Shown piece after piece: positions 1-64,000 of a stretch of DNA of 64,000 nucleotides. Numbering within the stretch: position 1 is the stretch's first letter; every line of letters begins with the position of its first letter. Below the pieces are notes generated by a model. That model searched no databases. It worked only from the letters and a program-made list of their open reading frames with translations, and was not told the DNA's origin. The stretch is from Candidatus Lustribacter sp. (GTDB lineage: Bacteria > Vulcanimicrobiota > Vulcanimicrobiia > Vulcanimicrobiales > Vulcanimicrobiaceae). Made by a program: the position numbers and the translations under genes. Where the stretch lies: positions 544,001-608,000 of the forward strand of contig OZ255842.1 of the NCBI GenBank assembly GCA_965277805.1. The letters are read 5' to 3'.

Positions 1-320
1 TCGTCGCCGCCGATGCACACCAGATACCGCACGCCGAGCCGGCGCAACGAGCGCAGGCAGTTCTCGAGCGTCGCCTGATCCTTCGCCGGGTTCGTGCGCG
101 ACGTGCGCAAGATCGAGCCGCCGGTGAAGTGGATGCGCGAGACGTCTTCGATCGTCAGCTCGCGGATCTTCGAGATGTCGCCTTGCGCGATGTGGCGGTA
201 GCCGTCGTAGAGGCCGATCACGCGCAAGCCGTTGTTGATCGCCTCGATCGTCGCTGAGGCGATCACGCCGTTGATGCCGGGCGCCGGCCCACCGCCGACG
301 AGAATCGCGAGGGTGTCCAC
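1..320 (-). CDS. 6-phosphofructokinase, probably PPi-dependent (5' part; runs off the window)
   Basis: Manual translation from GTG at 320: MDTLAILVGGGPAPGINGVI...GGSILRTSR...LVCIGGD(D/E). These are the PFK N-terminal motifs; the ORF is absent from the track because it is truncated. Confidence 0.88.
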   Translation of the reverse strand, partial: MDTLAILVGGGPAPGINGVIASATIEAINNGLRVIGLYDGYRHIAQGDISKIRELTIEDVSRIHFTGGSILRTSRTNPAKDQATLENCLRSLRRLGVRYLVCIGGD

Positions 321-358
321 GGGGGAGATTCCGCGCGCGCCTGGCAAGATTTCCTACC

Positions 359-1729
359 ATGGCAAGCGTCGATAGCGGAAGAATTCTTGATCCCACCTCG
401 GTGTTGGCGCGCCTCGCGCGCATCCCGGGTTCTCCCTGGCACGTTCGCGCTCGGCTGATCCTCGGCATCGCGACGTTCTTCGACGGCTTCGACTTGCTGA
501 CGATCAGCTTTGCGCTGCCGGCATTCGCGGAATCGTGGCATATGACGCCGGGCCAGATCGGTCTCGTCATCTCCTCGGCGTTCTTCGGTCAACTGATCGG
601 CGCGCTGTGCGCCGGCTGGGCGGCTGAACGCTTCGGCCGCCTGCCGGTCGTGGCGGTTGCGGTCGGGTCGTACGCGCTGATGGCGATCGGATGCGCGCTG
701 GCGTGGAGTCCACTGGCGCTGACCGTTTTCCGCTTCGTGCAGGGCCTGGGTCTGGGTGCGGAAGTGCCGATTGCGACGACCTACGTCAACGAGATCGCGC
801 CGGCGCAGTCGCGCGGGCAATTCTACGTGTTTTACGAGCTGATCTTCGTCATCGGTTTGATCGCGGCCGGCGTCGGCGGCGCGGCGATCGTACCGCACTT
901 CGGCTGGCAAGTGATGTTCTACATCGGCGCGCTGCCGCTGCTGCTCGCGTTCGTCTTGACGCACCTGCTGCCGGAATCACCGCGCTGGCTCGTCTCGCGC
1001 GGGCGGATCGCCGAAGCCGACGCCGTGGTCACGCAGATCGAGACGGCCGTCACCGCTTCCGGCCGCGAACTGCCGCCGCCCGAACTGCACGTGACCGTTC
1101 CGGCGCGCGAGAAGGCGCAGGTTGCGGAACTCTTTCGCGGCATCTACCGGCGCCGCACGTTCTGCGTGTGGGCGTTGTGGTTCTGCTGTTTCTCGACGAC
1201 ATACGGCCTCGCCACCTGGCTGCCGACGCTCTACAAGACCGTGCTCCACTTGAGCCTGCAGCAGTCGCTGAACTTCGGCTTGATCACGCAACTGGTGGGC
1301 ATCTGCGGTTCGGTCTTGTTGGCGATCCTCGTCGATCGGGTCGGACGCAAGCCGCTGCTCGCGCTCGGCTTCTTGGGCGGCGGCGTGGCGCTGATCGCGC
1401 TGTTCCTCACCGGCGTCACGACCGCGACGTCGATGCTGATCTTCGTATCGATCGGCACGTTCTTCATGGCCGCGGTCTCGATCGGTCTGAACCTCTACAC
1501 GCCCGAACTCTATCCGACGCGCATCCGCGCGCTCGGCAACAGCATCGGCGGCGCATGGCAGCGTGTCGCCGCCGGCATCGGTCCGAACGTCGTCGCCGGC
1601 CTACTCGGCGCCTACGGCCTGCGTTCCGTCTTCGTGTACTTCGGCATCCTCGCACTCGCCGGCGCCGCCCTCACCTGGGCCTTCGCCACCGAAACCAAAG
1701 GCCAAACCCTCGAAGAGTTGTCACCCTAA
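359..1729 (+). CDS. MFS transporter (aromatic acid/metabolite:H+ symporter-like)
   Basis: About 12 hydrophobic segments; motifs FFDGFD, ERFGR, PESPRWL, ELYPTRIR, ETKG. Confidence 0.92.
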   Translation: MASVDSGRILDPTSVLARLARIPGSPWHVRARLILGIATFFDGFDLLTISFALPAFAESWHMTPGQIGLVISSAFFGQLIGALCAGWAAERFGRLPVVAVAVGSYALMAIGCALAWSPLALTVFRFVQGLGLGAEVPIATTYVNEIAPAQSRGQFYVFYELIFVIGLIAAGVGGAAIVPHFGWQVMFYIGALPLLLAFVLTHLLPESPRWLVSRGRIAEADAVVTQIETAVTASGRELPPPELHVTVPAREKAQVAELFRGIYRRRTFCVWALWFCCFSTTYGLATWLPTLYKTVLHLSLQQSLNFGLITQLVGICGSVLLAILVDRVGRKPLLALGFLGGGVALIALFLTGVTTATSMLIFVSIGTFFMAAVSIGLNLYTPELYPTRIRALGNSIGGAWQRVAAGIGPNVVAGLLGAYGLRSVFVYFGILALAGAALTWAFATETKGQTLEELSP

Positions 1730-1738
1730 CTCCCGGAC

Positions 1739-1878
1739 GCGACCGCGAAGGTGGGAGCAGTGGTTACTAAATGTGGACTCGCGTTACTCCACTGCTCGCG
1801 CCTTCGCGCTCGCACTCAGTAGGAGAGATCGCGGCGCGTTCCTCGTCTGCGCACCTCCGGTGCTTCGCTCGGAATGAC
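1739..1878. repeat. Long imperfect hairpin plus REP-like remnant between convergent genes
   Basis: GCGAAGGTGGGAGCAGTGG (1745-1763) pairs with CCACTGCTCGCGCCTTCGC (1789-1807); followed by CTTCGCTCGGAATGAC (1863-1878). Confidence 0.55.
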
Positions 1879-1886
1879 CAATAGTG

Positions 1887-3014
1887 TTAGGGCCAGATTT
1901 CTTTGGCGGTGTCGACGACGAGTTTTAGTTTGGCCCATTGGTCTTCGGGGGTGATGATGTTGCCTTCGACGACGCTGGCGAAGCCGCACTGCGGGCTGAT
2001 GCCGAGGTTGTCGAGCGGAACGTATTGCGTTGCTTCCTCGACGCGGCGCAGGAGGGTGTCGCGTTTTTCGAGTTCGCCACGCTTCGACGTAACGAGGCCG
2101 AGCACGACGCGTTTATCTTTGGGCATGAAACGGAGCGGCGCGAAATCACCGGAACGGTCGTCGTCGTATTCGAGCAAGAAGTGGTCGCACCGGAGGCCGC
2201 CAAAGAGCGCCTCGGCGATGCGTTCGTAACCGCCTTCGGCGATCCACGCCGAGCGCGCGTTACCGCGGCAGACGTGAATGCCGATTGCGGTTCCGGCGCC
2301 GCGTTCGGCGATGCATTCGTTGATGAGCTTCACGTATCGGCTTAGGCGCTCTTCGGGCACGTCGCCGTTGGCGATCACCTCGGCCCGCATGCGTTCGGAG
2401 ATGAAGTAGGAGAAGAGCGGATCGTCGATCTGGATGTAGCGGCAGCCGGCCGCCTCGAGGTCGGCGATCTCGGCGCGATATGCGCGCACGACGTCGGCGA
2501 AGAACTCTTCGATGTCGGGATAGGCGGTGTCGGAGACGACGCGCCGGCCGCCGTGAAAGTGCAGCCGCGAGGGCGAGGGGATCGTGATCTTCGCCGTGCG
2601 TTCGGTGACGCTCGCGAGAAAGGTGAAGTCGCGTACGAGGATTGGTTCCGGCCGCCGCAACGGCCCGACGGTCACGACGTTCTTCGGCACGTAGTGGACG
2701 GTGCTCGCCGGATCGTGCGCGAAAGCCGGGTTCTGTTCGGCCGCGCGAATCTCGACGCCGCCGAGCCGGCCGATGAAGTCCGCATACCAGTTCTCGCGGC
2801 GGAACTCGCCGTCGGTGATGATCTCGAGACCGACTCGCTCCTGGCCGACCACGACGTCGTGGATCGCCGCGTCCTCGACCGCGCGTAAACGGGCAGCGTC
2901 GATCTCGCCGCGCTCGAACGACTCGCGGGCCGCGAAGACCTCGGCCGGCCGGAGCAAACTGCCGACGTGGTCGGCGCGAAAAAACGGCTTTGTGCGGGTC
3001 GCGGTACTCGTCAT
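1887..3014 (-). CDS. Cobalamin-independent methionine synthase II family protein (catalytic barrel only)
   Basis: RADHVGSLLRP, TDGEFRR, Zn ligands HVC...E...SPQCGF; ATG at 3014. Confidence 0.9.
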   Translation of the reverse strand: MTSTATRTKPFFRADHVGSLLRPAEVFAARESFERGEIDAARLRAVEDAAIHDVVVGQERVGLEIITDGEFRRENWYADFIGRLGGVEIRAAEQNPAFAHDPASTVHYVPKNVVTVGPLRRPEPILVRDFTFLASVTERTAKITIPSPSRLHFHGGRRVVSDTAYPDIEEFFADVVRAYRAEIADLEAAGCRYIQIDDPLFSYFISERMRAEVIANGDVPEERLSRYVKLINECIAERGAGTAIGIHVCRGNARSAWIAEGGYERIAEALFGGLRCDHFLLEYDDDRSGDFAPLRFMPKDKRVVLGLVTSKRGELEKRDTLLRRVEEATQYVPLDNLGISPQCGFASVVEGNIITPEDQWAKLKLVVDTAKEIWP

Positions 3015-3066
3015 CCGACGCCGCTTTGCCGGGCATGGTAGGACCGGCCTGCCTCGTGCCCAACGA

Positions 3067-3540
3067 ATGGGGGCTGTGCGCGAGTTGTCTGCGTCCGTCC
3101 CGGTCAAGGCGCCAAGCGGTTTCGCGCTCGCCTTTTTGAATACGTACGTGCGCGATCGCGCCGGCGTCGACGGCGATGCCTGCCTGCCGCTACGGTACAC
3201 CATCACCCAACTCGCCGGACTCACCCTCGAGCGCGACGTCGCCGTTCGCGTTCAGTACGTGCTGCAAGGGCAAGACGTTCCTGCAACGCTGGACATCGCG
3301 TGGGAACCCGACGCGAGTATCTTCCCGAGTTTCAAGGGCACGCTGCACGCCGATCCGACGGGGAAAGCCGAGTGTGTGCTCGGCATCGACGGGGAGTACG
3401 ATGCCCCGGGCGGCGTGGCCGGCCAGCTTTTTGACGCCGTCATCGGCGTCCGGATCGCGCAAGGTACGCTGGTCCAGTTGCTCGAGCAGTTCCGCGATGC
3501 GATCGAAGACGATTACAAGAAACGGATGGAATTTGCGTAA
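3067..3540 (+). CDS. Hypothetical protein (possibly SRPBCC-like fold)
   Basis: Natural-looking composition from MGAVRELS; its stop overlaps the start of the next gene. Confidence 0.7.
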   Translation: MGAVRELSASVPVKAPSGFALAFLNTYVRDRAGVDGDACLPLRYTITQLAGLTLERDVAVRVQYVLQGQDVPATLDIAWEPDASIFPSFKGTLHADPTGKAECVLGIDGEYDAPGGVAGQLFDAVIGVRIAQGTLVQLLEQFRDAIEDDYKKRMEFA

Positions 3541-4531
3541 CCTGGTCTGCCTCATCACGCTGCTCGGCTCGATCGCGCTGCTCGCTCCGGCTGCGCGCGC
3601 GGCCGACGACGTCAGCATCGGAATGGTCCGCCTGCCGACCGCGATCTTCATTGCCATCGACAAAGGCTTCTTTGCCGCCGAAGGCCTGAACGTCACGCCG
3701 CAGTATTCTCAAAACGGCGCCGAGATCGTGCCCGAGCTTGCCACCGGCAAGATCGACGTCGGGTTTGCATCGCCCGGTGCGTCGCTGTTCAACGCGCTCG
3801 CGATCGGGGTCGATGCGAAGATCGTCGCCGATCCATGGGTCGCACCGCGCACCGCGGGAACGAACGACTACGCCTTCATCGATGTGCGTAAGGATCTCGA
3901 CGCCGGCGGCGCATTCAAGCCGCGGGATGCGAAGGGCCTCACGTTCGCGATTACCGCGCACGGACAGATGACCGAGCTGTTTGCGGCCGCCTATCTGCAG
4001 AGCGGCGGACTCTCGCTCGCCGACGTGCACGTGGTCGAGTTGCCGTTTCCGGCCATGGAGGCGGCGATGCAAAATCATGCGATCGATCTCGCCGCGTCGA
4101 TCGAGCCATATCCGACGCTCGGCGCGCGCAGCGGCGCGAGCGTCAAGGCGGCCGGGATCACCACGCTGATGCCGGGCTACGTGCAGGCCGTGCTGATGTA
4201 CGGCAGCCGGCTGGGGAAGAGCCGGCGCGACATCGGCGTGCGCTTCATGCGCGCGTACGAACGCGCCAACGCGTTTTTGCTGCACAACCTCGCGACCCGC
4301 GTAGGGCGCGCCGAACTCGCGCGTATCTATCAGAAGTACATCCCGCTCGACGATCCGTCGGTCTACCTCGAGACCGGGCTGCCGGCCGGACCGGCCGATC
4401 TGTCGGTCGACATCGACGGTCCGTTTGCGCTGCGCTGGCAGATGCAGCAATACGTGACGCAAGGTTTGGTGAAGACGGTGTCCGATCTCAAGAGCGCCGT
4501 CGACAACAGCTTCGTGCGAGCGGCCAAATGA
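3533..4531 (+). CDS. ABC transporter substrate-binding protein, NMT1/SsuA-like
   Basis: TTG start, signal peptide ending ARA-ADD; AIDKGFFAAEGL, IDLAASIEPY. Confidence 0.85.
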   Translation: MRNLVCLITLLGSIALLAPAARAADDVSIGMVRLPTAIFIAIDKGFFAAEGLNVTPQYSQNGAEIVPELATGKIDVGFASPGASLFNALAIGVDAKIVADPWVAPRTAGTNDYAFIDVRKDLDAGGAFKPRDAKGLTFAITAHGQMTELFAAAYLQSGGLSLADVHVVELPFPAMEAAMQNHAIDLAASIEPYPTLGARSGASVKAAGITTLMPGYVQAVLMYGSRLGKSRRDIGVRFMRAYERANAFLLHNLATRVGRAELARIYQKYIPLDDPSVYLETGLPAGPADLSVDIDGPFALRWQMQQYVTQGLVKTVSDLKSAVDNSFVRAAK

Positions 4532-5556
4532 GACGCAACCGCTTTATCGGGCAGAGCGCGCTTGCGCTCGCGGGGGCCGCGCTCGCGCCGCAGGCGGTGC
4601 TGGCGGCCGATGAAGTCAAGGTCGGGATGCTGCGGCTGCCGACCGCCTTGCTCACCGGCATCGATCAGGGATATTTCAGCGCCGAGAACATCGACGTCAA
4701 GCCGGTGTTCTTCAACACCGATGCCGAAATCGTGCCGGCGCTCTCGAGCGGGCAGGTCGACGTCGCGGGCACCGCGCCCACGGCCGACCTTTTCAATGCA
4801 CTGACGCTGGGCGTGAATGCAACGATCGTTGCCGATTACTGGACGACGCCGAAGGATCTGCCGACGGGCGATTCCGCCTTCATCATGGTGCGCAAGGATC
4901 TCGCGCCGTACGGCACCTTCAAGCCGCAGGACGTGAAGAGCCTCACGCTCGCCGTCACCGGGCACGGCCAGATGGGCGAGCTGTTTGCAACCGAGTATCT
5001 GCAGACGCAGCATCTGCCGACCAGCAACGTAAACTTGGTCGATATGCCGCTTGCCGACATGAACGCGGCGTTTGTGAACCACGCCATCGACATGGCCTCG
5101 AGTATCGATCCGTACGCCACGCTGCTCGTGCAGCAAGGCACGGCGGTGAAGGCAGCTGCGCTCTCGACGCTGATGCCGGGCTACGTCCGGGGTGTGATCT
5201 TGTACGGCCAGCGCATCGGGAAGGCCGATAAGCCGCTCGGGGTGCGCTTTCTGCGCGCATTGTCCAAAGCCAACACCTCGCTCCGCGCACAACTGGCGAC
5301 GCCGGCCGGACGCACCACCGTCGCCGCGATCTATCAGAAGTACATCCCGCTCACCGACCCCACGCTCTATGCGCGCATCGGCCTAGCGACCGGTCCCGAC
5401 GACCCGAAAGTCGACGTTGAGAGCAAGTACGCCCTGCGCTGGCAGATGGAACGTTACGTGTCGGAGGGTCTGGTCACGCAGCGGCCCGATCTCAACAAGT
5501 CGATCGACCACACGTTCGCCGCGCCGCTCGCGCCCGTTCCCGTCCCCAAGAAGTAG
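4528..5556 (+). CDS. ABC transporter substrate-binding protein, NMT1/SsuA-like (tandem paralog of the previous gene)
   Basis: RRxxF signal; shares GQM.ELFA, LMPGYV, YQKYIPL, ALRWQM with the upstream gene; ATGA overlap. Confidence 0.88.
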   Translation: MRRNRFIGQSALALAGAALAPQAVLAADEVKVGMLRLPTALLTGIDQGYFSAENIDVKPVFFNTDAEIVPALSSGQVDVAGTAPTADLFNALTLGVNATIVADYWTTPKDLPTGDSAFIMVRKDLAPYGTFKPQDVKSLTLAVTGHGQMGELFATEYLQTQHLPTSNVNLVDMPLADMNAAFVNHAIDMASSIDPYATLLVQQGTAVKAAALSTLMPGYVRGVILYGQRIGKADKPLGVRFLRALSKANTSLRAQLATPAGRTTVAAIYQKYIPLTDPTLYARIGLATGPDDPKVDVESKYALRWQMERYVSEGLVTQRPDLNKSIDHTFAAPLAPVPVPKK

Positions 5557-6744
5557 TCAGTGCTCGTCCGGATCGTGGACGGCCGGATAGGTTGCGATCT
5601 CGCGGTTGCGCAACTCGTTCCCGTGCCGCTCGACGCGGAGCACGTAGACGTCTTGGACGATGTCGCGCGTCTGTGGATCGATTGCGATCGGACCGCGCGG
5701 GCTATCGAATTTCGTTGACTTGAGCACGGCCATCGTGCGGTCGAGCGAGAGCGGGCCGGCGGGCGTCGTTTGCGAGACGTTATAGATGGCATGCATGGCG
5801 TCATAGATCCCCACCGCCGCTTGACTCGGGGGCTGCGCGTCCGCGCCGTAGACGTCCTTGAAAACCTTGACGAACTCCGTGTTGAGGCGCGAAGGATGGT
5901 CCTGATCGTACATGTTCGAGCTGATCACACCCAGCGCGGCTTCACCCGTGCCGGGGAGACGCTCGTCACTGACCATATCGCCGTTGGCGAGGATCGTGAT
6001 GCCGGCTTTCTGCACGCCGCCCTGATACGCGGTGCGGATGAATGCCGGGCCGGAGTCGCCGACCATAAAGACATAAACCGCATCCGGCTTCGTATCGCGA
6101 ATGCGCTGGACGTATGCGGAGAACTCGCGGGCCGTGAACGGCACCGCGATCTTGCCGAGCACCTTGCCGCCACCAGCGGTGAATCCATGCTCGAACGTTG
6201 CGGCGGCGTCGAGTCCGGGCCCGAAGTCGGCATAGACGATCATCGCCGTTTTGATGTTCTGCTTCAGCGCCCAGGTTACGAGCGGCGCCGTCAGTTGCCC
6301 GTTCGTGAAGCTGAATCGCGTGGTGTACGGATTCGCGGCGAGGATGCCGGCCGTCGACGCGTTTGAGATCAGGAGCGGCACTTTCGCGGCGGTCGATATC
6401 GCACTGACCGCGATGGCGTTCGGCGTGAAGAGCAACCCGGCAAGCAGATCGACGTGCTCTTGGACGATCAGCTCCTGTGCAAGCCGCTTAGCCACGTCGG
6501 GATTCGCGCCGCCGTCGTCGCGCCGGATCAGCACGATCTTTCGTCCGCCGGCGACTTCGCCGTGCTGCTTCACCCAAGCAGCGACGCCCGCGTCGAGCTG
6601 TTTGTCGGCCGGCGCTCCCGTTCCGGTAAACGAGTAGATGACGCCGACCTTGAGAACCGGCATCTCTTGCGCAGTGCCGCGCGTGCTGCAAACGACTGCG
6701 GCAAAGAACACGGCGAGAGCGGCGAGACGGCTGCGATCGATCAC
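5557..6744 (-). CDS. ABC transporter substrate-binding protein, LIV/aromatic-compound type
   Basis: Signal peptide; RDDGG, FTPNA, SPRGPIAIDP. Confidence 0.88.
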   Translation of the reverse strand: MIDRSRLAALAVFFAAVVCSTRGTAQEMPVLKVGVIYSFTGTGAPADKQLDAGVAAWVKQHGEVAGGRKIVLIRRDDGGANPDVAKRLAQELIVQEHVDLLAGLLFTPNAIAVSAISTAAKVPLLISNASTAGILAANPYTTRFSFTNGQLTAPLVTWALKQNIKTAMIVYADFGPGLDAAATFEHGFTAGGGKVLGKIAVPFTAREFSAYVQRIRDTKPDAVYVFMVGDSGPAFIRTAYQGGVQKAGITILANGDMVSDERLPGTGEAALGVISSNMYDQDHPSRLNTEFVKVFKDVYGADAQPPSQAAVGIYDAMHAIYNVSQTTPAGPLSLDRTMAVLKSTKFDSPRGPIAIDPQTRDIVQDVYVLRVERHGNELRNREIATYPAVHDPDEH

Positions 6745-6843
6745 GTAACAACGTCCTTCCTGAAGGGTGCGTGCGCCTCGTGGAGGACTTCAGGTGGTTC
6801 ATTCTAAGCCCTTTCGTGCGGTTTCCGCTTTGGAGGCGATGCG

Positions 6844-8115
6844 ATGCTCAGTCGAGCCGATAACGAACTGATCACGGCGGTGGGGCCGGGCACGCCGATG
6901 GGCAACGCAATGCGCGAGTACTGGCTGCCGGCCGTGCGTTCGGACGAAGTCGATGCCGACGGCGCACCGCTGCGCGTTCGCATGCTCGGCGAAGATCTGA
7001 TCGCGTTCCGTGACTCGACGGGCCGGGTGGGGCTCGTGGAGGCGTTTTGCCCGCACCGCCGCGCGCCGATGTTCTTCGGACGCAACGAAGAAGACGGCAT
7101 TCGCTGCGTCTATCACGGCTGGAAATTCGATGTCGGCGGACGCTGTACCGATATGCCGAGCGAGCCGCCGGACTCACTGTTCAAAGACAAGGTTCGCATC
7201 GGCGCATATCCGTGCCGGGAACGTAACGGCGTCGTTTGGACCTATATGGGCACGCGCACCCAGTTGCCCGAACTGCCGGCCCTGGAATGGAACCTCGTTC
7301 CCGAGCCTCAGCGATACATGACGAAGCGCGTTCAGAACTGCAATTACGTGCAGGCGATGGAAGGCGGTATCGATCCCAGTCACGTGTCGTTTCTGCACGG
7401 AACGCTCCAGCACGATCCGGGCAACATCTTCCAGCTCGACCGCAGCCCGCGCTTCGAGTTGCTCGAGACCGCGTACGGTTTGCGCATCGGCACGTGCCGG
7501 CGCATCGGAGCGGAACGCGTGCACTGGAACATCACGCACTTCATGATGCCGTTTTACAATGCGTTTGCCGTTCCCAACGGTGCAGCCGAACCGTCGATCG
7601 GCGGCTTTGCGTGGGTGCCGATGGACGATACGACGACCATGGCGTGGTGCTTCACTTGGAATCCGGCACGACCGCTCACGGCGGATGAAATCGACGAACG
7701 CACCGCCGTGGAAAGGCTTGGCGGAGGCGTGCACTTACGTCCGCAAGATCTGCTGCCGCCGACCTCGGAGCCGGGCGGCGCGTGGCGGCCGATCGGCAAC
7801 AAGTCGAACGACTATCTACTCGACCGCGAGGCGCAGCGCACGCAGCGGTTCGCGGGCGTCCCCGGCCTTTCGCTGCAAGACGTGTCGCTGCAAGAAGGGA
7901 TGGGCGCGATTTCCGATCGCTCGCGCGAGCATCTCGGTACGAGCGATGCGGCGATCATCAACGCGCGCCGTCTGCTGTTGCGCGCGGCACGCGGCACACT
8001 GCAGGGGCGTGATGAGCCGCAAGCCTATCACGTGCGCGCGTTGGGACTCGCGCTGGTCCCGGAAGAAGACTGGACGGCGGCCGCGGCCTCGTTCGTTACC
8101 CCAGCGGGGGCTTAG
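6844..8115 (+). CDS. Rieske oxygenase alpha subunit, phthalate 4,5-dioxygenase/LigX-like
   Basis: CPH...CVYH Rieske motif; EGGIDPSHVSFLH iron site; EHLGTSD; RBS GGAGG. Confidence 0.92.
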   Translation: MLSRADNELITAVGPGTPMGNAMREYWLPAVRSDEVDADGAPLRVRMLGEDLIAFRDSTGRVGLVEAFCPHRRAPMFFGRNEEDGIRCVYHGWKFDVGGRCTDMPSEPPDSLFKDKVRIGAYPCRERNGVVWTYMGTRTQLPELPALEWNLVPEPQRYMTKRVQNCNYVQAMEGGIDPSHVSFLHGTLQHDPGNIFQLDRSPRFELLETAYGLRIGTCRRIGAERVHWNITHFMMPFYNAFAVPNGAAEPSIGGFAWVPMDDTTTMAWCFTWNPARPLTADEIDERTAVERLGGGVHLRPQDLLPPTSEPGGAWRPIGNKSNDYLLDREAQRTQRFAGVPGLSLQDVSLQEGMGAISDRSREHLGTSDAAIINARRLLLRAARGTLQGRDEPQAYHVRALGLALVPEEDWTAAAASFVTPAGA

Positions 8116-10286
8116 CTGCCGTCCCCGGCGTGCAATAGGTTCAGCACGCGCTCGGCCGTAATCGGCAGTTGCTTGAGGCGCACGCCGCACGCATCGAAGA
8201 CCGCGTTGGAGATGGCAGGACCCAGGCCGCCGGTGTTCAGTTCGCCCGCGCTCTTGCCGCCGAACGGGCCCGGTCCTTTTTCGTCGTCCATGAGCACGGC
8301 GCGAAACGGCGGGATGTCGCGCATGCTCGGAAGTTTGTAGTCGGCGAGCGAGAGGTTGACGATGCGGCCGTCCTCGACGATTAGTTCTTCGGTCATCGCG
8401 TGGCCGAAGCCGAACATGAAACCGCCGTCCACCTGGCCGCGAAACGCGACCGGATTGATCATCGTGCCGGTGTCGGCCACGAACGTGATCTGCTGGATGT
8501 CGACAACGCCCGTTTCGCGGTCGACGGCAACTTCAACGGCATAGGCGGCGTAGTTGTTGGCATCGCCGGCGCCGGGAACTTTGCTCGAGTCATAGCTGCC
8601 GACGAATTCGGGCGGCGTCGCCGACGCGCGCGCGAACGCATCGACGGCATCAGGCCACGTCGCGGCCGTGCCGTTCCAGCCGCGCGCGCGCAGCGCTTCG
8701 CTCAACTGTTCGACCGCGTTGAGCGCGGAGTTGCCGACGATGTGCGTGCCGCGGCTGCCGCCGGCGCCCGGATCCTCGCCGGCTTCATCGGTGCCCTTAT
8801 GGACCATGTGAATGCGTTCGAGCTCGATGCCGAGCTGCGCGCTCACGACGCGCTGCACCGCGGTGAGGTTGCCGCCGCCTTGATCGACGATGCCCGTCTG
8901 GATCTCGATCGTGCCGCCGGGACGCGCGATCAGCTTGACGCTGGTTTTGCCGGCGCCCACGTGACGCTTGAAACCGGAGATCCCGCGGCCGCGGCCGGAT
9001 TCGGGCGGCCGGTTCCAATCGGTCTCAACGCGCAAGCGTTCGAGCACGTCGGTCATGCGTTTCTCGGCGGTGTTGGCGATGCGGAACGCAATCGGATCGG
9101 CGCCGATCTCGCGGATGATGATGTCGAGGTGGGATTCAACGGCGAAGAGGATTTGCGTTTCACCAGGCGCGCGGACATGCCCGCCCGGCACGGTGTGGGT
9201 GTACACGCTCATCGCTTCCCAATTCGCATTCGGGATGTGATAGGGGAGCGCGGGCATCGCGTGGACGGCCGGCAGTACGGTCGGAATCGGTTTGCCCGCG
9301 CCGAAAGCGCCGCCGTTGAAGATGATGCGTCCGTTCATCGCCGCGATTTTGCCGTCGGGCGTGATCGCGGTCTTCAGCGTGATCTTGGAGGCGTGCCGGA
9401 CGTTGGTCGAGCGCATGTCGTCGAGGTAGCTGCGCACGGATTTGATCGGGCGTTTCGTCGCGCGCGCCAGAAAGTAGCAGGCGAACTCATCGACCGAGAG
9501 TCCCTTCGCGCCGAAATCGCCGCCGATGTACGCCTGTTCGACGACGATCGATTCGACCGGCAGGCCGGTCGCGATCGAGAGCTGCTTGCGCAGCGCGAAC
9601 GGCGACTTGTTGGTCGAGTAGACGTGCACGATGTCACGCTCGTCGATCCAGACCATCGTCGCGCGCGGTTCGATCGCGGCGCCGAAGTAGCGCGGCGTCG
9701 AGAAGGTATGCTCGAACACGCGATGCGCGCCGGCGAATGCCGCATCGGGATCGCCGTGCGTCTCGCTCAGGTAGCCTTGCATGTTGGGATGCGGCACGGG
9801 CGACCGTTTGCCCGGGATGATGAACGGATACCGTTCGGGATGGGGGTGAATGACCGGGGCGTCCGCGGCGATCGCTTCTTCGGGATCGAAGATCGCCGGC
9901 AGTTCGTCGTACTGCACGTCGACGGCCTGCGCGGCAGCTTGCGCCGCATCGCGCGTTTCGGCCGCCACCGCGACCACGTACTGACCGATGAAGCGTACGA
10001 CGTCCGTCGCGAGCACGGGCCAGTCGAAGAGCGCGCGGCCGAGGTAGTGTTCGCCGATGTCCGTGCCGGTGAGTACCGCGTGCACGCCGGGCATCTCGCG
10101 CGCCGCCTTCGTGTCGATCGCAACGATCCGCGCGTGCGCGACCGGGCTCGAGACGAACGCAGCCCATAGCATGCCGGGCCGGGCGGCATCGGCCGCGTAC
10201 GCCGCAGCGCCCGAGACTTTCGCGCGGCCTTCGACGCGTATCTCGTTGGTGGCAAACGGCGAACGCGCCGGAGCAATCACGGTCAT
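8112..10286 (-). CDS. Xanthine dehydrogenase family molybdopterin-binding subunit
   Basis: GGDFGAK, RAPG, GGSRGT, GQVDGG, GPFGGKSAGE. Confidence 0.9.
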   Translation of the reverse strand: MTVIAPARSPFATNEIRVEGRAKVSGAAAYAADAARPGMLWAAFVSSPVAHARIVAIDTKAAREMPGVHAVLTGTDIGEHYLGRALFDWPVLATDVVRFIGQYVVAVAAETRDAAQAAAQAVDVQYDELPAIFDPEEAIAADAPVIHPHPERYPFIIPGKRSPVPHPNMQGYLSETHGDPDAAFAGAHRVFEHTFSTPRYFGAAIEPRATMVWIDERDIVHVYSTNKSPFALRKQLSIATGLPVESIVVEQAYIGGDFGAKGLSVDEFACYFLARATKRPIKSVRSYLDDMRSTNVRHASKITLKTAITPDGKIAAMNGRIIFNGGAFGAGKPIPTVLPAVHAMPALPYHIPNANWEAMSVYTHTVPGGHVRAPGETQILFAVESHLDIIIREIGADPIAFRIANTAEKRMTDVLERLRVETDWNRPPESGRGRGISGFKRHVGAGKTSVKLIARPGGTIEIQTGIVDQGGGNLTAVQRVVSAQLGIELERIHMVHKGTDEAGEDPGAGGSRGTHIVGNSALNAVEQLSEALRARGWNGTAATWPDAVDAFARASATPPEFVGSYDSSKVPGAGDANNYAAYAVEVAVDRETGVVDIQQITFVADTGTMINPVAFRGQVDGGFMFGFGHAMTEELIVEDGRIVNLSLADYKLPSMRDIPPFRAVLMDDEKGPGPFGGKSAGELNTGGLGPAISNAVFDACGVRLKQLPITAERVLNLLHAGDGS

Positions 10287-11467
10287 TCTAAGGGATCCTT
10301 GACCATCGGGGTCGTTTGGAACTCGTAGTTCCCGAGCAGCCCATTGCGCCGCTCGGCGCGCATGAAGTAGGCGTTGAGGATGATGTCGCGCGTCGCGGGG
10401 TCGATGGCGATCGGGCCGCGCGGGCTCTCGAACTTCAACATCTTGACGATCTCCATCGTCTTGTCCGGGTCGATCGACCCGTGCTGCGCCTCGATGACTT
10501 TGTAGGCGGCGGCCATCGCGTCGTAGGCGGCGACGGCGATGAAGCTCGGATATTGATTGCCGCCGTATGCGGCGCGGAAGTCCTTCACGAACTGCCGGTT
10601 GAGCGCCGAGTCGTGCGTCGAGGTGTAGTCCGACGTGCTGATAATCCCGACCGCGGCGTCGCCCTCGGCCGGAAGGATCGCTTCGTTGACGAGCGCGCCG
10701 TTCACGAGCACTTTGGTGCCGGCCGCTTCGATGCCGCTCGCCTTGATCGCGCGCAAGAATTCGATGCCGCCGCCGGTGGCGTTGATGAAGGCGTAGAGCA
10801 CCTTCGGTTTGGCGTCTTTGGCGCGCTGCACATAGGCGGTGAAATCTTTGTTGTCAACCGGGATGCGCTCTTCGCCGAGTACGGTGCCGCCGCCGGCGGT
10901 GAAGGCCTTCTCGAACGTCGTGCCCGCGTCGATGCCGGGACCGTAATCCTGGAAGAGCGCGAACATCGTGTTGCCTTGCGTCTTTGCGGCCCAGCGTCCG
11001 AAGGCGTCGGTGATCTGCGCTTGGGTGAAGCCTAGGCGCGCGGTGTACGGCGCTTTGGCCATGATCCCCGACGTCGCCGCGTTGACGATGAAGAACGGGA
11101 CCTTCGCTTGCGTCGAGACCTGCGCCATCGCGATCGCGTTGGGCGTGTACGAGGTGCCGACCAGCAGGTCGACTTTGTCTTGCACGATCTCTTCCTGCGT
11201 CAGCCGGCGCGCGATCTCGGGTGCGATGCCGGTGTCGTCGCGTTTGACGAGCACGATCTTGCGCCCGCCGGCGGTGTCGCCGTGTTCTTTCTGATACGCG
11301 GCGATCGCCGCATCGAATTCCTTGCCTTGTTCGACGTTGTCGCCGCCCGAGAACGAGAACACGATGCCGATCTTGAGCGGCGCCTGCTGCGCGTACGCGG
11401 TGCCGGCGGTGACGAGGGATCCGAGCGCGGTCACAACGAGCGCGAGACGGACGAGACGCTGTCTCAT
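10283..11467 (-). CDS. ABC transporter substrate-binding protein, LIV/aromatic-compound type
   Basis: ATG at 11467 with GGAGG RBS; signal peptide; KRDDTG, YTPNA, SPRGPIAIDP; paralog of 5557-6744. Confidence 0.88.
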   Translation of the reverse strand: MRQRLVRLALVVTALGSLVTAGTAYAQQAPLKIGIVFSFSGGDNVEQGKEFDAAIAAYQKEHGDTAGGRKIVLVKRDDTGIAPEIARRLTQEEIVQDKVDLLVGTSYTPNAIAMAQVSTQAKVPFFIVNAATSGIMAKAPYTARLGFTQAQITDAFGRWAAKTQGNTMFALFQDYGPGIDAGTTFEKAFTAGGGTVLGEERIPVDNKDFTAYVQRAKDAKPKVLYAFINATGGGIEFLRAIKASGIEAAGTKVLVNGALVNEAILPAEGDAAVGIISTSDYTSTHDSALNRQFVKDFRAAYGGNQYPSFIAVAAYDAMAAAYKVIEAQHGSIDPDKTMEIVKMLKFESPRGPIAIDPATRDIILNAYFMRAERRNGLLGNYEFQTTPMVKDPLE

Positions 11468-11533
11468 GCAAGCCTCCAAGCCAACGCGCCGTTCGACGCG
11501 CGCACTTGCGGTCTTGCCGTGCGAAGCTCGGGT

Positions 11534-12064
11534 TTAGGCGGCGTCGTCGATGCGCGAAACGCGCGGCGTGGCGATCACGGGCGCAACGGCCGGCACGGCG
11601 GGGGCGGCCGGCAACCCGTACACCGAGCTGAAGGCCACCGGGCCGCCGATGAGCGCGACGGCGCCATAGGCTTGGACGAGTTCGCCGCCGTCGCCGTGCA
11701 GAACGGAGTCGGTGGCCGAGGGCTGCGGCGGCGCCACCGTGTTCGGGTTGACGCTCTCCGTCGCCGGGAGCGCCGTCGGACGCGCATCCGTGGTCGTGAT
11801 GCTGGTGGTCGCGGCCGTGGCGGCGGCGATCGCCGGAATGGCGGGGTTCAGGAAGGGCGGGGCGGCCGTGATCGCGGTCGCGGCGTTCCCGCGGGCGGCA
11901 ATGGCGGCTTCCGTTGCAGCGGCGCTCTTGCCGGCGGCCGCGGCCTGCGCTTCGGCGGCCGCGGCGGCGTTCGAGGCGCGCCGTACTCCGTTGAGGTACG
12001 GGCTCAACGCCGCATAGACCGGCGCCGCTCCGCTCCCGATAGGACCAATAGCCCCGACGTTCAT
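11534..12064 (-). CDS. Ala/Pro/Thr-rich hypothetical protein
   Basis: ATG at 12064 preceded by TATATT-N6 (possibly leaderless); fills the intergenic space. Confidence 0.65.
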   Translation of the reverse strand: MNVGAIGPIGSGAAPVYAALSPYLNGVRRASNAAAAAEAQAAAAGKSAAATEAAIAARGNAATAITAAPPFLNPAIPAIAAATAATTSITTTDARPTALPATESVNPNTVAPPQPSATDSVLHGDGGELVQAYGAVALIGGPVAFSSVYGLPAAPAVPAVAPVIATPRVSRIDDAA

Positions 12065-12118
12065 AGCCTTAATATACCCACGACGGGAGCTCACCAACCA
12101 AACGCGTGGTACGAAGGG

Positions 12119-12304
12119 CTACTTGGGCGCGACCGGGCTCTTGTCGCTGTCGTGCATACCCGGCGGGAGGCCGGTCGGTTCGCTCCGGTTGGGATCGCCG
12201 GTCGCGGGCGCGATGCGCGCGCCGTTGCGGTAGCGCTCGGCCATCTCGTCGGTTGCCGTGCGCTCGGTCTCTGGTGACGGGTCGCGTTTCTTGTCATCCA
12301 TCAT
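12119..12304 (-). CDS. Small hydrophilic hypothetical protein (61 aa)
   Basis: Only ORF here with natural composition (MMDDKKRDPSPETERTATDEMAERY...). Confidence 0.5.
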   Translation of the reverse strand: MMDDKKRDPSPETERTATDEMAERYRNGARIAPATGDPNRSEPTGLPPGMHDSDKSPVAPK

Positions 12305-12351
12305 GCCTAGCGCTTACCCAGGTTTCCGCCATCCCTCGCGAACCACGGCGC

Positions 12352-13359
12352 ATGGACAAGCAACCGGAACCATTGCGCATCGTCGCGCTCGAAGAGCACG
12401 TTTCGTTCAAGCGCTTCAACGCGGAGATCGATCCGCAAGCGATGCGAGCGCGCGGCTTTCTCGGCAACGTCGACAATTGGGCCGGTCCGCGTGTGGCCGC
12501 GCTCGACGACGGTGACGGCGAGCGCCTGCGCTCGATGGACGAAGCCGGCATCACCGTGCAAGTGCTCTCGGTCGTCGGACCGGGCGCCGATATCGTTCCA
12601 CCGGATGCTTCGCCTGATTTTGCGCGCCGGTACAACGATGAGGTGGCGCGGCTCTCGCATTCGCGGCCGGATCGCTTCGCAGCGTTTGCTCACTTGCCCT
12701 TAACGGCGCCCTCCGCGGCCGCGGATGAACTCGAACGCACGGTCCGCGAGCACGGATTCGCCGGCGCGTTGATCAACGGCGTCACCGACGGTAAGTTTCT
12801 CGACGATCCGATTTTCGAACCGGTGCTCGCGCGTGCCGAAGCGCTCGACGTGCCGCTCTACATTCATCCCGGCATTCCGCCCGAGAGCGTGCGCAAAGCC
12901 TATTACGACGGCTTCGAACCACGCATGTCGTCGGTGTTTGCGACGGCCGGCTGGGGCTGGCATGCGGAAACGGCGGTGCACGTGCTGCGCATGGTGCTCT
13001 CGGGCGCGCTCGACCGTCATCCCGGTTTGCGGCTGATCATCGGCCACATGGGGGAGGGGTTACCGACGATGCTGCAGCGCTGCGACGACACGCTCAACCA
13101 ATTCGTCAAAGACCGCAAGCGCGGCATCAGCGAAACGATCCTCGATCAGGTGACGATCACGACCAGCGGTTTCTTCGCACTGGCGCCGTTCATCGCGGGG
13201 CTGCTCACGTTCGGTGCCGACCGCATCATGTTCTCGGTCGACTACCCGTTCGCGTCGAACGCCGACGCGCGCGCCTATCTCGACATGCTTCCGGTTACGC
13301 CGAGCGACAAGATCAAGATCGCGCACGCGAACGCCGATCGCATTCTCAAACTCACCTAA
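12352..13359 (+). CDS. Amidohydrolase_2 family protein (ACMSD/aromatic acid decarboxylase-like)
   Basis: ALEEH, LYIHP, IGHMGE, FSVDYPF. Confidence 0.9.
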   Translation: MDKQPEPLRIVALEEHVSFKRFNAEIDPQAMRARGFLGNVDNWAGPRVAALDDGDGERLRSMDEAGITVQVLSVVGPGADIVPPDASPDFARRYNDEVARLSHSRPDRFAAFAHLPLTAPSAAADELERTVREHGFAGALINGVTDGKFLDDPIFEPVLARAEALDVPLYIHPGIPPESVRKAYYDGFEPRMSSVFATAGWGWHAETAVHVLRMVLSGALDRHPGLRLIIGHMGEGLPTMLQRCDDTLNQFVKDRKRGISETILDQVTITTSGFFALAPFIAGLLTFGADRIMFSVDYPFASNADARAYLDMLPVTPSDKIKIAHANADRILKLT

Positions 13360-14621
13360 GCCGGAACGGCGGCGGCGGGCACCGGTGCCGTGCGGCCGAT
13401 GAACAGCACCATCACCGCTGCGATGATGCACAGGATGCCCGACGAGATGAAGGCCGCATCGTAGCTGCCGGTGCCCGTGCGAATCAGGCCCGCGATGAAG
13501 GCGATGCTGCTCGCGCCGAGCTGGTGGCCGGTGAAGATCCAGCCGAACATCATCGGTGCGCGCAAGCGGCCGAAGCGGTTCGTCGTGAGCTTCAGTGTCG
13601 GCGGAACCGTGGCGATCCAATCGAGACCGTAGAACACGGCGAAAATCGGCAAGCCGATGCTCGCGATGCCGAAGGCTTGCGGCAAATAGATCAGCGAGAA
13701 CCCGCGCAAGCCGTAGTACCAGAAGAGCAGCCAGCGCGCGCTGTAGCGATCGGAGAGCCAGCCCGATGCGGTCGTTCCGATCAGATCGAACACGCCCATC
13801 GCCGCGAGCAATCCGGCCGCTTGCACTTCGGGAATGCCGTGATCGCCGCAGGCCGGCACCAGATGCGTGCCGATCAAGCCGTTCGTGCTCGCGCCGCAGA
13901 TGAAGAAGCTGCCGCCGAGCAGCCAAAAATCGCGCGTGCGCAATCCGTCGCGCAGCGCGACGATCGTGTTGACGAAGGGATTGCCGGTCGAACGCTGCGG
14001 CTGCACGACCGCGGTCGCGCCGAGCATCGCGAGGTTCATGTCCGAGGGGTATTCGCGCAAGATCAAGAGCGCGAGCGGCGCCAAGATCGCGCAGACCGCT
14101 GCGATGAAGAGCACTTCGGCGCGCCAGCCGGCCCGGGTGATCAGTAGTCCGAACAACGGCAGAAAGATGAGTTGGCCCGTGGCGTTGCTCGCCGTGAGAA
14201 TGCCCATCACGGTGCCGCGATTCGTTTCGAACCAGCGGTTGACGATCGTTGCCCCGGCGACGAGGCTGATGCTGCCCGCACCGACGCCGACCATGCCGCC
14301 CCACAGCAGCAAGAACTCCCACGATTGCGTCATGAAGATCGACGCGGCCGCGGCCACGGCCATCAGCGCGAGCGCGCCCGCGATCGTGCGGCGTAAGCCG
14401 AAGCGCTCGAACACGCCGGCCGCGAACGGCCCGATCAATCCGAACAAGAGCAGGTTGAGCGCAATCGCGGCCGAGATCGTCGCCGTCGTCCAATGGAATT
14501 CGCTCTGCAGCGGTTGGATGAGCATCGTCGGCGAGGAACGCACGCCGGCGGCGGCGATCAGCAATACGAAGGCGAGCGCCGCAACGATGTAGGCGTAGTG
14601 GAGGCGGGGTCTCGGGGTCAT
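13356..14621 (-). CDS. MFS transporter
   Basis: Multiple TM helices; FFICGASTNG, GWLSDRY, FYGLDWIATVPPT. Confidence 0.9.
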   Translation of the reverse strand: MTPRPRLHYAYIVAALAFVLLIAAAGVRSSPTMLIQPLQSEFHWTTATISAAIALNLLLFGLIGPFAAGVFERFGLRRTIAGALALMAVAAAASIFMTQSWEFLLLWGGMVGVGAGSISLVAGATIVNRWFETNRGTVMGILTASNATGQLIFLPLFGLLITRAGWRAEVLFIAAVCAILAPLALLILREYPSDMNLAMLGATAVVQPQRSTGNPFVNTIVALRDGLRTRDFWLLGGSFFICGASTNGLIGTHLVPACGDHGIPEVQAAGLLAAMGVFDLIGTTASGWLSDRYSARWLLFWYYGLRGFSLIYLPQAFGIASIGLPIFAVFYGLDWIATVPPTLKLTTNRFGRLRAPMMFGWIFTGHQLGASSIAFIAGLIRTGTGSYDAAFISSGILCIIAAVMVLFIGRTAPVPAAAVPA

Positions 14622-14622
14622 C

Positions 14623-15537
14623 TTACGTGTGTGCGGGTCGTTTCGGGGCGACGTAGGAGAGTGCTTCGCGATCCCATCCCGCAACAGACACGCATAGCGC
14701 ATAGATCGCATCGAGGAACGCGCCGAGCTCGGCAGCCGGATCGGCGGCGGTGCGAACCGCGTCGTACGGCAGCACCCACTCCTTAATGGTGTCCGACCAT
14801 GCGGCGGTTGCAGGAGCTATCGGAAGCTCCGGTGCCTCGTCCGGTTGCGGATAGATATAGCCGTAGAAGAACGGCGCGTTCGTTTCGTCGCCGGGCCAGA
14901 AGCCGGCGTTCATCAGCTCGGCGTCGAGATCGTAGCGCAGCAAATAGCCGCGGTCGGCCGGTGCCTGCGCGTGCTTGCCGTTGAAGAGCATTAGCGAGAC
15001 GTCGAGTGCGCCCCACCAGAGCTGGATGCCGTTACGGCCGAAGAAGCGCGCGCGCCACGCATCGAAGACGCCGGCGGTCGCGGTGGCGACGCGGAACCAG
15101 CGTTCTACCGCCGCCGGATCGTACGCCGCCGGCCGGCGATCGGCGTCGAACGGCGTGACGTCGGCGACTTCTTGCGGGACCGGTGAGAGCGTCACGTCGA
15201 CGCCGAGGGCCTTCAGCGCCGCGAGGAGATCGGCATAAACGTCGGCGATCGTGGGCGCCGGAACGAGTGCGATGCGCCGGCTGCGTCCATCGCTCAACGC
15301 GAGAACGAGTTCCGAGGAGAAGACGTCGAGCGAGCCCTCGAGCGATCGTCCGTGCCAGGGCATCGGGCCGGTCGTGATGCCGTGCGCCGTCAGATACAGT
15401 GCGGTGAACATCCAGTTCGGCTGCGGCGGCGACAAAGCGACGCGCAACTTGCCGAGCATCTGCGTGTAGAGATGCAGGCTCTTCTTCGTCGGCGCCCACG
15501 CCTTCGGATCGAGTTCGGGCCAGACGACGTCGCTCAC
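14623..15537 (-). CDS. DUF5996-like protein
   Basis: LHLYTQMLGKLR, GFWPG, FYGYIYPQP, EWVLPYDAVR match my recollection of this family. Confidence 0.75.
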   Translation of the reverse strand: MSDVVWPELDPKAWAPTKKSLHLYTQMLGKLRVALSPPQPNWMFTALYLTAHGITTGPMPWHGRSLEGSLDVFSSELVLALSDGRSRRIALVPAPTIADVYADLLAALKALGVDVTLSPVPQEVADVTPFDADRRPAAYDPAAVERWFRVATATAGVFDAWRARFFGRNGIQLWWGALDVSLMLFNGKHAQAPADRGYLLRYDLDAELMNAGFWPGDETNAPFFYGYIYPQPDEAPELPIAPATAAWSDTIKEWVLPYDAVRTAADPAAELGAFLDAIYALCVSVAGWDREALSYVAPKRPAHT

Positions 15538-15545
15538 GTGCAGCG

Positions 15546-16493
15546 TCAGGGTTTCACGGCGGCCGGGCTGATGATGTCGGCGGCGGGAAAGGAGTGCTCG
15601 ATCAACGCGTACTTGGCAGCGATGTCGATCAGCGGTTGCAGCGCACGCGGGTCGAGGTACGCGGCGCTCAGGGCGCGATGGCTTTGACGGATCGAATCCG
15701 GCGTTGCGCCCGTGAAGCCGGCAACGATGTCGACGGTCTGGTCCGGATGCGTATTCGTGAAGACCGTCGCCTCGTGCATCGCGCGCGCGAAGCGTTCGTA
15801 GACGTCGCGATTGGCATCGACCGTGGGCGCGAGAACGGCGAAGCCCGCGGTGTCGACCGGCGTGCCGAGGACGCTGTAGGGATGGGCGAGTTCGCGCACC
15901 TGGCCCGATGAGAGCGCCTGACTCGCGAGCGGATCGGTGAGCATCACGACATCGGCACGATGCTGCTCGAGTAAGCCGAGCCCGGCCGACGCCGGCGTCT
16001 CGATCTGCTGGATCGTTTTCGAATCGCCGCCGGTCTTATCGACCCAGTACATGAAGATCGCCGAATTGATGTCGTGGAGCGCCGGCGAGGCAAAGGTCTT
16101 GCCGGTGAGATCGCGAGCGTTCGCGATCGGGGAGTCTTTCAAGACGAGAACTTTGGACAGCGAGTTCTTCGCGGTCGTATAGCCGCCCGGCGTGAGATAT
16201 TGGATCGGGATGCTGTGCGCGCGCGCCTGAATGACGATCGCGGTGTTGGTAAATGCAACCTCCGCTCCGCCCCCGCTCAACGCGGCGGCGGCAGCAGCTC
16301 CGTTGGCGACGAGCGAGGTCTGCACGTCGAGCCCGTACTTGCGGAAGATGCCGGATTTGACGCCGTAGAACACGCTCGTGAACCCGTCGTTGGCCGGCCC
16401 GATCACGCGCACCGTGGCGAGCGTCTGGCCGTCGAGCGGTGCCGTGCTTCCGAGCAGGATCAGACCCAATACGAGCGCGAGCAAACGCAGCAT
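15546..16493 (-). CDS. ABC transporter substrate-binding protein, NMT1/SsuA-like
   Basis: Signal peptide; GIFRKYGLDV, DLTGKT. Confidence 0.85.
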   Translation of the reverse strand: MLRLLALVLGLILLGSTAPLDGQTLATVRVIGPANDGFTSVFYGVKSGIFRKYGLDVQTSLVANGAAAAAALSGGGAEVAFTNTAIVIQARAHSIPIQYLTPGGYTTAKNSLSKVLVLKDSPIANARDLTGKTFASPALHDINSAIFMYWVDKTGGDSKTIQQIETPASAGLGLLEQHRADVVMLTDPLASQALSSGQVRELAHPYSVLGTPVDTAGFAVLAPTVDANRDVYERFARAMHEATVFTNTHPDQTVDIVAGFTGATPDSIRQSHRALSAAYLDPRALQPLIDIAAKYALIEHSFPAADIISPAAVKP

Positions 16494-17618
16494 CTACGCC
16501 GTCCCCCAGATCTCGCGCGCCACGTCGGCGACGAGGGTCAGCTTGCGTCGCTGACGCTCGTACGACGCCTCGTCGAACGCACGCGCTGCGGTCGAGAAGC
16601 CGCATTGCGGTGAAAGCGCGAGTTGTTCGAGCGGCGCGTACTGCGCGGCTTCCTCGATGCGCCGCTTGATCTCATCGGCCGTTTCCACGTGCGGTGATTT
16701 CGAGGAGACGAGGCCGAGCACGACGCGTTTGCCGGGCGGGAGATGACGCAGCGGCTCGAACGAGCCGGCGCGCGGTCCGTCCCACTCGAGCAGATACGCG
16801 CCGATCTCGCAGTGGTTGAAGAGGGCGTCTGCGATCGGCTCGTAGCTGGTGTCGGCTTGCCAACTCGGGTCTTGGCTGCGGCAGACGTGCATGGCGATGC
16901 GCATGCCGGCCGGGGCATCGCGCACCACGCGGTTGATCGCGTCGATGTAGACGCGCAAGAGGTCCTGCCAATCGTCGCCGCGCGCGGTCAGCAATGCCTG
17001 CGCGCGCGGATCGCCGAGTTTGACGAGCGAGGTTTCGTCCAGCTGGACGTACCTGCAGCCGGCCGCCGCGAGCGTGGTCAGTTCGTGGCGGTACGCCGCG
17101 ACGATATCCGACCAGAAGTCGTCGAGGTTGGGATAGATCTCGCGGCTGATATTCGCGGGACCGGCGCGGTAATGAATGAACGCCGGACCGGGCAGCGTGA
17201 CCTTCACGGTGCGGTCCGTCACGGACCGGGTGAACGCAAAGTCGGTTGCATTCGCGTTCCCGTGCGCTTCGATCCGGGCTTCGACGGCCGGAATGCGGCG
17301 CGCCGTGCGATGCCCGTGGTCAGCCGACGGGGTCCAGCCCGCGTCTTCGGTCATGACCATCCGAACGCCGGAGAAGCCGTCGCCGATCAGGAAATCGGAG
17401 TACGAATTGCGGCGGTATTCACCGTCGGTAACGACGCCGAGGCCGGCGTCTTCTTGCAAGCGGACGATCGTGCGAATCGATTCGTCCTCGATCGCCCGCA
17501 GCGCCGCCGCGTCGATGCGGCCGGCGTCGAAATCAGCGCGTGCGCGCAGCAGCTCGGGCGGACGCAGGAGGCTGCCGACGTGATCGGCACGGAACGCCGG
17601 CGCAGCCGCGGTTATCAT
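16494..17618 (-). CDS. Cobalamin-independent methionine synthase II family protein (second paralog)
   Basis: RADHVGSLLRP, TDGEYRR, HVC...E...SPQCGF; ATG at 17618. Confidence 0.9.
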   Translation of the reverse strand: MITAAAPAFRADHVGSLLRPPELLRARADFDAGRIDAAALRAIEDESIRTIVRLQEDAGLGVVTDGEYRRNSYSDFLIGDGFSGVRMVMTEDAGWTPSADHGHRTARRIPAVEARIEAHGNANATDFAFTRSVTDRTVKVTLPGPAFIHYRAGPANISREIYPNLDDFWSDIVAAYRHELTTLAAAGCRYVQLDETSLVKLGDPRAQALLTARGDDWQDLLRVYIDAINRVVRDAPAGMRIAMHVCRSQDPSWQADTSYEPIADALFNHCEIGAYLLEWDGPRAGSFEPLRHLPPGKRVVLGLVSSKSPHVETADEIKRRIEEAAQYAPLEQLALSPQCGFSTAARAFDEASYERQRRKLTLVADVAREIWGTA

Positions 17619-17705
17619 TTCCGCAACATAGCTCAAATTCCGGACGTCGTCTAGGCTTGGTGCGATGATTCGCACCGCGGCGGCGCGGGGAAAGAGACGG
17701 GCACA

Positions 17706-18731
17706 ATGGAGAATCGCGCAACACGGATCTTTACGCCCGAATTCCGGTTCGGTCTCGGCGGCGTGCCCCTCGGCAACGAGTTCAACAAGCATACGGATGC
17801 GGAAGCGCAAGCCACGCTCGAGACGGCATGGGAACTCGGCGTTCGCTACTTTGACGTCGCGCCGTGGTACGGCTTCGGCCTCGCCGAACGGCGATTCGGG
17901 CATTTTCTCCACGCAAAAAAGCGCGATGAGTACGTGCTCTCATCGAAGGTCGGCAAGTTATTTCGCGCGTCGAAAAACAACCGGCACGCGGAGATCTATC
18001 CGTTCTCGGATTCGCCGAACGATCTGGTCATCGACTATTCGGCGGACGGCGTCCGCCGCTCGATCGAGGATAGCCTTCAACGGCTCGGCATCTCGCATCT
18101 CGACGTGGTGTTCGTTCACGATCTGTCGCCCGATTTCGCGTGGTTCCCGACCGGCTGGGAAGAACAGTATGAGATCGCGCGCCGGGGCGCGTTTCCTGCC
18201 CTCTCGAAGCTGCGTGACGAAGGAGTGATCGGCGCCTGGGGCGTCGGCGTCAACACGCCGATGGCGATTCTCAAGGTGATCGAAGACGCCGATCCCGACG
18301 TGTGTTTGTGCGCGCGTCAATATTCGCTGATCGATCACGCCGGTGCGCTGCACGACGTCTTTCCGGCGGTCCGCGCACGGAACGTCTCGCTGGTCATCGG
18401 ATCCTCGCTCAACGCCGGTTTCATTTCCGGTAGCCCGCGTTTCAACTACGGCCAGAAGAACTTCGAGATTCCGGCGGAGGCGATCGCGAAGCGCGACCGG
18501 CTCCGCGCCGTCGCGGCAGGTTTCGGTATCGATCTGCGCACTGCCGCGCTGCAATTCTCCGCCGCCGCATCCGAAGCGGTCGCGCTCGTCGTGGGCGCCC
18601 GCAGCGGACAGCAAATCTCGGAAGACTACAATTCCATGCAAGCGAAGATTCCGGCCGCTTTTTGGGCAGAGCTCAAGGCGCAGCGGCTCATCGAGCCGGA
18701 TGCCGGGTTGCCCCCGGCGCCTACGTCCTAA
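17706..18731 (+). CDS. Aldo/keto reductase
   Basis: FDVAPWYG, SSKVG, SLQRLG, VFVHD. Confidence 0.9.
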   Translation: MENRATRIFTPEFRFGLGGVPLGNEFNKHTDAEAQATLETAWELGVRYFDVAPWYGFGLAERRFGHFLHAKKRDEYVLSSKVGKLFRASKNNRHAEIYPFSDSPNDLVIDYSADGVRRSIEDSLQRLGISHLDVVFVHDLSPDFAWFPTGWEEQYEIARRGAFPALSKLRDEGVIGAWGVGVNTPMAILKVIEDADPDVCLCARQYSLIDHAGALHDVFPAVRARNVSLVIGSSLNAGFISGSPRFNYGQKNFEIPAEAIAKRDRLRAVAAGFGIDLRTAALQFSAAASEAVALVVGARSGQQISEDYNSMQAKIPAAFWAELKAQRLIEPDAGLPPAPTS

Positions 18732-19563
18732 CGGAAACGCGCTTCAGCAACCGCCGCTGCCCGGCATTAAAGTCGTTGCGGGCGTGCGTTACGCAACGGT
18801 TATCCCAAATGACCGTGTCGCCCGGCCGCCACGCGTGCACGTACACATCCGCACAGCGTTCGATAAAGCCGAAGAGTTCTTCGAGAATCGCGTCGCTCTC
18901 GGCTTCCGGCAACTCGAGGATCCGTTCGGTCATCAAACGGCAAATGAACAAGGCATCCTCGCCGGTAACTTCATGCCGGCGCACGACCGGTTGCACCGCC
19001 CGTGGCGCCTTCTCGTCGCGAACCTTCATGCTGCGATCGGTCGCCGTATAGTCGTAGACGTTGAGCGCGGTGAGCCCCCTCAACTTTTGCTGCAGCGATT
19101 CCGGCAGCGAAGCGAAGACGCTGCACATGTTCGCAAACCGCGTCTCGCCGCCGCTCGCGGGTACCTCGATCGCGTGCAAGATCCCGCCCGTATACGGCGT
19201 GGGCTGATGCAAGCCGTCGTAGTGCCAATCCATCTCGCCGTCCGGCAAGCTGCCGAGCGCGACGCCGTCATCATCGCGAATGTTCGAGATGATCATGATC
19301 TCCGGCCGCACCCCGAGCGGCGACCGCATCGCTTTCGAAACGAGCACCGGCCCGAACGACGACGCGAAGTCTACCTGCGCATCTTCGCTCAACGGAACGT
19401 CGCGCAAGACGAGCACGTGATGCCGATGCCAAGCAGCACGTAAGGCCGCTCGATCCGCATCCGAAATCGAGGCAGGATCAAACCCGGAAATCAACCCGCC
19501 GATCCGCGGCGTCAGCGCGGCAGCATCGATCCGGCTACCGCTGCTCAGGTTCGTCTGCATCAT
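18721..19563 (-). CDS. TauD/TfdA family Fe(II)/2-oxoglutarate dioxygenase
   Basis: WHYD, GGETRF, WDNRCVTHAR. Confidence 0.92.
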   Translation of the reverse strand: MMQTNLSSGSRIDAAALTPRIGGLISGFDPASISDADRAALRAAWHRHHVLVLRDVPLSEDAQVDFASSFGPVLVSKAMRSPLGVRPEIMIISNIRDDDGVALGSLPDGEMDWHYDGLHQPTPYTGGILHAIEVPASGGETRFANMCSVFASLPESLQQKLRGLTALNVYDYTATDRSMKVRDEKAPRAVQPVVRRHEVTGEDALFICRLMTERILELPEAESDAILEELFGFIERCADVYVHAWRPGDTVIWDNRCVTHARNDFNAGQRRLLKRVSVRT

Positions 19564-19565
19564 CG

Positions 19566-21512
19566 TTAGCGACGCCTCCGCCGGGGTCCGAAGTCGCGCG
19601 GCCGCGGAGCGCGGCGCACGGGGTTGGGCACGTGGCGCCGTTTCGTCGGGCCGGTGCCGCGTTCGAGCAGGGCCGAATGGATGTCGTCATCGAGGCTCTC
19701 TCGGATCATTGCCACTTCGGCGCGATTCGCGTACACCTCGGGAAAACGCTGCGAAAGCCATAGGTAGAGCATCGCCAGGCGCGAGCGATCTTCGTAGAGC
19801 AGCAGCCGGTCGCGTGCTCGGCCGCCGTTCATCAGTTCGCGGCCCGCGACGGTGCCGTGGGCCGCATGCTGCGCGCCCCAGTCGGCCAGTACGACGAGGC
19901 TGTTGCCGCGCGTCGTGACGGGCGCGCGGCTGTACGTGCAGCGCGTCTTGAACGGCAGCGAGAGAAAACCGTCGGCCAGCTCGAGCGCGACCGACACCTC
20001 GATCGAGTCGGAGAGATCGGCGATGCGTAGATCTTCCTCGCCGTCGCGCAACACGCGCGTCTGGAAGAATTGCAGCAGCCGGCTGATGCGCGTCGTGCCG
20101 ATGATCGCTGAGAGACGTTCGAGATGATCGTCGGTCGGCGAGATCCAGATCGGGCCGTTGGGGGCGGCGGGCGCGTGGCCTTCGAGGCTGCGGCGCAACA
20201 ATGGGATGTGGCGCGCGTTTAGCGCGCTGACCTCGCCGTCTTCGTGAATGCCGAAGCGGCCGGCGCGGCCCGCGATCTGGCGGATCTCGTAGGGCGTCAA
20301 TAAGCGGTCCGCAACGCCGTCGAACTTTTCGATGGCGGAGAAGATGAGGCGCCGGATCGGCAGGTTGAGGCCCAGGCCGATCGCGTCGGTGGCGACCAGC
20401 ACGTCGGCGCTGCCGTCGCGGAAACGTTCTGCTTCGCGCCGCCGCACCGCGGGCGAGAGCGAGCCGTAAATCGCGGCCGACGTGAAGCCGAGTTTGGAAA
20501 CGGCGCCTTGCATTTCGACGACGGCTTTGCGCGAGAAGCCGACGATCGCATCGCCGCGCCGCAGTTGCGGCAGCGCGATCGCGCCGACGACGCGCAGCGG
20601 GTTCTTGCGTTCGAACGAACGCACGGTCATCGGTACGCCGAGCCGGTCGGCGAGCCGGCGCGCGGCGGCGAGGCCCTCGGCGGAGCCGCACATCACGACG
20701 CGTTTCGCGCGCACGCCGGCGATCGCCAGCGTCCAGGCCCAGCCGCGTTGCGGATCCTCGAGCATCTGCGCCTCGTCGATAACGGCCACGTCAAGTTCGC
20801 GCCGCAGTTCGACCATCTCGACCGTGGAACTCGTGAACCGCGCGAGCGGGTTGAGGACGCGCTCTTCACCGGTGACGAGCGATGCGGGCGCGCCGAGTTC
20901 GTTGAGGCGTTCGTACACTTCGAGCGCGAGCAAGCGCAGCGGCGCGAGATAGATGCCGCTCTCCGCCGCGCGCAAGATCTCGATCGCCGCGTGCGTCTTG
21001 CCCGAATTCGTGGGCCCGACGAAGTACTCGAACGTGCGCAGTTCGGTCGTGAAGCCTTCGAGGTAGAACCGCAAGCCGAGCGCGGCGTCGACGCGCCGGT
21101 CGACGCGCTGGTTTTCGAGCAGCTGATAGGAAGCGACGAGACCGCGGCGCGCATCTTCGAGTGCCGTGAAGAACGACGAACGCTCGAACACGTGCGTGTG
21201 GACGACGTCGTCGGGTTCGGCCAAGATCTTCACCGCCGCGCGTTCCATCGCGAGGCGAAACTGCTCGACCGACGGGTCGACGATTTCGGCCGCGGCGGCG
21301 TCGCCGGACGCTGCGGTCATGTCATCGGGTAACGGGACGGGGACGCGGCCGCGGACGATCACGGTGCGCGGGCCGAACGTGAGCGTGCGTTCGCAGCGGA
21401 CTTCGGCCGTGGTGTGGCCGATGATTTTCCAACCGAGTGCGTCGGCGGTTTTGCGGCGCTGTGCGCGTTCTGCTTTCAGTTCTGCGGTGGCGTCGGTGGC
21501 GGGTTGTTCGAT
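19566..21512 (-). CDS. SUV3-like SF2 helicase (start probably ATC at 21512; first canonical start is GTG 21362)
   Basis: GPTNSGKT, IDEAQ, YGSL, ATDAIGLGLN, QIAGRAGR. Confidence 0.88.
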   Translation of the reverse strand: MEQPATDATAELKAERAQRRKTADALGWKIIGHTTAEVRCERTLTFGPRTVIVRGRVPVPLPDDMTAASGDAAAAEIVDPSVEQFRLAMERAAVKILAEPDDVVHTHVFERSSFFTALEDARRGLVASYQLLENQRVDRRVDAALGLRFYLEGFTTELRTFEYFVGPTNSGKTHAAIEILRAAESGIYLAPLRLLALEVYERLNELGAPASLVTGEERVLNPLARFTSSTVEMVELRRELDVAVIDEAQMLEDPQRGWAWTLAIAGVRAKRVVMCGSAEGLAAARRLADRLGVPMTVRSFERKNPLRVVGAIALPQLRRGDAIVGFSRKAVVEMQGAVSKLGFTSAAIYGSLSPAVRRREAERFRDGSADVLVATDAIGLGLNLPIRRLIFSAIEKFDGVADRLLTPYEIRQIAGRAGRFGIHEDGEVSALNARHIPLLRRSLEGHAPAAPNGPIWISPTDDHLERLSAIIGTTRISRLLQFFQTRVLRDGEEDLRIADLSDSIEVSVALELADGFLSLPFKTRCTYSRAPVTTRGNSLVVLADWGAQHAAHGTVAGRELMNGGRARDRLLLYEDRSRLAMLYLWLSQRFPEVYANRAEVAMIRESLDDDIHSALLERGTGPTKRRHVPNPVRRAPRPRDFGPRRRRR

Positions 21513-21522
21513 GTTGGGGGTC

Positions 21523-21780
21523 CTAGTATTTCTTCCGCTCGACGATGTTGAGCGAAGCCCGTGCGGCGATGTCGTCGATCGATTCTAGCGCCGCTTTCTT
21601 GGCGTCTTTCTTCGGGCCGGCGTGGCCGTTGATCACGGCCTCCTCGATCTGCAAGGCGAGAGCCTCGTCGGCCGCGTTGCTGAACGACCCCGCTCCGGAG
21701 GACGGCGCGGCCGGCCCCGGCGCTTTGATCGGCGCCGGCGCAGCGGGAGCACTCGTCTTCCCAGCCTTCTCGATGCGCAC
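21523..21780 (-). CDS. Small hypothetical protein (85 aa)
   Basis: Pro/Ala linker plus helical C-terminus; co-oriented between two clear genes. Confidence 0.65.
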   Translation of the reverse strand: MRIEKAGKTSAPAAPAPIKAPGPAAPSSGAGSFSNAADEALALQIEEAVINGHAGPKKDAKKAALESIDDIAARASLNIVERKKY

Positions 21781-21810
21781 GTCTGGAAAATTCGCCCTGG
21801 GGCGCCCCGG

Positions 21811-23049
21811 CTACTCCAGTGCGTGCGCGACCTCGCCGATCACCCGGGCCCATGACGGTTCGGCCGCGTGGAAGACGCGCATCGTGGGATACCAGGGCGT
21901 GCCGGCCGAGGCAGGTGACCAGCGCCAGTCCGGGCGCCATGGCAAGACGAGCCAAACCGGCACGCCCATGGCGCCGGCGAGGTGCGCGACGCTCGTGTCG
22001 GCGGAGATCACGAGATCGAGGTTGGCGACGATCGCCGCGGTATCGGCCATGTCGCGAACGGCATCGCCGAAGCGCGTGAGCGCGAGGCCTTCGGGCGCCG
22101 GGTCGCCGGCACGCGGGCCATATTGGAGCGCGAACCATTGCACGTGCGGCACGCGGGCGAATGCAGCGAACGCGTCGAGCGGGATCGAACGGCGGCGATC
22201 GTTGTCGTGCTGCGGATTGCCGGCCCACGCGATGCCGATTCGGCGCTCGCCGTTGCGCGGCGCGAAACGTGCCGCCCACGCATGCAGGCGCGCGTCCGGC
22301 GCGGCGATGTAGGGGACGCCGCTATGCCCGGGCGTGCCGTCTTCATTGCAAAGCCGGGCGAGCACCATCGTGCGCGCGTAGGCGTCGAAGCGTTCGCGCG
22401 GCGCGCTGCCGGAACTGAAGATCTCGCTGATGCCGGGAAAGCCGCGCAGCAGTTCGATCATCGCCGGATTGCACTCGAGCAGAACCTCGCCCGCGCCGCG
22501 CGCGCGCAAGCGCGAAACGTAGCGCAGCATCTGCATGAGATCGCCGAGGCCCTGATTGTTCACGAGCAGTAACCGCCGGCCGGCGAGATCCTCGCCGTCC
22601 CACTCGGTGAGTTCGGGAAAGCGCGCGCGGAAGTGGATGCGCTCGGGCAGCCAATGGCACTCGAGTTCCGGCCACGCGGCCGGATACTCGCCATGCCATG
22701 CGCGCACCGTTCCGAGCACGGCATGCGCTTCGCGATCGGCCGGATCGATCGCGATCGCGCCGTTAGCGGCGGTGAGTGCCGCGGCATGATCGCCGAGCCG
22801 TTCGCGCACGAGTGCGAGCGTGATCAGCGCGAGGACCGCTGGTTTGCCCTGCGGGTCGAGACGGATCGCAGCTTCGCAATCGGCCACCGCCTCCTCGGAG
22901 CGGCCGAACTCGTCGTACGCGGCGGCACGGTAGACGTAGAGCATCGCGTTGCCGGGATCGGCTGCGAGCCCGAGGCGGCAGGCATCGATCGTCGTTGCAT
23001 GCGCACCGTAAGCGTTGCAGAAGCGCGCGGCCTCGACGTAGTCGATCAA
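21811..23049 (-). CDS. TPR-repeat glycosyltransferase (GT9-like C-terminus)
   Basis: TPR helices, then QGLGDLMQ, GIAWAGNP, DLVISADTSVAHLAGAMG, DWRW; TTG overlaps the upstream TGA. Confidence 0.88.
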   Translation of the reverse strand: MIDYVEAARFCNAYGAHATTIDACRLGLAADPGNAMLYVYRAAAYDEFGRSEEAVADCEAAIRLDPQGKPAVLALITLALVRERLGDHAAALTAANGAIAIDPADREAHAVLGTVRAWHGEYPAAWPELECHWLPERIHFRARFPELTEWDGEDLAGRRLLLVNNQGLGDLMQMLRYVSRLRARGAGEVLLECNPAMIELLRGFPGISEIFSSGSAPRERFDAYARTMVLARLCNEDGTPGHSGVPYIAAPDARLHAWAARFAPRNGERRIGIAWAGNPQHDNDRRRSIPLDAFAAFARVPHVQWFALQYGPRAGDPAPEGLALTRFGDAVRDMADTAAIVANLDLVISADTSVAHLAGAMGVPVWLVLPWRPDWRWSPASAGTPWYPTMRVFHAAEPSWARVIGEVAHALE

Positions 23050-24533
23050 GCGGGGAGCGCTCGGTGAAAGCGCCGGCCGGCGAGATCGTCGACCGCCCCG
23101 ACGATGCGGTCGAAGCGCATCGTCGTCCGGTGTTCCGTATCGTAGTGGGGCCACACCGGCAGCGCGGCGTTATCGGGTTTGCCGCTTGTCGTGAACGCGA
23201 TCCAGGTTTGCTGGATCACGTTCGAGAGCGCTTCGATCTCGCTCGCATGCGCGTCGCCGAGCATCGGTGCGTGAGCCCACGCCGCATCGTAACCAAAGAC
23301 GAACGGAAGCTCGATGCAGTGGCATGCACCGAAGCGTTTGGGCGCGTGCCGCGGCGCCCAATCGAACTGATAGACGTACGCCGGACGGCCGGCGCCGCTG
23401 CGCCAATCCGCCAAGTCCAGCAATTGCATCAGGAACTGTTGATCCGTGAGCAGATCGGTCAGCAGCGCGAGCGCATCGGATCCCGGCCGCCGGCGGCGAT
23501 AGCCGTCCTCTTCCGCCGCGGCGCGGTCGCCGAACTCGCGCGCAAACACGCCGGCGACCTGCTCCGGCGTGGCGTTGATGATACGCGGATCGATCGCGCA
23601 GAAGGCACCGGACTCTTCGCGCGTCGTGCCCATCAGGATCTCGACGTGCGGCGCCGGCCGCTCGCGCAGCGCGGTCAACGGGTCCTGCGGGATGACGGCG
23701 CCGTCGATCACCGGCGCGAAGAGCGGTGCCGCGTCGGCGAACCGCGCGTGCACGCCGCTCAGCTCGCCTTGGACGCGCATCAGGTCCGCGACGGGGACCG
23801 CTTGCATCGCGGCTAGTTCGCTCGCGCTGCATCTCTCCGCGAATTGCGCGCCGATTGCCGCCGCATCCGCAGCCGTGCGTGTCAGGCGCGCCATCGCGGG
23901 GCTCTGCAAGATCGCGCGCGCGAACAAACCGTCCGCTTCCGGCATGGTCATCAGAATTAGCGCGGACATCGCGCCGGCGGATTGTCCGCACAGCGTCACG
24001 GCCGCCGGGTCGCCGCCGAATGCGGCGATGTTGTCGCGCACCCAACGCAGCGCGGCCAGCTGATCGAGCAGGCCGAGATTGCCGTCGCTGATTCCGGGCG
24101 CATATAAGTAGCCGAGTACGCCAAGTCGATAGTTGACGCCGACCACGACGAGATCGCCGCGCTCGGCGAGCTTTGCACCCGAATAGCAATCGAGCGAACC
24201 CGCGCCGCTCGAGAACGCGCCGCCGTGCAGCCACACGAGCACCGGCCGCTGCTTTGCATCGGTCGCGGGCGTCCAGATCGTGAGCGTCAGGCAATCCTCA
24301 TCGCTCTCCAGCGGCGTTTCGCCCATGACGTCGGCGAGTCGCGAACGCAGTTGCGGCGGCGCGGGGCCGTTCTGCGTGGCATCGCGCACGCCGCTCCACG
24401 GTTCGACCGCGGCCGGCGGCCGGAAGCGGCGCACGCCCAACGGCGGCGCCGCGTACGGGACGCCGCGGAACACGGACACGCCTCCTTCGTGCGCGCCGGA
24501 CAACGTGCCGGCGGCGGTTTTACACGTAATCAT
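23046..24533 (-). CDS. Type-B carboxylesterase
   Basis: EDCL, HGGAF, GQSAG nucleophile, ACHCIE. Confidence 0.93.
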   Translation of the reverse strand: MITCKTAAGTLSGAHEGGVSVFRGVPYAAPPLGVRRFRPPAAVEPWSGVRDATQNGPAPPQLRSRLADVMGETPLESDEDCLTLTIWTPATDAKQRPVLVWLHGGAFSSGAGSLDCYSGAKLAERGDLVVVGVNYRLGVLGYLYAPGISDGNLGLLDQLAALRWVRDNIAAFGGDPAAVTLCGQSAGAMSALILMTMPEADGLFARAILQSPAMARLTRTAADAAAIGAQFAERCSASELAAMQAVPVADLMRVQGELSGVHARFADAAPLFAPVIDGAVIPQDPLTALRERPAPHVEILMGTTREESGAFCAIDPRIINATPEQVAGVFAREFGDRAAAEEDGYRRRRPGSDALALLTDLLTDQQFLMQLLDLADWRSGAGRPAYVYQFDWAPRHAPKRFGACHCIELPFVFGYDAAWAHAPMLGDAHASEIEALSNVIQQTWIAFTTSGKPDNAALPVWPHYDTEHRTTMRFDRIVGAVDDLAGRRFHRALPA

Positions 24534-24571
24534 AAAGAGAGTCCCCGGGGTTTGGCGAACGGAGCGTCGTC

Positions 24572-25462
24572 GTGCATCAGATTACGGGCCTTGTGGCCGG
24601 TACCACGCGCTTTCCCAGATACGATGCGGCAACGCTGGGCTTCGAAGAGTATTGGTATCCGGTAATGTGGTCGCAAGACCTTCGCGCGAAGCCCGTTGCG
24701 CTCTCGCTGTTCGGACGGCGGTTCGTGTTTGCGCGCGTCAACGGCGTCGCCCGCGCGCTGCCGGCGTGTGCGGTCGAGGAATGTGCCGGTCTCGTGTGGG
24801 TGTACAACGGCAACGGCGAACCGCGCCCGCTGCGCGCGCAAGTGCCGGAAGAATTGCTGCACGCGGATGCCGTGATCGAGGGACGCATCACCACGCGTAA
24901 GGGCGACTGGCGCTATGCAGCCGAGAACGGCTTCGATGAAGGGCACGTCAAGTTTCTTCATCGCGATGCCTGGCTGGTAACGTTTACGCACATTCCGAGC
25001 TACTCGACGGTGGCCGTGCACGGCGAGAGCGAGAACGATCCGTGGATCACACGCAACGTGTCGGCCGTGGGCTTCGAGGCCAATTATCCGGGGCTCGGCG
25101 AGTGGCCGAAGAAGCGGTTTTGGAAGCGTAAGAAACGCGGTGTGCGCGTGTCGATTCGCATGCCGGGAATGCTGCGCGTGCACTACGGCGACTGGATTCA
25201 TTTCGAGACCTACGTCCCAACCGTTCCCGGCGAACACCGCTATCTGCAGATCGCGATGAGCCACGCGCGCGGCTGGCAGGCGGCAAAGTTCCGGGCGTTT
25301 TACCGCGGCTACTTGTCGTGGATCTTTCACCGTCAGTTCAACGATCAGGATGCGGCGATGGTGGAGCTGATGCAGACGCCGCCCGAGCAGCTCTACCGGC
25401 CCGACATCTCCTTGATCGAGTGGCGGCGCATGTGTGAAACGCAGATCGGAGTGGGTTCATGA
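24572..25462 (+). CDS. CarAa/OxoO-like aromatic oxygenase subunit lacking the Rieske cluster-binding subdomain
   Basis: LGFEEYWYPVM N-terminus; WRYAAENGFDEGHVKFLH and FNDQD iron site; no CxH/CxxH anywhere in 296 aa. Confidence 0.8.
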   Translation: MHQITGLVAGTTRFPRYDAATLGFEEYWYPVMWSQDLRAKPVALSLFGRRFVFARVNGVARALPACAVEECAGLVWVYNGNGEPRPLRAQVPEELLHADAVIEGRITTRKGDWRYAAENGFDEGHVKFLHRDAWLVTFTHIPSYSTVAVHGESENDPWITRNVSAVGFEANYPGLGEWPKKRFWKRKKRGVRVSIRMPGMLRVHYGDWIHFETYVPTVPGEHRYLQIAMSHARGWQAAKFRAFYRGYLSWIFHRQFNDQDAAMVELMQTPPEQLYRPDISLIEWRRMCETQIGVGS

Positions 25463-26958
25463 ACACCGTGGTGCTGAAGAACGCGCACGTCATCGACCCG
25501 GCCAACGATCGCAACGGCGTGATGGACGTGGCGATCGACGACGGCACGATCTCGTCGGTCGGTGCCGCTGCGGTGCCCGCGGGCGCAGAGATCATCGATC
25601 TCGCCGGCGCGTATCTCTCGCCCGGCTGGATCGACGCGCACGTGCACGCGTACGGAACGCTCGGTTTTGCCGATCCGGACAGCATCGGGGTCTACCAGGG
25701 CGTGACGACGTTCGTCGAAGCCGGCGGACCGGGTGTCGGCACGCTCGATGAGTTCATCGCGACGATGGCGGACCGTACGCTGACGAGCCTCTACGCGGGC
25801 GTGTACATCCGGCCGCTTGGAATCATCGGGCTGACGTTCATCGAAGACGACGTGCGCAATTGGCTCGACGTACCGGTGGAGCGCTGGATCGATACGGTCG
25901 CGCAGCATCGCGATCTCATCCGGTATCTCAAGATCGGCGCGTTCGCGAAGTACGGACCGGGCCCGCTGAAGCTCGCCAAGGGGCTGGCCGAGACGCTCGA
26001 CGTCCCGCTGTACTGCCACATCGGCGAATTCGCGGCGACGACCGGCGAAGTGGGCTCGCACGACATCTTCCGCATCGCCGAGGCCGGCGACATGATCACG
26101 CATCTCTACAACCGCAACCTCGGCGGCGTGCTCGATGACGACGGCCGCGTGCGCGACGTCGTCTGGGAGGCGCACAAGCGCGGCGTGCTCTTCGACATCG
26201 GCTTCGGCGGTTACAACTTCTCGTGGGACGTTGCCGAACGCGCGTACGCCCAGGGTCTCGTGCCGCACTTGATCAGTTCCGACCTGCAGCAATTCAACGT
26301 CACGGGTCCGGTATTTTCGCTAGCTAACGTGCTCGCCGTGTTCCTGCGGCTCGGCATGCCGCTGCGCGACGTGATCGCGTGCGTGACGGCCAACCCGGCC
26401 CGCGCGTTGCGGCTGACCGATCGCGCCGGCAGCTTGCGCGCGGGAGCGCCGGCGGATATCACGGTGTTCCGGGTGGTGGACGAAGCGGTCACGCTGGCCG
26501 ATTGTCATTCGGTGACGCGCACGGGCGATCGCGTCGTTCGTCCGGTGATGACGTACAAGAACGGCGTGCGCGTGGATGCCGACCTGGAACGCTGCCAGGA
26601 TGAAGCGAATTGGTTCATGCAGGTGCTCGACGAGCGCTGGCCCGCGGCCGCACACACGTTTTCAGATCGGCAACGCGCATTTCTGCGCGCACTGGTACCC
26701 GAACTCGAAGGGATCGACTGGCACTTGGAATCTGCGAAACAGCAAGACATCCGCACGGCGACGCGCCTGCAAGCCGCCGTGCACGCGGCGAAAGACCGTA
26801 CGGGCTTGAGTTTGCGCGAGACGCTTGCGACCGTGTACGGCTCTTTCATCGAGCAGCCGTTCTCGATCCAGGTCGGGCTCTTTCTGCTCCGGATCGAGCG
26901 CGCGTTCGCGCTCGAACGCATGCGCGAGATCGGTGCGAGCTCGGTGGTGCCCGTATGA
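25459..26958 (+). CDS. Amidohydrolase/dihydroorotase-like metallohydrolase with a C-terminal extension
   Basis: WIDAHVH, YLKIG, CHIGE, ITH, SSD, TANPARAL. Confidence 0.85.
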   Translation: MNTVVLKNAHVIDPANDRNGVMDVAIDDGTISSVGAAAVPAGAEIIDLAGAYLSPGWIDAHVHAYGTLGFADPDSIGVYQGVTTFVEAGGPGVGTLDEFIATMADRTLTSLYAGVYIRPLGIIGLTFIEDDVRNWLDVPVERWIDTVAQHRDLIRYLKIGAFAKYGPGPLKLAKGLAETLDVPLYCHIGEFAATTGEVGSHDIFRIAEAGDMITHLYNRNLGGVLDDDGRVRDVVWEAHKRGVLFDIGFGGYNFSWDVAERAYAQGLVPHLISSDLQQFNVTGPVFSLANVLAVFLRLGMPLRDVIACVTANPARALRLTDRAGSLRAGAPADITVFRVVDEAVTLADCHSVTRTGDRVVRPVMTYKNGVRVDADLERCQDEANWFMQVLDERWPAAAHTFSDRQRAFLRALVPELEGIDWHLESAKQQDIRTATRLQAAVHAAKDRTGLSLRETLATVYGSFIEQPFSIQVGLFLLRIERAFALERMREIGASSVVPV

Positions 26959-27794
26959 CCGCCACGGCGACGATTCCGCCGAGCAAGTACGCCGAGATCG
27001 GCGACGGCCTTCGCATTCACTATCACGAGGTCGGAAATGGCCCGGCGCTGATCTGTCTGCACGGTGCGGGCCCCGGCGCGACGGCATGGAGCAATTTCCA
27101 GGGCAACCTCGCCGCGCTCGCGGCGAACCATCGCGTGTATCTCGTGGACATGCCGCAATTCGGCAAGTCCAGCAAGCCCGTCATCACCGGACCGCGCCTG
27201 ACCGCGTTCACCGGCATGATCGAGGCCTTCATGCGCTCCGCCGGGATCGAGCGCGCTGATTTTATCGGCAACTCGTTCGGCGGTCAGGTGTCGCTGAAGA
27301 TGGCGATCGACTTTCCGGACCGCGTGAATCGCGTCGTGATCATCGGCAGCACGCCGGTTGCGATCAGCGCGATCTCGCCGATGCCTGCCGAAGGCGTGCG
27401 CCTCATCGCCAATTACTATCGCGGCGAAGGCCCGTCGCTCGAAAAGCTGCGTTATCTACTCTCAACGCTCGTCTACGATGCGAGCAATCTCAGCGAGAGC
27501 GTGTTGAAGGAGCGCTACGAAACGAGCCTCGATCCCGAGTTGATCAAGGTGAATACGGGGCCGCGACCGGAGTACGAAGACCTGACGATGGAGTTCAAGC
27601 GCATCAAGGCGCCGACGCTGATCGTCTGGGGCGCCGAGGATCGCGCCGGCCCGATCGACGTGGCGCTCTTCATGGTCCGCGCGATTCCGAATGCCCGCAT
27701 GCACGTGTTCAATAAGTGCGGCCACTGGGCGCAAGTCGAGTGCGTCGATGAATTCAACGAGCTGGTGCTCGCGTTTTTCAACCGCCCGGCATGA
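26955..27794 (+). CDS. Meta-cleavage-product hydrolase-like alpha/beta hydrolase (BphD/CarC type)
   Basis: HGAGPGATAWSNF, GNSFGG, WGAEDR, CGHWAQVE. Confidence 0.88.
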   Translation: MTATATIPPSKYAEIGDGLRIHYHEVGNGPALICLHGAGPGATAWSNFQGNLAALAANHRVYLVDMPQFGKSSKPVITGPRLTAFTGMIEAFMRSAGIERADFIGNSFGGQVSLKMAIDFPDRVNRVVIIGSTPVAISAISPMPAEGVRLIANYYRGEGPSLEKLRYLLSTLVYDASNLSESVLKERYETSLDPELIKVNTGPRPEYEDLTMEFKRIKAPTLIVWGAEDRAGPIDVALFMVRAIPNARMHVFNKCGHWAQVECVDEFNELVLAFFNRPA

Positions 27795-28120
27795 ATGCAG
27801 CCGGATCGTGGGAACGGCTGGAGATCGATCCGAGCTCGGCCACGTTTCCGGCGCCGGCGACCGTTGCCGGCGAACCGATTTGGGTGTTTGCGGTGGGCGA
27901 CGGCTTCCGCGGCGTGCAAGAGATGTGCCCGCACGAACGGCGCAGCTTGGGTGAAGCGCGGCTGGTGGGCGACGCGAAGATGGTGCGCTGTGCATACCAC
28001 AACTACACCTTCAAGCTGAGCAACGGCGGCGGCGTGAACTGCCCCGGCTTTCGCATCGCCGTGTACGCGATCAAAGAAGAAGACGGCGCGCTGTTCGCGC
28101 AGCCCGTACCGGCTAGCTGA
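27791..28120 (+). CDS. Rieske [2Fe-2S] ferredoxin
   Basis: 109 aa; CPH...CAYH; ATGA overlap. Confidence 0.85.
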   Translation: MNAAGSWERLEIDPSSATFPAPATVAGEPIWVFAVGDGFRGVQEMCPHERRSLGEARLVGDAKMVRCAYHNYTFKLSNGGGVNCPGFRIAVYAIKEEDGALFAQPVPAS

Positions 28121-29465
28121 GAATCTCCCACACGGCGGCGGCGCGCGCGAACAACTCGGCATCGCGATCGTGAAAGCCCAGCAATTGCAGGCCGAGCGGC
28201 AGCGATTCGGTTTCCAGCAGCGGTAACGACAGTGCGGGGATGCCGAGCAGGCTGCCCGGCACGACGAACGCCGGCTCGCCGGTCCACTCGAGGCCGACCG
28301 GCGCGGGGCCGGGCGCGCTCAACGAGATCGCGCCGTCGCAGACGGCCGAGAGGCGGCCGTAGAGCGCGCGGATCTCGTCGCGCCGCGCGATGTTCGCCTG
28401 GTACTCCTCGAGCGTCGTGGATTCCGCGATCGCGAGGCGCTCTTGCATCGCCGGGCTGAGCTTCGCGTAATCCATATCGTGCGCGAACGTGTTGAGCGGC
28501 CAGCGGAATTCCCAATTGTTGATCCGCGCGGAGAGCGCCCGCGATTCGGGCAGCGCGGCCTCGAGTTTCGCGACGCGGCTGCTGTTGTGGCGGTCGACGA
28601 TCGTGATGCCGGCGTTGCGCAGCATGCCGATGGCGACGTTGAGTTTGCCTTTGGCGTCTTCGCTCGCGAGCTCCCAGCCCGGCGTCTCGAGTAACGCGAG
28701 CGTTGCGGGCTTGCGCGCCGGCGGCGGCCGCAGCGGTCCGCGCACGCCGGGAAAGCCGGGGTCGCCACCCGCGCGGGCGACGATCTCGTGCACCACGAGC
28801 CACGCATCTTCGAGCGTGGCCGCAAGCACGCCGTGCGTGCTCTGGCTCTGATAGTCTACCGCGCCGCCGCGATTGATGCCGCCGACCGTCGGCTTATAGC
28901 CGACGCAACCGCAATAGCTCGCCGGTCGCAGAATCGATCCGATGACTTGCGTGCCGAGCGCGGCGCACAACATCCCCGAACCGACCGCCGCCGCCGAACC
29001 GCTGCTCGAACCGCCGGGCGTCCGCGTGAGGTCCCACGGGTTGTGCGTTTTGCCGGCCACGATCGACGCGAGCTCGGTGGTGACCGTCTTGCCGACGATT
29101 ACTGCGCCCGCCTCACGCAGTGCCGCAACGCTCGCGGCATCGCGGCCGCTGCGATAGCCGGTGAAGAGCGGCGAGCCCATGCCGGTCGGCATGTCGGCCG
29201 TCTCGATGATGTCTTTGACGCCGAACGGGATGCCGTCGATCGACGACCTCGGCGTACCGTCGCGATAGCGCTGCGTCGCTGCATCGGCGCTCGCGCGGGC
29301 GCGGTCGAGATCGATGTACTCGAAGGCTTGCACATCGCGGTTGATCGCGTCGATGACCGCGATGCAACGCTCAAGTAACTCGCGCGGCGAGTCGGATCCC
29401 GCGGCGAAGGCCGCCGCGGCGGTGTGAAAGGGACGAACGGCCGGACGTACAGGCATCACGTCCAT
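28113..29465 (-). CDS. Amidase signature family enzyme
   Basis: GVKD, TPGGSSSGS, GTQVIGSILRPA. Confidence 0.92.
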   Translation of the reverse strand: MDVMPVRPAVRPFHTAAAAFAAGSDSPRELLERCIAVIDAINRDVQAFEYIDLDRARASADAATQRYRDGTPRSSIDGIPFGVKDIIETADMPTGMGSPLFTGYRSGRDAASVAALREAGAVIVGKTVTTELASIVAGKTHNPWDLTRTPGGSSSGSAAAVGSGMLCAALGTQVIGSILRPASYCGCVGYKPTVGGINRGGAVDYQSQSTHGVLAATLEDAWLVVHEIVARAGGDPGFPGVRGPLRPPPARKPATLALLETPGWELASEDAKGKLNVAIGMLRNAGITIVDRHNSSRVAKLEAALPESRALSARINNWEFRWPLNTFAHDMDYAKLSPAMQERLAIAESTTLEEYQANIARRDEIRALYGRLSAVCDGAISLSAPGPAPVGLEWTGEPAFVVPGSLLGIPALSLPLLETESLPLGLQLLGFHDRDAELFARAAAVWEILS

Positions 29466-29471
29466 CGTTCG

Positions 29472-30095
29472 TTAGTACGGCGGGGTAAGCCCGTCTTTGC
29501 CGACTTGGATCGAGCTCGTCGTGAGGTTGCCGTCGGCGCCGGGAACTGCGCCGAAGATGAGGACGTGCGCCCCCACGGTGAGCGCGGACTTATCGGCGGG
29601 CTCGAAGGTAACGACGGGTACATTTGAGGGAACGAAGACCTTCTTCTCCGTGTCCTTGTATTTCACAATCATCGTCTGACCCGAAACCTTATCTACGGTC
29701 TCCGGCGCGATGGTCGTGACCGTGGCATTGGTCATCGAACTGTTGGGAAGCGAATCCCACTTTTGGCTGCCTTCGCCGGCTCCGCGACTCGCCTCGAGGA
29801 AAATCTGCACTTCGGTTGCGCGCAGCGAACCGTCCGGTTGCGCGATTGCAACCGTTCCGACGTAGGTGTTCGGCCCGATTTTCGATAGGTCCGATTTGAC
29901 GACGTATTGGATGCGCGCGTTGTCGGGTAGCGTGACCTTGTAGGACGATGCCGCACCCTGAATGGTTACCACGCCGCCGGCGAATGACGTAATCGTGCCG
30001 CGAACGCGGACGGGTGCGGGAGCTTGTGCAAACGCAGCCGCCCCAAAGGCGACCGTGAGCATCAAGGCTGAGAGAAGTGAAGCAATGCGAGACAT
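29472..30095 (-). CDS. Secreted beta-rich hypothetical protein (DUF5666-like)
   Basis: Signal peptide ending AFA-Q; SSMTNATV; C-terminal DGLTPPY. Confidence 0.75.
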   Translation of the reverse strand: MSRIASLLSALMLTVAFGAAAFAQAPAPVRVRGTITSFAGGVVTIQGAASSYKVTLPDNARIQYVVKSDLSKIGPNTYVGTVAIAQPDGSLRATEVQIFLEASRGAGEGSQKWDSLPNSSMTNATVTTIAPETVDKVSGQTMIVKYKDTEKKVFVPSNVPVVTFEPADKSALTVGAHVLIFGAVPGADGNLTTSSIQVGKDGLTPPY

Positions 30096-30175
30096 ACAAA
30101 TTTCCATTCTACGGCCGAGCGCGGAGCACTGCCGTTGACGCGATTGCTGTGAAAACCTGAGAAAAGACTGAAAGA

Positions 30176-30802
30176 TCAGCCGCGTTCCCCGAGCCACGCA
30201 GCGATATCGGCGATCTCACGGCGCGAAATGCTATGATCGATCGGGTAGGTATGCTCGCTGAGGTCGGCGCCGCTGCGATCGCGCAGATACTGTAGCGACT
30301 GCGCAATACGATCGGGCGGGATGACGCCGTCAAACGAACCGTGGGCCACGAAGACAGGCACGCCCGCAAGACGATCGGGCGTTGCCGTTCCGGTGTCGAC
30401 GGCGATCGAGCCGCTCAAGAGAACGGCGCCGGCAAGCCGTGCCGGGTCGTCGAGCAGCAGTGCAGCGGCCGTCATCATCCCTTGGCTGAAGCCGAGCACG
30501 AAGGTGCGCTTGCGGTCGTACTCGGCAGTCGCGGGGCTGTCGAGCCACGTGCGCAGCATGTCGACCGTGCTCTGTATGCTCGCGGGGACCGGGCGTCCGA
30601 TACCGCGATCTTCGAACCAGCGGTAGCCGCCTTCCGGCAGCGCGATGGGACCGCGCACGCTTGCGTAGGCAAACTCGCGCGGAAGTTCCGGCGCAAGATC
30701 GATCAGATCGTTCTCGTCCGCGCCACGCCCGTGCAGCAAAACCAGAAGCGGCGTAGAGTTGCTGCGCCTCGCGGGTCGGCGCCAGACGACGATGGGTTCC
30801 AT
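30176..30802 (-). CDS. Phospholipase/carboxylesterase family alpha/beta hydrolase
   Basis: LHGRG, GFSQG, HGSFD, DHSI; RBS AAGGAG. Confidence 0.9.
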   Translation of the reverse strand: MEPIVVWRRPARRSNSTPLLVLLHGRGADENDLIDLAPELPREFAYASVRGPIALPEGGYRWFEDRGIGRPVPASIQSTVDMLRTWLDSPATAEYDRKRTFVLGFSQGMMTAAALLLDDPARLAGAVLLSGSIAVDTGTATPDRLAGVPVFVAHGSFDGVIPPDRIAQSLQYLRDRSGADLSEHTYPIDHSISRREIADIAAWLGERG

Positions 30803-30856
30803 AGCGTCTCCTTCGCCCTCCGATCGGAAGACATCCCGTGGTAGCTGCTGGAGGCC

Positions 30857-30891
30857 TTGACACTTTGTGTCCTTGAACGATACATTGTATC
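30857..30891. promoter_or_regulatory. Divergent promoter region with two related palindromic operators
   Basis: TTGACA (30857) N18 TACATT; GACAC-TTT-GTGTC (30859-30871) and GATAC-ATT-GTATC (30879-30891). Confidence 0.65.
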
Positions 30892-30969
30892 ATCTCCACG
30901 TCTGCTCTGCCGAAGGGGAACACCTGTGATCGACCAGCTAGCCGGCAGGCTGGCCTTCGCCGAGGCCCA

Positions 30970-31536
30970 TTGAGCACGCCGGCCGCAAGCGCGCCAAGTG
31001 AGCTCGACGGCGTCGCCCGCCGCATTCATGCGATGCGCCGTCAGAGGAAATTTAGCTTGGACGATCTGGCCAAGCGCACCGGCCTGACCAAAAGCTTCCT
31101 CTCGAAGATCGAGCGCGGTGTCAGCATCCCGTCGATCGCAACCATCCTGAAGCTCGCGCAGGCGTTTGATGTCGATGTCGCTCATGTTTTCGGCCACGCC
31201 GTCGAAAGCGAGAGCATCTGCATCGAGCGAGCGCGCGCGTCGAAAAAGAGCGGCGGGCGCCTGAATCTCCTCCCGATCGCCGGTAAGCGGGCGCAGAAGA
31301 ACATGTCCCCGTTCATCATGTACCCCACCCCGGAAGGCGAGGAGCGCTTCAACGAACATGCTGGCGAGGAATTTCTCTATGTGCTGCGCGGGGAGATCGA
31401 GATGGAGTTCGCCGACCGCAAGGTGCGGCTGAAAGCCGGCGACAGTATTTATTTCGAAGGTCATCTCCTCCACCGCCAACGGTCGATCGGCGCCGACGCT
31501 GCGACCCTAATCGTTATCGAAGGGACGAATTCGTAA
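30970..31536 (+). CDS. XRE-family HTH regulator with cupin domain
   Basis: SLDDLAKRTGLTKSFLSKIERG; HAGEEFLYVLRG, GDSIYF. Confidence 0.9.
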   Translation: MSTPAASAPSELDGVARRIHAMRRQRKFSLDDLAKRTGLTKSFLSKIERGVSIPSIATILKLAQAFDVDVAHVFGHAVESESICIERARASKKSGGRLNLLPIAGKRAQKNMSPFIMYPTPEGEERFNEHAGEEFLYVLRGEIEMEFADRKVRLKAGDSIYFEGHLLHRQRSIGADAATLIVIEGTNS

Positions 31537-31747
31537 TGGGGCATCAGCTTGCTCACGACGTACGGAGCGTCACGCTTCGTCATCGCCGATCCGTCGGGCT
31601 GTGGCTGGTCCGCGCGATTGATGCCCCTCAGCGGCTAGAGCCGATGCGACCGTTTCTGATGGAACGCTCCCCGCAGATCGAGCCTACCGAGTATGCCGAC
31701 GATCGGGCTCGCGGAACGAGCTCGCCCTTGGACCTGGCGTTCTGGTA

Positions 31748-34168
31748 ATGATAAGCGCGCCGTTCGGCGATCTGCTCAAGCGACATCGGCTCGCGTCCGG
31801 CGAATCGCAGGAGAGCCTCGCGGAACGGGCTCGGATGAGCGCGGAAGCGATCAGCGCGTTGGAACGCGGTGTCCGCCGAGCGCCCTACCGCCAAACGGTC
31901 ACCACGCTCTCGAGTGCGCTCGGCCTCGCCCCCGCACAACAAGCGGAATTCGAAGTTGCCGCAGAGCGCGCACGACGTCGCGGATCTCGCTCCGACGAGC
32001 CCGCAGCAGGGCACAACTTGCCGGCGCGGCTGACGTCGTTTATTGGTCGTGATGATGAGATGGCGGAGCTCAGAACGCTTTTGTTGGCGCATCGCCTCGT
32101 AACGGTCACCGGCTCCGGCGGCGTCGGCAAGACCCGTATCGCCGTCGAAGCTGCGCGAGATCTTTTTAACGCGCGCTTTGCGGAAGCGCGGTTCGTCAAT
32201 GTCGCGCCGGTGGAGTCGGGCGCTTTCCTTGCCGCGACGATCGCGGCCGCGCTCGACGTTCCGCTGCCGGAGGTAGCCGAACCGCTGCATGCGCTTGCGC
32301 AGGGTCTAAAGACTCGGCGACTCGTGTTGATTCTCGATAACTGCGAGCATATCGTCGACGATGCTGCGGCTGCCGCCGTAACGATTCTGAGCGCTTGTCC
32401 AAATGTGACGATCTTGGCGACGAGTCGCGAGCGGCTGGCAGTCGAGGGTGAACGCGTCTATCGTCTGCCGTCCCTTCCCGTACCGGATGGCACTCCCGCG
32501 ACGATCGAGGAAGCGTGCACTTACGCGTCGTTTCGCCTGTTCGTTGAACGCGCGTCGTTGAGTGGTGCTCACTGGGTGCCGACCGCGACGAGCCTGAGGG
32601 CCGGTGCCGAAATCTGCCGGCGACTCGAAGGGATTCCGCTAGCGCTCGAGCTTGCGGCAACGCGACTCGCGGTCCTCGGTCTTGAAGCGCTCAACGATCG
32701 CCTCAAGGGACACTTCCTGACTACATCCGGTACGCGCGACCTCCCACAGCGTCAACAAACCATGCTGGCCACGATTGCCTGGAGCTACGATCTGTTGAGT
32801 TCGCAAGAGCAGAACCTGCTGCAACGGCTAGCGGTATTTCGCGGCGGAAGCACGTTAGCGGCGGCGGCTGCCGTTTGCGACGATCGCATCGTCTCCGCTG
32901 AAGATGTTCCGGACCTGGTTGCCGCCCTCGTCGGCAAGTCGCTGCTCTTTCCCATGATCGGCGAACCGGGGAGGTTCGTCATGCTCGAATCCGTTCGGGA
33001 ATTTGCGCTCGGCAAGCTGCACGAAGCGGGGGCATTCGATTCGGCGGCAAGGGCGCATGCTCTGTGGTTGGCAACGGTGGCCGACCGTGCGCACGAACTC
33101 TGGCTGGAGATCTCGCAGGAGCAATGGTGGGCTGAGTTCGCGCCCGAGCTAGACAACGTGCGCGCTGCGCTCGAGTGGTGTCTCAATAGCGATGCTGAGG
33201 GGGACATGCTCCTTGCCGGACGCATCTTGGGCGGCTTGCGCACGTTGTGGCTGCGCCGCAGCTGGCACGCTGAGTGTAACGCCTGGTGCACGGCTATTCT
33301 GCAGCGATTGGACGTCGAGCAGCATCCGATCGTCGCAGCTCGCGTTATGCGCGCTGAATTTCAATCGGCGCGAGGGGAGTCCAAGTTAGAAGCCGGCCGG
33401 CGGGCAATTCCGGTTTTCGAACAGATCGATGACCGCCGAGGCCTTACCTTGCTCTACGCAACGATGGCAGTGGATTTCGGTCGCTTCGAAGCGCTCAATG
33501 AGGCGGATCAGTTCATTTCGAAAGCCTTTGCGCTCGCTCGTCAAGAGAAGCTTCAAGGAACGTATGACTACGTTATTCTGCTCGAATTCCGTTGCCGGGT
33601 GCATCTACGGTTGGGACGGCTTCGGGCTGCCCGCGCCGATCTGACCAACGCAAAGCGAATTCGAATCACGATCGGGGAGAGAATTGACGCCCGAATACAA
33701 TTGACGTTGGAAGGGCTGGTCGAACTTGCAGAAGGCAATGTCCGGCGATCGGTGGAGCTCTTCAAAGCCTCCGTGGCCCAAGGTCTCCAGACCTCAAAAG
33801 CGCTAACGGAATCGCACGTTGCGCTGTGCGTTGCCCACCTCTTGCTCGCCGATATGGAAGCCGCGGAGAGCGGTGTACTGGAGGTTATGGAGTTGTCGCG
33901 CAACGCTCCATTTGACGTGATGAGTGCGGTGCTCTTGCGCGCCATGGTTCTGGCCGTTCGAGGCCGGCCGAGTGAGGCCGCTCGCTTCTTCGGTTTCGTT
34001 AAAGCAAACGGCCCTTGGGAGCTGCGTTCGCAGGCGGTGCTTCCTGGTGTGGACATCCTTACGAGGTCTCTGAACGAGCAGCTCCCGCCCGAAACGCTTG
34101 CCGAATTGATGGCCGAAGGGGCAGAGCTCGATGCGGATCGAGCTCTTGAAGAAGCCCTCGCCGGCTAG
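31748..34168 (+). CDS. XRE-HTH + P-loop NTPase (NB-ARC-like) + TPR-like regulator
   Basis: SQESLAERA...ERG; GSGGVGKT, LILDNCEH, GIPLALELAA. Confidence 0.88.
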   Translation: MISAPFGDLLKRHRLASGESQESLAERARMSAEAISALERGVRRAPYRQTVTTLSSALGLAPAQQAEFEVAAERARRRGSRSDEPAAGHNLPARLTSFIGRDDEMAELRTLLLAHRLVTVTGSGGVGKTRIAVEAARDLFNARFAEARFVNVAPVESGAFLAATIAAALDVPLPEVAEPLHALAQGLKTRRLVLILDNCEHIVDDAAAAAVTILSACPNVTILATSRERLAVEGERVYRLPSLPVPDGTPATIEEACTYASFRLFVERASLSGAHWVPTATSLRAGAEICRRLEGIPLALELAATRLAVLGLEALNDRLKGHFLTTSGTRDLPQRQQTMLATIAWSYDLLSSQEQNLLQRLAVFRGGSTLAAAAAVCDDRIVSAEDVPDLVAALVGKSLLFPMIGEPGRFVMLESVREFALGKLHEAGAFDSAARAHALWLATVADRAHELWLEISQEQWWAEFAPELDNVRAALEWCLNSDAEGDMLLAGRILGGLRTLWLRRSWHAECNAWCTAILQRLDVEQHPIVAARVMRAEFQSARGESKLEAGRRAIPVFEQIDDRRGLTLLYATMAVDFGRFEALNEADQFISKAFALARQEKLQGTYDYVILLEFRCRVHLRLGRLRAARADLTNAKRIRITIGERIDARIQLTLEGLVELAEGNVRRSVELFKASVAQGLQTSKALTESHVALCVAHLLLADMEAAESGVLEVMELSRNAPFDVMSAVLLRAMVLAVRGRPSEAARFFGFVKANGPWELRSQAVLPGVDILTRSLNEQLPPETLAELMAEGAELDADRALEEALAG

Positions 34169-34974
34169 TGCGAAATCGTCTTAATTGCGTCTTCGATCGC
34201 GGCTACGGTGACTTCCGGATGCGCGATCATACTCGGATGGTCTCCGCCGGGAACGTGGTAGATTTTCGACTTAGCGCGTGTCGCGAATTTGAGCTGAATG
34301 GGTGGCGGAATGACTTTATCGGCATCGCCGATCACATACCAAGAGGGAATCGTCTTCCAACCCTCCGCATCCGGCGCTTTGTCCGTGAACGCGCGGAGGG
34401 TGAACGGCCGCTGGGTAGCAGCTAACCGAGCCGCCACATTCGCCGGTTCCGCCGACGCGAACACGAGCCCGAAGTATTTGGAATTGACGTACGTATCGGT
34501 ATCGGCACCGTCAGGCGTCTTAAGCGTAATCAAGAAATCCGCCGGCGCCGGCGGCGCGCTCGCGAGTTCTGATTGACACGATTCACCGCCGGCCGGCGCG
34601 AATGCATCGACGTAGACCAGCGCCTTCACATTTGGTGAGTTGGCCGAGGCGACGCTGATCACGGAACCGCCATACGAGTGGCCTACGAGAACGACGCGAC
34701 CGGGTATGGTTTTGAGGTAGGTCGAGATCACCGCCGCATCGGAGGCCAAACTGCGAAGCGTATTGGGCAGCGCGGTGACGGCATAGCCGTCCTTGAGCAG
34801 CAAGTCCACGACGCCGTTCCAGCTAGAAGAGTCCGCCCACGCACCGTGGACGAGGACGATCGTCGGCTTCACGGTTTGTGCTGACGCACCGCTTGAAGCG
34901 AGACCGAGCGTCGAGGCGAATCCGACCGTGCAGGCGAGCGCCGATAGCCGGGATAGAGTGCCGGTGAGTTTCAT
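34165..34974 (-). CDS. Secreted alpha/beta hydrolase
   Basis: Signal peptide; VHGAWAD, GHSYGG, DKVI, DHPS. Confidence 0.9.
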   Translation of the reverse strand: MKLTGTLSRLSALACTVGFASTLGLASSGASAQTVKPTIVLVHGAWADSSSWNGVVDLLLKDGYAVTALPNTLRSLASDAAVISTYLKTIPGRVVLVGHSYGGSVISVASANSPNVKALVYVDAFAPAGGESCQSELASAPPAPADFLITLKTPDGADTDTYVNSKYFGLVFASAEPANVAARLAATQRPFTLRAFTDKAPDAEGWKTIPSWYVIGDADKVIPPPIQLKFATRAKSKIYHVPGGDHPSMIAHPEVTVAAIEDAIKTISH

Positions 34975-35025
34975 TTATGTGAAATCCTTACGCCATTGCG
35001 GCAGCATTGCAGATGAGTGCGGGAA

Positions 35026-35454
35026 CTAGCGCGATGCTAGCTCAGAATGGGTTGATGCCCAAGCGACAATTTTGTTATTTGCGGACTGCGGTTGCGTTGC
35101 GGCTCGGTATTGCCCCGGAGTAATGCCGGCATAGCGTACGAACTGACGCGTAAAGTAGCTGAGGTCGCTAAAGCCCGCGACTTCGCAGGCGCGCGCAACG
35201 GTGACGTCGCCGCTGCCGAGAAGACGTTGTGCCGCAATGACGCGGCGTCTGATGATCCACGCCGTAACGGGCAGCCCCGTCGATCGGCGGATGGTCGTCG
35301 TGAGATGGCTTGCGGAATAGCCGACGGCTGCCGCCACGTGGCGCAGACTGATCGCCTCTGAAAAGTGAAGTTCGATGAATTCCGCGACCCGTTCGTTAAT
35401 CGATGAATCGCCGCGCGCCGTGGTCCAGGTGTGAACGTCGAAAGTTGTTTGCAT
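35026..35454 (-). CDS. Stand-alone AraC-type DNA-binding domain protein
   Basis: GFSDLSYFTRQF...GITPGQYR; no sensor domain. Confidence 0.82.
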   Translation of the reverse strand: MQTTFDVHTWTTARGDSSINERVAEFIELHFSEAISLRHVAAAVGYSASHLTTTIRRSTGLPVTAWIIRRRVIAAQRLLGSGDVTVARACEVAGFSDLSYFTRQFVRYAGITPGQYRAATQPQSANNKIVAWASTHSELASR

Positions 35455-35554
35455 CTTGGAGCAATAGTAGACGGCGGGCGCGGAGCCGGCCACGAACGAT
35501 TCGTACACATACCCCGTACACTTGCGACGGCGATTAGGCGGCACGGTTCCTGAG

Positions 35555-35590
35555 AAAAAAGCAGCGGCGCTGACTTCAGGCCGCTGCTTT
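35555..35590 (-). terminator. Intrinsic terminator
   Basis: AAAAAA-GCAGCGGC...GCCGCTGC-TTT downstream of the 35616-35936 gene. Confidence 0.75.
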
Positions 35591-35615
35591 CCGTATCAAC
35601 CCAAATCGGCGATCG

Positions 35616-35936
35616 TTAGTTGTTGGGATTCCCGTTATAGCCCGGGTAACGGGGCTCGAGGCGAAGTTCGTCCATAATGACGGTCATTGCAAACTGCGCC
35701 TTTGCCTTTTGCTGGGCGGTCATGTCTGCCATCGCGGCCGCCATCGCGCTGCGGATTTTGGCAACATTCACGGGGTGGCACAGAACCCGTGTATTTCGAA
35801 GCGTGGCATTCGGAGTTTCGTTCGTCTTCGCCGGTCGGCAAACGATGGGCCCGGTGACGGGCGCGGTCTGGGCAATCGCTAGCGCGGGAAGGCTCGAGGC
35901 GGCCGCGATTGCGGCCATGAGAATGAAGCGTTTCAT
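35616..35936 (-). CDS. Small secreted protein with a Cys pair
   Basis: Signal peptide ending AIA-Q; two Cys; RBS GGAG; followed by a terminator. Confidence 0.75.
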   Translation of the reverse strand: MKRFILMAAIAAASSLPALAIAQTAPVTGPIVCRPAKTNETPNATLRNTRVLCHPVNVAKIRSAMAAAMADMTAQQKAKAQFAMTVIMDELRLEPRYPGYNGNPNN

Positions 35937-36090
35937 GATGATTCTCCCAAGATGGAAAGCGGCAGGGATATGACGGCATTCTAGGGCGGGGAGGCGAGAG
36001 AAGTAAGCGACGATTTTTCGCCGGACCCAATGATTTCACAAAGATCTTCGCATTGTTGTCAGCGGCGAAGGGGCTAACGTTGGCGAAGTC

Positions 36091-36760
36091 ATGTTTGATC
36101 TAAATCTCAACGGCAGGACCGCCGTCATCTCGGGATCCGCGGCCGGGATCGGCTTCGCCGCCGCGAGCGCGCTTACGGCGCTCGGCGCGCGTCCGAACGA
36201 AGTGTTCGTGCGTGCCCGATGCCGATATCCTGATCAACAACCCCGCCATCTTCGCGCCGCAGCCGTTCGAAGAAATATCCGACCTCGATTGGTTGCGGTT
36301 TCGGTCGAACGTGCTCAGCGGCGCAAGACTAACGCGCGCCTATCTAGCAGGTAGGCGGGGACGTAATTGGGGCCGCGTCATTTCGCCTCGAGCGAATCGA
36401 GGGTGCAGATTCCTCTCGAGGTGATCCATCACGGTGTCACCAAGACGGCGCAGATCGCGCTGGCCCGCGGTCTGGCCGAATCGGTTGCCGGGAGGGGTAT
36501 TACCGTCAATAGCGTCCTTCCCGCGCCCAAGCGTTCCGAAGGCCTTGGAACCTTCGTGCAGCAATTGGTCGAGCACGAGGGCATCAGCGGGGCGGAGATG
36601 GAGAAGCGCTTCTTCGAGACAGGCCGTCCGTCGCGTTCATCAAGCGGTTCCTCACGAGGGACGAGGTCGCAAACGCCATCGCATACTTGTTTAGGCCGGC
36701 TGCGTCGTGAACGACCGGATCGGCAATGCGCGTTGACGGCGGCACCGTTTCGCAGCATCC
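36091..36760 (+). pseudogene. Degraded SDR-family oxidoreductase
   Basis: SDR segments spread over several frames: GSAAGIG / DILINN...WGRVI / HGVTK...TVNSVLP / MRVDGG; internal deletion; catalytic Tyr replaced by His. Confidence 0.85.
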
Positions 36761-36761
36761 C

Positions 36762-38021
36762 CTATCCTTCACGCCGGTGCGCGACCGGTTCCTCGACGAA
36801 TGCGACGCCGCGGCGTTCCGGTCCGATGATCGTCAGCACGAAGACGGCGACGAAGACGCCGATCATGATCGTCATCAGCGCCTGCGCATAATTCGCGCCG
36901 CCGCTCGGCGTTTGGAGCGTGGCGGCGTACGCGGCTTCGATCTGCGCCGAACCGGCGGAGATCAGGTTGCCGAGCTGGTAGGTGAAGCCGGGGAACGTTC
37001 CGCGCACGTCGCCGGGTGAGAGCTCGTTCAAGTGGGCGGGAATCACGCCCCACGCGCCTTGCACGAAGAACTGCATGAGGAAGCCGCCGACGGCGAGCAA
37101 CGCCGTGCTCGGCGCGTTCAGCCACAGCGGAATCGTCGCGGCGCCCAAAATGCACGCGAGCAGTATCGTACGTTTGCGGCCGAGCCGTTGCGAGAGGCCG
37201 CCGAAGAGCGTGCCGCCACAGATCGCGCCGATGTTGACGATGATCGTCACCAGCGCCACCGTGTGCGGATCGAATTGGCGCTGCTTGGTCAGGAACGTCG
37301 GATAGAGATCCTGGGAGCCGTGCGAGAGAAAGTTGAACGACGCCATCAGCAAGATCGCGTAGATGTAGAGGATCGGCTGTTTGAGGAACGAGGTCCAAAG
37401 GTTCAGCCGCTCGCCGATCGGTTTCGCCTGTCCGGCGCGCCACGACGGCGATTCTTCGACTTGCGAGCGGATATAGAGCACCAGCAGCGCCGGCAGCGCG
37501 CCGACGATGAACATGCCGCGCCACCCGATCGCTTCAAAGAACAAGCCGAACACCGCCGCCGCGATCAGATAGCCGGTCGCATAGCCTTGCTGCAAGATGC
37601 CCGACGCAACGCCGCGCGCTTTGGCCGGCAGCGTTTCCAGGGCGAGCGCCGCGCCCACGCCCCACTCGCCGCCCATCGCAATGCCGTAGAGGCCGCGTAA
37701 CACGATGAAGATCGTGAAGTTCGGGGAGAACGCGGTGGCAAATTCGATGATCGAGTAGATCAGCACCGAGGCCATCAGCGGACCGCGCCGGCCATACTTG
37801 TCGGCAAACATGCCGAAGATCAGCGCCCCGAGCGGTCGCAGCATCAGCGTGATCGTGATGGCGAACGCGACCTCGGGGATCGCGCGGTTGAAATCCGTCG
37901 CGATGCGCACGACGACGAAGGTGACGAGAAAGAAGTCGAACGCGTCGAGCGTCCAGCCGAGGAACGCCGCGATGAACGCGCGCCACTGTTTTCCGTCGAG
38001 CTCTCGGAGCGGAGCAAACAT
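36762..38021 (-). CDS. MFS carboxylate transporter (SHS/Jen1/NanT-like)
   Basis: GWTLDAFDFF, MGGEWG, NFLSHGSQDLYPT. Confidence 0.92.
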   Translation of the reverse strand: MFAPLRELDGKQWRAFIAAFLGWTLDAFDFFLVTFVVVRIATDFNRAIPEVAFAITITLMLRPLGALIFGMFADKYGRRGPLMASVLIYSIIEFATAFSPNFTIFIVLRGLYGIAMGGEWGVGAALALETLPAKARGVASGILQQGYATGYLIAAAVFGLFFEAIGWRGMFIVGALPALLVLYIRSQVEESPSWRAGQAKPIGERLNLWTSFLKQPILYIYAILLMASFNFLSHGSQDLYPTFLTKQRQFDPHTVALVTIIVNIGAICGGTLFGGLSQRLGRKRTILLACILGAATIPLWLNAPSTALLAVGGFLMQFFVQGAWGVIPAHLNELSPGDVRGTFPGFTYQLGNLISAGSAQIEAAYAATLQTPSGGANYAQALMTIMIGVFVAVFVLTIIGPERRGVAFVEEPVAHRREG

Positions 38022-38068
38022 GCACGAACCCTCCCCTGCGGCCCTGCCTCGCAGCCGGCGAAAAGGCC

Positions 38069-38098
38069 TTGACATGTGACTAAATGGTCACATATAAT
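38069..38098 (+). promoter_or_regulatory. Consensus sigma70 promoter with an internal palindromic operator
   Basis: TTGACA (38069) N18 TATAAT (38093); ATGTGAC-N6-GTCACAT at 38074-38093; ATG 6 nt after the -10. Confidence 0.85.
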
Positions 38099-38104
38099 CG
38101 GCTC

Positions 38105-38857
38105 ATGGACGAAGTGTTCCGGGCCCTCGCGGACCCGACGCGCCGCAGCCTGCTGGACGAGCTCTTTAAAGAAGACGGCCAGACCCTCAGCGCCCTCGAG
38201 GCGCGCCTGACGATGTCGCGCTTCGGCGTCATGAAGCACCTGCGCGTGCTCGAAGACGCGGGCCTCGTCGTATCGCGCCGGCGCGGGCGCGAGAAGCTGC
38301 ACTTCCTCAACGCCGTTCCGATCCGCCTCATCCACGATCGGTGGGTGAGCAAATACGCCGCGCCGTTTGCCGCTGCGCTGAGCGACCTCAAGACCGATTT
38401 GGAGAAGACCGTGGAAAAAGTATTCGAGATCTATATCAAGACGACGCCCGACCGGCTATGGCAAGCGATCGTCGATCCCGAGCTGCGCGCGAAGTATTCG
38501 TTCGGACTCGGCGTCTATTCCGATTGGAAACCCGGCTCGAGCTACGAAGCGCGCAGCCCGAAAGCGCCGATGGCGATCGTCGAGGGCGAGAACGTCGAGG
38601 TCGATCCGCCGCGCAAGCTCGTGCAGACGTTTCGCGCGCTGTGGAGCGATGCGGTGAAGAGCGAAGGCAACACACGCGTCACGTGGGAGATCGAACCGGT
38701 CGCGGACTCGTGCCGGCTCACCGTCATTCACGATCAGCTGCGCGAAAACGCGAAGCCCGAAATGTACGGCGGCTGGCCGATGATTCTCTCCGGCTTGAAA
38801 ACACTGCTGGAAACCGGCGAGCTACTCACGACGCCGGGTTCATTGATGTATACGTGA
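38105..38857 (+). CDS. ArsR-family regulator fused to an SRPBCC (AHSA1-like) domain
   Basis: FRALADPTRR, KHLRVLEDAGLV; VDPPRKLVQTF, GGWPMILSGLKTLLE. Confidence 0.92.
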   Translation: MDEVFRALADPTRRSLLDELFKEDGQTLSALEARLTMSRFGVMKHLRVLEDAGLVVSRRRGREKLHFLNAVPIRLIHDRWVSKYAAPFAAALSDLKTDLEKTVEKVFEIYIKTTPDRLWQAIVDPELRAKYSFGLGVYSDWKPGSSYEARSPKAPMAIVEGENVEVDPPRKLVQTFRALWSDAVKSEGNTRVTWEIEPVADSCRLTVIHDQLRENAKPEMYGGWPMILSGLKTLLETGELLTTPGSLMYT

Positions 38858-38862
38858 CCATA

Positions 38863-39762
38863 TTAGCGGCGTTTGAGGGTGTCGAGTTCGTCCAGCGTTT
38901 TAGGCCAATCTGCTTTCAATAGGCGGGAGAGGCTGCGGTCGGCGAGGAGGCTGCCGTTGGTTTGGCAGCGGGCGCAATAGTTCGTTTCGTTGTCGGCGTA
39001 ACGGATGCGCTGGACGGGTTCGCCGCAGCGTGGGCACGGTTCGCCGAAGCGGCCGTGCACCGCAAAGTCTTTGCGGAACGCGGTGACGTGTTCGGGGAAC
39101 TCCTCCTTCGCTTCGGCATTCAGACGATCGATCCAATGTTGCAGCGTCGCGCGCGTTGCGTCGTAGAGGCGCTGCCATTCGGCATCGGTGAGTTTCTGCG
39201 TGCGCGTGATCGGCGAGAGCTGCGCGGCGTGGAGGATCTCATCCGAATACGCGTTGCCGATGCCGCTCACGATGCGCGGATCGGTCAGCGCGCGCTTGAG
39301 GGTGCGGTTCTCGATGCTGAGGGCCTGGCGAAACGCGGCGAGGTCGCTGGTGAAGACCTCGATGCCGCCGGGATCGATCTCCTCGAGCGCCTCCGCGCCG
39401 CGCAGCACGTGCAGCGATGCGCGCCGCTTCGTGCCGGCTTCGGTCAGCACGAGCGTACCGTGGGGGAAGTCGAACGCCGCGAGCGCGTTGCGGCCGCCAA
39501 GCTTGGCGTGCGGCGGGCGCCAGTGCAGGCGTCCCGCGATCATGAGATGCAGCACGAGCCACAGGTCGCCGTCGAAGCCGATTGCGATGCGTTTGCCGAT
39601 GCGTCGCAGTTCGCGCACCACCTGGCCCTCGACGCTTGCCAGCGGCGGGTCGGCGGTGCGCAGTAAGAACACGCTCGCGAGACGCACGCGTTCCAGCGGC
39701 TGACTGACGATGCGCGGTTCGAGCGCGCTGATGTAGGCGGAAATATCCGGCAGCTCCGGCAC
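38863..39762 (-). CDS. Fpg/Nei-family DNA glycosylase/AP lyase
   Basis: N-terminal PELPD, HLMIAG, GIGNAYSDE, CPRC...CARCQ zinc finger. Confidence 0.92.
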   Translation of the reverse strand: MPELPDISAYISALEPRIVSQPLERVRLASVFLLRTADPPLASVEGQVVRELRRIGKRIAIGFDGDLWLVLHLMIAGRLHWRPPHAKLGGRNALAAFDFPHGTLVLTEAGTKRRASLHVLRGAEALEEIDPGGIEVFTSDLAAFRQALSIENRTLKRALTDPRIVSGIGNAYSDEILHAAQLSPITRTQKLTDAEWQRLYDATRATLQHWIDRLNAEAKEEFPEHVTAFRKDFAVHGRFGEPCPRCGEPVQRIRYADNETNYCARCQTNGSLLADRSLSRLLKADWPKTLDELDTLKRR

Positions 39763-39819
39763 CGGCACGGGGTTCTGCTCCGCGGCCGGGAAGTCACCCC
39801 GCCAGGAGGGCACATCAGC

Positions 39820-40896
39820 TTGAAGTTTGGCTATTTCACGCTCAGCGACAACCGCTATCCGAACAACCCGCGGACGCCGGAGCGCTTCTTGCACGAGATC
39901 TTCGAGCAGGCCGTATACGCCGACGAGATCGGGTTGAACTCGGCCTGGATCGGCGAGCACCACTTCAACCTGCTCGGCATCAACCCGTGCCCCAACATCA
40001 TGCTTTCGGCGCTGGCCAGTGCCACGAAGAAGATCCGGCTCGCTCCGGCGGTCGTGCTGCTGCCCGTGCACCATCCGCTGCACGTAGCCGAAGAGTGGGC
40101 GACCCTCGACCAGCTCTCCGGCGGCCGCGTCGACTTCGCGGCCGGCCGCGGCTACGACCGCGCCGAGTACGACGGGTTCGGCATCTCGTTCGAGTCGACG
40201 GCCGAGCACTTTGCCGAGGGACTCGATGTCGTGTGGCGCGCGTGGACCGAGCCCGGCAAGTGGTCGCACCACGGCACGTTCTACAACTTCGATAACATCG
40301 AAGTGCGGCCGCGGCCGGTACAGCAGCCGCTGCGCCCGGTCATCGCGTGTTTCTCGCGGCCGACGATGGAACTTGCCGCCAAGCGCGATTGGAACATCAT
40401 CTTCGCGCCGTTTGCCGCCGCGATGGTCTACGGTTCGCTCAAGAACGCGGTCGACGCCTATGCGGAAGAGTGCGCCAAGCATGGCCGCGCGCCGCGCCAG
40501 TCGAGCTGCAGCTACTTCATCCACATCGCCGATGATGCGCAAGAAGAAGCCTACGGCCGCGAGTCGCTGCTGCGCTACTTCAAGGACGCGCTGGTCGCAG
40601 CGTTTCCGGCCGATGCGAAAACGGTGCCGCCGAGTTTGCGCTATTTCCTCGACATCGTGAAGATCCTCAACGATATGCGCGCGGAAGATCTTTCAGCGAA
40701 GTCGGTCCTGGTCGGACCGCCGGAAAAGATCATCGCCGACCTGCGCGAGGTCGAAGCCTCGGGCGTGAGCGAGGTCATCCTGTATTTCAACTACGGGCTC
40801 AAGCCGCACGACATGGTCAAAGATCAGATGCGGCGCTTCATGCGCGACATTGCGCCGGCGTTCGAGCCGGCTAGCGCAGCGCGTTCTGATAGATGA
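39820..40896 (+). CDS. LLM-class flavin-dependent oxidoreductase
   Basis: WIGEHH, LDQLSGGR; TTG start after AGGAGG. Confidence 0.9.
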   Translation: MKFGYFTLSDNRYPNNPRTPERFLHEIFEQAVYADEIGLNSAWIGEHHFNLLGINPCPNIMLSALASATKKIRLAPAVVLLPVHHPLHVAEEWATLDQLSGGRVDFAAGRGYDRAEYDGFGISFESTAEHFAEGLDVVWRAWTEPGKWSHHGTFYNFDNIEVRPRPVQQPLRPVIACFSRPTMELAAKRDWNIIFAPFAAAMVYGSLKNAVDAYAEECAKHGRAPRQSSCSYFIHIADDAQEEAYGRESLLRYFKDALVAAFPADAKTVPPSLRYFLDIVKILNDMRAEDLSAKSVLVGPPEKIIADLREVEASGVSEVILYFNYGLKPHDMVKDQMRRFMRDIAPAFEPASAARSDR

Positions 40897-41824
40897 GATC
40901 TTTGGCGTCAAACCGATCCGGAATGAACTTATAGCGCGCCGACGCGTCGATTAAGGGCTGCAGGTTGGCCGGGTCGAGCTTCCAGCCTTGAAGCACGCGA
41001 ATCTTGCCGACGTCGCTCGACTGCACCATAGCGAACTTCGTCAACAGGCCGGCCGTCTCGGCATGATGCCCGTTCACGTAGATCGAGGCGTCGCGAATGA
41101 TGCGCATGAAGCGGTTGACGGCGTCGGGATTCTTCTGCGTGTAAGCGATCGTCGTGAACCACGCCGAATCGGTGTGGTGATTTCCGGTGGCGCTGACCGG
41201 ATCGCCGAGCGAGCGCACCGTCCCCGCTGCGAGTGCCGGCGCGAGGAAGGGCTGGATGAGCACGGCTGCATCGATGCGTCCGGCCGTGATCGCCGCCGTT
41301 ACCGAACTCATCGGCAGTTCGAGCAGCTTGACCGTGGATGAGTCGCCGCCGAACTTATCGACCCACGCGCGAACCGAAATCGAAAACGAGTCGTTGATGG
41401 CGGATACGGCAATCGTCTTACCGTTCAAATCGGGCCCGGGACGCAGCGTCGAGTCGGGGCGTACGACGACGTTCGCCGCCGGGTTTGAAACGTCGTAGTC
41501 GCCGGCCGCCGAGATCGCAACGATCGGCAGCCCGTGCACGTGCGCCGTGAGCAGTGAGATGACGCTCGACTTCCCGACGTCGAACGATCCGCCGACGACC
41601 GCCGAGGCCGCGGCCGCGCCGCTCGTGGCGCGCTCGAGCGTGGCGTCGAAGCCATTCTTACGGAAGATCCCGTTTTCCATCGCGTAGAGATATGGCGTCG
41701 CGGCGTCGTCGATCGCCGACGTCGCGCGAAGCGGAGTCAGCGCCTGAGCGCAAGCGCGCCGCGGCGCCAGCGCGACCGCGGCGGCGGAGCCGGCCAGAAA
41801 CGCCGAGCGGCGCAGCGCGCGCAT
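40871..41824 (-). CDS. ABC transporter substrate-binding protein, NMT1/SsuA-like
   Basis: RRSAFL Tat-like signal; DLNGKT, GRIDAA. Confidence 0.87.
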   Translation of the reverse strand: MRALRRSAFLAGSAAAVALAPRRACAQALTPLRATSAIDDAATPYLYAMENGIFRKNGFDATLERATSGAAAASAVVGGSFDVGKSSVISLLTAHVHGLPIVAISAAGDYDVSNPAANVVVRPDSTLRPGPDLNGKTIAVSAINDSFSISVRAWVDKFGGDSSTVKLLELPMSSVTAAITAGRIDAAVLIQPFLAPALAAGTVRSLGDPVSATGNHHTDSAWFTTIAYTQKNPDAVNRFMRIIRDASIYVNGHHAETAGLLTKFAMVQSSDVGKIRVLQGWKLDPANLQPLIDASARYKFIPDRFDAKDLIYQNALR

Positions 41825-43089
41825 CAGAACTTGGTGGCGAGGTCCGGCTTCGTGGCGGCGCGCCACTCGGCATCGGGAGCGATCAGCCGGTCGAAGGACC
41901 GGATGTTCCGGTACGTCGCCGGATCGACTGCGCGCAGCGTGCCGCCGCGTTCGAGCGAGTCGAGCGCCTCGGTCAGCACTTGACGCAGCGTGATGATCGC
42001 GCGGTCCGTGGTGCCGAGATGTTCCTTCGAGCGGTCGACGATCGGCCCCATGCCTTCTTGCAGCGCGAGGTCTTGCGTATTGATGCCCTGGATGCCGGTC
42101 ATCGTTTTTTCTTTTTGAACTTTGCGATCGATTTCGTAATCGTTCGCCTTGTTCAAGCGCGAGCGGTAGTTCGCATCGAGGAAGTCACCACGGCCCAAGC
42201 GCGTCTCGCGCGCGCGGACCTTGTCGTGCTCGAACGGCCGCGCCGGATCGTGCGAGTAGCCGAAGCTGTAGACCCAGGTGTGTTCGTCGTCGATCGGCAC
42301 CCAGATGTGCCCGTCGATCGTCGGCCCGTCCGAACGGCGGCCGAAGGGCCCTTCGACCGTCGCGCGCATGTGGAACGAAGGCATGATGTAGTGATACCCG
42401 CGCACCCACGTGTTGTTGGTGAGTTTGCGAATGCCGGCGTAGGTGAAGCCGTAATCGGTCTTGTCGAGATGGATGTTCGCGACCAACTCGTCGTAGTTGT
42501 TTAGGAACGAGCGGTCGCCGATGTTCATGTTGTGCATGATCGACGCGTGCGTCGGGTCGATGCCGCCTTCGAGCGCCTGCAAGAAGTTGCAATCCTCGAA
42601 CGACTTCGAAACGTGACGGTGCGTCGCGGGCGTGCGCACGAGTTCGTGACCGGGCGGTTCCGGTTTGAGCTCCGGAGGGCCGAGGTAGGCCCAGATCATT
42701 CCGCCGCCTTCCCACGTGGGATACGCGTCGATAGTGACCTTCGTTTTAAACAGCGAATCCGGCGGCTCGGACGGCATGTCGACGCACGCGCCGTTGCGGT
42801 CGAACTTCCAGCCGTGGTACACGCAGCGCAGCCCGCAGTCTTCGTTGCGGCCGAAGAACATCGGCGCGCGCCGGTGCGGGCAGAACGCGCTGACGAGCCC
42901 CACCGCACCCTCGGTGTCGCGGAACGCGACCAAGTCTTCGCCGAGCAAGCGTACGCGCACCGGCGCGCCGTCGGGATCGGCGAGTTGTTCGGTGAGCAGC
43001 GCCGGCAGCCAATAGCGGCGGAACAGCTTGCCCATCGGGGTATCCGGGCCGACTCGGGTCAGGCGCTCGTTTTCGGCGGGTGAAAGCAT
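41824..43089 (-). CDS. Rieske oxygenase alpha subunit, phthalate 4,5-dioxygenase/LigX-like (paralog of 6844-8115)
   Basis: CPH...CVYH; EGGIDPTHASIMH; EHLGTTD. Confidence 0.92.
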   Translation of the reverse strand: MLSPAENERLTRVGPDTPMGKLFRRYWLPALLTEQLADPDGAPVRVRLLGEDLVAFRDTEGAVGLVSAFCPHRRAPMFFGRNEDCGLRCVYHGWKFDRNGACVDMPSEPPDSLFKTKVTIDAYPTWEGGGMIWAYLGPPELKPEPPGHELVRTPATHRHVSKSFEDCNFLQALEGGIDPTHASIMHNMNIGDRSFLNNYDELVANIHLDKTDYGFTYAGIRKLTNNTWVRGYHYIMPSFHMRATVEGPFGRRSDGPTIDGHIWVPIDDEHTWVYSFGYSHDPARPFEHDKVRARETRLGRGDFLDANYRSRLNKANDYEIDRKVQKEKTMTGIQGINTQDLALQEGMGPIVDRSKEHLGTTDRAIITLRQVLTEALDSLERGGTLRAVDPATYRNIRSFDRLIAPDAEWRAATKPDLATKF

Positions 43090-43117
43090 GGTCTCGTTTT
43101 CCCCGGTGAGGCGGGGC

Positions 43118-44068
43118 TTACCCGCGCAAGGCGCCCGGATAGATGACGTCGTGCACGTCGAATGCGACCGGGATCATCTTGTAGCGGGCCTGCGTGTCGA
43201 CCAGCGCTTGCATCTGCGCCGGATTGAAGCGCACGCCAAGCGGAATGCGCACCTTGAGCGGCTCGACGTCGACCTTCATGAACTTGGGCACGATGTCGGC
43301 CGTTTCCGCATGATGGCCATTGACGTAGGTCGCAGCCTGGCGCATCACGCGAATGAAGGCATCGATCACCGCGGGGTTCTTGGCAGCGAAATCGGCCGAC
43401 GTGAACCACGCCGATTGCATGAAGTGCGCACCGAGCGCGCTCGACGGATCGCCGATGATGCGGATTTTCGGATCCGACTTCGCCTGCTCGAAGAACGGCT
43501 GCACCACGATCGCGGCGTCGATGCGGCCGGTCGCGACCGCGGCGCTCGCCTGGCTCATTGGGATCTCCGTCAGCTTGAGCGTTGATGAATCGCCGCCGTG
43601 GGCATCCGTCCACGCGCGCGATGCAAGTGAGAAGAAGTCATTGAGCGCCGACACGCCGACCGTCTTGCCGTTGAGGTCGGCACCGGTTTTGATCGGACCG
43701 TCGGCGCGCGCGATCAAGCCGATTACCGGTGGCAAGGCGTTGTCGTATTCGCCGCCCGGCGCGATCCAGATCAGCGGCAGGCCGCGTGCATGCGCGGTGC
43801 AGAGCGACGTGACGCTCGACTTTGCAATTTGGAACGAGCCCCCGACCACGCCGGCGACGCTCGCGGCGCCGCTCGTCGCGCGCTGCAAATCCGCATCGAT
43901 GCCGTTCTTGCTGAAGAGGCCCGTTTGCACCGCCCAAATGAACGGCGTTGCATCATCGTCGATCGATGAAGCGGCATGAACGACGGCGGGCGTCGCGGAG
44001 AGCGCGGCGAGCGGCCGGCTCGCGGCAGCGAGGGCGGCCAACGACAAGACAAACGTGCTGCGTTCCAT
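43118..44068 (-). CDS. ABC transporter substrate-binding protein, NMT1/SsuA-like (paralog of 40871-41824)
   Basis: Shares IDD.ATP, RATSGAA, GGDSST.KL, YVNGHHAETA with 40871-41824. Confidence 0.87.
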   Translation of the reverse strand: MERSTFVLSLAALAAASRPLAALSATPAVVHAASSIDDDATPFIWAVQTGLFSKNGIDADLQRATSGAASVAGVVGGSFQIAKSSVTSLCTAHARGLPLIWIAPGGEYDNALPPVIGLIARADGPIKTGADLNGKTVGVSALNDFFSLASRAWTDAHGGDSSTLKLTEIPMSQASAAVATGRIDAAIVVQPFFEQAKSDPKIRIIGDPSSALGAHFMQSAWFTSADFAAKNPAVIDAFIRVMRQAATYVNGHHAETADIVPKFMKVDVEPLKVRIPLGVRFNPAQMQALVDTQARYKMIPVAFDVHDVIYPGALRG

Positions 44069-44133
44069 CTGGAAGTCGTTCGGCTGCCGGTTGGTTGACG
44101 ACCTGTTCTCGAATGGCCTAGTATCGTAAAGTC

Positions 44134-45429
44134 ATGACGGCCACCGCGCAACCTACGGAGATCCGCTCGCTTTTGCGGCTCGACGAAGGGTACGTGCATT
44201 CAGACGTGTACACCAGCCCCGCCATCTTCGAGCGCGAGATGGAGCAGATTTTTCATCGCGGCTGGGTGTTCGTCGGCCACGATTCCGAAATTCCGGAAAA
44301 CGGCGACTACGTGCTCCGCTGGATCGGCCGCCAATCCGTCATCATGAACCGCGACAGCCACGGCAACGTGCATCTGTTCATGAACCGGTGCCGCCACCGC
44401 GCGAACAGCGTCTGTCAATTCGAACGCGGTAACTCCGCGTTCTTCCGCTGCGCCTATCACGGCTGGACGTACAAGGATAGCGGCGAGCTGGTCGGCGTGC
44501 CGTACGCCGAGGGCGCGTACGAGCCGCCGCTCGACAAAGACAACTTCGCGCTAATCCCGACCCCGCGCATGGGAATCTACCGCGGTTTCGTATGGGGCTC
44601 GCTCGCGAGCGAAGGCCCGTCGCTCGACGATCATCTCGGCGTCTCGGCAAAGCGGGCCGTCGATCTGTTCTGCGATCACTCGCCGATGGGCGAAATCGAA
44701 GTGCGTCACGGCGCGACGAAGTCGGTTATCTACGCGAACTGGAAATTCCAAGGCGGCGACGGTTACCATCCGCCGTTCACACATCAAGCCGATTTCGGAT
44801 CGATCCGCGCGGCGCGCGAAGGCCGGCCGAACGCGCTGCTCGGCATGATCAAGAAAGATACGACGCTCTCGCGCGATCTCGGCAACGGCCACTTCTGTTT
44901 GGACATCCGCACGATGGGCCGCGGACCGCTGCCGGACAAGCCGTGGGCGAAAGAATACCTCGCCTCGATGGTCGACGCGTACGGCGCCGAGCGCGCGAAG
45001 TACATCATGGATAGCGGCGGACCGCACACGATCCTGATGCCGAACATCCAGCTGCTCAACCCTGACTTACGCGTGCTGCGCCCGATCGCCGCCGACCAAT
45101 TCGAGATCACCTTCTACTGTGCGTTTCTCAAAGGCGTGCCGAAGGAAGTCAACACCGCACGCGTTCGCCTCACCGAAAGCCGGATGGGTCCGGCGGGTAG
45201 CGTCAACGTCGACGACGTCGAGATGTTCGAACGCAATCAGCTCGGCATGCAGCAGCTCGTCGACCCGTGGAAGTTCATCGGACGCGGCATGGCGCGCGAG
45301 CACACCGACAACGACGACGCGACGCCCGAAGCGTATCGCTACGAGAACAGCCGTGCGGCGCACTACTCCGACGAGCTCACGCAGCGCGCGCAGCTGCGCT
45401 GGTGGGCCGCCCAGCTGGAGCGGGAGTAG
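44134..45429 (+). CDS. Aromatic ring-hydroxylating dioxygenase alpha subunit
   Basis: NRCRH...CAYHGW; NWK...DGYH..FTH; DDVE. Confidence 0.92.
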   Translation: MTATAQPTEIRSLLRLDEGYVHSDVYTSPAIFEREMEQIFHRGWVFVGHDSEIPENGDYVLRWIGRQSVIMNRDSHGNVHLFMNRCRHRANSVCQFERGNSAFFRCAYHGWTYKDSGELVGVPYAEGAYEPPLDKDNFALIPTPRMGIYRGFVWGSLASEGPSLDDHLGVSAKRAVDLFCDHSPMGEIEVRHGATKSVIYANWKFQGGDGYHPPFTHQADFGSIRAAREGRPNALLGMIKKDTTLSRDLGNGHFCLDIRTMGRGPLPDKPWAKEYLASMVDAYGAERAKYIMDSGGPHTILMPNIQLLNPDLRVLRPIAADQFEITFYCAFLKGVPKEVNTARVRLTESRMGPAGSVNVDDVEMFERNQLGMQQLVDPWKFIGRGMAREHTDNDDATPEAYRYENSRAAHYSDELTQRAQLRWWAAQLERE

Positions 45430-45927
45430 ATGCAGACGATCGAGCCGGACGTCACGTTCACGCGCGAGAGCGTCGAGACGTTTCTGTATCAAGAGGCGCG
45501 CTTCGCCGACGAAAATCGCTACGACGAGTGGCTCGCGCTCTGGACCGGGGATATCCGCTATTGGGTACCGGTGAACGTCGATGAGTACGATCCCGACGAG
45601 CACGTGTCGATCATCTTCGACAATCGCGAGCGTTTGCAAGACCGCATCACCCGGCTCAAATCGGGCGGGGCCTGGTCGCAAGAGCCGCAATCGCGCATGC
45701 GCCGCATCGTCTCCAATATCGAGATCGCGCCGGCCAAACGCGACGACGAACGGCTAACCGTTTCGAACTTCGTGTTGGGCGAACTGCGGCGCGGCCGTGA
45801 AGCGGTGTACTTCGCGCAGCAGAAGCACCGGCTGCGCCTAACGCCCGACGGCCTGCGGATGGCCGAGAAGACCGTGCTTCTCGTGAGGAACAACGAGCCG
45901 CTTCATAACCTTTCGTTCATCCTCTAA
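45430..45927 (+). CDS. Aromatic ring-hydroxylating dioxygenase beta subunit
   Basis: FLYQEA, YWVP, RIVSN; abuts the alpha subunit. Confidence 0.92.
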   Translation: MQTIEPDVTFTRESVETFLYQEARFADENRYDEWLALWTGDIRYWVPVNVDEYDPDEHVSIIFDNRERLQDRITRLKSGGAWSQEPQSRMRRIVSNIEIAPAKRDDERLTVSNFVLGELRRGREAVYFAQQKHRLRLTPDGLRMAEKTVLLVRNNEPLHNLSFIL

Positions 45928-45939
45928 TGCGCGGTGCGC

Positions 45940-46167
45940 ATGCGGCTTGAGAACGAGTTCGCATCGGTCGAGGTCGAACTGGACACGGGCGCTAACGGCC
46001 CGCGTCTGAAAATCACGGACTTGCGTACAGGACACGTCGGCTATCTCGACCCCTTCGAGCTGGAAACGCTGTCGTGGCTGGAAAAGGACGCGCTGGCACC
46101 ATTCTTTGACCCGTCGCGATCGCGCTGGAAAACGATCGAGGCGGGCGATCTCGAGGGTTTATCATAG
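45940..46167 (+). CDS. Small dioxygenase-associated protein of unknown function
   Basis: ENEFASVEV...NGPRL...LDPFELETLSW; operonic position. Confidence 0.75.
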   Translation: MRLENEFASVEVELDTGANGPRLKITDLRTGHVGYLDPFELETLSWLEKDALAPFFDPSRSRWKTIEAGDLEGLS

Positions 46168-47747
46168 CTAAGCGATTTCAGGTAATCATCGTGGGCGGCG
46201 GTCCGGTTGGTGTCGGCCTCGCGGTCGATCTGGGGCTGCGCGGCATCTCGTGCGCGCTCGTCGAGCGGCGCACGCAGCTGCAGAACATCCCCAAGGGTCA
46301 GAACCTCACCCCGCGCACGCTCGAGCATTTCTATTTTTGGGGCATCGCCGACAAGCTGCGCGCCGAGCGCATCATGCCCAAGGGCTATCCGATCGCGGGC
46401 ATGACCGCGTACGGCAACCTGATGAGCGAGTACTGGTACATCGTGCCGCAGCGCGAGCTCGTTCGCAAGTTCTACTTCGAAGACGTCGAGCGGCTGCCGC
46501 AGTACCTCACCGAAAAAGTGCTGCGTAACCGGATGGCCGAGCTGCCGAGCGTCACTAACTACTTCGGCTGGATGGCCGAGACGATCGCTCAAGACGCGAG
46601 CGGCGTGCGCGTCACGATCAGGGAGAGCGAAGGCACGCAGCGCGAGCAGCTCGAGGGCGACTACGTCGTCGGTTGCGACGGCGCGAACTCGCTCGTGCGC
46701 AGCCAGGCCGGGATCGAACGCGGCGGCGTGGACTTCGAGCAGATCATGGTGCTCGCCGTCTTCCGCTCGAAAGAGCTGCACGAAGCGCTGAAACGGTTTC
46801 CCGAACGCGGAACCTACAACGTGCTCGATCCCGATGCCAAGGGCTATTGGAACTTCTTCGGGCGTGTCGACGTCGGCGAGTCGTTTTTCTTTCATGCCCC
46901 GGTGCCGGCCAACACGACGAAAGACAACTACGACTTTCTCGCGCTCATTCAGCGCGTCGCGGGCTTTCCGGTGAAGGTCGAGTTCGACTACGTGGGGTTC
47001 TGGGATCTGCGCGTCGCGGTCGCCGATACGTATCAGGTGGGGCGCGTGCTCATCGCCGGCGATGCGGCGCACAGTCATCCGCCGTACGGCGGCTACGGGC
47101 TCAACAGCGGGCTCGAAGACGCGCGCAACCTCGGCTGGAAGCTCGCAGCGACGCTGCAGGGCTGGGGCGGACCCGGGCTGATCGATTCGTATAGCGAAGA
47201 GCGGCGCCCGATCTTCAAGGAAACGGGCGAAGATTTCATCGCGGCCGGCATCGAGGAGAGCGCGAAGTGGCTGCAACTGCACAACCCCGAGCGCGACAAA
47301 GCGGAGTTCGAAGCCGCCTGGGCCGCGCGCAAAGCGAAGGCCGGTTCGAGCATTACGAGCTACGAGCCCAACTACGAAGGCTCGCCGGTTGTGGCGGGGC
47401 CGCCCGGGGGCAAGAGCGGCGCGCACGGAACGCACACGTGGTCGGCCCGTGCAGGACACCATCTCGCGCCGCAACCGCTCTCATCGGGCAAGAACGTGTT
47501 CGAAGAACTCGGCGACGGCTTCACGCTGCTCGCGTTCGATGCGCCTGACGCCGGCGTGCAGGCATTCGAAGCGGCAGCGGCCGCGGCGAAGATCCCCTTG
47601 ACCGTGATTCGCGATACGTTCGCGGGCGGACGCGAAGCCTACGAGCAGCATCTCCTGCTCGTGCGGCCGGATCAGTTCGTCGGCTGGACCGGCGATGAGG
47701 CGCCCGCGGACATTCCGGCGCTGCTGGCAAAGGTCGTCGGGGACTGA
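46164..47747 (+). CDS. FAD-dependent monooxygenase (probable ATA start at 46164)
   Basis: VIIVGGGPVG, GCDGANS, GDAAH, LVRPD; the first Rossmann strand lies upstream of GTG 46191. Confidence 0.9.
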   Translation: MAKRFQVIIVGGGPVGVGLAVDLGLRGISCALVERRTQLQNIPKGQNLTPRTLEHFYFWGIADKLRAERIMPKGYPIAGMTAYGNLMSEYWYIVPQRELVRKFYFEDVERLPQYLTEKVLRNRMAELPSVTNYFGWMAETIAQDASGVRVTIRESEGTQREQLEGDYVVGCDGANSLVRSQAGIERGGVDFEQIMVLAVFRSKELHEALKRFPERGTYNVLDPDAKGYWNFFGRVDVGESFFFHAPVPANTTKDNYDFLALIQRVAGFPVKVEFDYVGFWDLRVAVADTYQVGRVLIAGDAAHSHPPYGGYGLNSGLEDARNLGWKLAATLQGWGGPGLIDSYSEERRPIFKETGEDFIAAGIEESAKWLQLHNPERDKAEFEAAWAARKAKAGSSITSYEPNYEGSPVVAGPPGGKSGAHGTHTWSARAGHHLAPQPLSSGKNVFEELGDGFTLLAFDAPDAGVQAFEAAAAAAKIPLTVIRDTFAGGREAYEQHLLLVRPDQFVGWTGDEAPADIPALLAKVVGD

Positions 47748-47763
47748 GGTCCGGAGGATCTGA

Positions 47764-48168
47764 ATGAACACGTCTTCATATCAGGCTAGGCTGCGCGATA
47801 CGCTGAACTTGATCATTGCGGTCGCGGTGTTCATCGCACCGTGGTATAACGGCGATGACTTGTCCACGCACGGTTCCATTCGGCTCCGAATTCTGGCCAT
47901 CGCCATTGGTACCGTGTCACTCTGGATCTTGGTTCACCAACGGCACATGGCGGCAGAGTGCCTGAATGCGGCATTAGGCGCGGCGCTCATCACGACGCCG
48001 TACTGGCACGGGGGACTTGACGCAACGCGCCTGGACTCCGCCATCGCGGGCGCAGTGATCCTGGGCTTCTCGATCTCTTGCGCGATCCAAATCTCACGGG
48101 AGGTCGCGGCGGCGAATTTCGAGCGCTTCGGCGAATTCTCCATACGCTCCATGCCGCACCGGAACTAA
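47764..48168 (+). CDS. Small membrane protein, SPW-repeat-like
   Basis: Four hydrophobic segments; APW and TPY motifs; RBS GGAGG. Confidence 0.7.
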   Translation: MNTSSYQARLRDTLNLIIAVAVFIAPWYNGDDLSTHGSIRLRILAIAIGTVSLWILVHQRHMAAECLNAALGAALITTPYWHGGLDATRLDSAIAGAVILGFSISCAIQISREVAAANFERFGEFSIRSMPHRN

Positions 48169-49115
48169 GCGACGGTTCTCCCGCGGTAGTATGCCTCCGT
48201 TGCGGGGTGAAGTTTGAGGCTCGCGGGCAGCGCCGGACGCAAGCCGGAGAACGAGAAACCGAACGTGTTATCGAGGATACGTTCGTCTTCGAGTGCTGAG
48301 AGCACGGCCCGCACGACGTCGTCGGGCACGGTCGGAAACCCGTAGATGTAGTGTTGCCGCCAGCCGGCGACGGTGATGTCTTCGTCCACGCCGGGGAGCA
48401 GCCGTTGCGGTAAGGTGAGCTTCGTCGCGCCCCAATCGGCGTTGATCGAATCGAGGATCGCTTCGTCGAAGCGTAAGAAGCGCAGGTCGAGCAGCGTGGT
48501 TAAGTCGCGTGCCCAATCGGAACAGCCATTGAGGTAGAGGAAGAAGCCGTTGGCCGTGCCGTTCTCGGCGTACTCGCGCGTGCGGCTCTTCATGAGATTC
48601 GATCCGGTCGCGCTCGCGCGCTCGGCCGCCGTGCGTTGCGCGATCGGGTTCAGATCGGCGCCGCCCCACTCGGCCAAATTCGCGCGCGTGATACCGTGCT
48701 CGCGCATGATGCGCTCGATGTAAATGCCGACCAGATTATCGTCCGATGGAATCACGGCTTTCCAGGGATAGCGTCGCTCCGCGAGTTCCTTGAGCGACGC
48801 GATGCCGCTCGCGCGGTCGACGGCCGCTGCCAAGTAGTACGGAATGTTCAAGGGCGCAACGACGCACAACTCCGGAATCGTCTCGTTCGCAAACACGTCG
48901 AGTCCGCGCTGGGCCCAGTCGACAAACTGCGGCAGGGTTATCCCGAGCAGCGATTCCCCGCCCGCCACGGAGAACACGTTGCGCACGTTGCTCGAGCGCG
49001 TGTTGATATCGAGCTCCACGCCCTTATGCGCGAGCGCCGCCTTGAGCAGCTTCGCGCCTTCCCACCAGAACGACCCGATCCCGCTCGCCGCAAACGGTAT
49101 GCGCGCGACCGGCAA
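48165..49115 (-). CDS. TAXI-type solute-binding-like protein with no signal peptide
   Basis: GIGSFW, SSNVRNV, VPDDVV, LHPATEAYYR. Confidence 0.65.
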   Translation of the reverse strand: MPVARIPFAASGIGSFWWEGAKLLKAALAHKGVELDINTRSSNVRNVFSVAGGESLLGITLPQFVDWAQRGLDVFANETIPELCVVAPLNIPYYLAAAVDRASGIASLKELAERRYPWKAVIPSDDNLVGIYIERIMREHGITRANLAEWGGADLNPIAQRTAAERASATGSNLMKSRTREYAENGTANGFFLYLNGCSDWARDLTTLLDLRFLRFDEAILDSINADWGATKLTLPQRLLPGVDEDITVAGWRQHYIYGFPTVPDDVVRAVLSALEDERILDNTFGFSFSGLRPALPASLKLHPATEAYYRGRTVA

Positions 49116-50270
49116 TTAGACGGTGACGGGGGTGCGGGCGCGCAGTTGCGGGATGACGTCTTTCGCGAAGCGTTCGATGTTGCGCATCGTCGCTTCATGC
49201 GGCAGGGTGCCGAACTGCAGCAGCGCGAGGAAGTTGCCGAGGCCGAGCGTCTTCTCGTACTCCGCCAGCCGGTCACGCACGGTCGCGGCCGAGCCGCAGA
49301 TCAGCTGACCGCTCTCGATCAACTGGTCGATGGTGCGCTCGCTGCCGGTCTGGCCCGATTTCGCTTCCAGCACGGCATTGGCCGAGGCGAGGCTGAGGTA
49401 GCCGGGCGGGCGCACGATTTCCGGCGTCATGCGCAAGAACTTATTCGCAAACGCTTCGATGTGCGGCTTCGCTTCCTCGCGGGCCGCCGCGTCGGTCTCG
49501 CCCACGAACACGGGCGCCATCCAGCCGAGCTGTTCGGGTGTCGCGGTGTAGCCGGCTTTCTGCGCTTCGTCGCGATACATGTCGAGGAACTTCTTCACCG
49601 CTGCAACGGGGCTATAGGTTTGCAAGTAGGTGTACTTGCGTTCGGCCGCCGCCGCCCACACGATCGTTTCGCGGCTGCCCTGCGAAGGGATCCAGATCGG
49701 CGGATGCGGTTGCTGATACGGCCGCGGCCACGTGTTGACGTAGCGGAAGTCGTAGTGCTTGCCGCGCCAGTGAAAGGGCCCCGTCTCGGTCCACGCGCGT
49801 ACGATCAAGTCGTGCGCTTCACCGAAGCGCTCGTGTGAGAACGCCGGGTTCATGTTCCACGAGTGGTACTCGGCACCGATCCCGCGCACGAAGCCCGCGA
49901 TCAGGCGGCCGCCCGTGATGTTGTCGATCATCGCGAACTCTTCGGCGATCACGCACGGGTTGTTGACCAGCGGCAACGCGCGCCCGAGCACCGCAATGGT
50001 GCCGCGCGTGCGCCGCGCGAGGGCACCCGCGATTACGCCGGGCGTTGGCATGAGCCCGTACGCGTTCTGATGGTGTTCGTTGATGCCGAGGCCGTCGAAG
50101 CCGAGCTGATCGGCGTACTCGAGTTCGTCGAGGTAGCGGTTGTAGAGCGCGTGCCCTTTCACCGGGTCGTAGTAGCTGTTGGGCAGCGTCACCCACGCTG
50201 TTTCATAGTGGTCGGCGTACGACAGATCGAGATCCGCATACGGCATCAAATGGAACGCAATGAATTTCAT
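49116..50270 (-). CDS. LLM-class flavin-dependent oxidoreductase
   Basis: MKFIAFHLMPY, NEHHQ, TGGRL, PYQQPHPPIW. Confidence 0.92.
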   Translation of the reverse strand: MKFIAFHLMPYADLDLSYADHYETAWVTLPNSYYDPVKGHALYNRYLDELEYADQLGFDGLGINEHHQNAYGLMPTPGVIAGALARRTRGTIAVLGRALPLVNNPCVIAEEFAMIDNITGGRLIAGFVRGIGAEYHSWNMNPAFSHERFGEAHDLIVRAWTETGPFHWRGKHYDFRYVNTWPRPYQQPHPPIWIPSQGSRETIVWAAAAERKYTYLQTYSPVAAVKKFLDMYRDEAQKAGYTATPEQLGWMAPVFVGETDAAAREEAKPHIEAFANKFLRMTPEIVRPPGYLSLASANAVLEAKSGQTGSERTIDQLIESGQLICGSAATVRDRLAEYEKTLGLGNFLALLQFGTLPHEATMRNIERFAKDVIPQLRARTPVTV

Positions 50271-51043
50271 TTGAATCCTCCCTCGGCGAAGGCGGTAACG
50301 GCCGCGGCAAAGGCCTGCGGTTGTTCGAGGTGCGGCAAGTGACCGGCCGCGGCGATGATGCTCTTGCGCGCGCCCGCAATCGCGGCGGCGAACGAGTCGG
50401 CTTGGCGCGGCGGAAAAACCTTGTCCTGGTCGCCCCAGACGATCAACGCCGGAAGACGCAGCCGGTGCAGCCACTTGGCGAGTTGCGGATCGTAGAAGCG
50501 CGGACGCCAGGCGACGCGTGCGGTCATCAGCGCGTTCTTCGGCTGTTGCGCGCGAAATGCGTCATCCGAGGGTGCGTGGCGCACGTCGGTATACGATGCC
50601 TTCACCAGCGCATCGGGCGAGAGCATGAACGTATCGACGCCGTCTTCGACGAGCGGCAAGCCGGCCGCATCGACGAGCACGAGCGCGCGCAGGTCGCGCG
50701 TGTCGCGCAAGGCGAGCTCACACGCGATCCAGCCGCCGATACCGTGTCCGGCAATCACGACGTCGTGCAAGCCGAGCGTCTCGATGAATGCGCGGTAGAA
50801 GTGGGCGAGGTCGTCGATCGAGTCGAGCCACAGCGGCGTCGACGATTGGCCGAAGCCCGGATGATCGGGAACGATCACGTCGAAGCGCCCGGCCAGCTCG
50901 GCCATGAACGGTTGCCATTCGGTAAAGGCATCACTGCCGTGCAAGAACAGCAGCGGCGGCCCGGAGCCTCCGCGCAGGACGCTGACCTGTGCGCCTTCAA
51001 CCGTGTGCGTCGTGCGGCTTGCAGCCGCCGCTACGGAGCTCAT
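50267..51043 (-). CDS. Alpha/beta hydrolase-fold protein (nucleophile Ser replaced by Gly)
   Basis: FLHG, PGFGQS, GHGIGG, WGDQD, GHLPH. Confidence 0.85.
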   Translation of the reverse strand: MSSVAAAASRTTHTVEGAQVSVLRGGSGPPLLFLHGSDAFTEWQPFMAELAGRFDVIVPDHPGFGQSSTPLWLDSIDDLAHFYRAFIETLGLHDVVIAGHGIGGWIACELALRDTRDLRALVLVDAAGLPLVEDGVDTFMLSPDALVKASYTDVRHAPSDDAFRAQQPKNALMTARVAWRPRFYDPQLAKWLHRLRLPALIVWGDQDKVFPPRQADSFAAAIAGARKSIIAAAGHLPHLEQPQAFAAAVTAFAEGGFK

Positions 51044-51061
51044 GAAGGATGCCGTTCACCG

Positions 51062-52027
51062 ATGAGAGTTGAGAACCCCGCGACCGCGATGCCACGTTCG
51101 GCGGCCATGACGGCGATTGCCGGCGGCTTGCTCGCTGCGGCGCGGCCGGCGCTGGCGCAGTCCCCGCCGGCAACGGTGCGCATCGGCTCGATCGCGATCG
51201 ACGCGTCGGGTGAATCCTACTACGGCGTCGACAGCGGCATCTTCGCGGCGAACGGAATTTCGGCGCAGATCACGACACTCACGACGGGTTCGGTGATCAT
51301 CACCGCGGTGCTGGCCGGCGATCTCGACGTCGGCATTGCCAACCCGCTGCAGATCGCGACCGCCATCGCGCGCGGCATCCCGCTCATCATGCTGACTCCG
51401 GCTGCGCTCTACTCGTTGCGCGATGCGAACGCGAACCTCGTCGTCGCCAAGAACTCGCCCTTCAAAACGCCCAAGGATCTGGTCGGCGCAACGTTCGGCG
51501 TTTCGAGCCTGGCCGATTTCAACCAGCTCACGCTGCTCGCGTATCTCGATCTGAACGGCGTTCCGAAAGACAGCGTGCACTTCATCGAGCTGCCGTTCAG
51601 TCAGATCAGCGCATCACTCGAGCGCGGCACGATCCAGGCCGGGATCATCACCGAACCGTTCAAGACCGACGGCGTGCGAGCGGGCCAGATCCGCGACTTC
51701 GGCGACACGTATCTCACGATCGCGCCGGAGATCGCTCCGATCTATTGGTTCACGACCAAAGGCTGGATCCAGAAAAACCCCGACGTCGCGAAGCGCATGG
51801 TCAACGCGATCTACGCAACCGCGAAGTGGGCGAACACGCACACCAAGGAGTCCGGTGAAACGCTCGCGCGCATCGCCAAGATGGACCCGGCGATCGTCGC
51901 GAACATGAAGCGCCTCTATTTCGCGACGAACAACGACCGCAAATATACGGTCAACACGCTCGCCCTCGCCGGCCGTTACGGGATGCTGCCGCGTCCCATA
52001 ACGTTCGAAGAGTTCAGCGCCTTCTAG
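51062..52027 (+). CDS. ABC transporter substrate-binding protein, NMT1/SsuA-like
   Basis: Signal peptide ending ALA-Q; GDLDVG, ITEPF; start could be 51089. Confidence 0.85.
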   Translation: MRVENPATAMPRSAAMTAIAGGLLAAARPALAQSPPATVRIGSIAIDASGESYYGVDSGIFAANGISAQITTLTTGSVIITAVLAGDLDVGIANPLQIATAIARGIPLIMLTPAALYSLRDANANLVVAKNSPFKTPKDLVGATFGVSSLADFNQLTLLAYLDLNGVPKDSVHFIELPFSQISASLERGTIQAGIITEPFKTDGVRAGQIRDFGDTYLTIAPEIAPIYWFTTKGWIQKNPDVAKRMVNAIYATAKWANTHTKESGETLARIAKMDPAIVANMKRLYFATNNDRKYTVNTLALAGRYGMLPRPITFEEFSAF

Positions 52028-53118
52028 ACGCCGACCGTTTCCCGGTTGGTCGAGAAGCCTTCTTTGGCACCCAGCACCGCGAACGGCTGCGCGAGGTTCT
52101 CTTGCCAGAGCAGCGAGCCCATCGCGATGTTGAGCGGCGAATCCTGAATCGTCAGCTCGTACACCGGCTTGTCGTTGGAAGCGTGGTTGTGAATGCCCCA
52201 GCCCGGCGCTGAGAGCATCAAGTCGCCGGCCTTCCAATCGAAGCGCGTGCCCTCGACGATGCTGTAGCCGCTGCCTTCGAAGTAGTAGTTGATCGCGGCG
52301 GCGGTGTGACGATGCGGACGGTCGACGATGTTCGCCGGCCGCAGGCACATCGTGGCGAAGAAGTTGTGCGTCGTGCCGTTGGTGTGGCCGGTCGCCGGAT
52401 TGAACAGCAGGTACAGACGGCGTCCGCGGTACTTCTGTCCGAGCGCCTCGAGTTTGTCGAGATGCTCCTTGATCGACGCCCACTTCCAGAACAGCGACGT
52501 CGACGGAACGACGTCCGGGTTGACGAGTTTCTCATACGGCATGAGATACGCGCCGTCGGCGAGTTCGAACGTGCCGAACGGATTCTGATCGTGCTTTTCT
52601 TCCGACGGCCCGGCAGCCGGTGCGGGCTCGAGCGCTGAGGCCGGCGGATTCTCATCGACGATGTGGACGTTCATTTTTTCGAGCAGCGCCGCGTTCGAGT
52701 ACGTCAGACGCACTTGGCGATCGCCGGTTTTGTTCTCGATGACGTAGGCGTCCATCGACGGCGTGTTCCACACGTCGTGGCGATCGAACGTGAAGCGCTT
52801 ACCGGCAACGTTGGCCGTCCCCGATCCGTGAATGCAGAAGTTCACCTGACTCGAGTTGTGGCGGATCGGCGCGGTGCCTTCGCCGGGCAACAGAACGTCG
52901 AGCGAAACGCGAATCCCGGGCGCGAGACCGAGGCCGGGCTCTTTCGAATTCGGATGCACGATCAGCGCGCGCCGGCGGCCGTCGGCCGGACGCGGCAGCG
53001 CGCTAAGGCGCTCGATCTCCGCATCGATCGCTTCCTTCGGAATGATGACCGAAGGCCAAAGCGCGAGCGGCGGTGACGCCTCACCCGTGCGGTCGACGAA
53101 GAATTTCGAGTTATCCAT
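52024..53118 (-). CDS. Bicupin, gentisate 1,2-dioxygenase-like
   Basis: RRRALIVHP, LLPGE; C-terminal HRH...HNH. Confidence 0.8.
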   Translation of the reverse strand: MDNSKFFVDRTGEASPPLALWPSVIIPKEAIDAEIERLSALPRPADGRRRALIVHPNSKEPGLGLAPGIRVSLDVLLPGEGTAPIRHNSSQVNFCIHGSGTANVAGKRFTFDRHDVWNTPSMDAYVIENKTGDRQVRLTYSNAALLEKMNVHIVDENPPASALEPAPAAGPSEEKHDQNPFGTFELADGAYLMPYEKLVNPDVVPSTSLFWKWASIKEHLDKLEALGQKYRGRRLYLLFNPATGHTNGTTHNFFATMCLRPANIVDRPHRHTAAAINYYFEGSGYSIVEGTRFDWKAGDLMLSAPGWGIHNHASNDKPVYELTIQDSPLNIAMGSLLWQENLAQPFAVLGAKEGFSTNRETVGV

Positions 53119-53125
53119 GGTGCAC

Positions 53126-54145
53126 CTACGTTTTGGCGGTTGAGTTGTAGCGGATCGGAACGTTCGTCCGTGCTGGTATTTCGCGACCCAGGCCGCGTTG
53201 CCGTGCTAGTTCGTGAATTTTGATCCCGAGCGCGAGGTCGGAGATCCCCATGCCCATCGCTTTGAAGAGCGTCACGTCGGCGCCGTCCGGGCGCGAAGCG
53301 TTCTCGGCGACCAGACGGCTCAAGGGAGCGATCGCATCCCACGCCGGCCCGCCGGCTGCGCCGTAGTACTCGCGGAATTCGCGCGAGAGCGTTTGAGTTT
53401 GCGGCACGCTGTCGGCGCTTACGATCGCGCAGCGCGTGAGCAGCTGCGGCTCGAACTCGGCGCGTTCCGGCACGATCGCCCCGACGGCGTTGACGTGCAC
53501 GCCGCGGGGTGCGCCGGCCGCGGTTAGCACCGGCGAGGTCGCCCGCGTGGCCAGCGTGATCACGTCGGTGCCGGCGAAGGCGTCATCGGCCGACGTCGCC
53601 TCGACCGCCTCGACGTCGGGGAACGTCGCCTTCAGCTTGGCGACGAGCGCCGCGCGGTTGGCCGGGGTCGGGCTCCAGACGCGCACGCGGCGGATGTCGC
53701 GGACCGCGAGCATGGCGGCTACCTGGGGCAGCGACTGTTTCCCCGAGCCGACGATCGTCATCTCGCGGGCATCGGCCCGGGCGAGCCGCCCGGTGGCAAC
53801 GGAGCTGATCCCGGCCGTCCGGAGCTGGCCGAGGGCGAAGGCCTCGATCACCGCCAGCACGGAGCCGTTCTGCGCGTCGAAGAGCAAGACGAGCGGGCCG
53901 GTTCCACCGGTCGTGTGGGTCCAGGTCTTGGTGCCGACCACCCCGGCGCCCGGCACGGCGGCCCCAATCGCGTGGAGCGTGTCGTGACCGTTAAAGGTGA
54001 CGACGGTTTTCGTCATGTTTTCCGCCGCGCCCGAGGGCTCGAGGCGGAGGGTCTCTTCGAGGGCGCTCAGCGCCAGGGGCAAGTCAACCAAGCTGACCAC
54101 GTCGGCTTCGCTGATCCAGATCGGATTCACACCGGTGCTATTCAC
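53126..54145 (-). CDS. Ornithine cyclodeaminase/mu-crystallin family protein
   Basis: LGQLRTAG, GSGKQS, HVNAVG, FKAMGMGISDL. Confidence 0.9.
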   Translation of the reverse strand: MNSTGVNPIWISEADVVSLVDLPLALSALEETLRLEPSGAAENMTKTVVTFNGHDTLHAIGAAVPGAGVVGTKTWTHTTGGTGPLVLLFDAQNGSVLAVIEAFALGQLRTAGISSVATGRLARADAREMTIVGSGKQSLPQVAAMLAVRDIRRVRVWSPTPANRAALVAKLKATFPDVEAVEATSADDAFAGTDVITLATRATSPVLTAAGAPRGVHVNAVGAIVPERAEFEPQLLTRCAIVSADSVPQTQTLSREFREYYGAAGGPAWDAIAPLSRLVAENASRPDGADVTLFKAMGMGISDLALGIKIHELARQRGLGREIPARTNVPIRYNSTAKT

Positions 54146-54481
54146 CCTAGAGCGCCGGCTCCTTCGTCCCGGCGGCCCGGAGTGTGCGTCTCATTGCTGG
54201 TAATTGGTCCAGAAACTGCGACTTTAGGCGAGGAAGAAAGTTTCAGGACGCGAAGTGTTTTCGGCGAAGTCGCTGCCCTTGCCATGCGGGGACAAGCGGC
54301 GTTCGTTTGCAGTGCTCAGTCCGAAGCTGTACCTGGAGAGTTGCGACCTATTTATGAGGGGCGAAGCTCCAACGCGGCGACGGAACGCACGCAAGACCAC
54401 CTCGACGCGGTGCGTCGGATTAGGCGGAACAAAGAATTCGCCGGTTCGGCGGCACCAATCTATGGAGGCCTCTTAACTCGT

Positions 54482-56620
54482 ATGATCCGAAAGCTAACGA
54501 AAGCGGTCGGAGTCTTGCTGATGCTCGGGTTTATTACCCCGAGTCTCGCAATGGCCAATCCGACAACGGTCGCGGTAGCTCCGGCGGATACCACCGCCGC
54601 AAGTGCTACTGCTACGGCTGGTGCGACTGATGTCGCCCAAGCCGGTCCCCTCTCCGACGTCCCGCTGAACAGCTGGGCGTACGATGCCGTCGATCAACTC
54701 GCAAAAGACGGCATCATCAAAGGCTATCCCGACGGCACGTTCAAGGGCAACCGCCCGATGACGCGCTATGAAGCTGCAGTGCTGGCGTATCGCGCGGTCG
54801 ACATGATCGAAGCGCAGATCACCGCCGGTAAAGCCGTCGAAAAAGCCGACATCGATGCGGCCAACAAGCTCATCGCCGCGTATGGCGCCGAGCTCAAAGC
54901 GGTCGAACGTCATGTCGACGCACTGCAACAAGAAGCAGACGCGACGAAGACCGGCCTCGCAGCCACCGACAAGCGCGTTTCCGGTCAAGCCGGTCAGATT
55001 CAAGCGTTGAGCGACTTCGACAAGAAGGCGTACATCAAGTTCACCAGCATCGATACCGGCTTCGTTTACAGCGGTAACATCAACGGTAACTGCGGTAACG
55101 CAGCCGCCTACGGGCCCGCGTCCGGCAGCGCGTTCTGCGCGGCCAACGGTCCCGGCGCCGCGCTTCCGGCGGGCCAGCGCACGAACGGTTACAACCCGGC
55201 CGTCGGTACCGCTCCGGGCGGCAGCGCCTCGAGCCTTCCCATCGGTCAGGTCAACCGCGGCGTGAGCTTCATGTATCAGAAGGTCTCGCTGACTGGTACG
55301 CCCAGCCCGAACACCGCGTTCCTCGTCGAATTCGGCGACTCGGTCCGTCCGGTTCAAACGTCCGGATCGTCCAACAGCGCCAGCTCGAATGCGTATTGCA
55401 CGCCGTCGTCGGGGCAGAACTTCCTCAACGGCAACCTCGCGGAGCCGACGACGCTGTCGAACTGCTCGGCGACCAATGCCAGTGGTGCTGAATACAACAA
55501 CGGCGAACCCGGTGGTGCATTCGGTTACAACAACATCTGGATCCAAACGTCGATCCCGAACTCGGGTATCTACCTCCGCGCCGGCCACGTTCAAAACAAC
55601 GAAGGTCCGACCGGCGGCTCCTGGCTCGGCGGCGACTACTACTGGGGCGTGATGCTCGGCATCACCAAGGGTAACTTCAACGGGTACATCGGTGCCGGCG
55701 TCGGCAACAGTGCCTCGACGAACAACGCCTTGGACAACGAGCCCTACACGGCGCAAAACATGACGATCCAAGCCGATTACACGTTCCCGATCGCCCCGCG
55801 TGCCTCGATCAACCTTGGTGCCATGTACACCAACTACACCGGGTACAGCTCGAGTGAATGGGATCCGTCGGCCGTCATTTGCACCGGTGCGAACGGCGCA
55901 ACGCGTTACTTCGCGAACACCGCTGCCGTGCCGTTCTCGACCTGCGGAACCGCAACGTCGGGCGGCGTCACCCAGACCCTCACCCCGCTCACGTACGCTA
56001 ACGGTACGGCGATCACGGGTGCGTATCTGAGCGCCGCCAACAACAACAACACGATCTCCGGAACGGGTTGTTCGTGTATCCCCGGCACGACGCCGGGCAA
56101 CTACGTCTACAGCCTCAGCACCCCGGGTCTCGTGCTGACCGCGCCGATCTCGCAGATCGGTGCACATTTGATCTTCACGTATAACAACGCACGTCTCTAC
56201 CTCGCCGGTACCTACCGGTTCGGTAACGACCCCTACACCGGCAAGGCGTGGGTCGGCAATACGACGGGCGACTTCGTGTTCGATCTCGGTCCGTGGCGCG
56301 CCGGTCCGGGCAACCACGGGAAGCTCACGTATGAAGCGCAAGGCTTTGCCGCCGGCTTCAATGCCATGACCCAGAACGTCAACTACTTCGGCGGACCGAT
56401 TCTCGACAACACCTGGCAAACCGCTTTCGGCGGCGAGTACTGGGTCGAGACGGCGTTCAAGTACTGGGTTAGCGACAACGTCAACCTTGCGGTTGGTGTC
56501 GGTCGTTCCGGCTTGCTGCCGAACATTATCCTGCCTGCCGGCGGCCCGACGTGCCCCGGCTGCGTCATCAGTGGCTTCGGTCAGAACATGGCGTTCGCCC
56601 AGATGAACCTCAACTTCTAG
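54482..56620 (+). CDS. SLH-domain outer-membrane protein (OmpM/SlpA-like), copy A, 712 aa
   Basis: Signal peptide, SLH (WAYDAV...GYPDGTFKG...TRYE), coiled coil, beta-rich region, C-terminal Phe; RBS GGAGG. Confidence 0.9.
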   Translation: MIRKLTKAVGVLLMLGFITPSLAMANPTTVAVAPADTTAASATATAGATDVAQAGPLSDVPLNSWAYDAVDQLAKDGIIKGYPDGTFKGNRPMTRYEAAVLAYRAVDMIEAQITAGKAVEKADIDAANKLIAAYGAELKAVERHVDALQQEADATKTGLAATDKRVSGQAGQIQALSDFDKKAYIKFTSIDTGFVYSGNINGNCGNAAAYGPASGSAFCAANGPGAALPAGQRTNGYNPAVGTAPGGSASSLPIGQVNRGVSFMYQKVSLTGTPSPNTAFLVEFGDSVRPVQTSGSSNSASSNAYCTPSSGQNFLNGNLAEPTTLSNCSATNASGAEYNNGEPGGAFGYNNIWIQTSIPNSGIYLRAGHVQNNEGPTGGSWLGGDYYWGVMLGITKGNFNGYIGAGVGNSASTNNALDNEPYTAQNMTIQADYTFPIAPRASINLGAMYTNYTGYSSSEWDPSAVICTGANGATRYFANTAAVPFSTCGTATSGGVTQTLTPLTYANGTAITGAYLSAANNNNTISGTGCSCIPGTTPGNYVYSLSTPGLVLTAPISQIGAHLIFTYNNARLYLAGTYRFGNDPYTGKAWVGNTTGDFVFDLGPWRAGPGNHGKLTYEAQGFAAGFNAMTQNVNYFGGPILDNTWQTAFGGEYWVETAFKYWVSDNVNLAVGVGRSGLLPNIILPAGGPTCPGCVISGFGQNMAFAQMNLNF

Positions 56621-56640
56621 TCTTAGGACCAGAGCTGGAA

Positions 56641-56671
56641 AAGGGCTCCGCTTCGGCGGGGCCTTTTTTTT
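56641..56671 (+). terminator. Intrinsic terminator
   Basis: GGCTCCGC-TTCG-GCGGGGCC followed by a T run. Confidence 0.9.
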
Positions 56672-56743
56672 GTTCATGCTCGGCGACGTTGACGCTGCCA
56701 CTGCCGCAAGAATGCAATCCGCACATTACTCCTCGATGACTGG

Positions 56744-57418
56744 TCATCGCAAGAGCCCAAAGCGGTAACCCGCACCACGCACCGTATGCAGCAGCGAGGG
56801 AAGACTGTTGTTCGTGAGCTTTGTACGCAGCCTTCGTACGTACACATCGATGACGTTCGAGGTGACCTCGGCATCGTCGGTCCAGAGCGCAGCCTCGATC
56901 ATCGTGCGTGTCACCAGCAGACCTGCGTTTCGCATGAAATACTCGAGGTAGGCGACCTCTCGAGCCGTCATTTGAATCTCCGTGCCCGCTCGCGTTACGC
57001 GCCGCGTTGCAAGGTCTAAGACGACGTCCTCGACGCGCAGCTCGAGGCGCGGAGGAGCGGGCTCGCGCCGCGTGATCGACCGCAGCCGCGCGAGCAGTTC
57101 TCCGAAAGCGAACGGCTTTCTCAAGTAGTCGTCGGCGCCACCGTCGAGACCGGTGATTGCATCGGTAGCCGTATCGCGTGCCGTCAGCATGAGTACCGGC
57201 GTCCTAAAACCGCTCTTGCGCAGCGAAGAGAGCACCGCAAAGCCGCTCTTTCCCGGAATCATGACATCGAGCACGATGGCGTCGTGGTCCCCGCTCTGCG
57301 CGGCCAACTCGCCGCTTATGCCGTCATGCTCGACGGCGACCACGTGGCCTTCTTCCGACAATCCTTCGCGCAAGACGCCGGCAAGCACGACGTCGTCATC
57401 AATGATCAGGACTTTCAT
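56744..57418 (-). CDS. OmpR-family response regulator
   Basis: IIDDD, LDVMIP, LTARD, KPF, HTVRGAGY. Confidence 0.95.
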   Translation of the reverse strand: MKVLIIDDDVVLAGVLREGLSEEGHVVAVEHDGISGELAAQSGDHDAIVLDVMIPGKSGFAVLSSLRKSGFRTPVLMLTARDTATDAITGLDGGADDYLRKPFAFGELLARLRSITRREPAPPRLELRVEDVVLDLATRRVTRAGTEIQMTAREVAYLEYFMRNAGLLVTRTMIEAALWTDDAEVTSNVIDVYVRRLRTKLTNNSLPSLLHTVRGAGYRFGLLR

Positions 57419-57430
57419 CGGTCGTTTCGC

Positions 57431-58819
57431 TTATGTGCGGTCCAGGACGCTTCGTAAAGTGAGCGTTACCTCGCCGTGCCCTTGCGGCGAATTCCTGATA
57501 TCGATCGTGCCGCCCCAGCTTTCGACTGCGGCGCGTGCGATCGGGAGTCCTAAGCCGCCGCCGTGCGGCGCCATCGCGGAACCGTCGCGCCATAAGCGAT
57601 CGAATGCATGCACCAATGCACTATTGCTGAACCCTTTGCCGGCGTCCCGAATAATCACGCGAACGCAGTCTCCGACGAGTCTCGATTCGACCTTGACGCG
57701 CCCTCCCGCCCGGCTAAACTTGATCGCGTTGTGAAGAAGAACCAAAAGCACGCGGTCGAACAGCGTCGGCTGCGTCACGGCACACGCCCTAATGGGCGAG
57801 ACCAGGTCGAACGAGATATCGCTGGCAGCAGCGACCGCTTCCATCCGGCTGACGACGGTGCTTAGCATCTGTCCCACATCGGTGACCGTTTCAGGCTCGG
57901 TGCGACAGTCCGTCTCGCCCAACATGAGGAGGGCATCGATGAGCCGATCCATTTGTGACACTTCCGACCTCACCGTTGCCAGCGTATCGCGGTACTTCTC
58001 GGCCGACCGTTCGCGTCGAAGCGCGATATCGACGCTCGCCATGATCACCGTAAGCGGCGCGCGCAAGTCATGCGACGCATTTGCGGTAAACCGCCGTTGC
58101 TCCCGAAATGCCGCGTCTAGGCGATCGAGCATACGATTAAAGGCAAGGCTAAGCTGCCGCAGCTCGCTATCTGCTTCGGGGTTGAGCCGGCGAGTCAGGT
58201 CGAAGGCTTCGATCTCGGCCGCGACTGCTGCCATTCCACGCAGCGGTTCAAGCGCACGGTGAACGACCGAATTCGCGACGAGAATTGCAATGGTCGATAT
58301 GGCCACCAGAAGGATGGTAAGAATCAATGCCGTGATGTGGAGATAGTCGTTAACGAAGTCCAGCGGGCGCCAAATCGCAATTACGGCCGGGCGGCGGCCT
58401 CCGACTGCGGCGCGCGAAAGCATGACGCGTAAGGTCCGTGGGCCATCCTCGACCGTGACGTAGCTCGAGGGGAGCATCGAACGGTTGGCCACCTGCGCAA
58501 CGGCAGCCGGCACCGGCCCACTGGTCCATGTAATAGAGCCATCACGCGAGATAATCGCAGCATTTTGGGCGTTGCTCAGCACAGAACGAAGCCACGCGGA
58601 TGCGCGTTCGTCGAGCGCCGCACCGCCACGATCGGTGATCGCGAGCAGCGCACGTGTCGATGTCGATAGGCGATGGTCGAGATCTGCCATGACGGCTCGA
58701 TCGACGGCCGCGAATGCCGTTAACGAAAAGATTACGAGGCCGGTAACGAACATGCCGATATACGTTAAGACCAGGCGTGCGCGCAGCGATACCGCCGGCT
58801 TTTCGCGAGCGTCTTTCAT
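57431..58819 (-). CDS. HAMP-domain sensor histidine kinase
   Basis: Two TM helices, HAMP, ASHDLRAPL, HNAIKF, GGLGL. Confidence 0.92.
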   Translation of the reverse strand: MKDAREKPAVSLRARLVLTYIGMFVTGLVIFSLTAFAAVDRAVMADLDHRLSTSTRALLAITDRGGAALDERASAWLRSVLSNAQNAAIISRDGSITWTSGPVPAAVAQVANRSMLPSSYVTVEDGPRTLRVMLSRAAVGGRRPAVIAIWRPLDFVNDYLHITALILTILLVAISTIAILVANSVVHRALEPLRGMAAVAAEIEAFDLTRRLNPEADSELRQLSLAFNRMLDRLDAAFREQRRFTANASHDLRAPLTVIMASVDIALRRERSAEKYRDTLATVRSEVSQMDRLIDALLMLGETDCRTEPETVTDVGQMLSTVVSRMEAVAAASDISFDLVSPIRACAVTQPTLFDRVLLVLLHNAIKFSRAGGRVKVESRLVGDCVRVIIRDAGKGFSNSALVHAFDRLWRDGSAMAPHGGGLGLPIARAAVESWGGTIDIRNSPQGHGEVTLTLRSVLDRT

Positions 58820-59104
58820 TGTTCGATCGTCCCATCCCAAGCAAAAAATCCGCTATGCTCTACCATTGGAGGTCTCCTTCCGATGGGCCTCAGTCATCTG
58901 AGAGTCATGTAGGCGCCGCATTGTGGGATCGCTGCGCAATCGGTCTGTATCTGGACGTTAGCGACCTATTCACGAGGGGCGAACTCCGATTCAGCAGAGG
59001 AACGCATGTAATGACCTCACCTCGACTCGGCGCGATAAATTGGCGGAAGAAAGAAATTTCACCAGTTTGTCGCCACCAATCTATTGGAGGCCTCCTAACA
59101 CGTT

Positions 59105-61198
59105 ATGATCCGAAAGCTAACGAAAGCGATCGGAGTTTTGCTTATGCTCGGGTTCATTACCCCGAGCCTTGCAATAGCCGATCCGACTGCTACGGCCGGC
59201 GCGACTGATGTCGCCCAAGCCGGTCCCCTCTCCGACGTCCCGCGAAATAGCTGGGCGTATGACGCCGTCGATCAACTCGCAAAAGACGGCATCATCAAAG
59301 GCTACCCCGACGGCACGTTCAAGGGCAACCGCCCGATGACGCGCTATGAAGCTGCAGTGCTGGCGTATCGCGCGGTCGACATGATCGAAGCGCAGATCAC
59401 CGCCGGTAAAGCCGTCGAAAAAGCCGACATCGATGCGGCCAACAAGCTCATCGCCACGTATGGCGCCGAGCTCAAAGCGGTCGAACGTCATGTCGACGCG
59501 CTGCAGCAAGAAGCAGACGCGACGAAGACCGGCCTCGCAGCCACCGACAAGCGCGTTTCCGGTCAAGCCGGTCAGATTCAAGCGCTGAGCGACTTCGACA
59601 AGAAGGCGTACATCAAGTTCACCAGCATCGATACCGGCTTCGTTTACAGCGGTAACATCAACGGTAACTGCGGTAACGCAGCCGCCTACGGGCCCGCGTC
59701 CGGCAGCGCGTTCTGCGCGGCCAACGGTCCCGGCGCCGCGCTTCCGGCGGGCCAGCGCACGAACGGTTACAACCCGGCCGTCGGTACCGCTCCGGGCGGC
59801 AGCGCGGGCAACCTTCCCATCGGTCAGGTCAACCGCGGCGTGAGCTTCATGTATCAGAAGGTCTCGCTGACCGGTACGCCCAGCCCGAACACCGCGTTCC
59901 TGATCGAATTCGGCGACTCGGTCCGTCCGGTTCAAACGAGCGGCGCGTCGAACAGCGCCAGTTCGAATGCGTATTGCGCGCCGTCGTCGGGGCAAAACTT
60001 CCTCAACGGCAACCTCGCGGAGCCGACGACGCTGTCGAACTGTTCGGGTACCAACGCCAGTGGTGCTGAATACAACAACGGCGAACCCGGTGGTGCATTC
60101 GGTTACAACAACATCTGGATCCAAACGTCGATCCCGAACTCGGGTATCTACCTCCGCGCCGGCCACGTTCAAAACAACGAAGGCCCGACCGGCGGCTCCT
60201 GGCTCGGCGGCGACTACTACTGGGGCGTGATGCTCGGCATCACCAAGGGTAATTTCAACGGGTACATCGGTGCCGGCGTCGGCAACAGTGCCTCGACGAA
60301 CAACGCCTTGGACAACGAGCCCTACACGGCGCAAAACATGACGATCCAAGCCGACTATACGATTCCGCTCGCGCGGCGTGCCTCGGTCAACATCGGTGCC
60401 ATGTACAACAACTACACCGGGTACAGCTCGAGCGAGTGGGATCCGTCGGCCGTCATCTGCACCGGTGCGAACGGCGCAACGCGTTACTTCGCGAACACCG
60501 CTGCCGTGCCGTTCTCGACCTGCGGAACCGCGACGTCGGGCGGCGTCACCGAGGCCCTCGCCCCGCTCACCTATGCCAACGGCACGGCGATCACGGGCGC
60601 GTATCTGAGCGCCGCCAACAACAACAACACGATCTCCGGAACGGGTTGTTCGTGTATCCCGAGCACGACGCCGGGCAACTACGTCTACAGCCTCAGCACC
60701 CCGGGTCTCGTGCTGACGCACCCCATCTCGCAGATCGGTGCACACCTGATCTTCACGTATAACAACGCACGTCTCTACCTCGCCGGTACCTACCGGTTCG
60801 GTAACGACCCCTACACCGGCAAGGCGTGGGTCGGCAATACGACGGGCGACTTCGTGTTCGATCTCGGTCCGTGGCGCGCCGGTCCGGGCAACCACGGGAA
60901 GCTCACGTATGAAGCGCAAGGCTTTGCCGCCGGCTTCAATGCCATGACCCAGAACGTCAACTACTTCGGCGGACCGATTCTCGACAACACCTGGCAAACC
61001 GCTTTCGGCGGCGAGTACTGGGTCGAAACGGGCATCAAGTACTGGGTCAGTGACAACATGTTCCTCGGCGCCGGCATCGGACGTTCCGGCTTGCTGCCGA
61101 ATGTGAGCCTGCCTGCCGGCGGCGTGACCTGCCCCGGCTGCGTCATCACCGGCTTCGGTCAGAACATGGCGTTCCTTCAGGCGAATCTCAACTTCTAG
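59105..61198 (+). CDS. SLH-domain outer-membrane protein (OmpM/SlpA-like), copy B, 697 aa
   Basis: Same architecture as copy A; N-terminal linker 15 aa shorter. Confidence 0.9.
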   Translation: MIRKLTKAIGVLLMLGFITPSLAIADPTATAGATDVAQAGPLSDVPRNSWAYDAVDQLAKDGIIKGYPDGTFKGNRPMTRYEAAVLAYRAVDMIEAQITAGKAVEKADIDAANKLIATYGAELKAVERHVDALQQEADATKTGLAATDKRVSGQAGQIQALSDFDKKAYIKFTSIDTGFVYSGNINGNCGNAAAYGPASGSAFCAANGPGAALPAGQRTNGYNPAVGTAPGGSAGNLPIGQVNRGVSFMYQKVSLTGTPSPNTAFLIEFGDSVRPVQTSGASNSASSNAYCAPSSGQNFLNGNLAEPTTLSNCSGTNASGAEYNNGEPGGAFGYNNIWIQTSIPNSGIYLRAGHVQNNEGPTGGSWLGGDYYWGVMLGITKGNFNGYIGAGVGNSASTNNALDNEPYTAQNMTIQADYTIPLARRASVNIGAMYNNYTGYSSSEWDPSAVICTGANGATRYFANTAAVPFSTCGTATSGGVTEALAPLTYANGTAITGAYLSAANNNNTISGTGCSCIPSTTPGNYVYSLSTPGLVLTHPISQIGAHLIFTYNNARLYLAGTYRFGNDPYTGKAWVGNTTGDFVFDLGPWRAGPGNHGKLTYEAQGFAAGFNAMTQNVNYFGGPILDNTWQTAFGGEYWVETGIKYWVSDNMFLGAGIGRSGLLPNVSLPAGGVTCPGCVITGFGQNMAFLQANLNF

Positions 61199-61216
61199 TC
61201 TTAGGACCGGAGTTGC

Positions 61217-61249
61217 AAAAAGGGGCTCCGCTTCGGCGGGCCCCTTTTT
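61217..61249. terminator. Bidirectional intrinsic terminator
   Basis: AAAAA-GGGGCTCCGC-TTCG-GCGGGCCCC-TTTTT between convergent genes. Confidence 0.9.
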
Positions 61250-61250
61250 G

Positions 61251-62204
61251 TTATTCTTTCTCCGGCTGATGCGGTAGCCGCGACGAATCGAAACTCGCTA
61301 ACCGTTCTCGATCGATCAAGGCTATGCGTCCGCGGACGCGGCGCAAAGCACCGGCTTGTTCGAGCTCGGCAACTGCGCGCGCTACGACCTCTTTGACCGT
61401 GCCGGTTGCCGTCGCAATCTGCGTCAACCGGAGCGAGGGAAGGTTTGCGGGATCGACCATCGAGAGCCCCTTTTCAATCGGAGCATATGGCCGAAGCACA
61501 CCTGCGACGCGCGCGATCAGTTTCTTCGACACATGCGACTGCACCAGCTCGGCAATGGTGCGAACCTGCTGCGCTGCCGCCGCGGCCAGCGCGAGCGCAA
61601 AGCGCGGATCGACCTCAGCCGCCTGTAGAACCTCCGCCCGCGGAAAGAGCAGCAGGTCTGCAGACTCCGCAAGGGTCGCGAAACGAGCGATCGTCGCCCC
61701 ACCGTCAAACAGCACGATGTTTCCGAAGACTTCGGTCTCGAGAGCTTCGAACAGAATCTGGTCGCGGCCGAACGGCGAGCCGACGATCGCAAATACTCGC
61801 CCCCTGCGCACCACGCCGAGGTACGGCCAATCGGACTCCTGTTCCGCGATCGTCGTCTTCCGGCGTACCGTCCGCGGCTCGGCGACCGATGCGAGCGATC
61901 TTCTGGTCGATTCGCTCGAGCCGGCAAAGATCGGGCAGCGGTGCATAAAGTGCGTGATGGAGCGCAAATCGCCGGGAGGAGCGAGCTTACGCAGCGCTAT
62001 TTCCCACCGCTCGCGCGCGAGCCGGCGCTGCGTCCACACGAACCGATGCGAGAACATCTTCTCGAAACGCCGGCGTAGCGGCCGCGGCTCGTAATCGTAG
62101 ATCAGGTGAAGCGTTTCGTCATCGCGCAGATCGGTAAACGCACCGCACACGACTCCGTGGCGCTCCCACACCGGCGTGCTCCGCAGATCCAGGACGCTGT
62201 CCAT
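61251..62204 (-). CDS. DUF2249 + Crp/Fnr-family transcriptional regulator
   Basis: LDLRSTP..ERH...DYEPRPL; cNMP-like barrel; HTH GTVKEVVARAV. Confidence 0.82.
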   Translation of the reverse strand: MDSVLDLRSTPVWERHGVVCGAFTDLRDDETLHLIYDYEPRPLRRRFEKMFSHRFVWTQRRLARERWEIALRKLAPPGDLRSITHFMHRCPIFAGSSESTRRSLASVAEPRTVRRKTTIAEQESDWPYLGVVRRGRVFAIVGSPFGRDQILFEALETEVFGNIVLFDGGATIARFATLAESADLLLFPRAEVLQAAEVDPRFALALAAAAAQQVRTIAELVQSHVSKKLIARVAGVLRPYAPIEKGLSMVDPANLPSLRLTQIATATGTVKEVVARAVAELEQAGALRRVRGRIALIDRERLASFDSSRLPHQPEKE

Positions 62205-62266
62205 CCGGAACTTTTCCCGGCCGGACACAGCTAGGGCCTGCCGATGCTCGGCCGCCTTCGCGCGAA

Positions 62267-62284
62267 TGATAACAAAAGTTACCA
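62267..62284. promoter_or_regulatory. Palindromic Crp/Fnr-type candidate operator
   Basis: TGATAAC-AAAA-GTTACCA between the divergent regulator and ClC genes. Confidence 0.55.
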
Positions 62285-62325
62285 AGCGGCGGCGAAACGG
62301 CGCGCGTTTGCTGAAGGCTACGACG

Positions 62326-64000
62326 ATGCACTCCGTCGCCGAGGTGACCCCGCTCCGCCGCTTGCTGCCGCTCGTCTTCCTCGATCGCGCGGGCAGTCAG
62401 CGCGTGCTGCTCGGCCGGTTCGAGGTCAGTCAGAACGCCATCGTCATTGCCGCCTCCCTCCTCATCGGCGCCGGCGGTGGATACGGTGCGGTCGGCTTCC
62501 GGCGGCTGATCGACTTCGTCAACTGGATCTCGGTGCAAATGATCGGCGGAGCGCTGAAGGCGCACCTCGGAGCGGCGTTCGTTATCGTTCCGCTGGTCGC
62601 AGGCGGTGCGTTCGTCGCATGGTTCGTGGCGCGGTTTGCGTCAGAAGCAAAAGGGCACGGCGTGCCGGAGGTGATGGCCGCAGTGGCTTTGCGTGGGGGC
62701 ATCATGCGGCCGCGCGTGATCTTCGTGAAGACCTTGGCTTCCGCGATATCGATCGGCGTCGGAGGCAGTTGCGGTCGCGAAGGGCCGATCGTGCAGATCG
62801 GCTCCGCGATCGGCTCCGTCATCGGCCAATGGCTGGGCGTGCCGGCGGCGGTGATGCGCACGCTCGTCGCATGCGGCGCTGCCGCCGGCATCTCCGCGAC
62901 CTTCAACGCCCCGATCGGCGGCGTGTTCTTTGCAAGCGAGATCATTCTCGGTGAGTTTGCCCCACGTTCGTTTGCCGCTATCGTTGTTTCGAGCGTTGCC
63001 GCGGCGGTCATCGGTCGTGCCTACCTCGGCAACCGGCCGTCGTTCGATGCCGGGGCGTTCACGCTCGTTTCGCCGCGAGAGTTATGGCTCTACGCGCTGT
63101 TAGGCATCGTGTGTGCGCTCTGGGCGGCATTTTTCGTACGCGGTCTCTATTGGGTCGAAGACCGTTTCGATGGCTTGTCGATTCCGCCGGCGCTGAAAGC
63201 GGCTGCCGGCTTCGGGCTCGTCGGCGTGATCGGGACGGCGTTTCCGCAAGTCCTGGGCGTGGGCTACGATCGCATGCAAGAGGTCTTCTACGAACACGTG
63301 CCGGCGATCCACGCGATCGCTCTCGCCGTGCTCAAGCCGCTGGCGACGTGGTTGACCATCGGCAGCGGCGGCAGCGGGGGCGTGTTCTCGCCGTCTCTCT
63401 TCACCGGCGCCATGCTCGGCGATGCTTTCGGCCGCATCGTACACGACGCGTTTCCAAGCTGGACCGGACCTGCTGCGGCCTACGGCCTCGTCGCAATGGC
63501 CGCCGTGTTTGCGGCGGCGGCCGAGGCGCCGATTACGTCGATCGTCATCGTCTTCGAGATGTCGGACAACTATACGATCATTCTGCCGTTGATGGTATGC
63601 ACGGTGCTGGCGTCGCTGGTCGGACGCCGTCTTGTCGGCGGCACGGTGTACGAACTGAAGCTGATCCGGCGTGGGATCGATTGGGCACGAGCAAGGCGTC
63701 CCGGCGATCTCCGGCACGTGCGCCTGGCGAGCGTGGTTCGAAGGCCCGATCCCACGGCGAACGTAGCTGAGCGCATCGAGGACGTCGCTCATGCGATTGG
63801 GGCATCGAATGAACTCGTGGTTCCGGTCATCGACGACGGACGACTTGCCGGTATCGTCACGGCGAGCGATCTCGCCGTCGCGGTGGCGACCGGAAGAGGT
63901 TCGCATCTCATCACGAGTATCACGCGGCCGGCTCGCGAAACGCTGCCTATCGACGCGACCCTCGAGCAAGCTGCGGCACTGCTCGCGGAGCCGGATACGC
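62326..64000 (+). CDS. ClC-family chloride channel/transporter with CBS domains (runs off the window)
   Basis: Manual translation from ATG 62326: GHGVPE, GREGP, FNAP, GGVFSPSL, C-terminal CBS-like region. Confidence 0.92.
   Translation, partial: MHSVAEVTPLRRLLPLVFLDRAGSQRVLLGRFEVSQNAIVIAASLLIGAGGGYGAVGFRRLIDFVNWISVQMIGGALKAHLGAAFVIVPLVAGGAFVAWFVARFASEAKGHGVPEVMAAVALRGGIMRPRVIFVKTLASAISIGVGGSCGREGPIVQIGSAIGSVIGQWLGVPAAVMRTLVACGAAAGISATFNAPIGGVFFASEIILGEFAPRSFAAIVVSSVAAAVIGRAYLGNRPSFDAGAFTLVSPRELWLYALLGIVCALWAAFFVRGLYWVEDRFDGLSIPPALKAAAGFGLVGVIGTAFPQVLGVGYDRMQEVFYEHVPAIHAIALAVLKPLATWLTIGSGGSGGVFSPSLFTGAMLGDAFGRIVHDAFPSWTGPAAAYGLVAMAAVFAAAAEAPITSIVIVFEMSDNYTIILPLMVCTVLASLVGRRLVGGTVYELKLIRRGIDWARARRPGDLRHVRLASVVRRPDPTANVAERIEDVAHAIGASNELVVPVIDDGRLAGIVTASDLAVAVATGRGSHLITSITRPARETLPIDATLEQAAALLAEPDT

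Follow-up and report, generated by a model that had tools for sequence, protein, structure and literature searches.

A Rieske Oxygenase Catalytic Subunit Lacking Its Cluster-Binding Lobe Is Encoded Together With a Free Rieske Ferredoxin in an Uncultured Soil Bacterium

Gene Organization at the Locus

The window, by which we mean the whole stretch of 64,000 nucleotides that was analyzed, comes from the genome of an uncultured soil bacterium, Candidatus Lustribacter sp., and contains four consecutive genes on the forward strand, in the order alpha, amidohydrolase, MCP hydrolase, and Rieske ferredoxin. The first gene, which is located at positions 24572 to 25462 and starts with a GTG codon, encodes a cluster-less Rieske-oxygenase alpha subunit of the CarAa/OxoO type with a length of 296 amino acids. 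The second gene (25459 to 26958) encodes a dihydroorotase-like amidohydrolase, or deacetylase-family metallohydrolase, of 499 amino acids, with matches to PF07969, PF01979, and PF22647, a score of 340 bits against NCBIfam NF006689, which is below the cut-off of 371, and a PDB match to 8wzy (E 2.6e-58). The third gene (26955 to 27794) encodes a meta-cleavage-product (MCP; C-C bond) hydrolase of 279 amino acids, for which the PDB matches were BphD 2og1 (E 6.4e-58), HsaD 7zjt (1.3e-55), and MhpC 1u2e (9.8e-54), with scores under the NCBIfam equivalog cut-offs for HsaD (260 vs. 400) and BphD (205 vs. 462). The fourth gene (27791 to 28120) encodes a free Rieske-type ferredoxin of 109 amino acids. 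Both the coordinates and the Pfam matches agree with an earlier note on this DNA, made from the sequence alone, according to which alpha heads a four-gene operon that ends with the ferredoxin gene and contains three ATGA overlaps. The overlaps are located at positions 25459 to 25462, 26955 to 26958, and 27791 to 27794, which argues for translational coupling of the genes in the operon.

The operon is flanked by two genes on the reverse strand. A divergent gene for a type B carboxylesterase (23046 to 24533; PF00135, E 2e-106) is syntenic in the related genomes G004 and G003. A convergent gene for an amidase-signature amidase (28113 to 29465; PF01425, E 4e-67) shares the last 8 bases of its 3' end with the ferredoxin gene; in locus L063, the amidase gene is co-directional and located downstream of the ferredoxin gene. 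No reductase or GST domain was identified with Pfam in the four operon genes and the two flanking genes. The genome as a whole contained 133 Rieske-domain matches, no match to PF14759 (Reductase_C), and 2 matches to PF00175 (NAD_binding_1), neither of which was near the window.

The earlier note had also claimed that no extradiol dioxygenase is present. This holds for the window, since none was found among the 45 ORFs scanned with Pfam (up to position 56620) and no LigB-type gene was detected by tblastn with two LigB proteins; of the 19 LigB matches in the genome, none lies within G000:C1:544001-608000. It does not hold for genome G002, in which a LigB-type dioxygenase gene is located directly upstream of the gene for the cluster-less alpha. 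The typical module of the full-length alphas consists of genes for alpha, an NaaA-like M20 aminohydrolase, an MCP hydrolase, and a LigB dioxygenase, and most loci with a full-length alpha had a neighboring gene for a homolog of the window MCP hydrolase with 50% to 60% identity.

Loss of the Cluster-Binding Lobe

A motif scan confirmed the previous observation that the 296-aa protein is devoid of CxH and CxxH motifs but contains ENGFDEGH and FNDQD. No such cluster motif was found anywhere in alpha, which has only three cysteines (residues 66, 71, and 288), while the WYPV, ENGFDEGH, and FNDQD motifs start at residues 28, 118, and 256, respectively. The Pfam search gave no match to the Rieske domain PF00355, and PF11723 (Aromatic_hydrox) matched residues 78 to 288 over profile positions 1 to 233 of 241 with a score of 77.1 bits (cut-off 24.4). 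Members of PF11723 are homotrimeric ring hydroxylases of the alpha-only type, including CarAa and OxoO. Thus, the CxH...CxxH domain expected of a Rieske oxygenase alpha subunit is absent, whereas the predicted iron-site motif and the bridging Asp are present.

In alpha, ARVNGVARAL (residues 54 to 63) is directly joined to PACAVEECAGLVWVYNG (residues 64 to 80). In each of the full-length relatives P0004, P0006, P0011, and P0018, 56 residues are located between the positions corresponding to window residues 63 and 64 (alignment A1), and both cluster-ligand motifs, CPHRG and CRYHGW, fall within this segment. According to the alignments and gap counts, the junction codons P64-A65-C66-A67 (24761 to 24772, forward strand) take the place of the 56-residue cluster-binding lobe. 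The length differences at the junction among the relatives were all multiples of 3 in the DNA alignment. An AF2 model of alpha, with a pLDDT of 90.4, placed strands 59-63 and 68-71 in a hairpin with a pLDDT of about 95. Judged from the alignments and the model, the deletion is in frame, as the earlier note had proposed, and has removed the cluster-binding segment alone, leaving the flanking strands and the base of the Rieske domain.

The closest solved relative of alpha is CarAa, with 3gkq as the best PDB sequence match (E 1.4e-24). Alpha was aligned with CarAa 6ll0_A over 282 residues with a Z-score of 29.9 and an rmsd of 2.8 (VIA), and the Foldseek TMq values were 0.80 to 0.81 to CarAa and 0.75 to OxoO. 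The motif E118-x3-D122-x2-H125-x4-H130 (24923 to 24961, forward strand) and the motif FNDQD at residues 256 to 260 (25337 to 25351, forward strand) were highly conserved: E118, D122, H125, and H130, as well as F256, N257, Q259, and D260, were invariant across the 66 sequences in alignment A4. After NDO and CarAa, we take H125 and H130 to be the iron-ligand histidines and D122 to be the bridging Asp, and D260 is likely the carboxylate ligand of the predicted iron site. In other Rieske oxygenases, the bridging Asp connects an iron ligand to the Rieske histidine of the neighboring subunit; alpha subunits of this class assemble head to tail as alpha3, which brings a Rieske cluster close to the iron of the neighbor.

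Cluster-less Relatives and Selection

The lobe was also absent from at least 11 other proteins, which were 70% to 90% identical and in which the junction or the remnant differed from one protein to the next, so that a homolog search, one of the checks suggested in the earlier note, gave at least 12 diverged sequences with the deletion, obtained from several sources. According to one source of names, annotation pipelines label the cluster-less proteins as ordinary dioxygenase large subunits. The full-length relatives P0004 to P0018 were 66% to 81% identical to alpha and had identical motifs outside the lobe.

Pairwise dN/dS values for five cluster-less genes ranged from 0.10 to 0.20, with dS of 0.51 and omega of 0.14 for the comparison of the window and G004 genes. 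The lowest omega values were observed for the catalytic part (0.08 to 0.20), and those for the N-terminal remnant ranged from 0.08 to 0.54. Furthermore, 98 of the 104 non-lobe columns that were invariant in 15 full-length relatives were also invariant in all 11 cluster-less proteins. The low dN/dS values, the in-frame junctions, and the conserved columns indicate that the alpha gene is real and under selection.

A recent lesion, pseudogene, or misassembly, which would have made the deletion unique to this assembly or strain, is for these reasons exceedingly improbable. It is true that the N-terminal remnant in G003 contains a 1-base frameshift, but the same assembly also fragments the adjacent esterase, TPR, and amidase genes, as is typical of indel errors. 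Two per-run assemblies of one sample that is possibly the source of the window, X1 and X3, each contained a contig of 13,666 bases that was identical to the window over positions 24400 to 28200. In run X5, two contigs overlapped the junction, but neither had 31 letters on both sides and they were therefore not counted as bridging. Given the many diverged homologs and the purifying selection, we rejected a pseudogene or misassembly as far as sequence data allow.

It has also been considered that alpha may be a non-catalytic remnant that serves as a binding, scaffolding, or regulatory subunit, since pseudoenzymes commonly arise when a cofactor domain is lost. We regard this as very unlikely because the predicted iron ligands and 98 of the 104 invariant columns are all retained in the cluster-less relatives, and because selection is strongest in the catalytic part.

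On the phylogeny, loss of the lobe corresponded to 6 changes, and an AU test rejected a single origin of the loss (p 0.0006). The tree topology thus indicates that the lobe has been lost several times independently. No convergent substitutions marking the cluster-less alphas were found in a comparison that included 11 cluster-less rows; the only sites that differed in at least 4 of the 11 rows were 77 (I/V), 283 (A/E), and 287 (L/M).

Linkage to a Rieske Ferredoxin and the Source of Electrons

The ferredoxin gene product matched PF00355 with 35.5 bits (cut-off 20.3) and contained the cluster motif C46-P-H48 ... C67-A-Y-H70, encoded at positions 27926 to 28000. Its best PDB sequence match was CarAc 1vck (E 2e-6) and its AF2 model had a pLDDT of 92.3, with Foldseek matches to BphF 1fqt, CarAc 2de5_D, and the NDO ferredoxin 2qpz at TM values of 0.70 to 0.75, where BphF ranked first and CarAc chains second and third. 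Rieske-type oxygenase ferredoxins were defined here by a length of about 105 to 115 amino acids, a CxH-x(15-18)-CxxH motif, and a Rieske fold; by its predicted features, the 109-aa protein is of this type, as represented by CarAc, BphF, and T4moC.

A ferredoxin gene was located within 5 kb of the gene for the cluster-less alpha in all 5 places that could be evaluated (the window, G004, G003, G002, and L063). No small Rieske ORF was found in any of 58 other loci, nor within 7 kb of the full-length alphas in the loci read. Within the genus, orthologs with at least 56% identity were identified only in G000 (the window genome), G002, G003, and G004, which are the genomes that contain a cluster-less alpha, whereas G001, G005, G006, and G007 had matches of about 30% identity or none. 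In G002, a full-length and a cluster-less alpha are located 7 kb apart in one cluster that includes the ferredoxin.

The family may have a wider distribution. For six full-length alphas (P0015, P0018, P0033, P0049, P0083, and P0089), the contig was exactly as long as that of a ferredoxin homolog, which suggests that full-length relatives are also paired with a ferredoxin; for P0004, P0006, P0011, P0013, and P0016, none of the 120 ferredoxins that were listed, of 696 in total, had a contig of equal size. The ferredoxin is probably older than the loss of the lobe. The earlier note had described a split oxygenase, and this is correct in the sense that a cluster-less alpha is accompanied by a separate ferredoxin, but not in the sense of gene fission. 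We rejected the ferredoxin as a fission product of alpha because it belongs to a ferredoxin-type family that is apparently also paired with full-length alphas.

Gene linkage points to a model in which the ferredoxin supplies the Rieske centre to the cluster-less alpha in trans, to which we assign a probability of about 0.5. It is favored by the 5 of 5 linkage, the co-occurrence within the genus, and the ATGA coupling, and also by the finding that no other operon product is an obvious electron acceptor according to Pfam and NCBIfam. Among PDB sequences, alpha is nearest CarAa and the ferredoxin nearest CarAc, which are a known donor-acceptor pair. Several observations weaken the model. Members of the ferredoxin family are not confined to cluster-less alphas, and the protein could therefore be an ordinary shuttle. 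There were no obvious residues that distinguish the ferredoxins beside cluster-less alphas from those beside full-length alphas, and the cluster-less alphas lack convergent substitutions. The operon and the genome are poor in candidate reductases, as described above. With a docking mode like that of CarAc on CarAa, the ferredoxin cluster would probably be too distant from the iron. A complex prediction of three alphas and one ferredoxin (alignments A4 and A5) gave a score of 0.00 in two runs without controls, which counts neither for nor against the model.

A further point against supply in trans is that G000, G002, G003, and G004, the four genomes of the genus in which a cluster-less alpha occurs, all encode a full-length paralog with 46% to 58% identity as well. 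The cluster-less alpha might accordingly form a mixed trimer with this paralog, whose clusters would feed the iron sites while the ferredoxin acts as the usual shuttle. The proximity of the two alphas in G002 and the conservation of the N-terminal remnant, which would form part of a trimer interface, are consistent with such a hetero-oligomer. However, the paralog in the window genome (G000:C1:12219-13253), which retains CPHRG...CRYHGW, is only about 58% identical to alpha and is encoded at a distance of 556 kb, in another operon that has no ferredoxin gene. A mixed trimer would leave one or more of its iron sites without a neighboring cluster, and the ferredoxin tracks the cluster-less alpha in the genus, G001 and G007 having the paralog but no ferredoxin ortholog. 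We therefore consider a mixed trimer rather unlikely.

Finally, alpha may need no external electrons if these are provided by the substrate, for example if the enzyme cleaves the ring of a compound resembling a catechol or an aminophenol. Alpha would then replace the missing extradiol dioxygenase and the ferredoxin would serve other oxygenases. The window operon indeed has an MCP hydrolase without the extradiol dioxygenase that accompanies it, as a LigB-type enzyme, in the full-length module, and the 133 Rieske-domain matches in the genome imply a need for electron carriers. On the other hand, the cluster-less alpha does not take the place of LigB in G002, where the LigB gene is directly upstream, the retention of the ferredoxin in all evaluable places and only with cluster-less alphas in the genus would have to be explained, and the bridging Asp D122 is invariant. 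We know of no ring-cleaving enzyme with the fold of alpha that works without a Rieske centre, and a literature search found none. This alternative is unlikely.

Discussion

Textbook Rieske oxygenases depend on the [2Fe-2S] cluster of the alpha subunit itself as the final relay before the catalytic iron, and to our knowledge NdmC is the single described exception, with little follow-up. The system most similar to that of the window is carbazole 1,9a-dioxygenase (CarAa and CarAc; PDB 1WW9, 2DE5, 3GKQ, and 1VCK), which provided the best sequence and fold match for alpha and, among PDB sequences, also the best match for the ferredoxin. CarAa and alpha share the alpha-only PF11723 type, but the identity is only about 27% and CarAa has its own Rieske cluster. 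An MCP hydrolase gene, which in the car operon we take to be carC, adjoins alpha in both systems. The window operon differs by the presence of an amidohydrolase, the absence of a CarB-type extradiol dioxygenase, and the lack of a nearby reductase gene. OxoO (2-oxo-1,2-dihydroquinoline 8-monooxygenase, PDB 1Z01), a member of the same Pfam family, aligned with alpha over 285 residues (Z 27.0), and its substrate, an N-heterocyclic lactam, would be in keeping with the amidohydrolase and amidase genes around alpha. Unlike alpha, it carries its own Rieske cluster, and it is reduced directly by the reductase OxoR, with no ferredoxin known to take part. Full-length members of the subfamily, such as P0004 and P0006, have the same motifs as alpha outside the lobe but retain CPHRG...CRYHGW.

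An existing example of a split Rieske oxygenase is the NdmCDE N7-demethylase of Pseudomonas putida CBB5, which acts in caffeine demethylation. NdmC is an oxygenase subunit without a Rieske cluster, and the cluster is believed to come from a different polypeptide (PMC4408171). NdmD is a reductase with an extra Rieske cluster, and NdmE is a GST-like subunit encoded alongside. The catalytic subunit is cluster-less in both systems, and this precedent favors supply in trans. The candidate donor in the window is instead a free 109-aa ferredoxin of an older partner family, the operon has no reductase or GST-like gene, and alpha has lost the cluster lobe only, with the base of the Rieske domain retained. 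In a comparison with NdmA and NdmB, the fold of alpha resembled that of CarAa (Z 29.9) more closely than that of either of these two proteins (Z 19 to 19.5) (VIA). No published cluster-less subunit of the CarAa/OxoO type was found in a search outside subscription journals, and the matches to "lacking the Rieske" all concerned bc1/b6f complexes.

Under supply in trans, the 296-aa alpha would be a working catalytic subunit without its own Rieske cluster. The 56-residue deletion took away both loops that carry the CxH and CxxH ligands, and the strands on either side closed into a hairpin according to the model, while purifying selection has preserved the predicted 2-His-1-carboxylate iron site, the bridging Asp, and the remaining fold. 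A reductase encoded elsewhere would reduce the ferredoxin, which would dock at or near the site of the lost lobe and reduce the mononuclear iron directly. Aromatic amides, lactams, or amines may be what alpha then hydroxylates, with the amidohydrolase and the C-C hydrolase perhaps acting further on the substrate or products. More specifically, and with somewhat less than an even chance, the intrinsic Rieske centre may have become dispensable in one lineage of the CarAa/OxoO type and been deleted several times independently because a pre-existing partner ferredoxin fits the vacated site and reduces the catalytic iron directly. Such an enzyme would be a naturally occurring Rieske oxygenase made of two polypeptides, with an exchangeable cluster, and reached by a route unlike that of NdmCDE.

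The window alpha would represent a second case, unrelated to NdmC, with signs of function in the repeated loss of the lobe, the strong purifying selection, and the linkage to the ferredoxin. A practical warning is that pipelines annotate such cluster-less proteins without marking them off from ordinary large subunits. If the ferredoxin feeds the iron directly, the pair would offer a compact model from nature in which to study how one protein delivers electrons to a 2-His-1-carboxylate site in another, and would also be a template for engineered oxygenases with swappable redox modules.

Structure of the cluster-less oxygenase subunit and its operon

The genome (G000) consists of a single contig of 5.53 Mb, in which the window corresponds to G000:C1:544001-608000, and the gene for the oxygenase subunit, here called alpha, is located at 24572-25462 on the forward strand of the window. 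It has a GTG start with GGAG 8 bases upstream, and encodes a protein of 296 amino acids that matched Pfam family PF11723 (homotrimeric ring hydroxylase) with 77.1 bits over residues 78 to 288, and PF00848 and PF19112 more weakly, with no Pfam match to a Rieske domain. The protein contains 3 cysteines (residues 66, 71, and 288) and no C.H or C..H motif anywhere in its 296 residues, while the motifs ENGFDEGH and FNDQD start at residues 118 and 256. At the junction, ARVNGVARAL (residues 54 to 63) directly abuts PACAVEECAGLVWVYNG (residues 64 to 80), and 56 residues are absent in comparison with the close full-length relatives P0004, P0006, P0011, and P0018. According to the alignment to these relatives, the missing segment, which we refer to as the lobe, includes the CPHRG and CRYHGW motifs. 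In the alignment to CarAa of Novosphingobium KA1, as proposed in the earlier note, residues 14 to 64 of alpha corresponded to residues 18 to 69 and residues 61 to 289 to residues 122 to 371, which leaves the cluster-binding segment of CarAa without a counterpart.

Three ATGA overlaps couple the alpha gene translationally to the genes for a dihydroorotase-like amidohydrolase of 499 amino acids, an MCP hydrolase of 279 amino acids (matching BphD, HsaD, and MhpC with E-values of about 1e-54 to 1e-58), and a Rieske protein of 109 amino acids with the motif C46-P-H48...C67-A-Y-H70 (27791-28120, forward strand), here called the ferredoxin. The motif scan, the Pfam matches, the alignments and the ATGA overlaps thereby bore out in every detail what the earlier note had observed, a catalytic subunit without cluster motifs heading a four-gene operon with a free Rieske ferredoxin. 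Pfam matches identified a divergently oriented type-B carboxylesterase gene upstream of alpha and an amidase gene that converges on the 3' end of the operon and overlaps the ferredoxin gene by 8 bases at the 3' ends (28113-28120). Unlike in the window, the amidase gene at L063, a locus around another cluster-less alpha, is co-directional and located directly downstream of the ferredoxin gene. Directly upstream of the alpha gene, L063 also encodes a 418-amino acid protein with a weak Cupin_2 match (L063:4711-5967, forward strand), for which no homolog was found in the other loci.

The fold is predicted to be intact. The AlphaFold2 model, based on an alignment of 66 sequences, had a pLDDT of 90.4 and a pTM of 0.88, and a hairpin of strands 59 to 63 and 68 to 71 spans the junction. 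Foldseek placed CarAa at the top (TMq 0.80 to 0.81), followed by OxoO (0.75). The VIA-align comparison gave a Z-score of 29.9 to CarAa (6ll0_A; rmsd 2.8 Å over 282 residues), 27.0 to OxoO, and about 19 to 22 to dicamba monooxygenase, phthalate dioxygenase and NdmA/B.

The deletion is shared with relatives and the gene is under purifying selection

An identical contig of 13,666 bases spanning positions 24400-28200 was present in 2 per-run assemblies from one sample, which is perhaps the source of the genome. The protein search identified 295 relatives of alpha, and the lobe was scored in the 120 that were listed. Among these, at least 12 besides the window protein have lost the lobe by internal deletion (P0002, P0003, P0005, P0007, P0008, P0009, P0010, P0012, P0014, P0017, P0019, and P0120), so that the search for homologs sharing the deletion, also suggested in the earlier note, found them in number. 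P0099, with a garbled N-terminus, and P0110, which starts inside the lobe, lack the motif for other reasons and were kept apart.

The alignment indicated that each cluster-less relative has a different junction. The first half of the lobe persists in decayed form in P0010 (CPLCG ... ACSH), P0008 retains DTRPH, bits of the second half remain in P0003, P0014, and P0017, and the window protein has the shortest link. At the junction, the DNA of 6 genes differed in length by +6, +12, +12, +24, and +45 bases, each divisible by three. The alpha gene in G003, another genome of the genus, contains a 1-base frameshift in its N-terminal part, which was read as a sequencing error because the assembly also splits the neighboring esterase, TPR and amidase genes into 3 to 5 pieces. 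In this assembly (L014 / L020), the esterase gene is in 5 pieces, the TPR and amidase genes in 3 each, and the alpha gene has a 1-base gap; it contains many indel errors and its reading frames are not trustworthy.

Nei-Gojobori dN/dS values for 5 cluster-less genes were 0.10 to 0.20 overall, 0.08 to 0.20 for residues 78 to 296 and 0.08 to 0.54 for residues 1 to 60, with dS above 1 and hence saturated in most pairs; the pair from the window and G004 gave a dS of 0.51 and an omega of 0.14. Outside the lobe, 104 columns were invariant in 15 full-length relatives, and 98 of these were also invariant in all 11 cluster-less members of the clade, with 3 deviating in one cluster-less sequence and 3 in more. 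Of the 57 columns inside the lobe, 30 were invariant among the full-length proteins, and the cluster-less relatives do not have these columns at all. Together, the identical contigs, the many lobe-deleted relatives, the purifying selection, and the frame-keeping junctions exclude a lesion or artefact, and it is hardly credible that alpha is a pseudogene. The iron site is intact, with E118, D122, H125, H130, and D260 invariant in the 66-sequence alignment. A non-catalytic role might be compatible with the loss of the cluster ligands, but given this conserved site we consider it very unlikely.

The lobe has been lost repeatedly

A tree was built from 27 sequences after the lobe columns had been taken out. 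The cluster-less state required 6 changes on this tree (5 to 6 in the bootstrap trees), and well-supported branches by themselves force 3. A single origin did not appear in any of the 200 bootstrap trees, and the full-length proteins P0004, P0006, P0011, P0013, P0015, P0016, and P0018 nest within the cluster-less forms. The 11 inner cluster-less sequences were picked out as a group once a first tree was available, and the AU test rejected their placement in one clade (delta lnL 67.6, p 0.0006). Recombination with full-length paralogs could lower the number of loss events. Further lobe deletions, each represented by one single metagenomic sequence, were found in P0019, P0120, P0241, and P0333, at 30% to 62% identity.

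The differing junctions and the half-decayed P0010 favor several deletions, or a gradual erosion that set in once the lobe was no longer needed. P0010, a metagenome protein of 323 amino acids, has CPLCG for CPHRG in the first loop and ACSH for CRYH in the second, with the remainder of the lobe deleted, and is the sister of P0005, which has lost almost the entire lobe; P0010 appears to have been caught midway through such an erosion. The alpha subfamily is rare, and was found in 4 of 401 species genomes of the phylum (E <= 1e-40). Within the genus, cluster-less forms occur in G000, G002, G003, and G004, while G001 and G007 contain the full-length paralog only and G005 and G006 neither form.

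The ferredoxin is tightly linked to cluster-less subunits

Among proteins in the PDB, the ferredoxin best matched CarAc (2e-6), followed by T4moC, and the Rieske domain of an oxygenase alpha subunit did not appear before an E-value of 0.008. Its AlphaFold2 model (pLDDT 92.3) had TM-scores of 0.70 to 0.75 to BphF, CarAc and the naphthalene dioxygenase ferredoxin. Because of these sequence and predicted fold matches, we classify it as the usual oxygenase-partner type, and they rule out that it is a fragment split off this alpha.

The ferredoxin gene was located within 5 kb of a cluster-less alpha in all 5 places that could be evaluated (the window, G004, G003, G002, and L063); L062 was left out since the locus ends short of the ferredoxin position. 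Across the 58 other fetched loci, no open reading frame below 220 amino acids contained a Rieske motif. Within the genus, G000, G002, G003, and G004 each contain one ortholog of at least 56% identity, always at the cluster-less alpha locus, and G001, G005, G006, and G007 contained nothing beyond matches of about 30% identity. The loss of the cluster might also mean that alpha performs chemistry without external electrons, but next to such tight linkage to a ferredoxin this seems unlikely.

A profile search enlarged the ferredoxin family to 696 proteins (E <= 1e-8). Among the matches listed, at least 8 ferredoxins are on contigs exactly equal in size to that of a listed alpha, although equal size is not proof of the same contig. 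Two pairs involve cluster-less alphas (ferredoxin/alpha P0140/P0010, contig size 8084; P0141/P0014, 14799) and 6 involve full-length alphas (P0155/P0018, 141755; P0159/P0015, 34436; P0178/P0033, 227408; P0168/P0083, 9453; P0219/P0049, 5358; P0191/P0089, 1835). The latter 6 suggest that the ferredoxin already partnered full-length alphas, two of them inside the loss clade. In 11 alpha/ferredoxin pairs of this kind, the pairwise identities of the alphas correlated with those of the ferredoxins (r 0.61, reached by 0 of 5000 label permutations), as expected for co-inherited genes, and all motifs are common to the ferredoxins beside cluster-less and full-length alphas.

Pathway context

Full-length relatives are usually encoded in a module with an M20 hydrolase of about 440 amino acids related to the 5-nitroanthranilate aminohydrolase NaaA (5k8p, E 1e-29), an MCP hydrolase and a LigB-type extradiol dioxygenase, frequently accompanied by an NMT1-like binding protein. 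The M20 gene was present at 41 and the LigB gene at 32 to 33 of 67 loci. The module is spread over several phyla (L016:7169-12263, which is G000:C1:~12169-17263 in the same genome, L015, L024, L029, and about 40 more loci), and its M20 hydrolase gave Pfam matches no better than E 6.5e-5. It appears to represent an undescribed pathway for amino-aromatic compounds. The cluster-less operons instead contain the dihydroorotase-like amidohydrolase and the amidase, and the substrates are likely to be aromatic amines, amides or lactams.

The earlier note's statement that no extradiol dioxygenase is present holds for the 64-kb window, which contains no LigB gene, but not for G002, where a LigB gene is located directly upstream of the cluster-less alpha. 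The same cluster in G002 contains a full-length alpha, and G000 has a full-length paralog at G000:C1:12219-13253, with which alpha might form a mixed trimer; the ferredoxin, however, accompanies the cluster-less form in each of these genomes, and we regard such a trimer as rather improbable.

The G000 genome had 133 matches to the Rieske domain, mostly in open frames of 350 to 500 amino acids, 19 to LigB, 2 to NAD_binding_1 and none to Reductase_C. Oxygenases are thus very numerous in this genome and recognizable reductases very scarce, and reductases encoded apart from the oxygenases are the rule. The window itself is dense in genes for aromatic catabolism, with 3 more Rieske oxygenases (6844-8115, forward; 41824-43089, reverse; 44134-45927, forward), two of the LigXa type and one an alpha/beta pair, a molybdopterin hydroxylase large subunit (8112-10286), 5 NMT1-like binding proteins and 2 luciferase-like monooxygenases.

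A proposed split oxygenase and its relation to NdmC

We propose, with a probability of about 0.5, that the ferredoxin reduces the iron of alpha itself. It would deliver electrons straight to the mononuclear iron, probably seated in the space vacated by the lobe with one of its histidine ligands reaching D122, a residue whose role we presume from naphthalene dioxygenase and CarAa. A split oxygenase of this kind is plausible but unproven.

An oxygenase subunit that lacks a Rieske cluster is already known from Pseudomonas putida CBB5, whose NdmC is described as a non-heme iron monooxygenase of this kind. NdmC forms a working complex with the GST-like NdmE and with NdmD, a reductase that carries an additional Rieske cluster (PMC4408171). 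In the accessible text of a 2025 review of Rieske oxygenases, a term search returned no mention of NdmC, and no mention of cluster-less forms was found (PMC12445004). A literature search, with most subscription journals outside its coverage, found no published account of cluster-less CarAa/OxoO-type proteins. Alpha shares with NdmC the principle of an oxygenase subunit without a cluster of its own, but belongs to another subfamily and has a deletion confined to the lobe. In contrast to the NdmC/NdmD system, a free ferredoxin, seemingly older than the loss, is the candidate donor, and the loss itself has recurred among the relatives of alpha.
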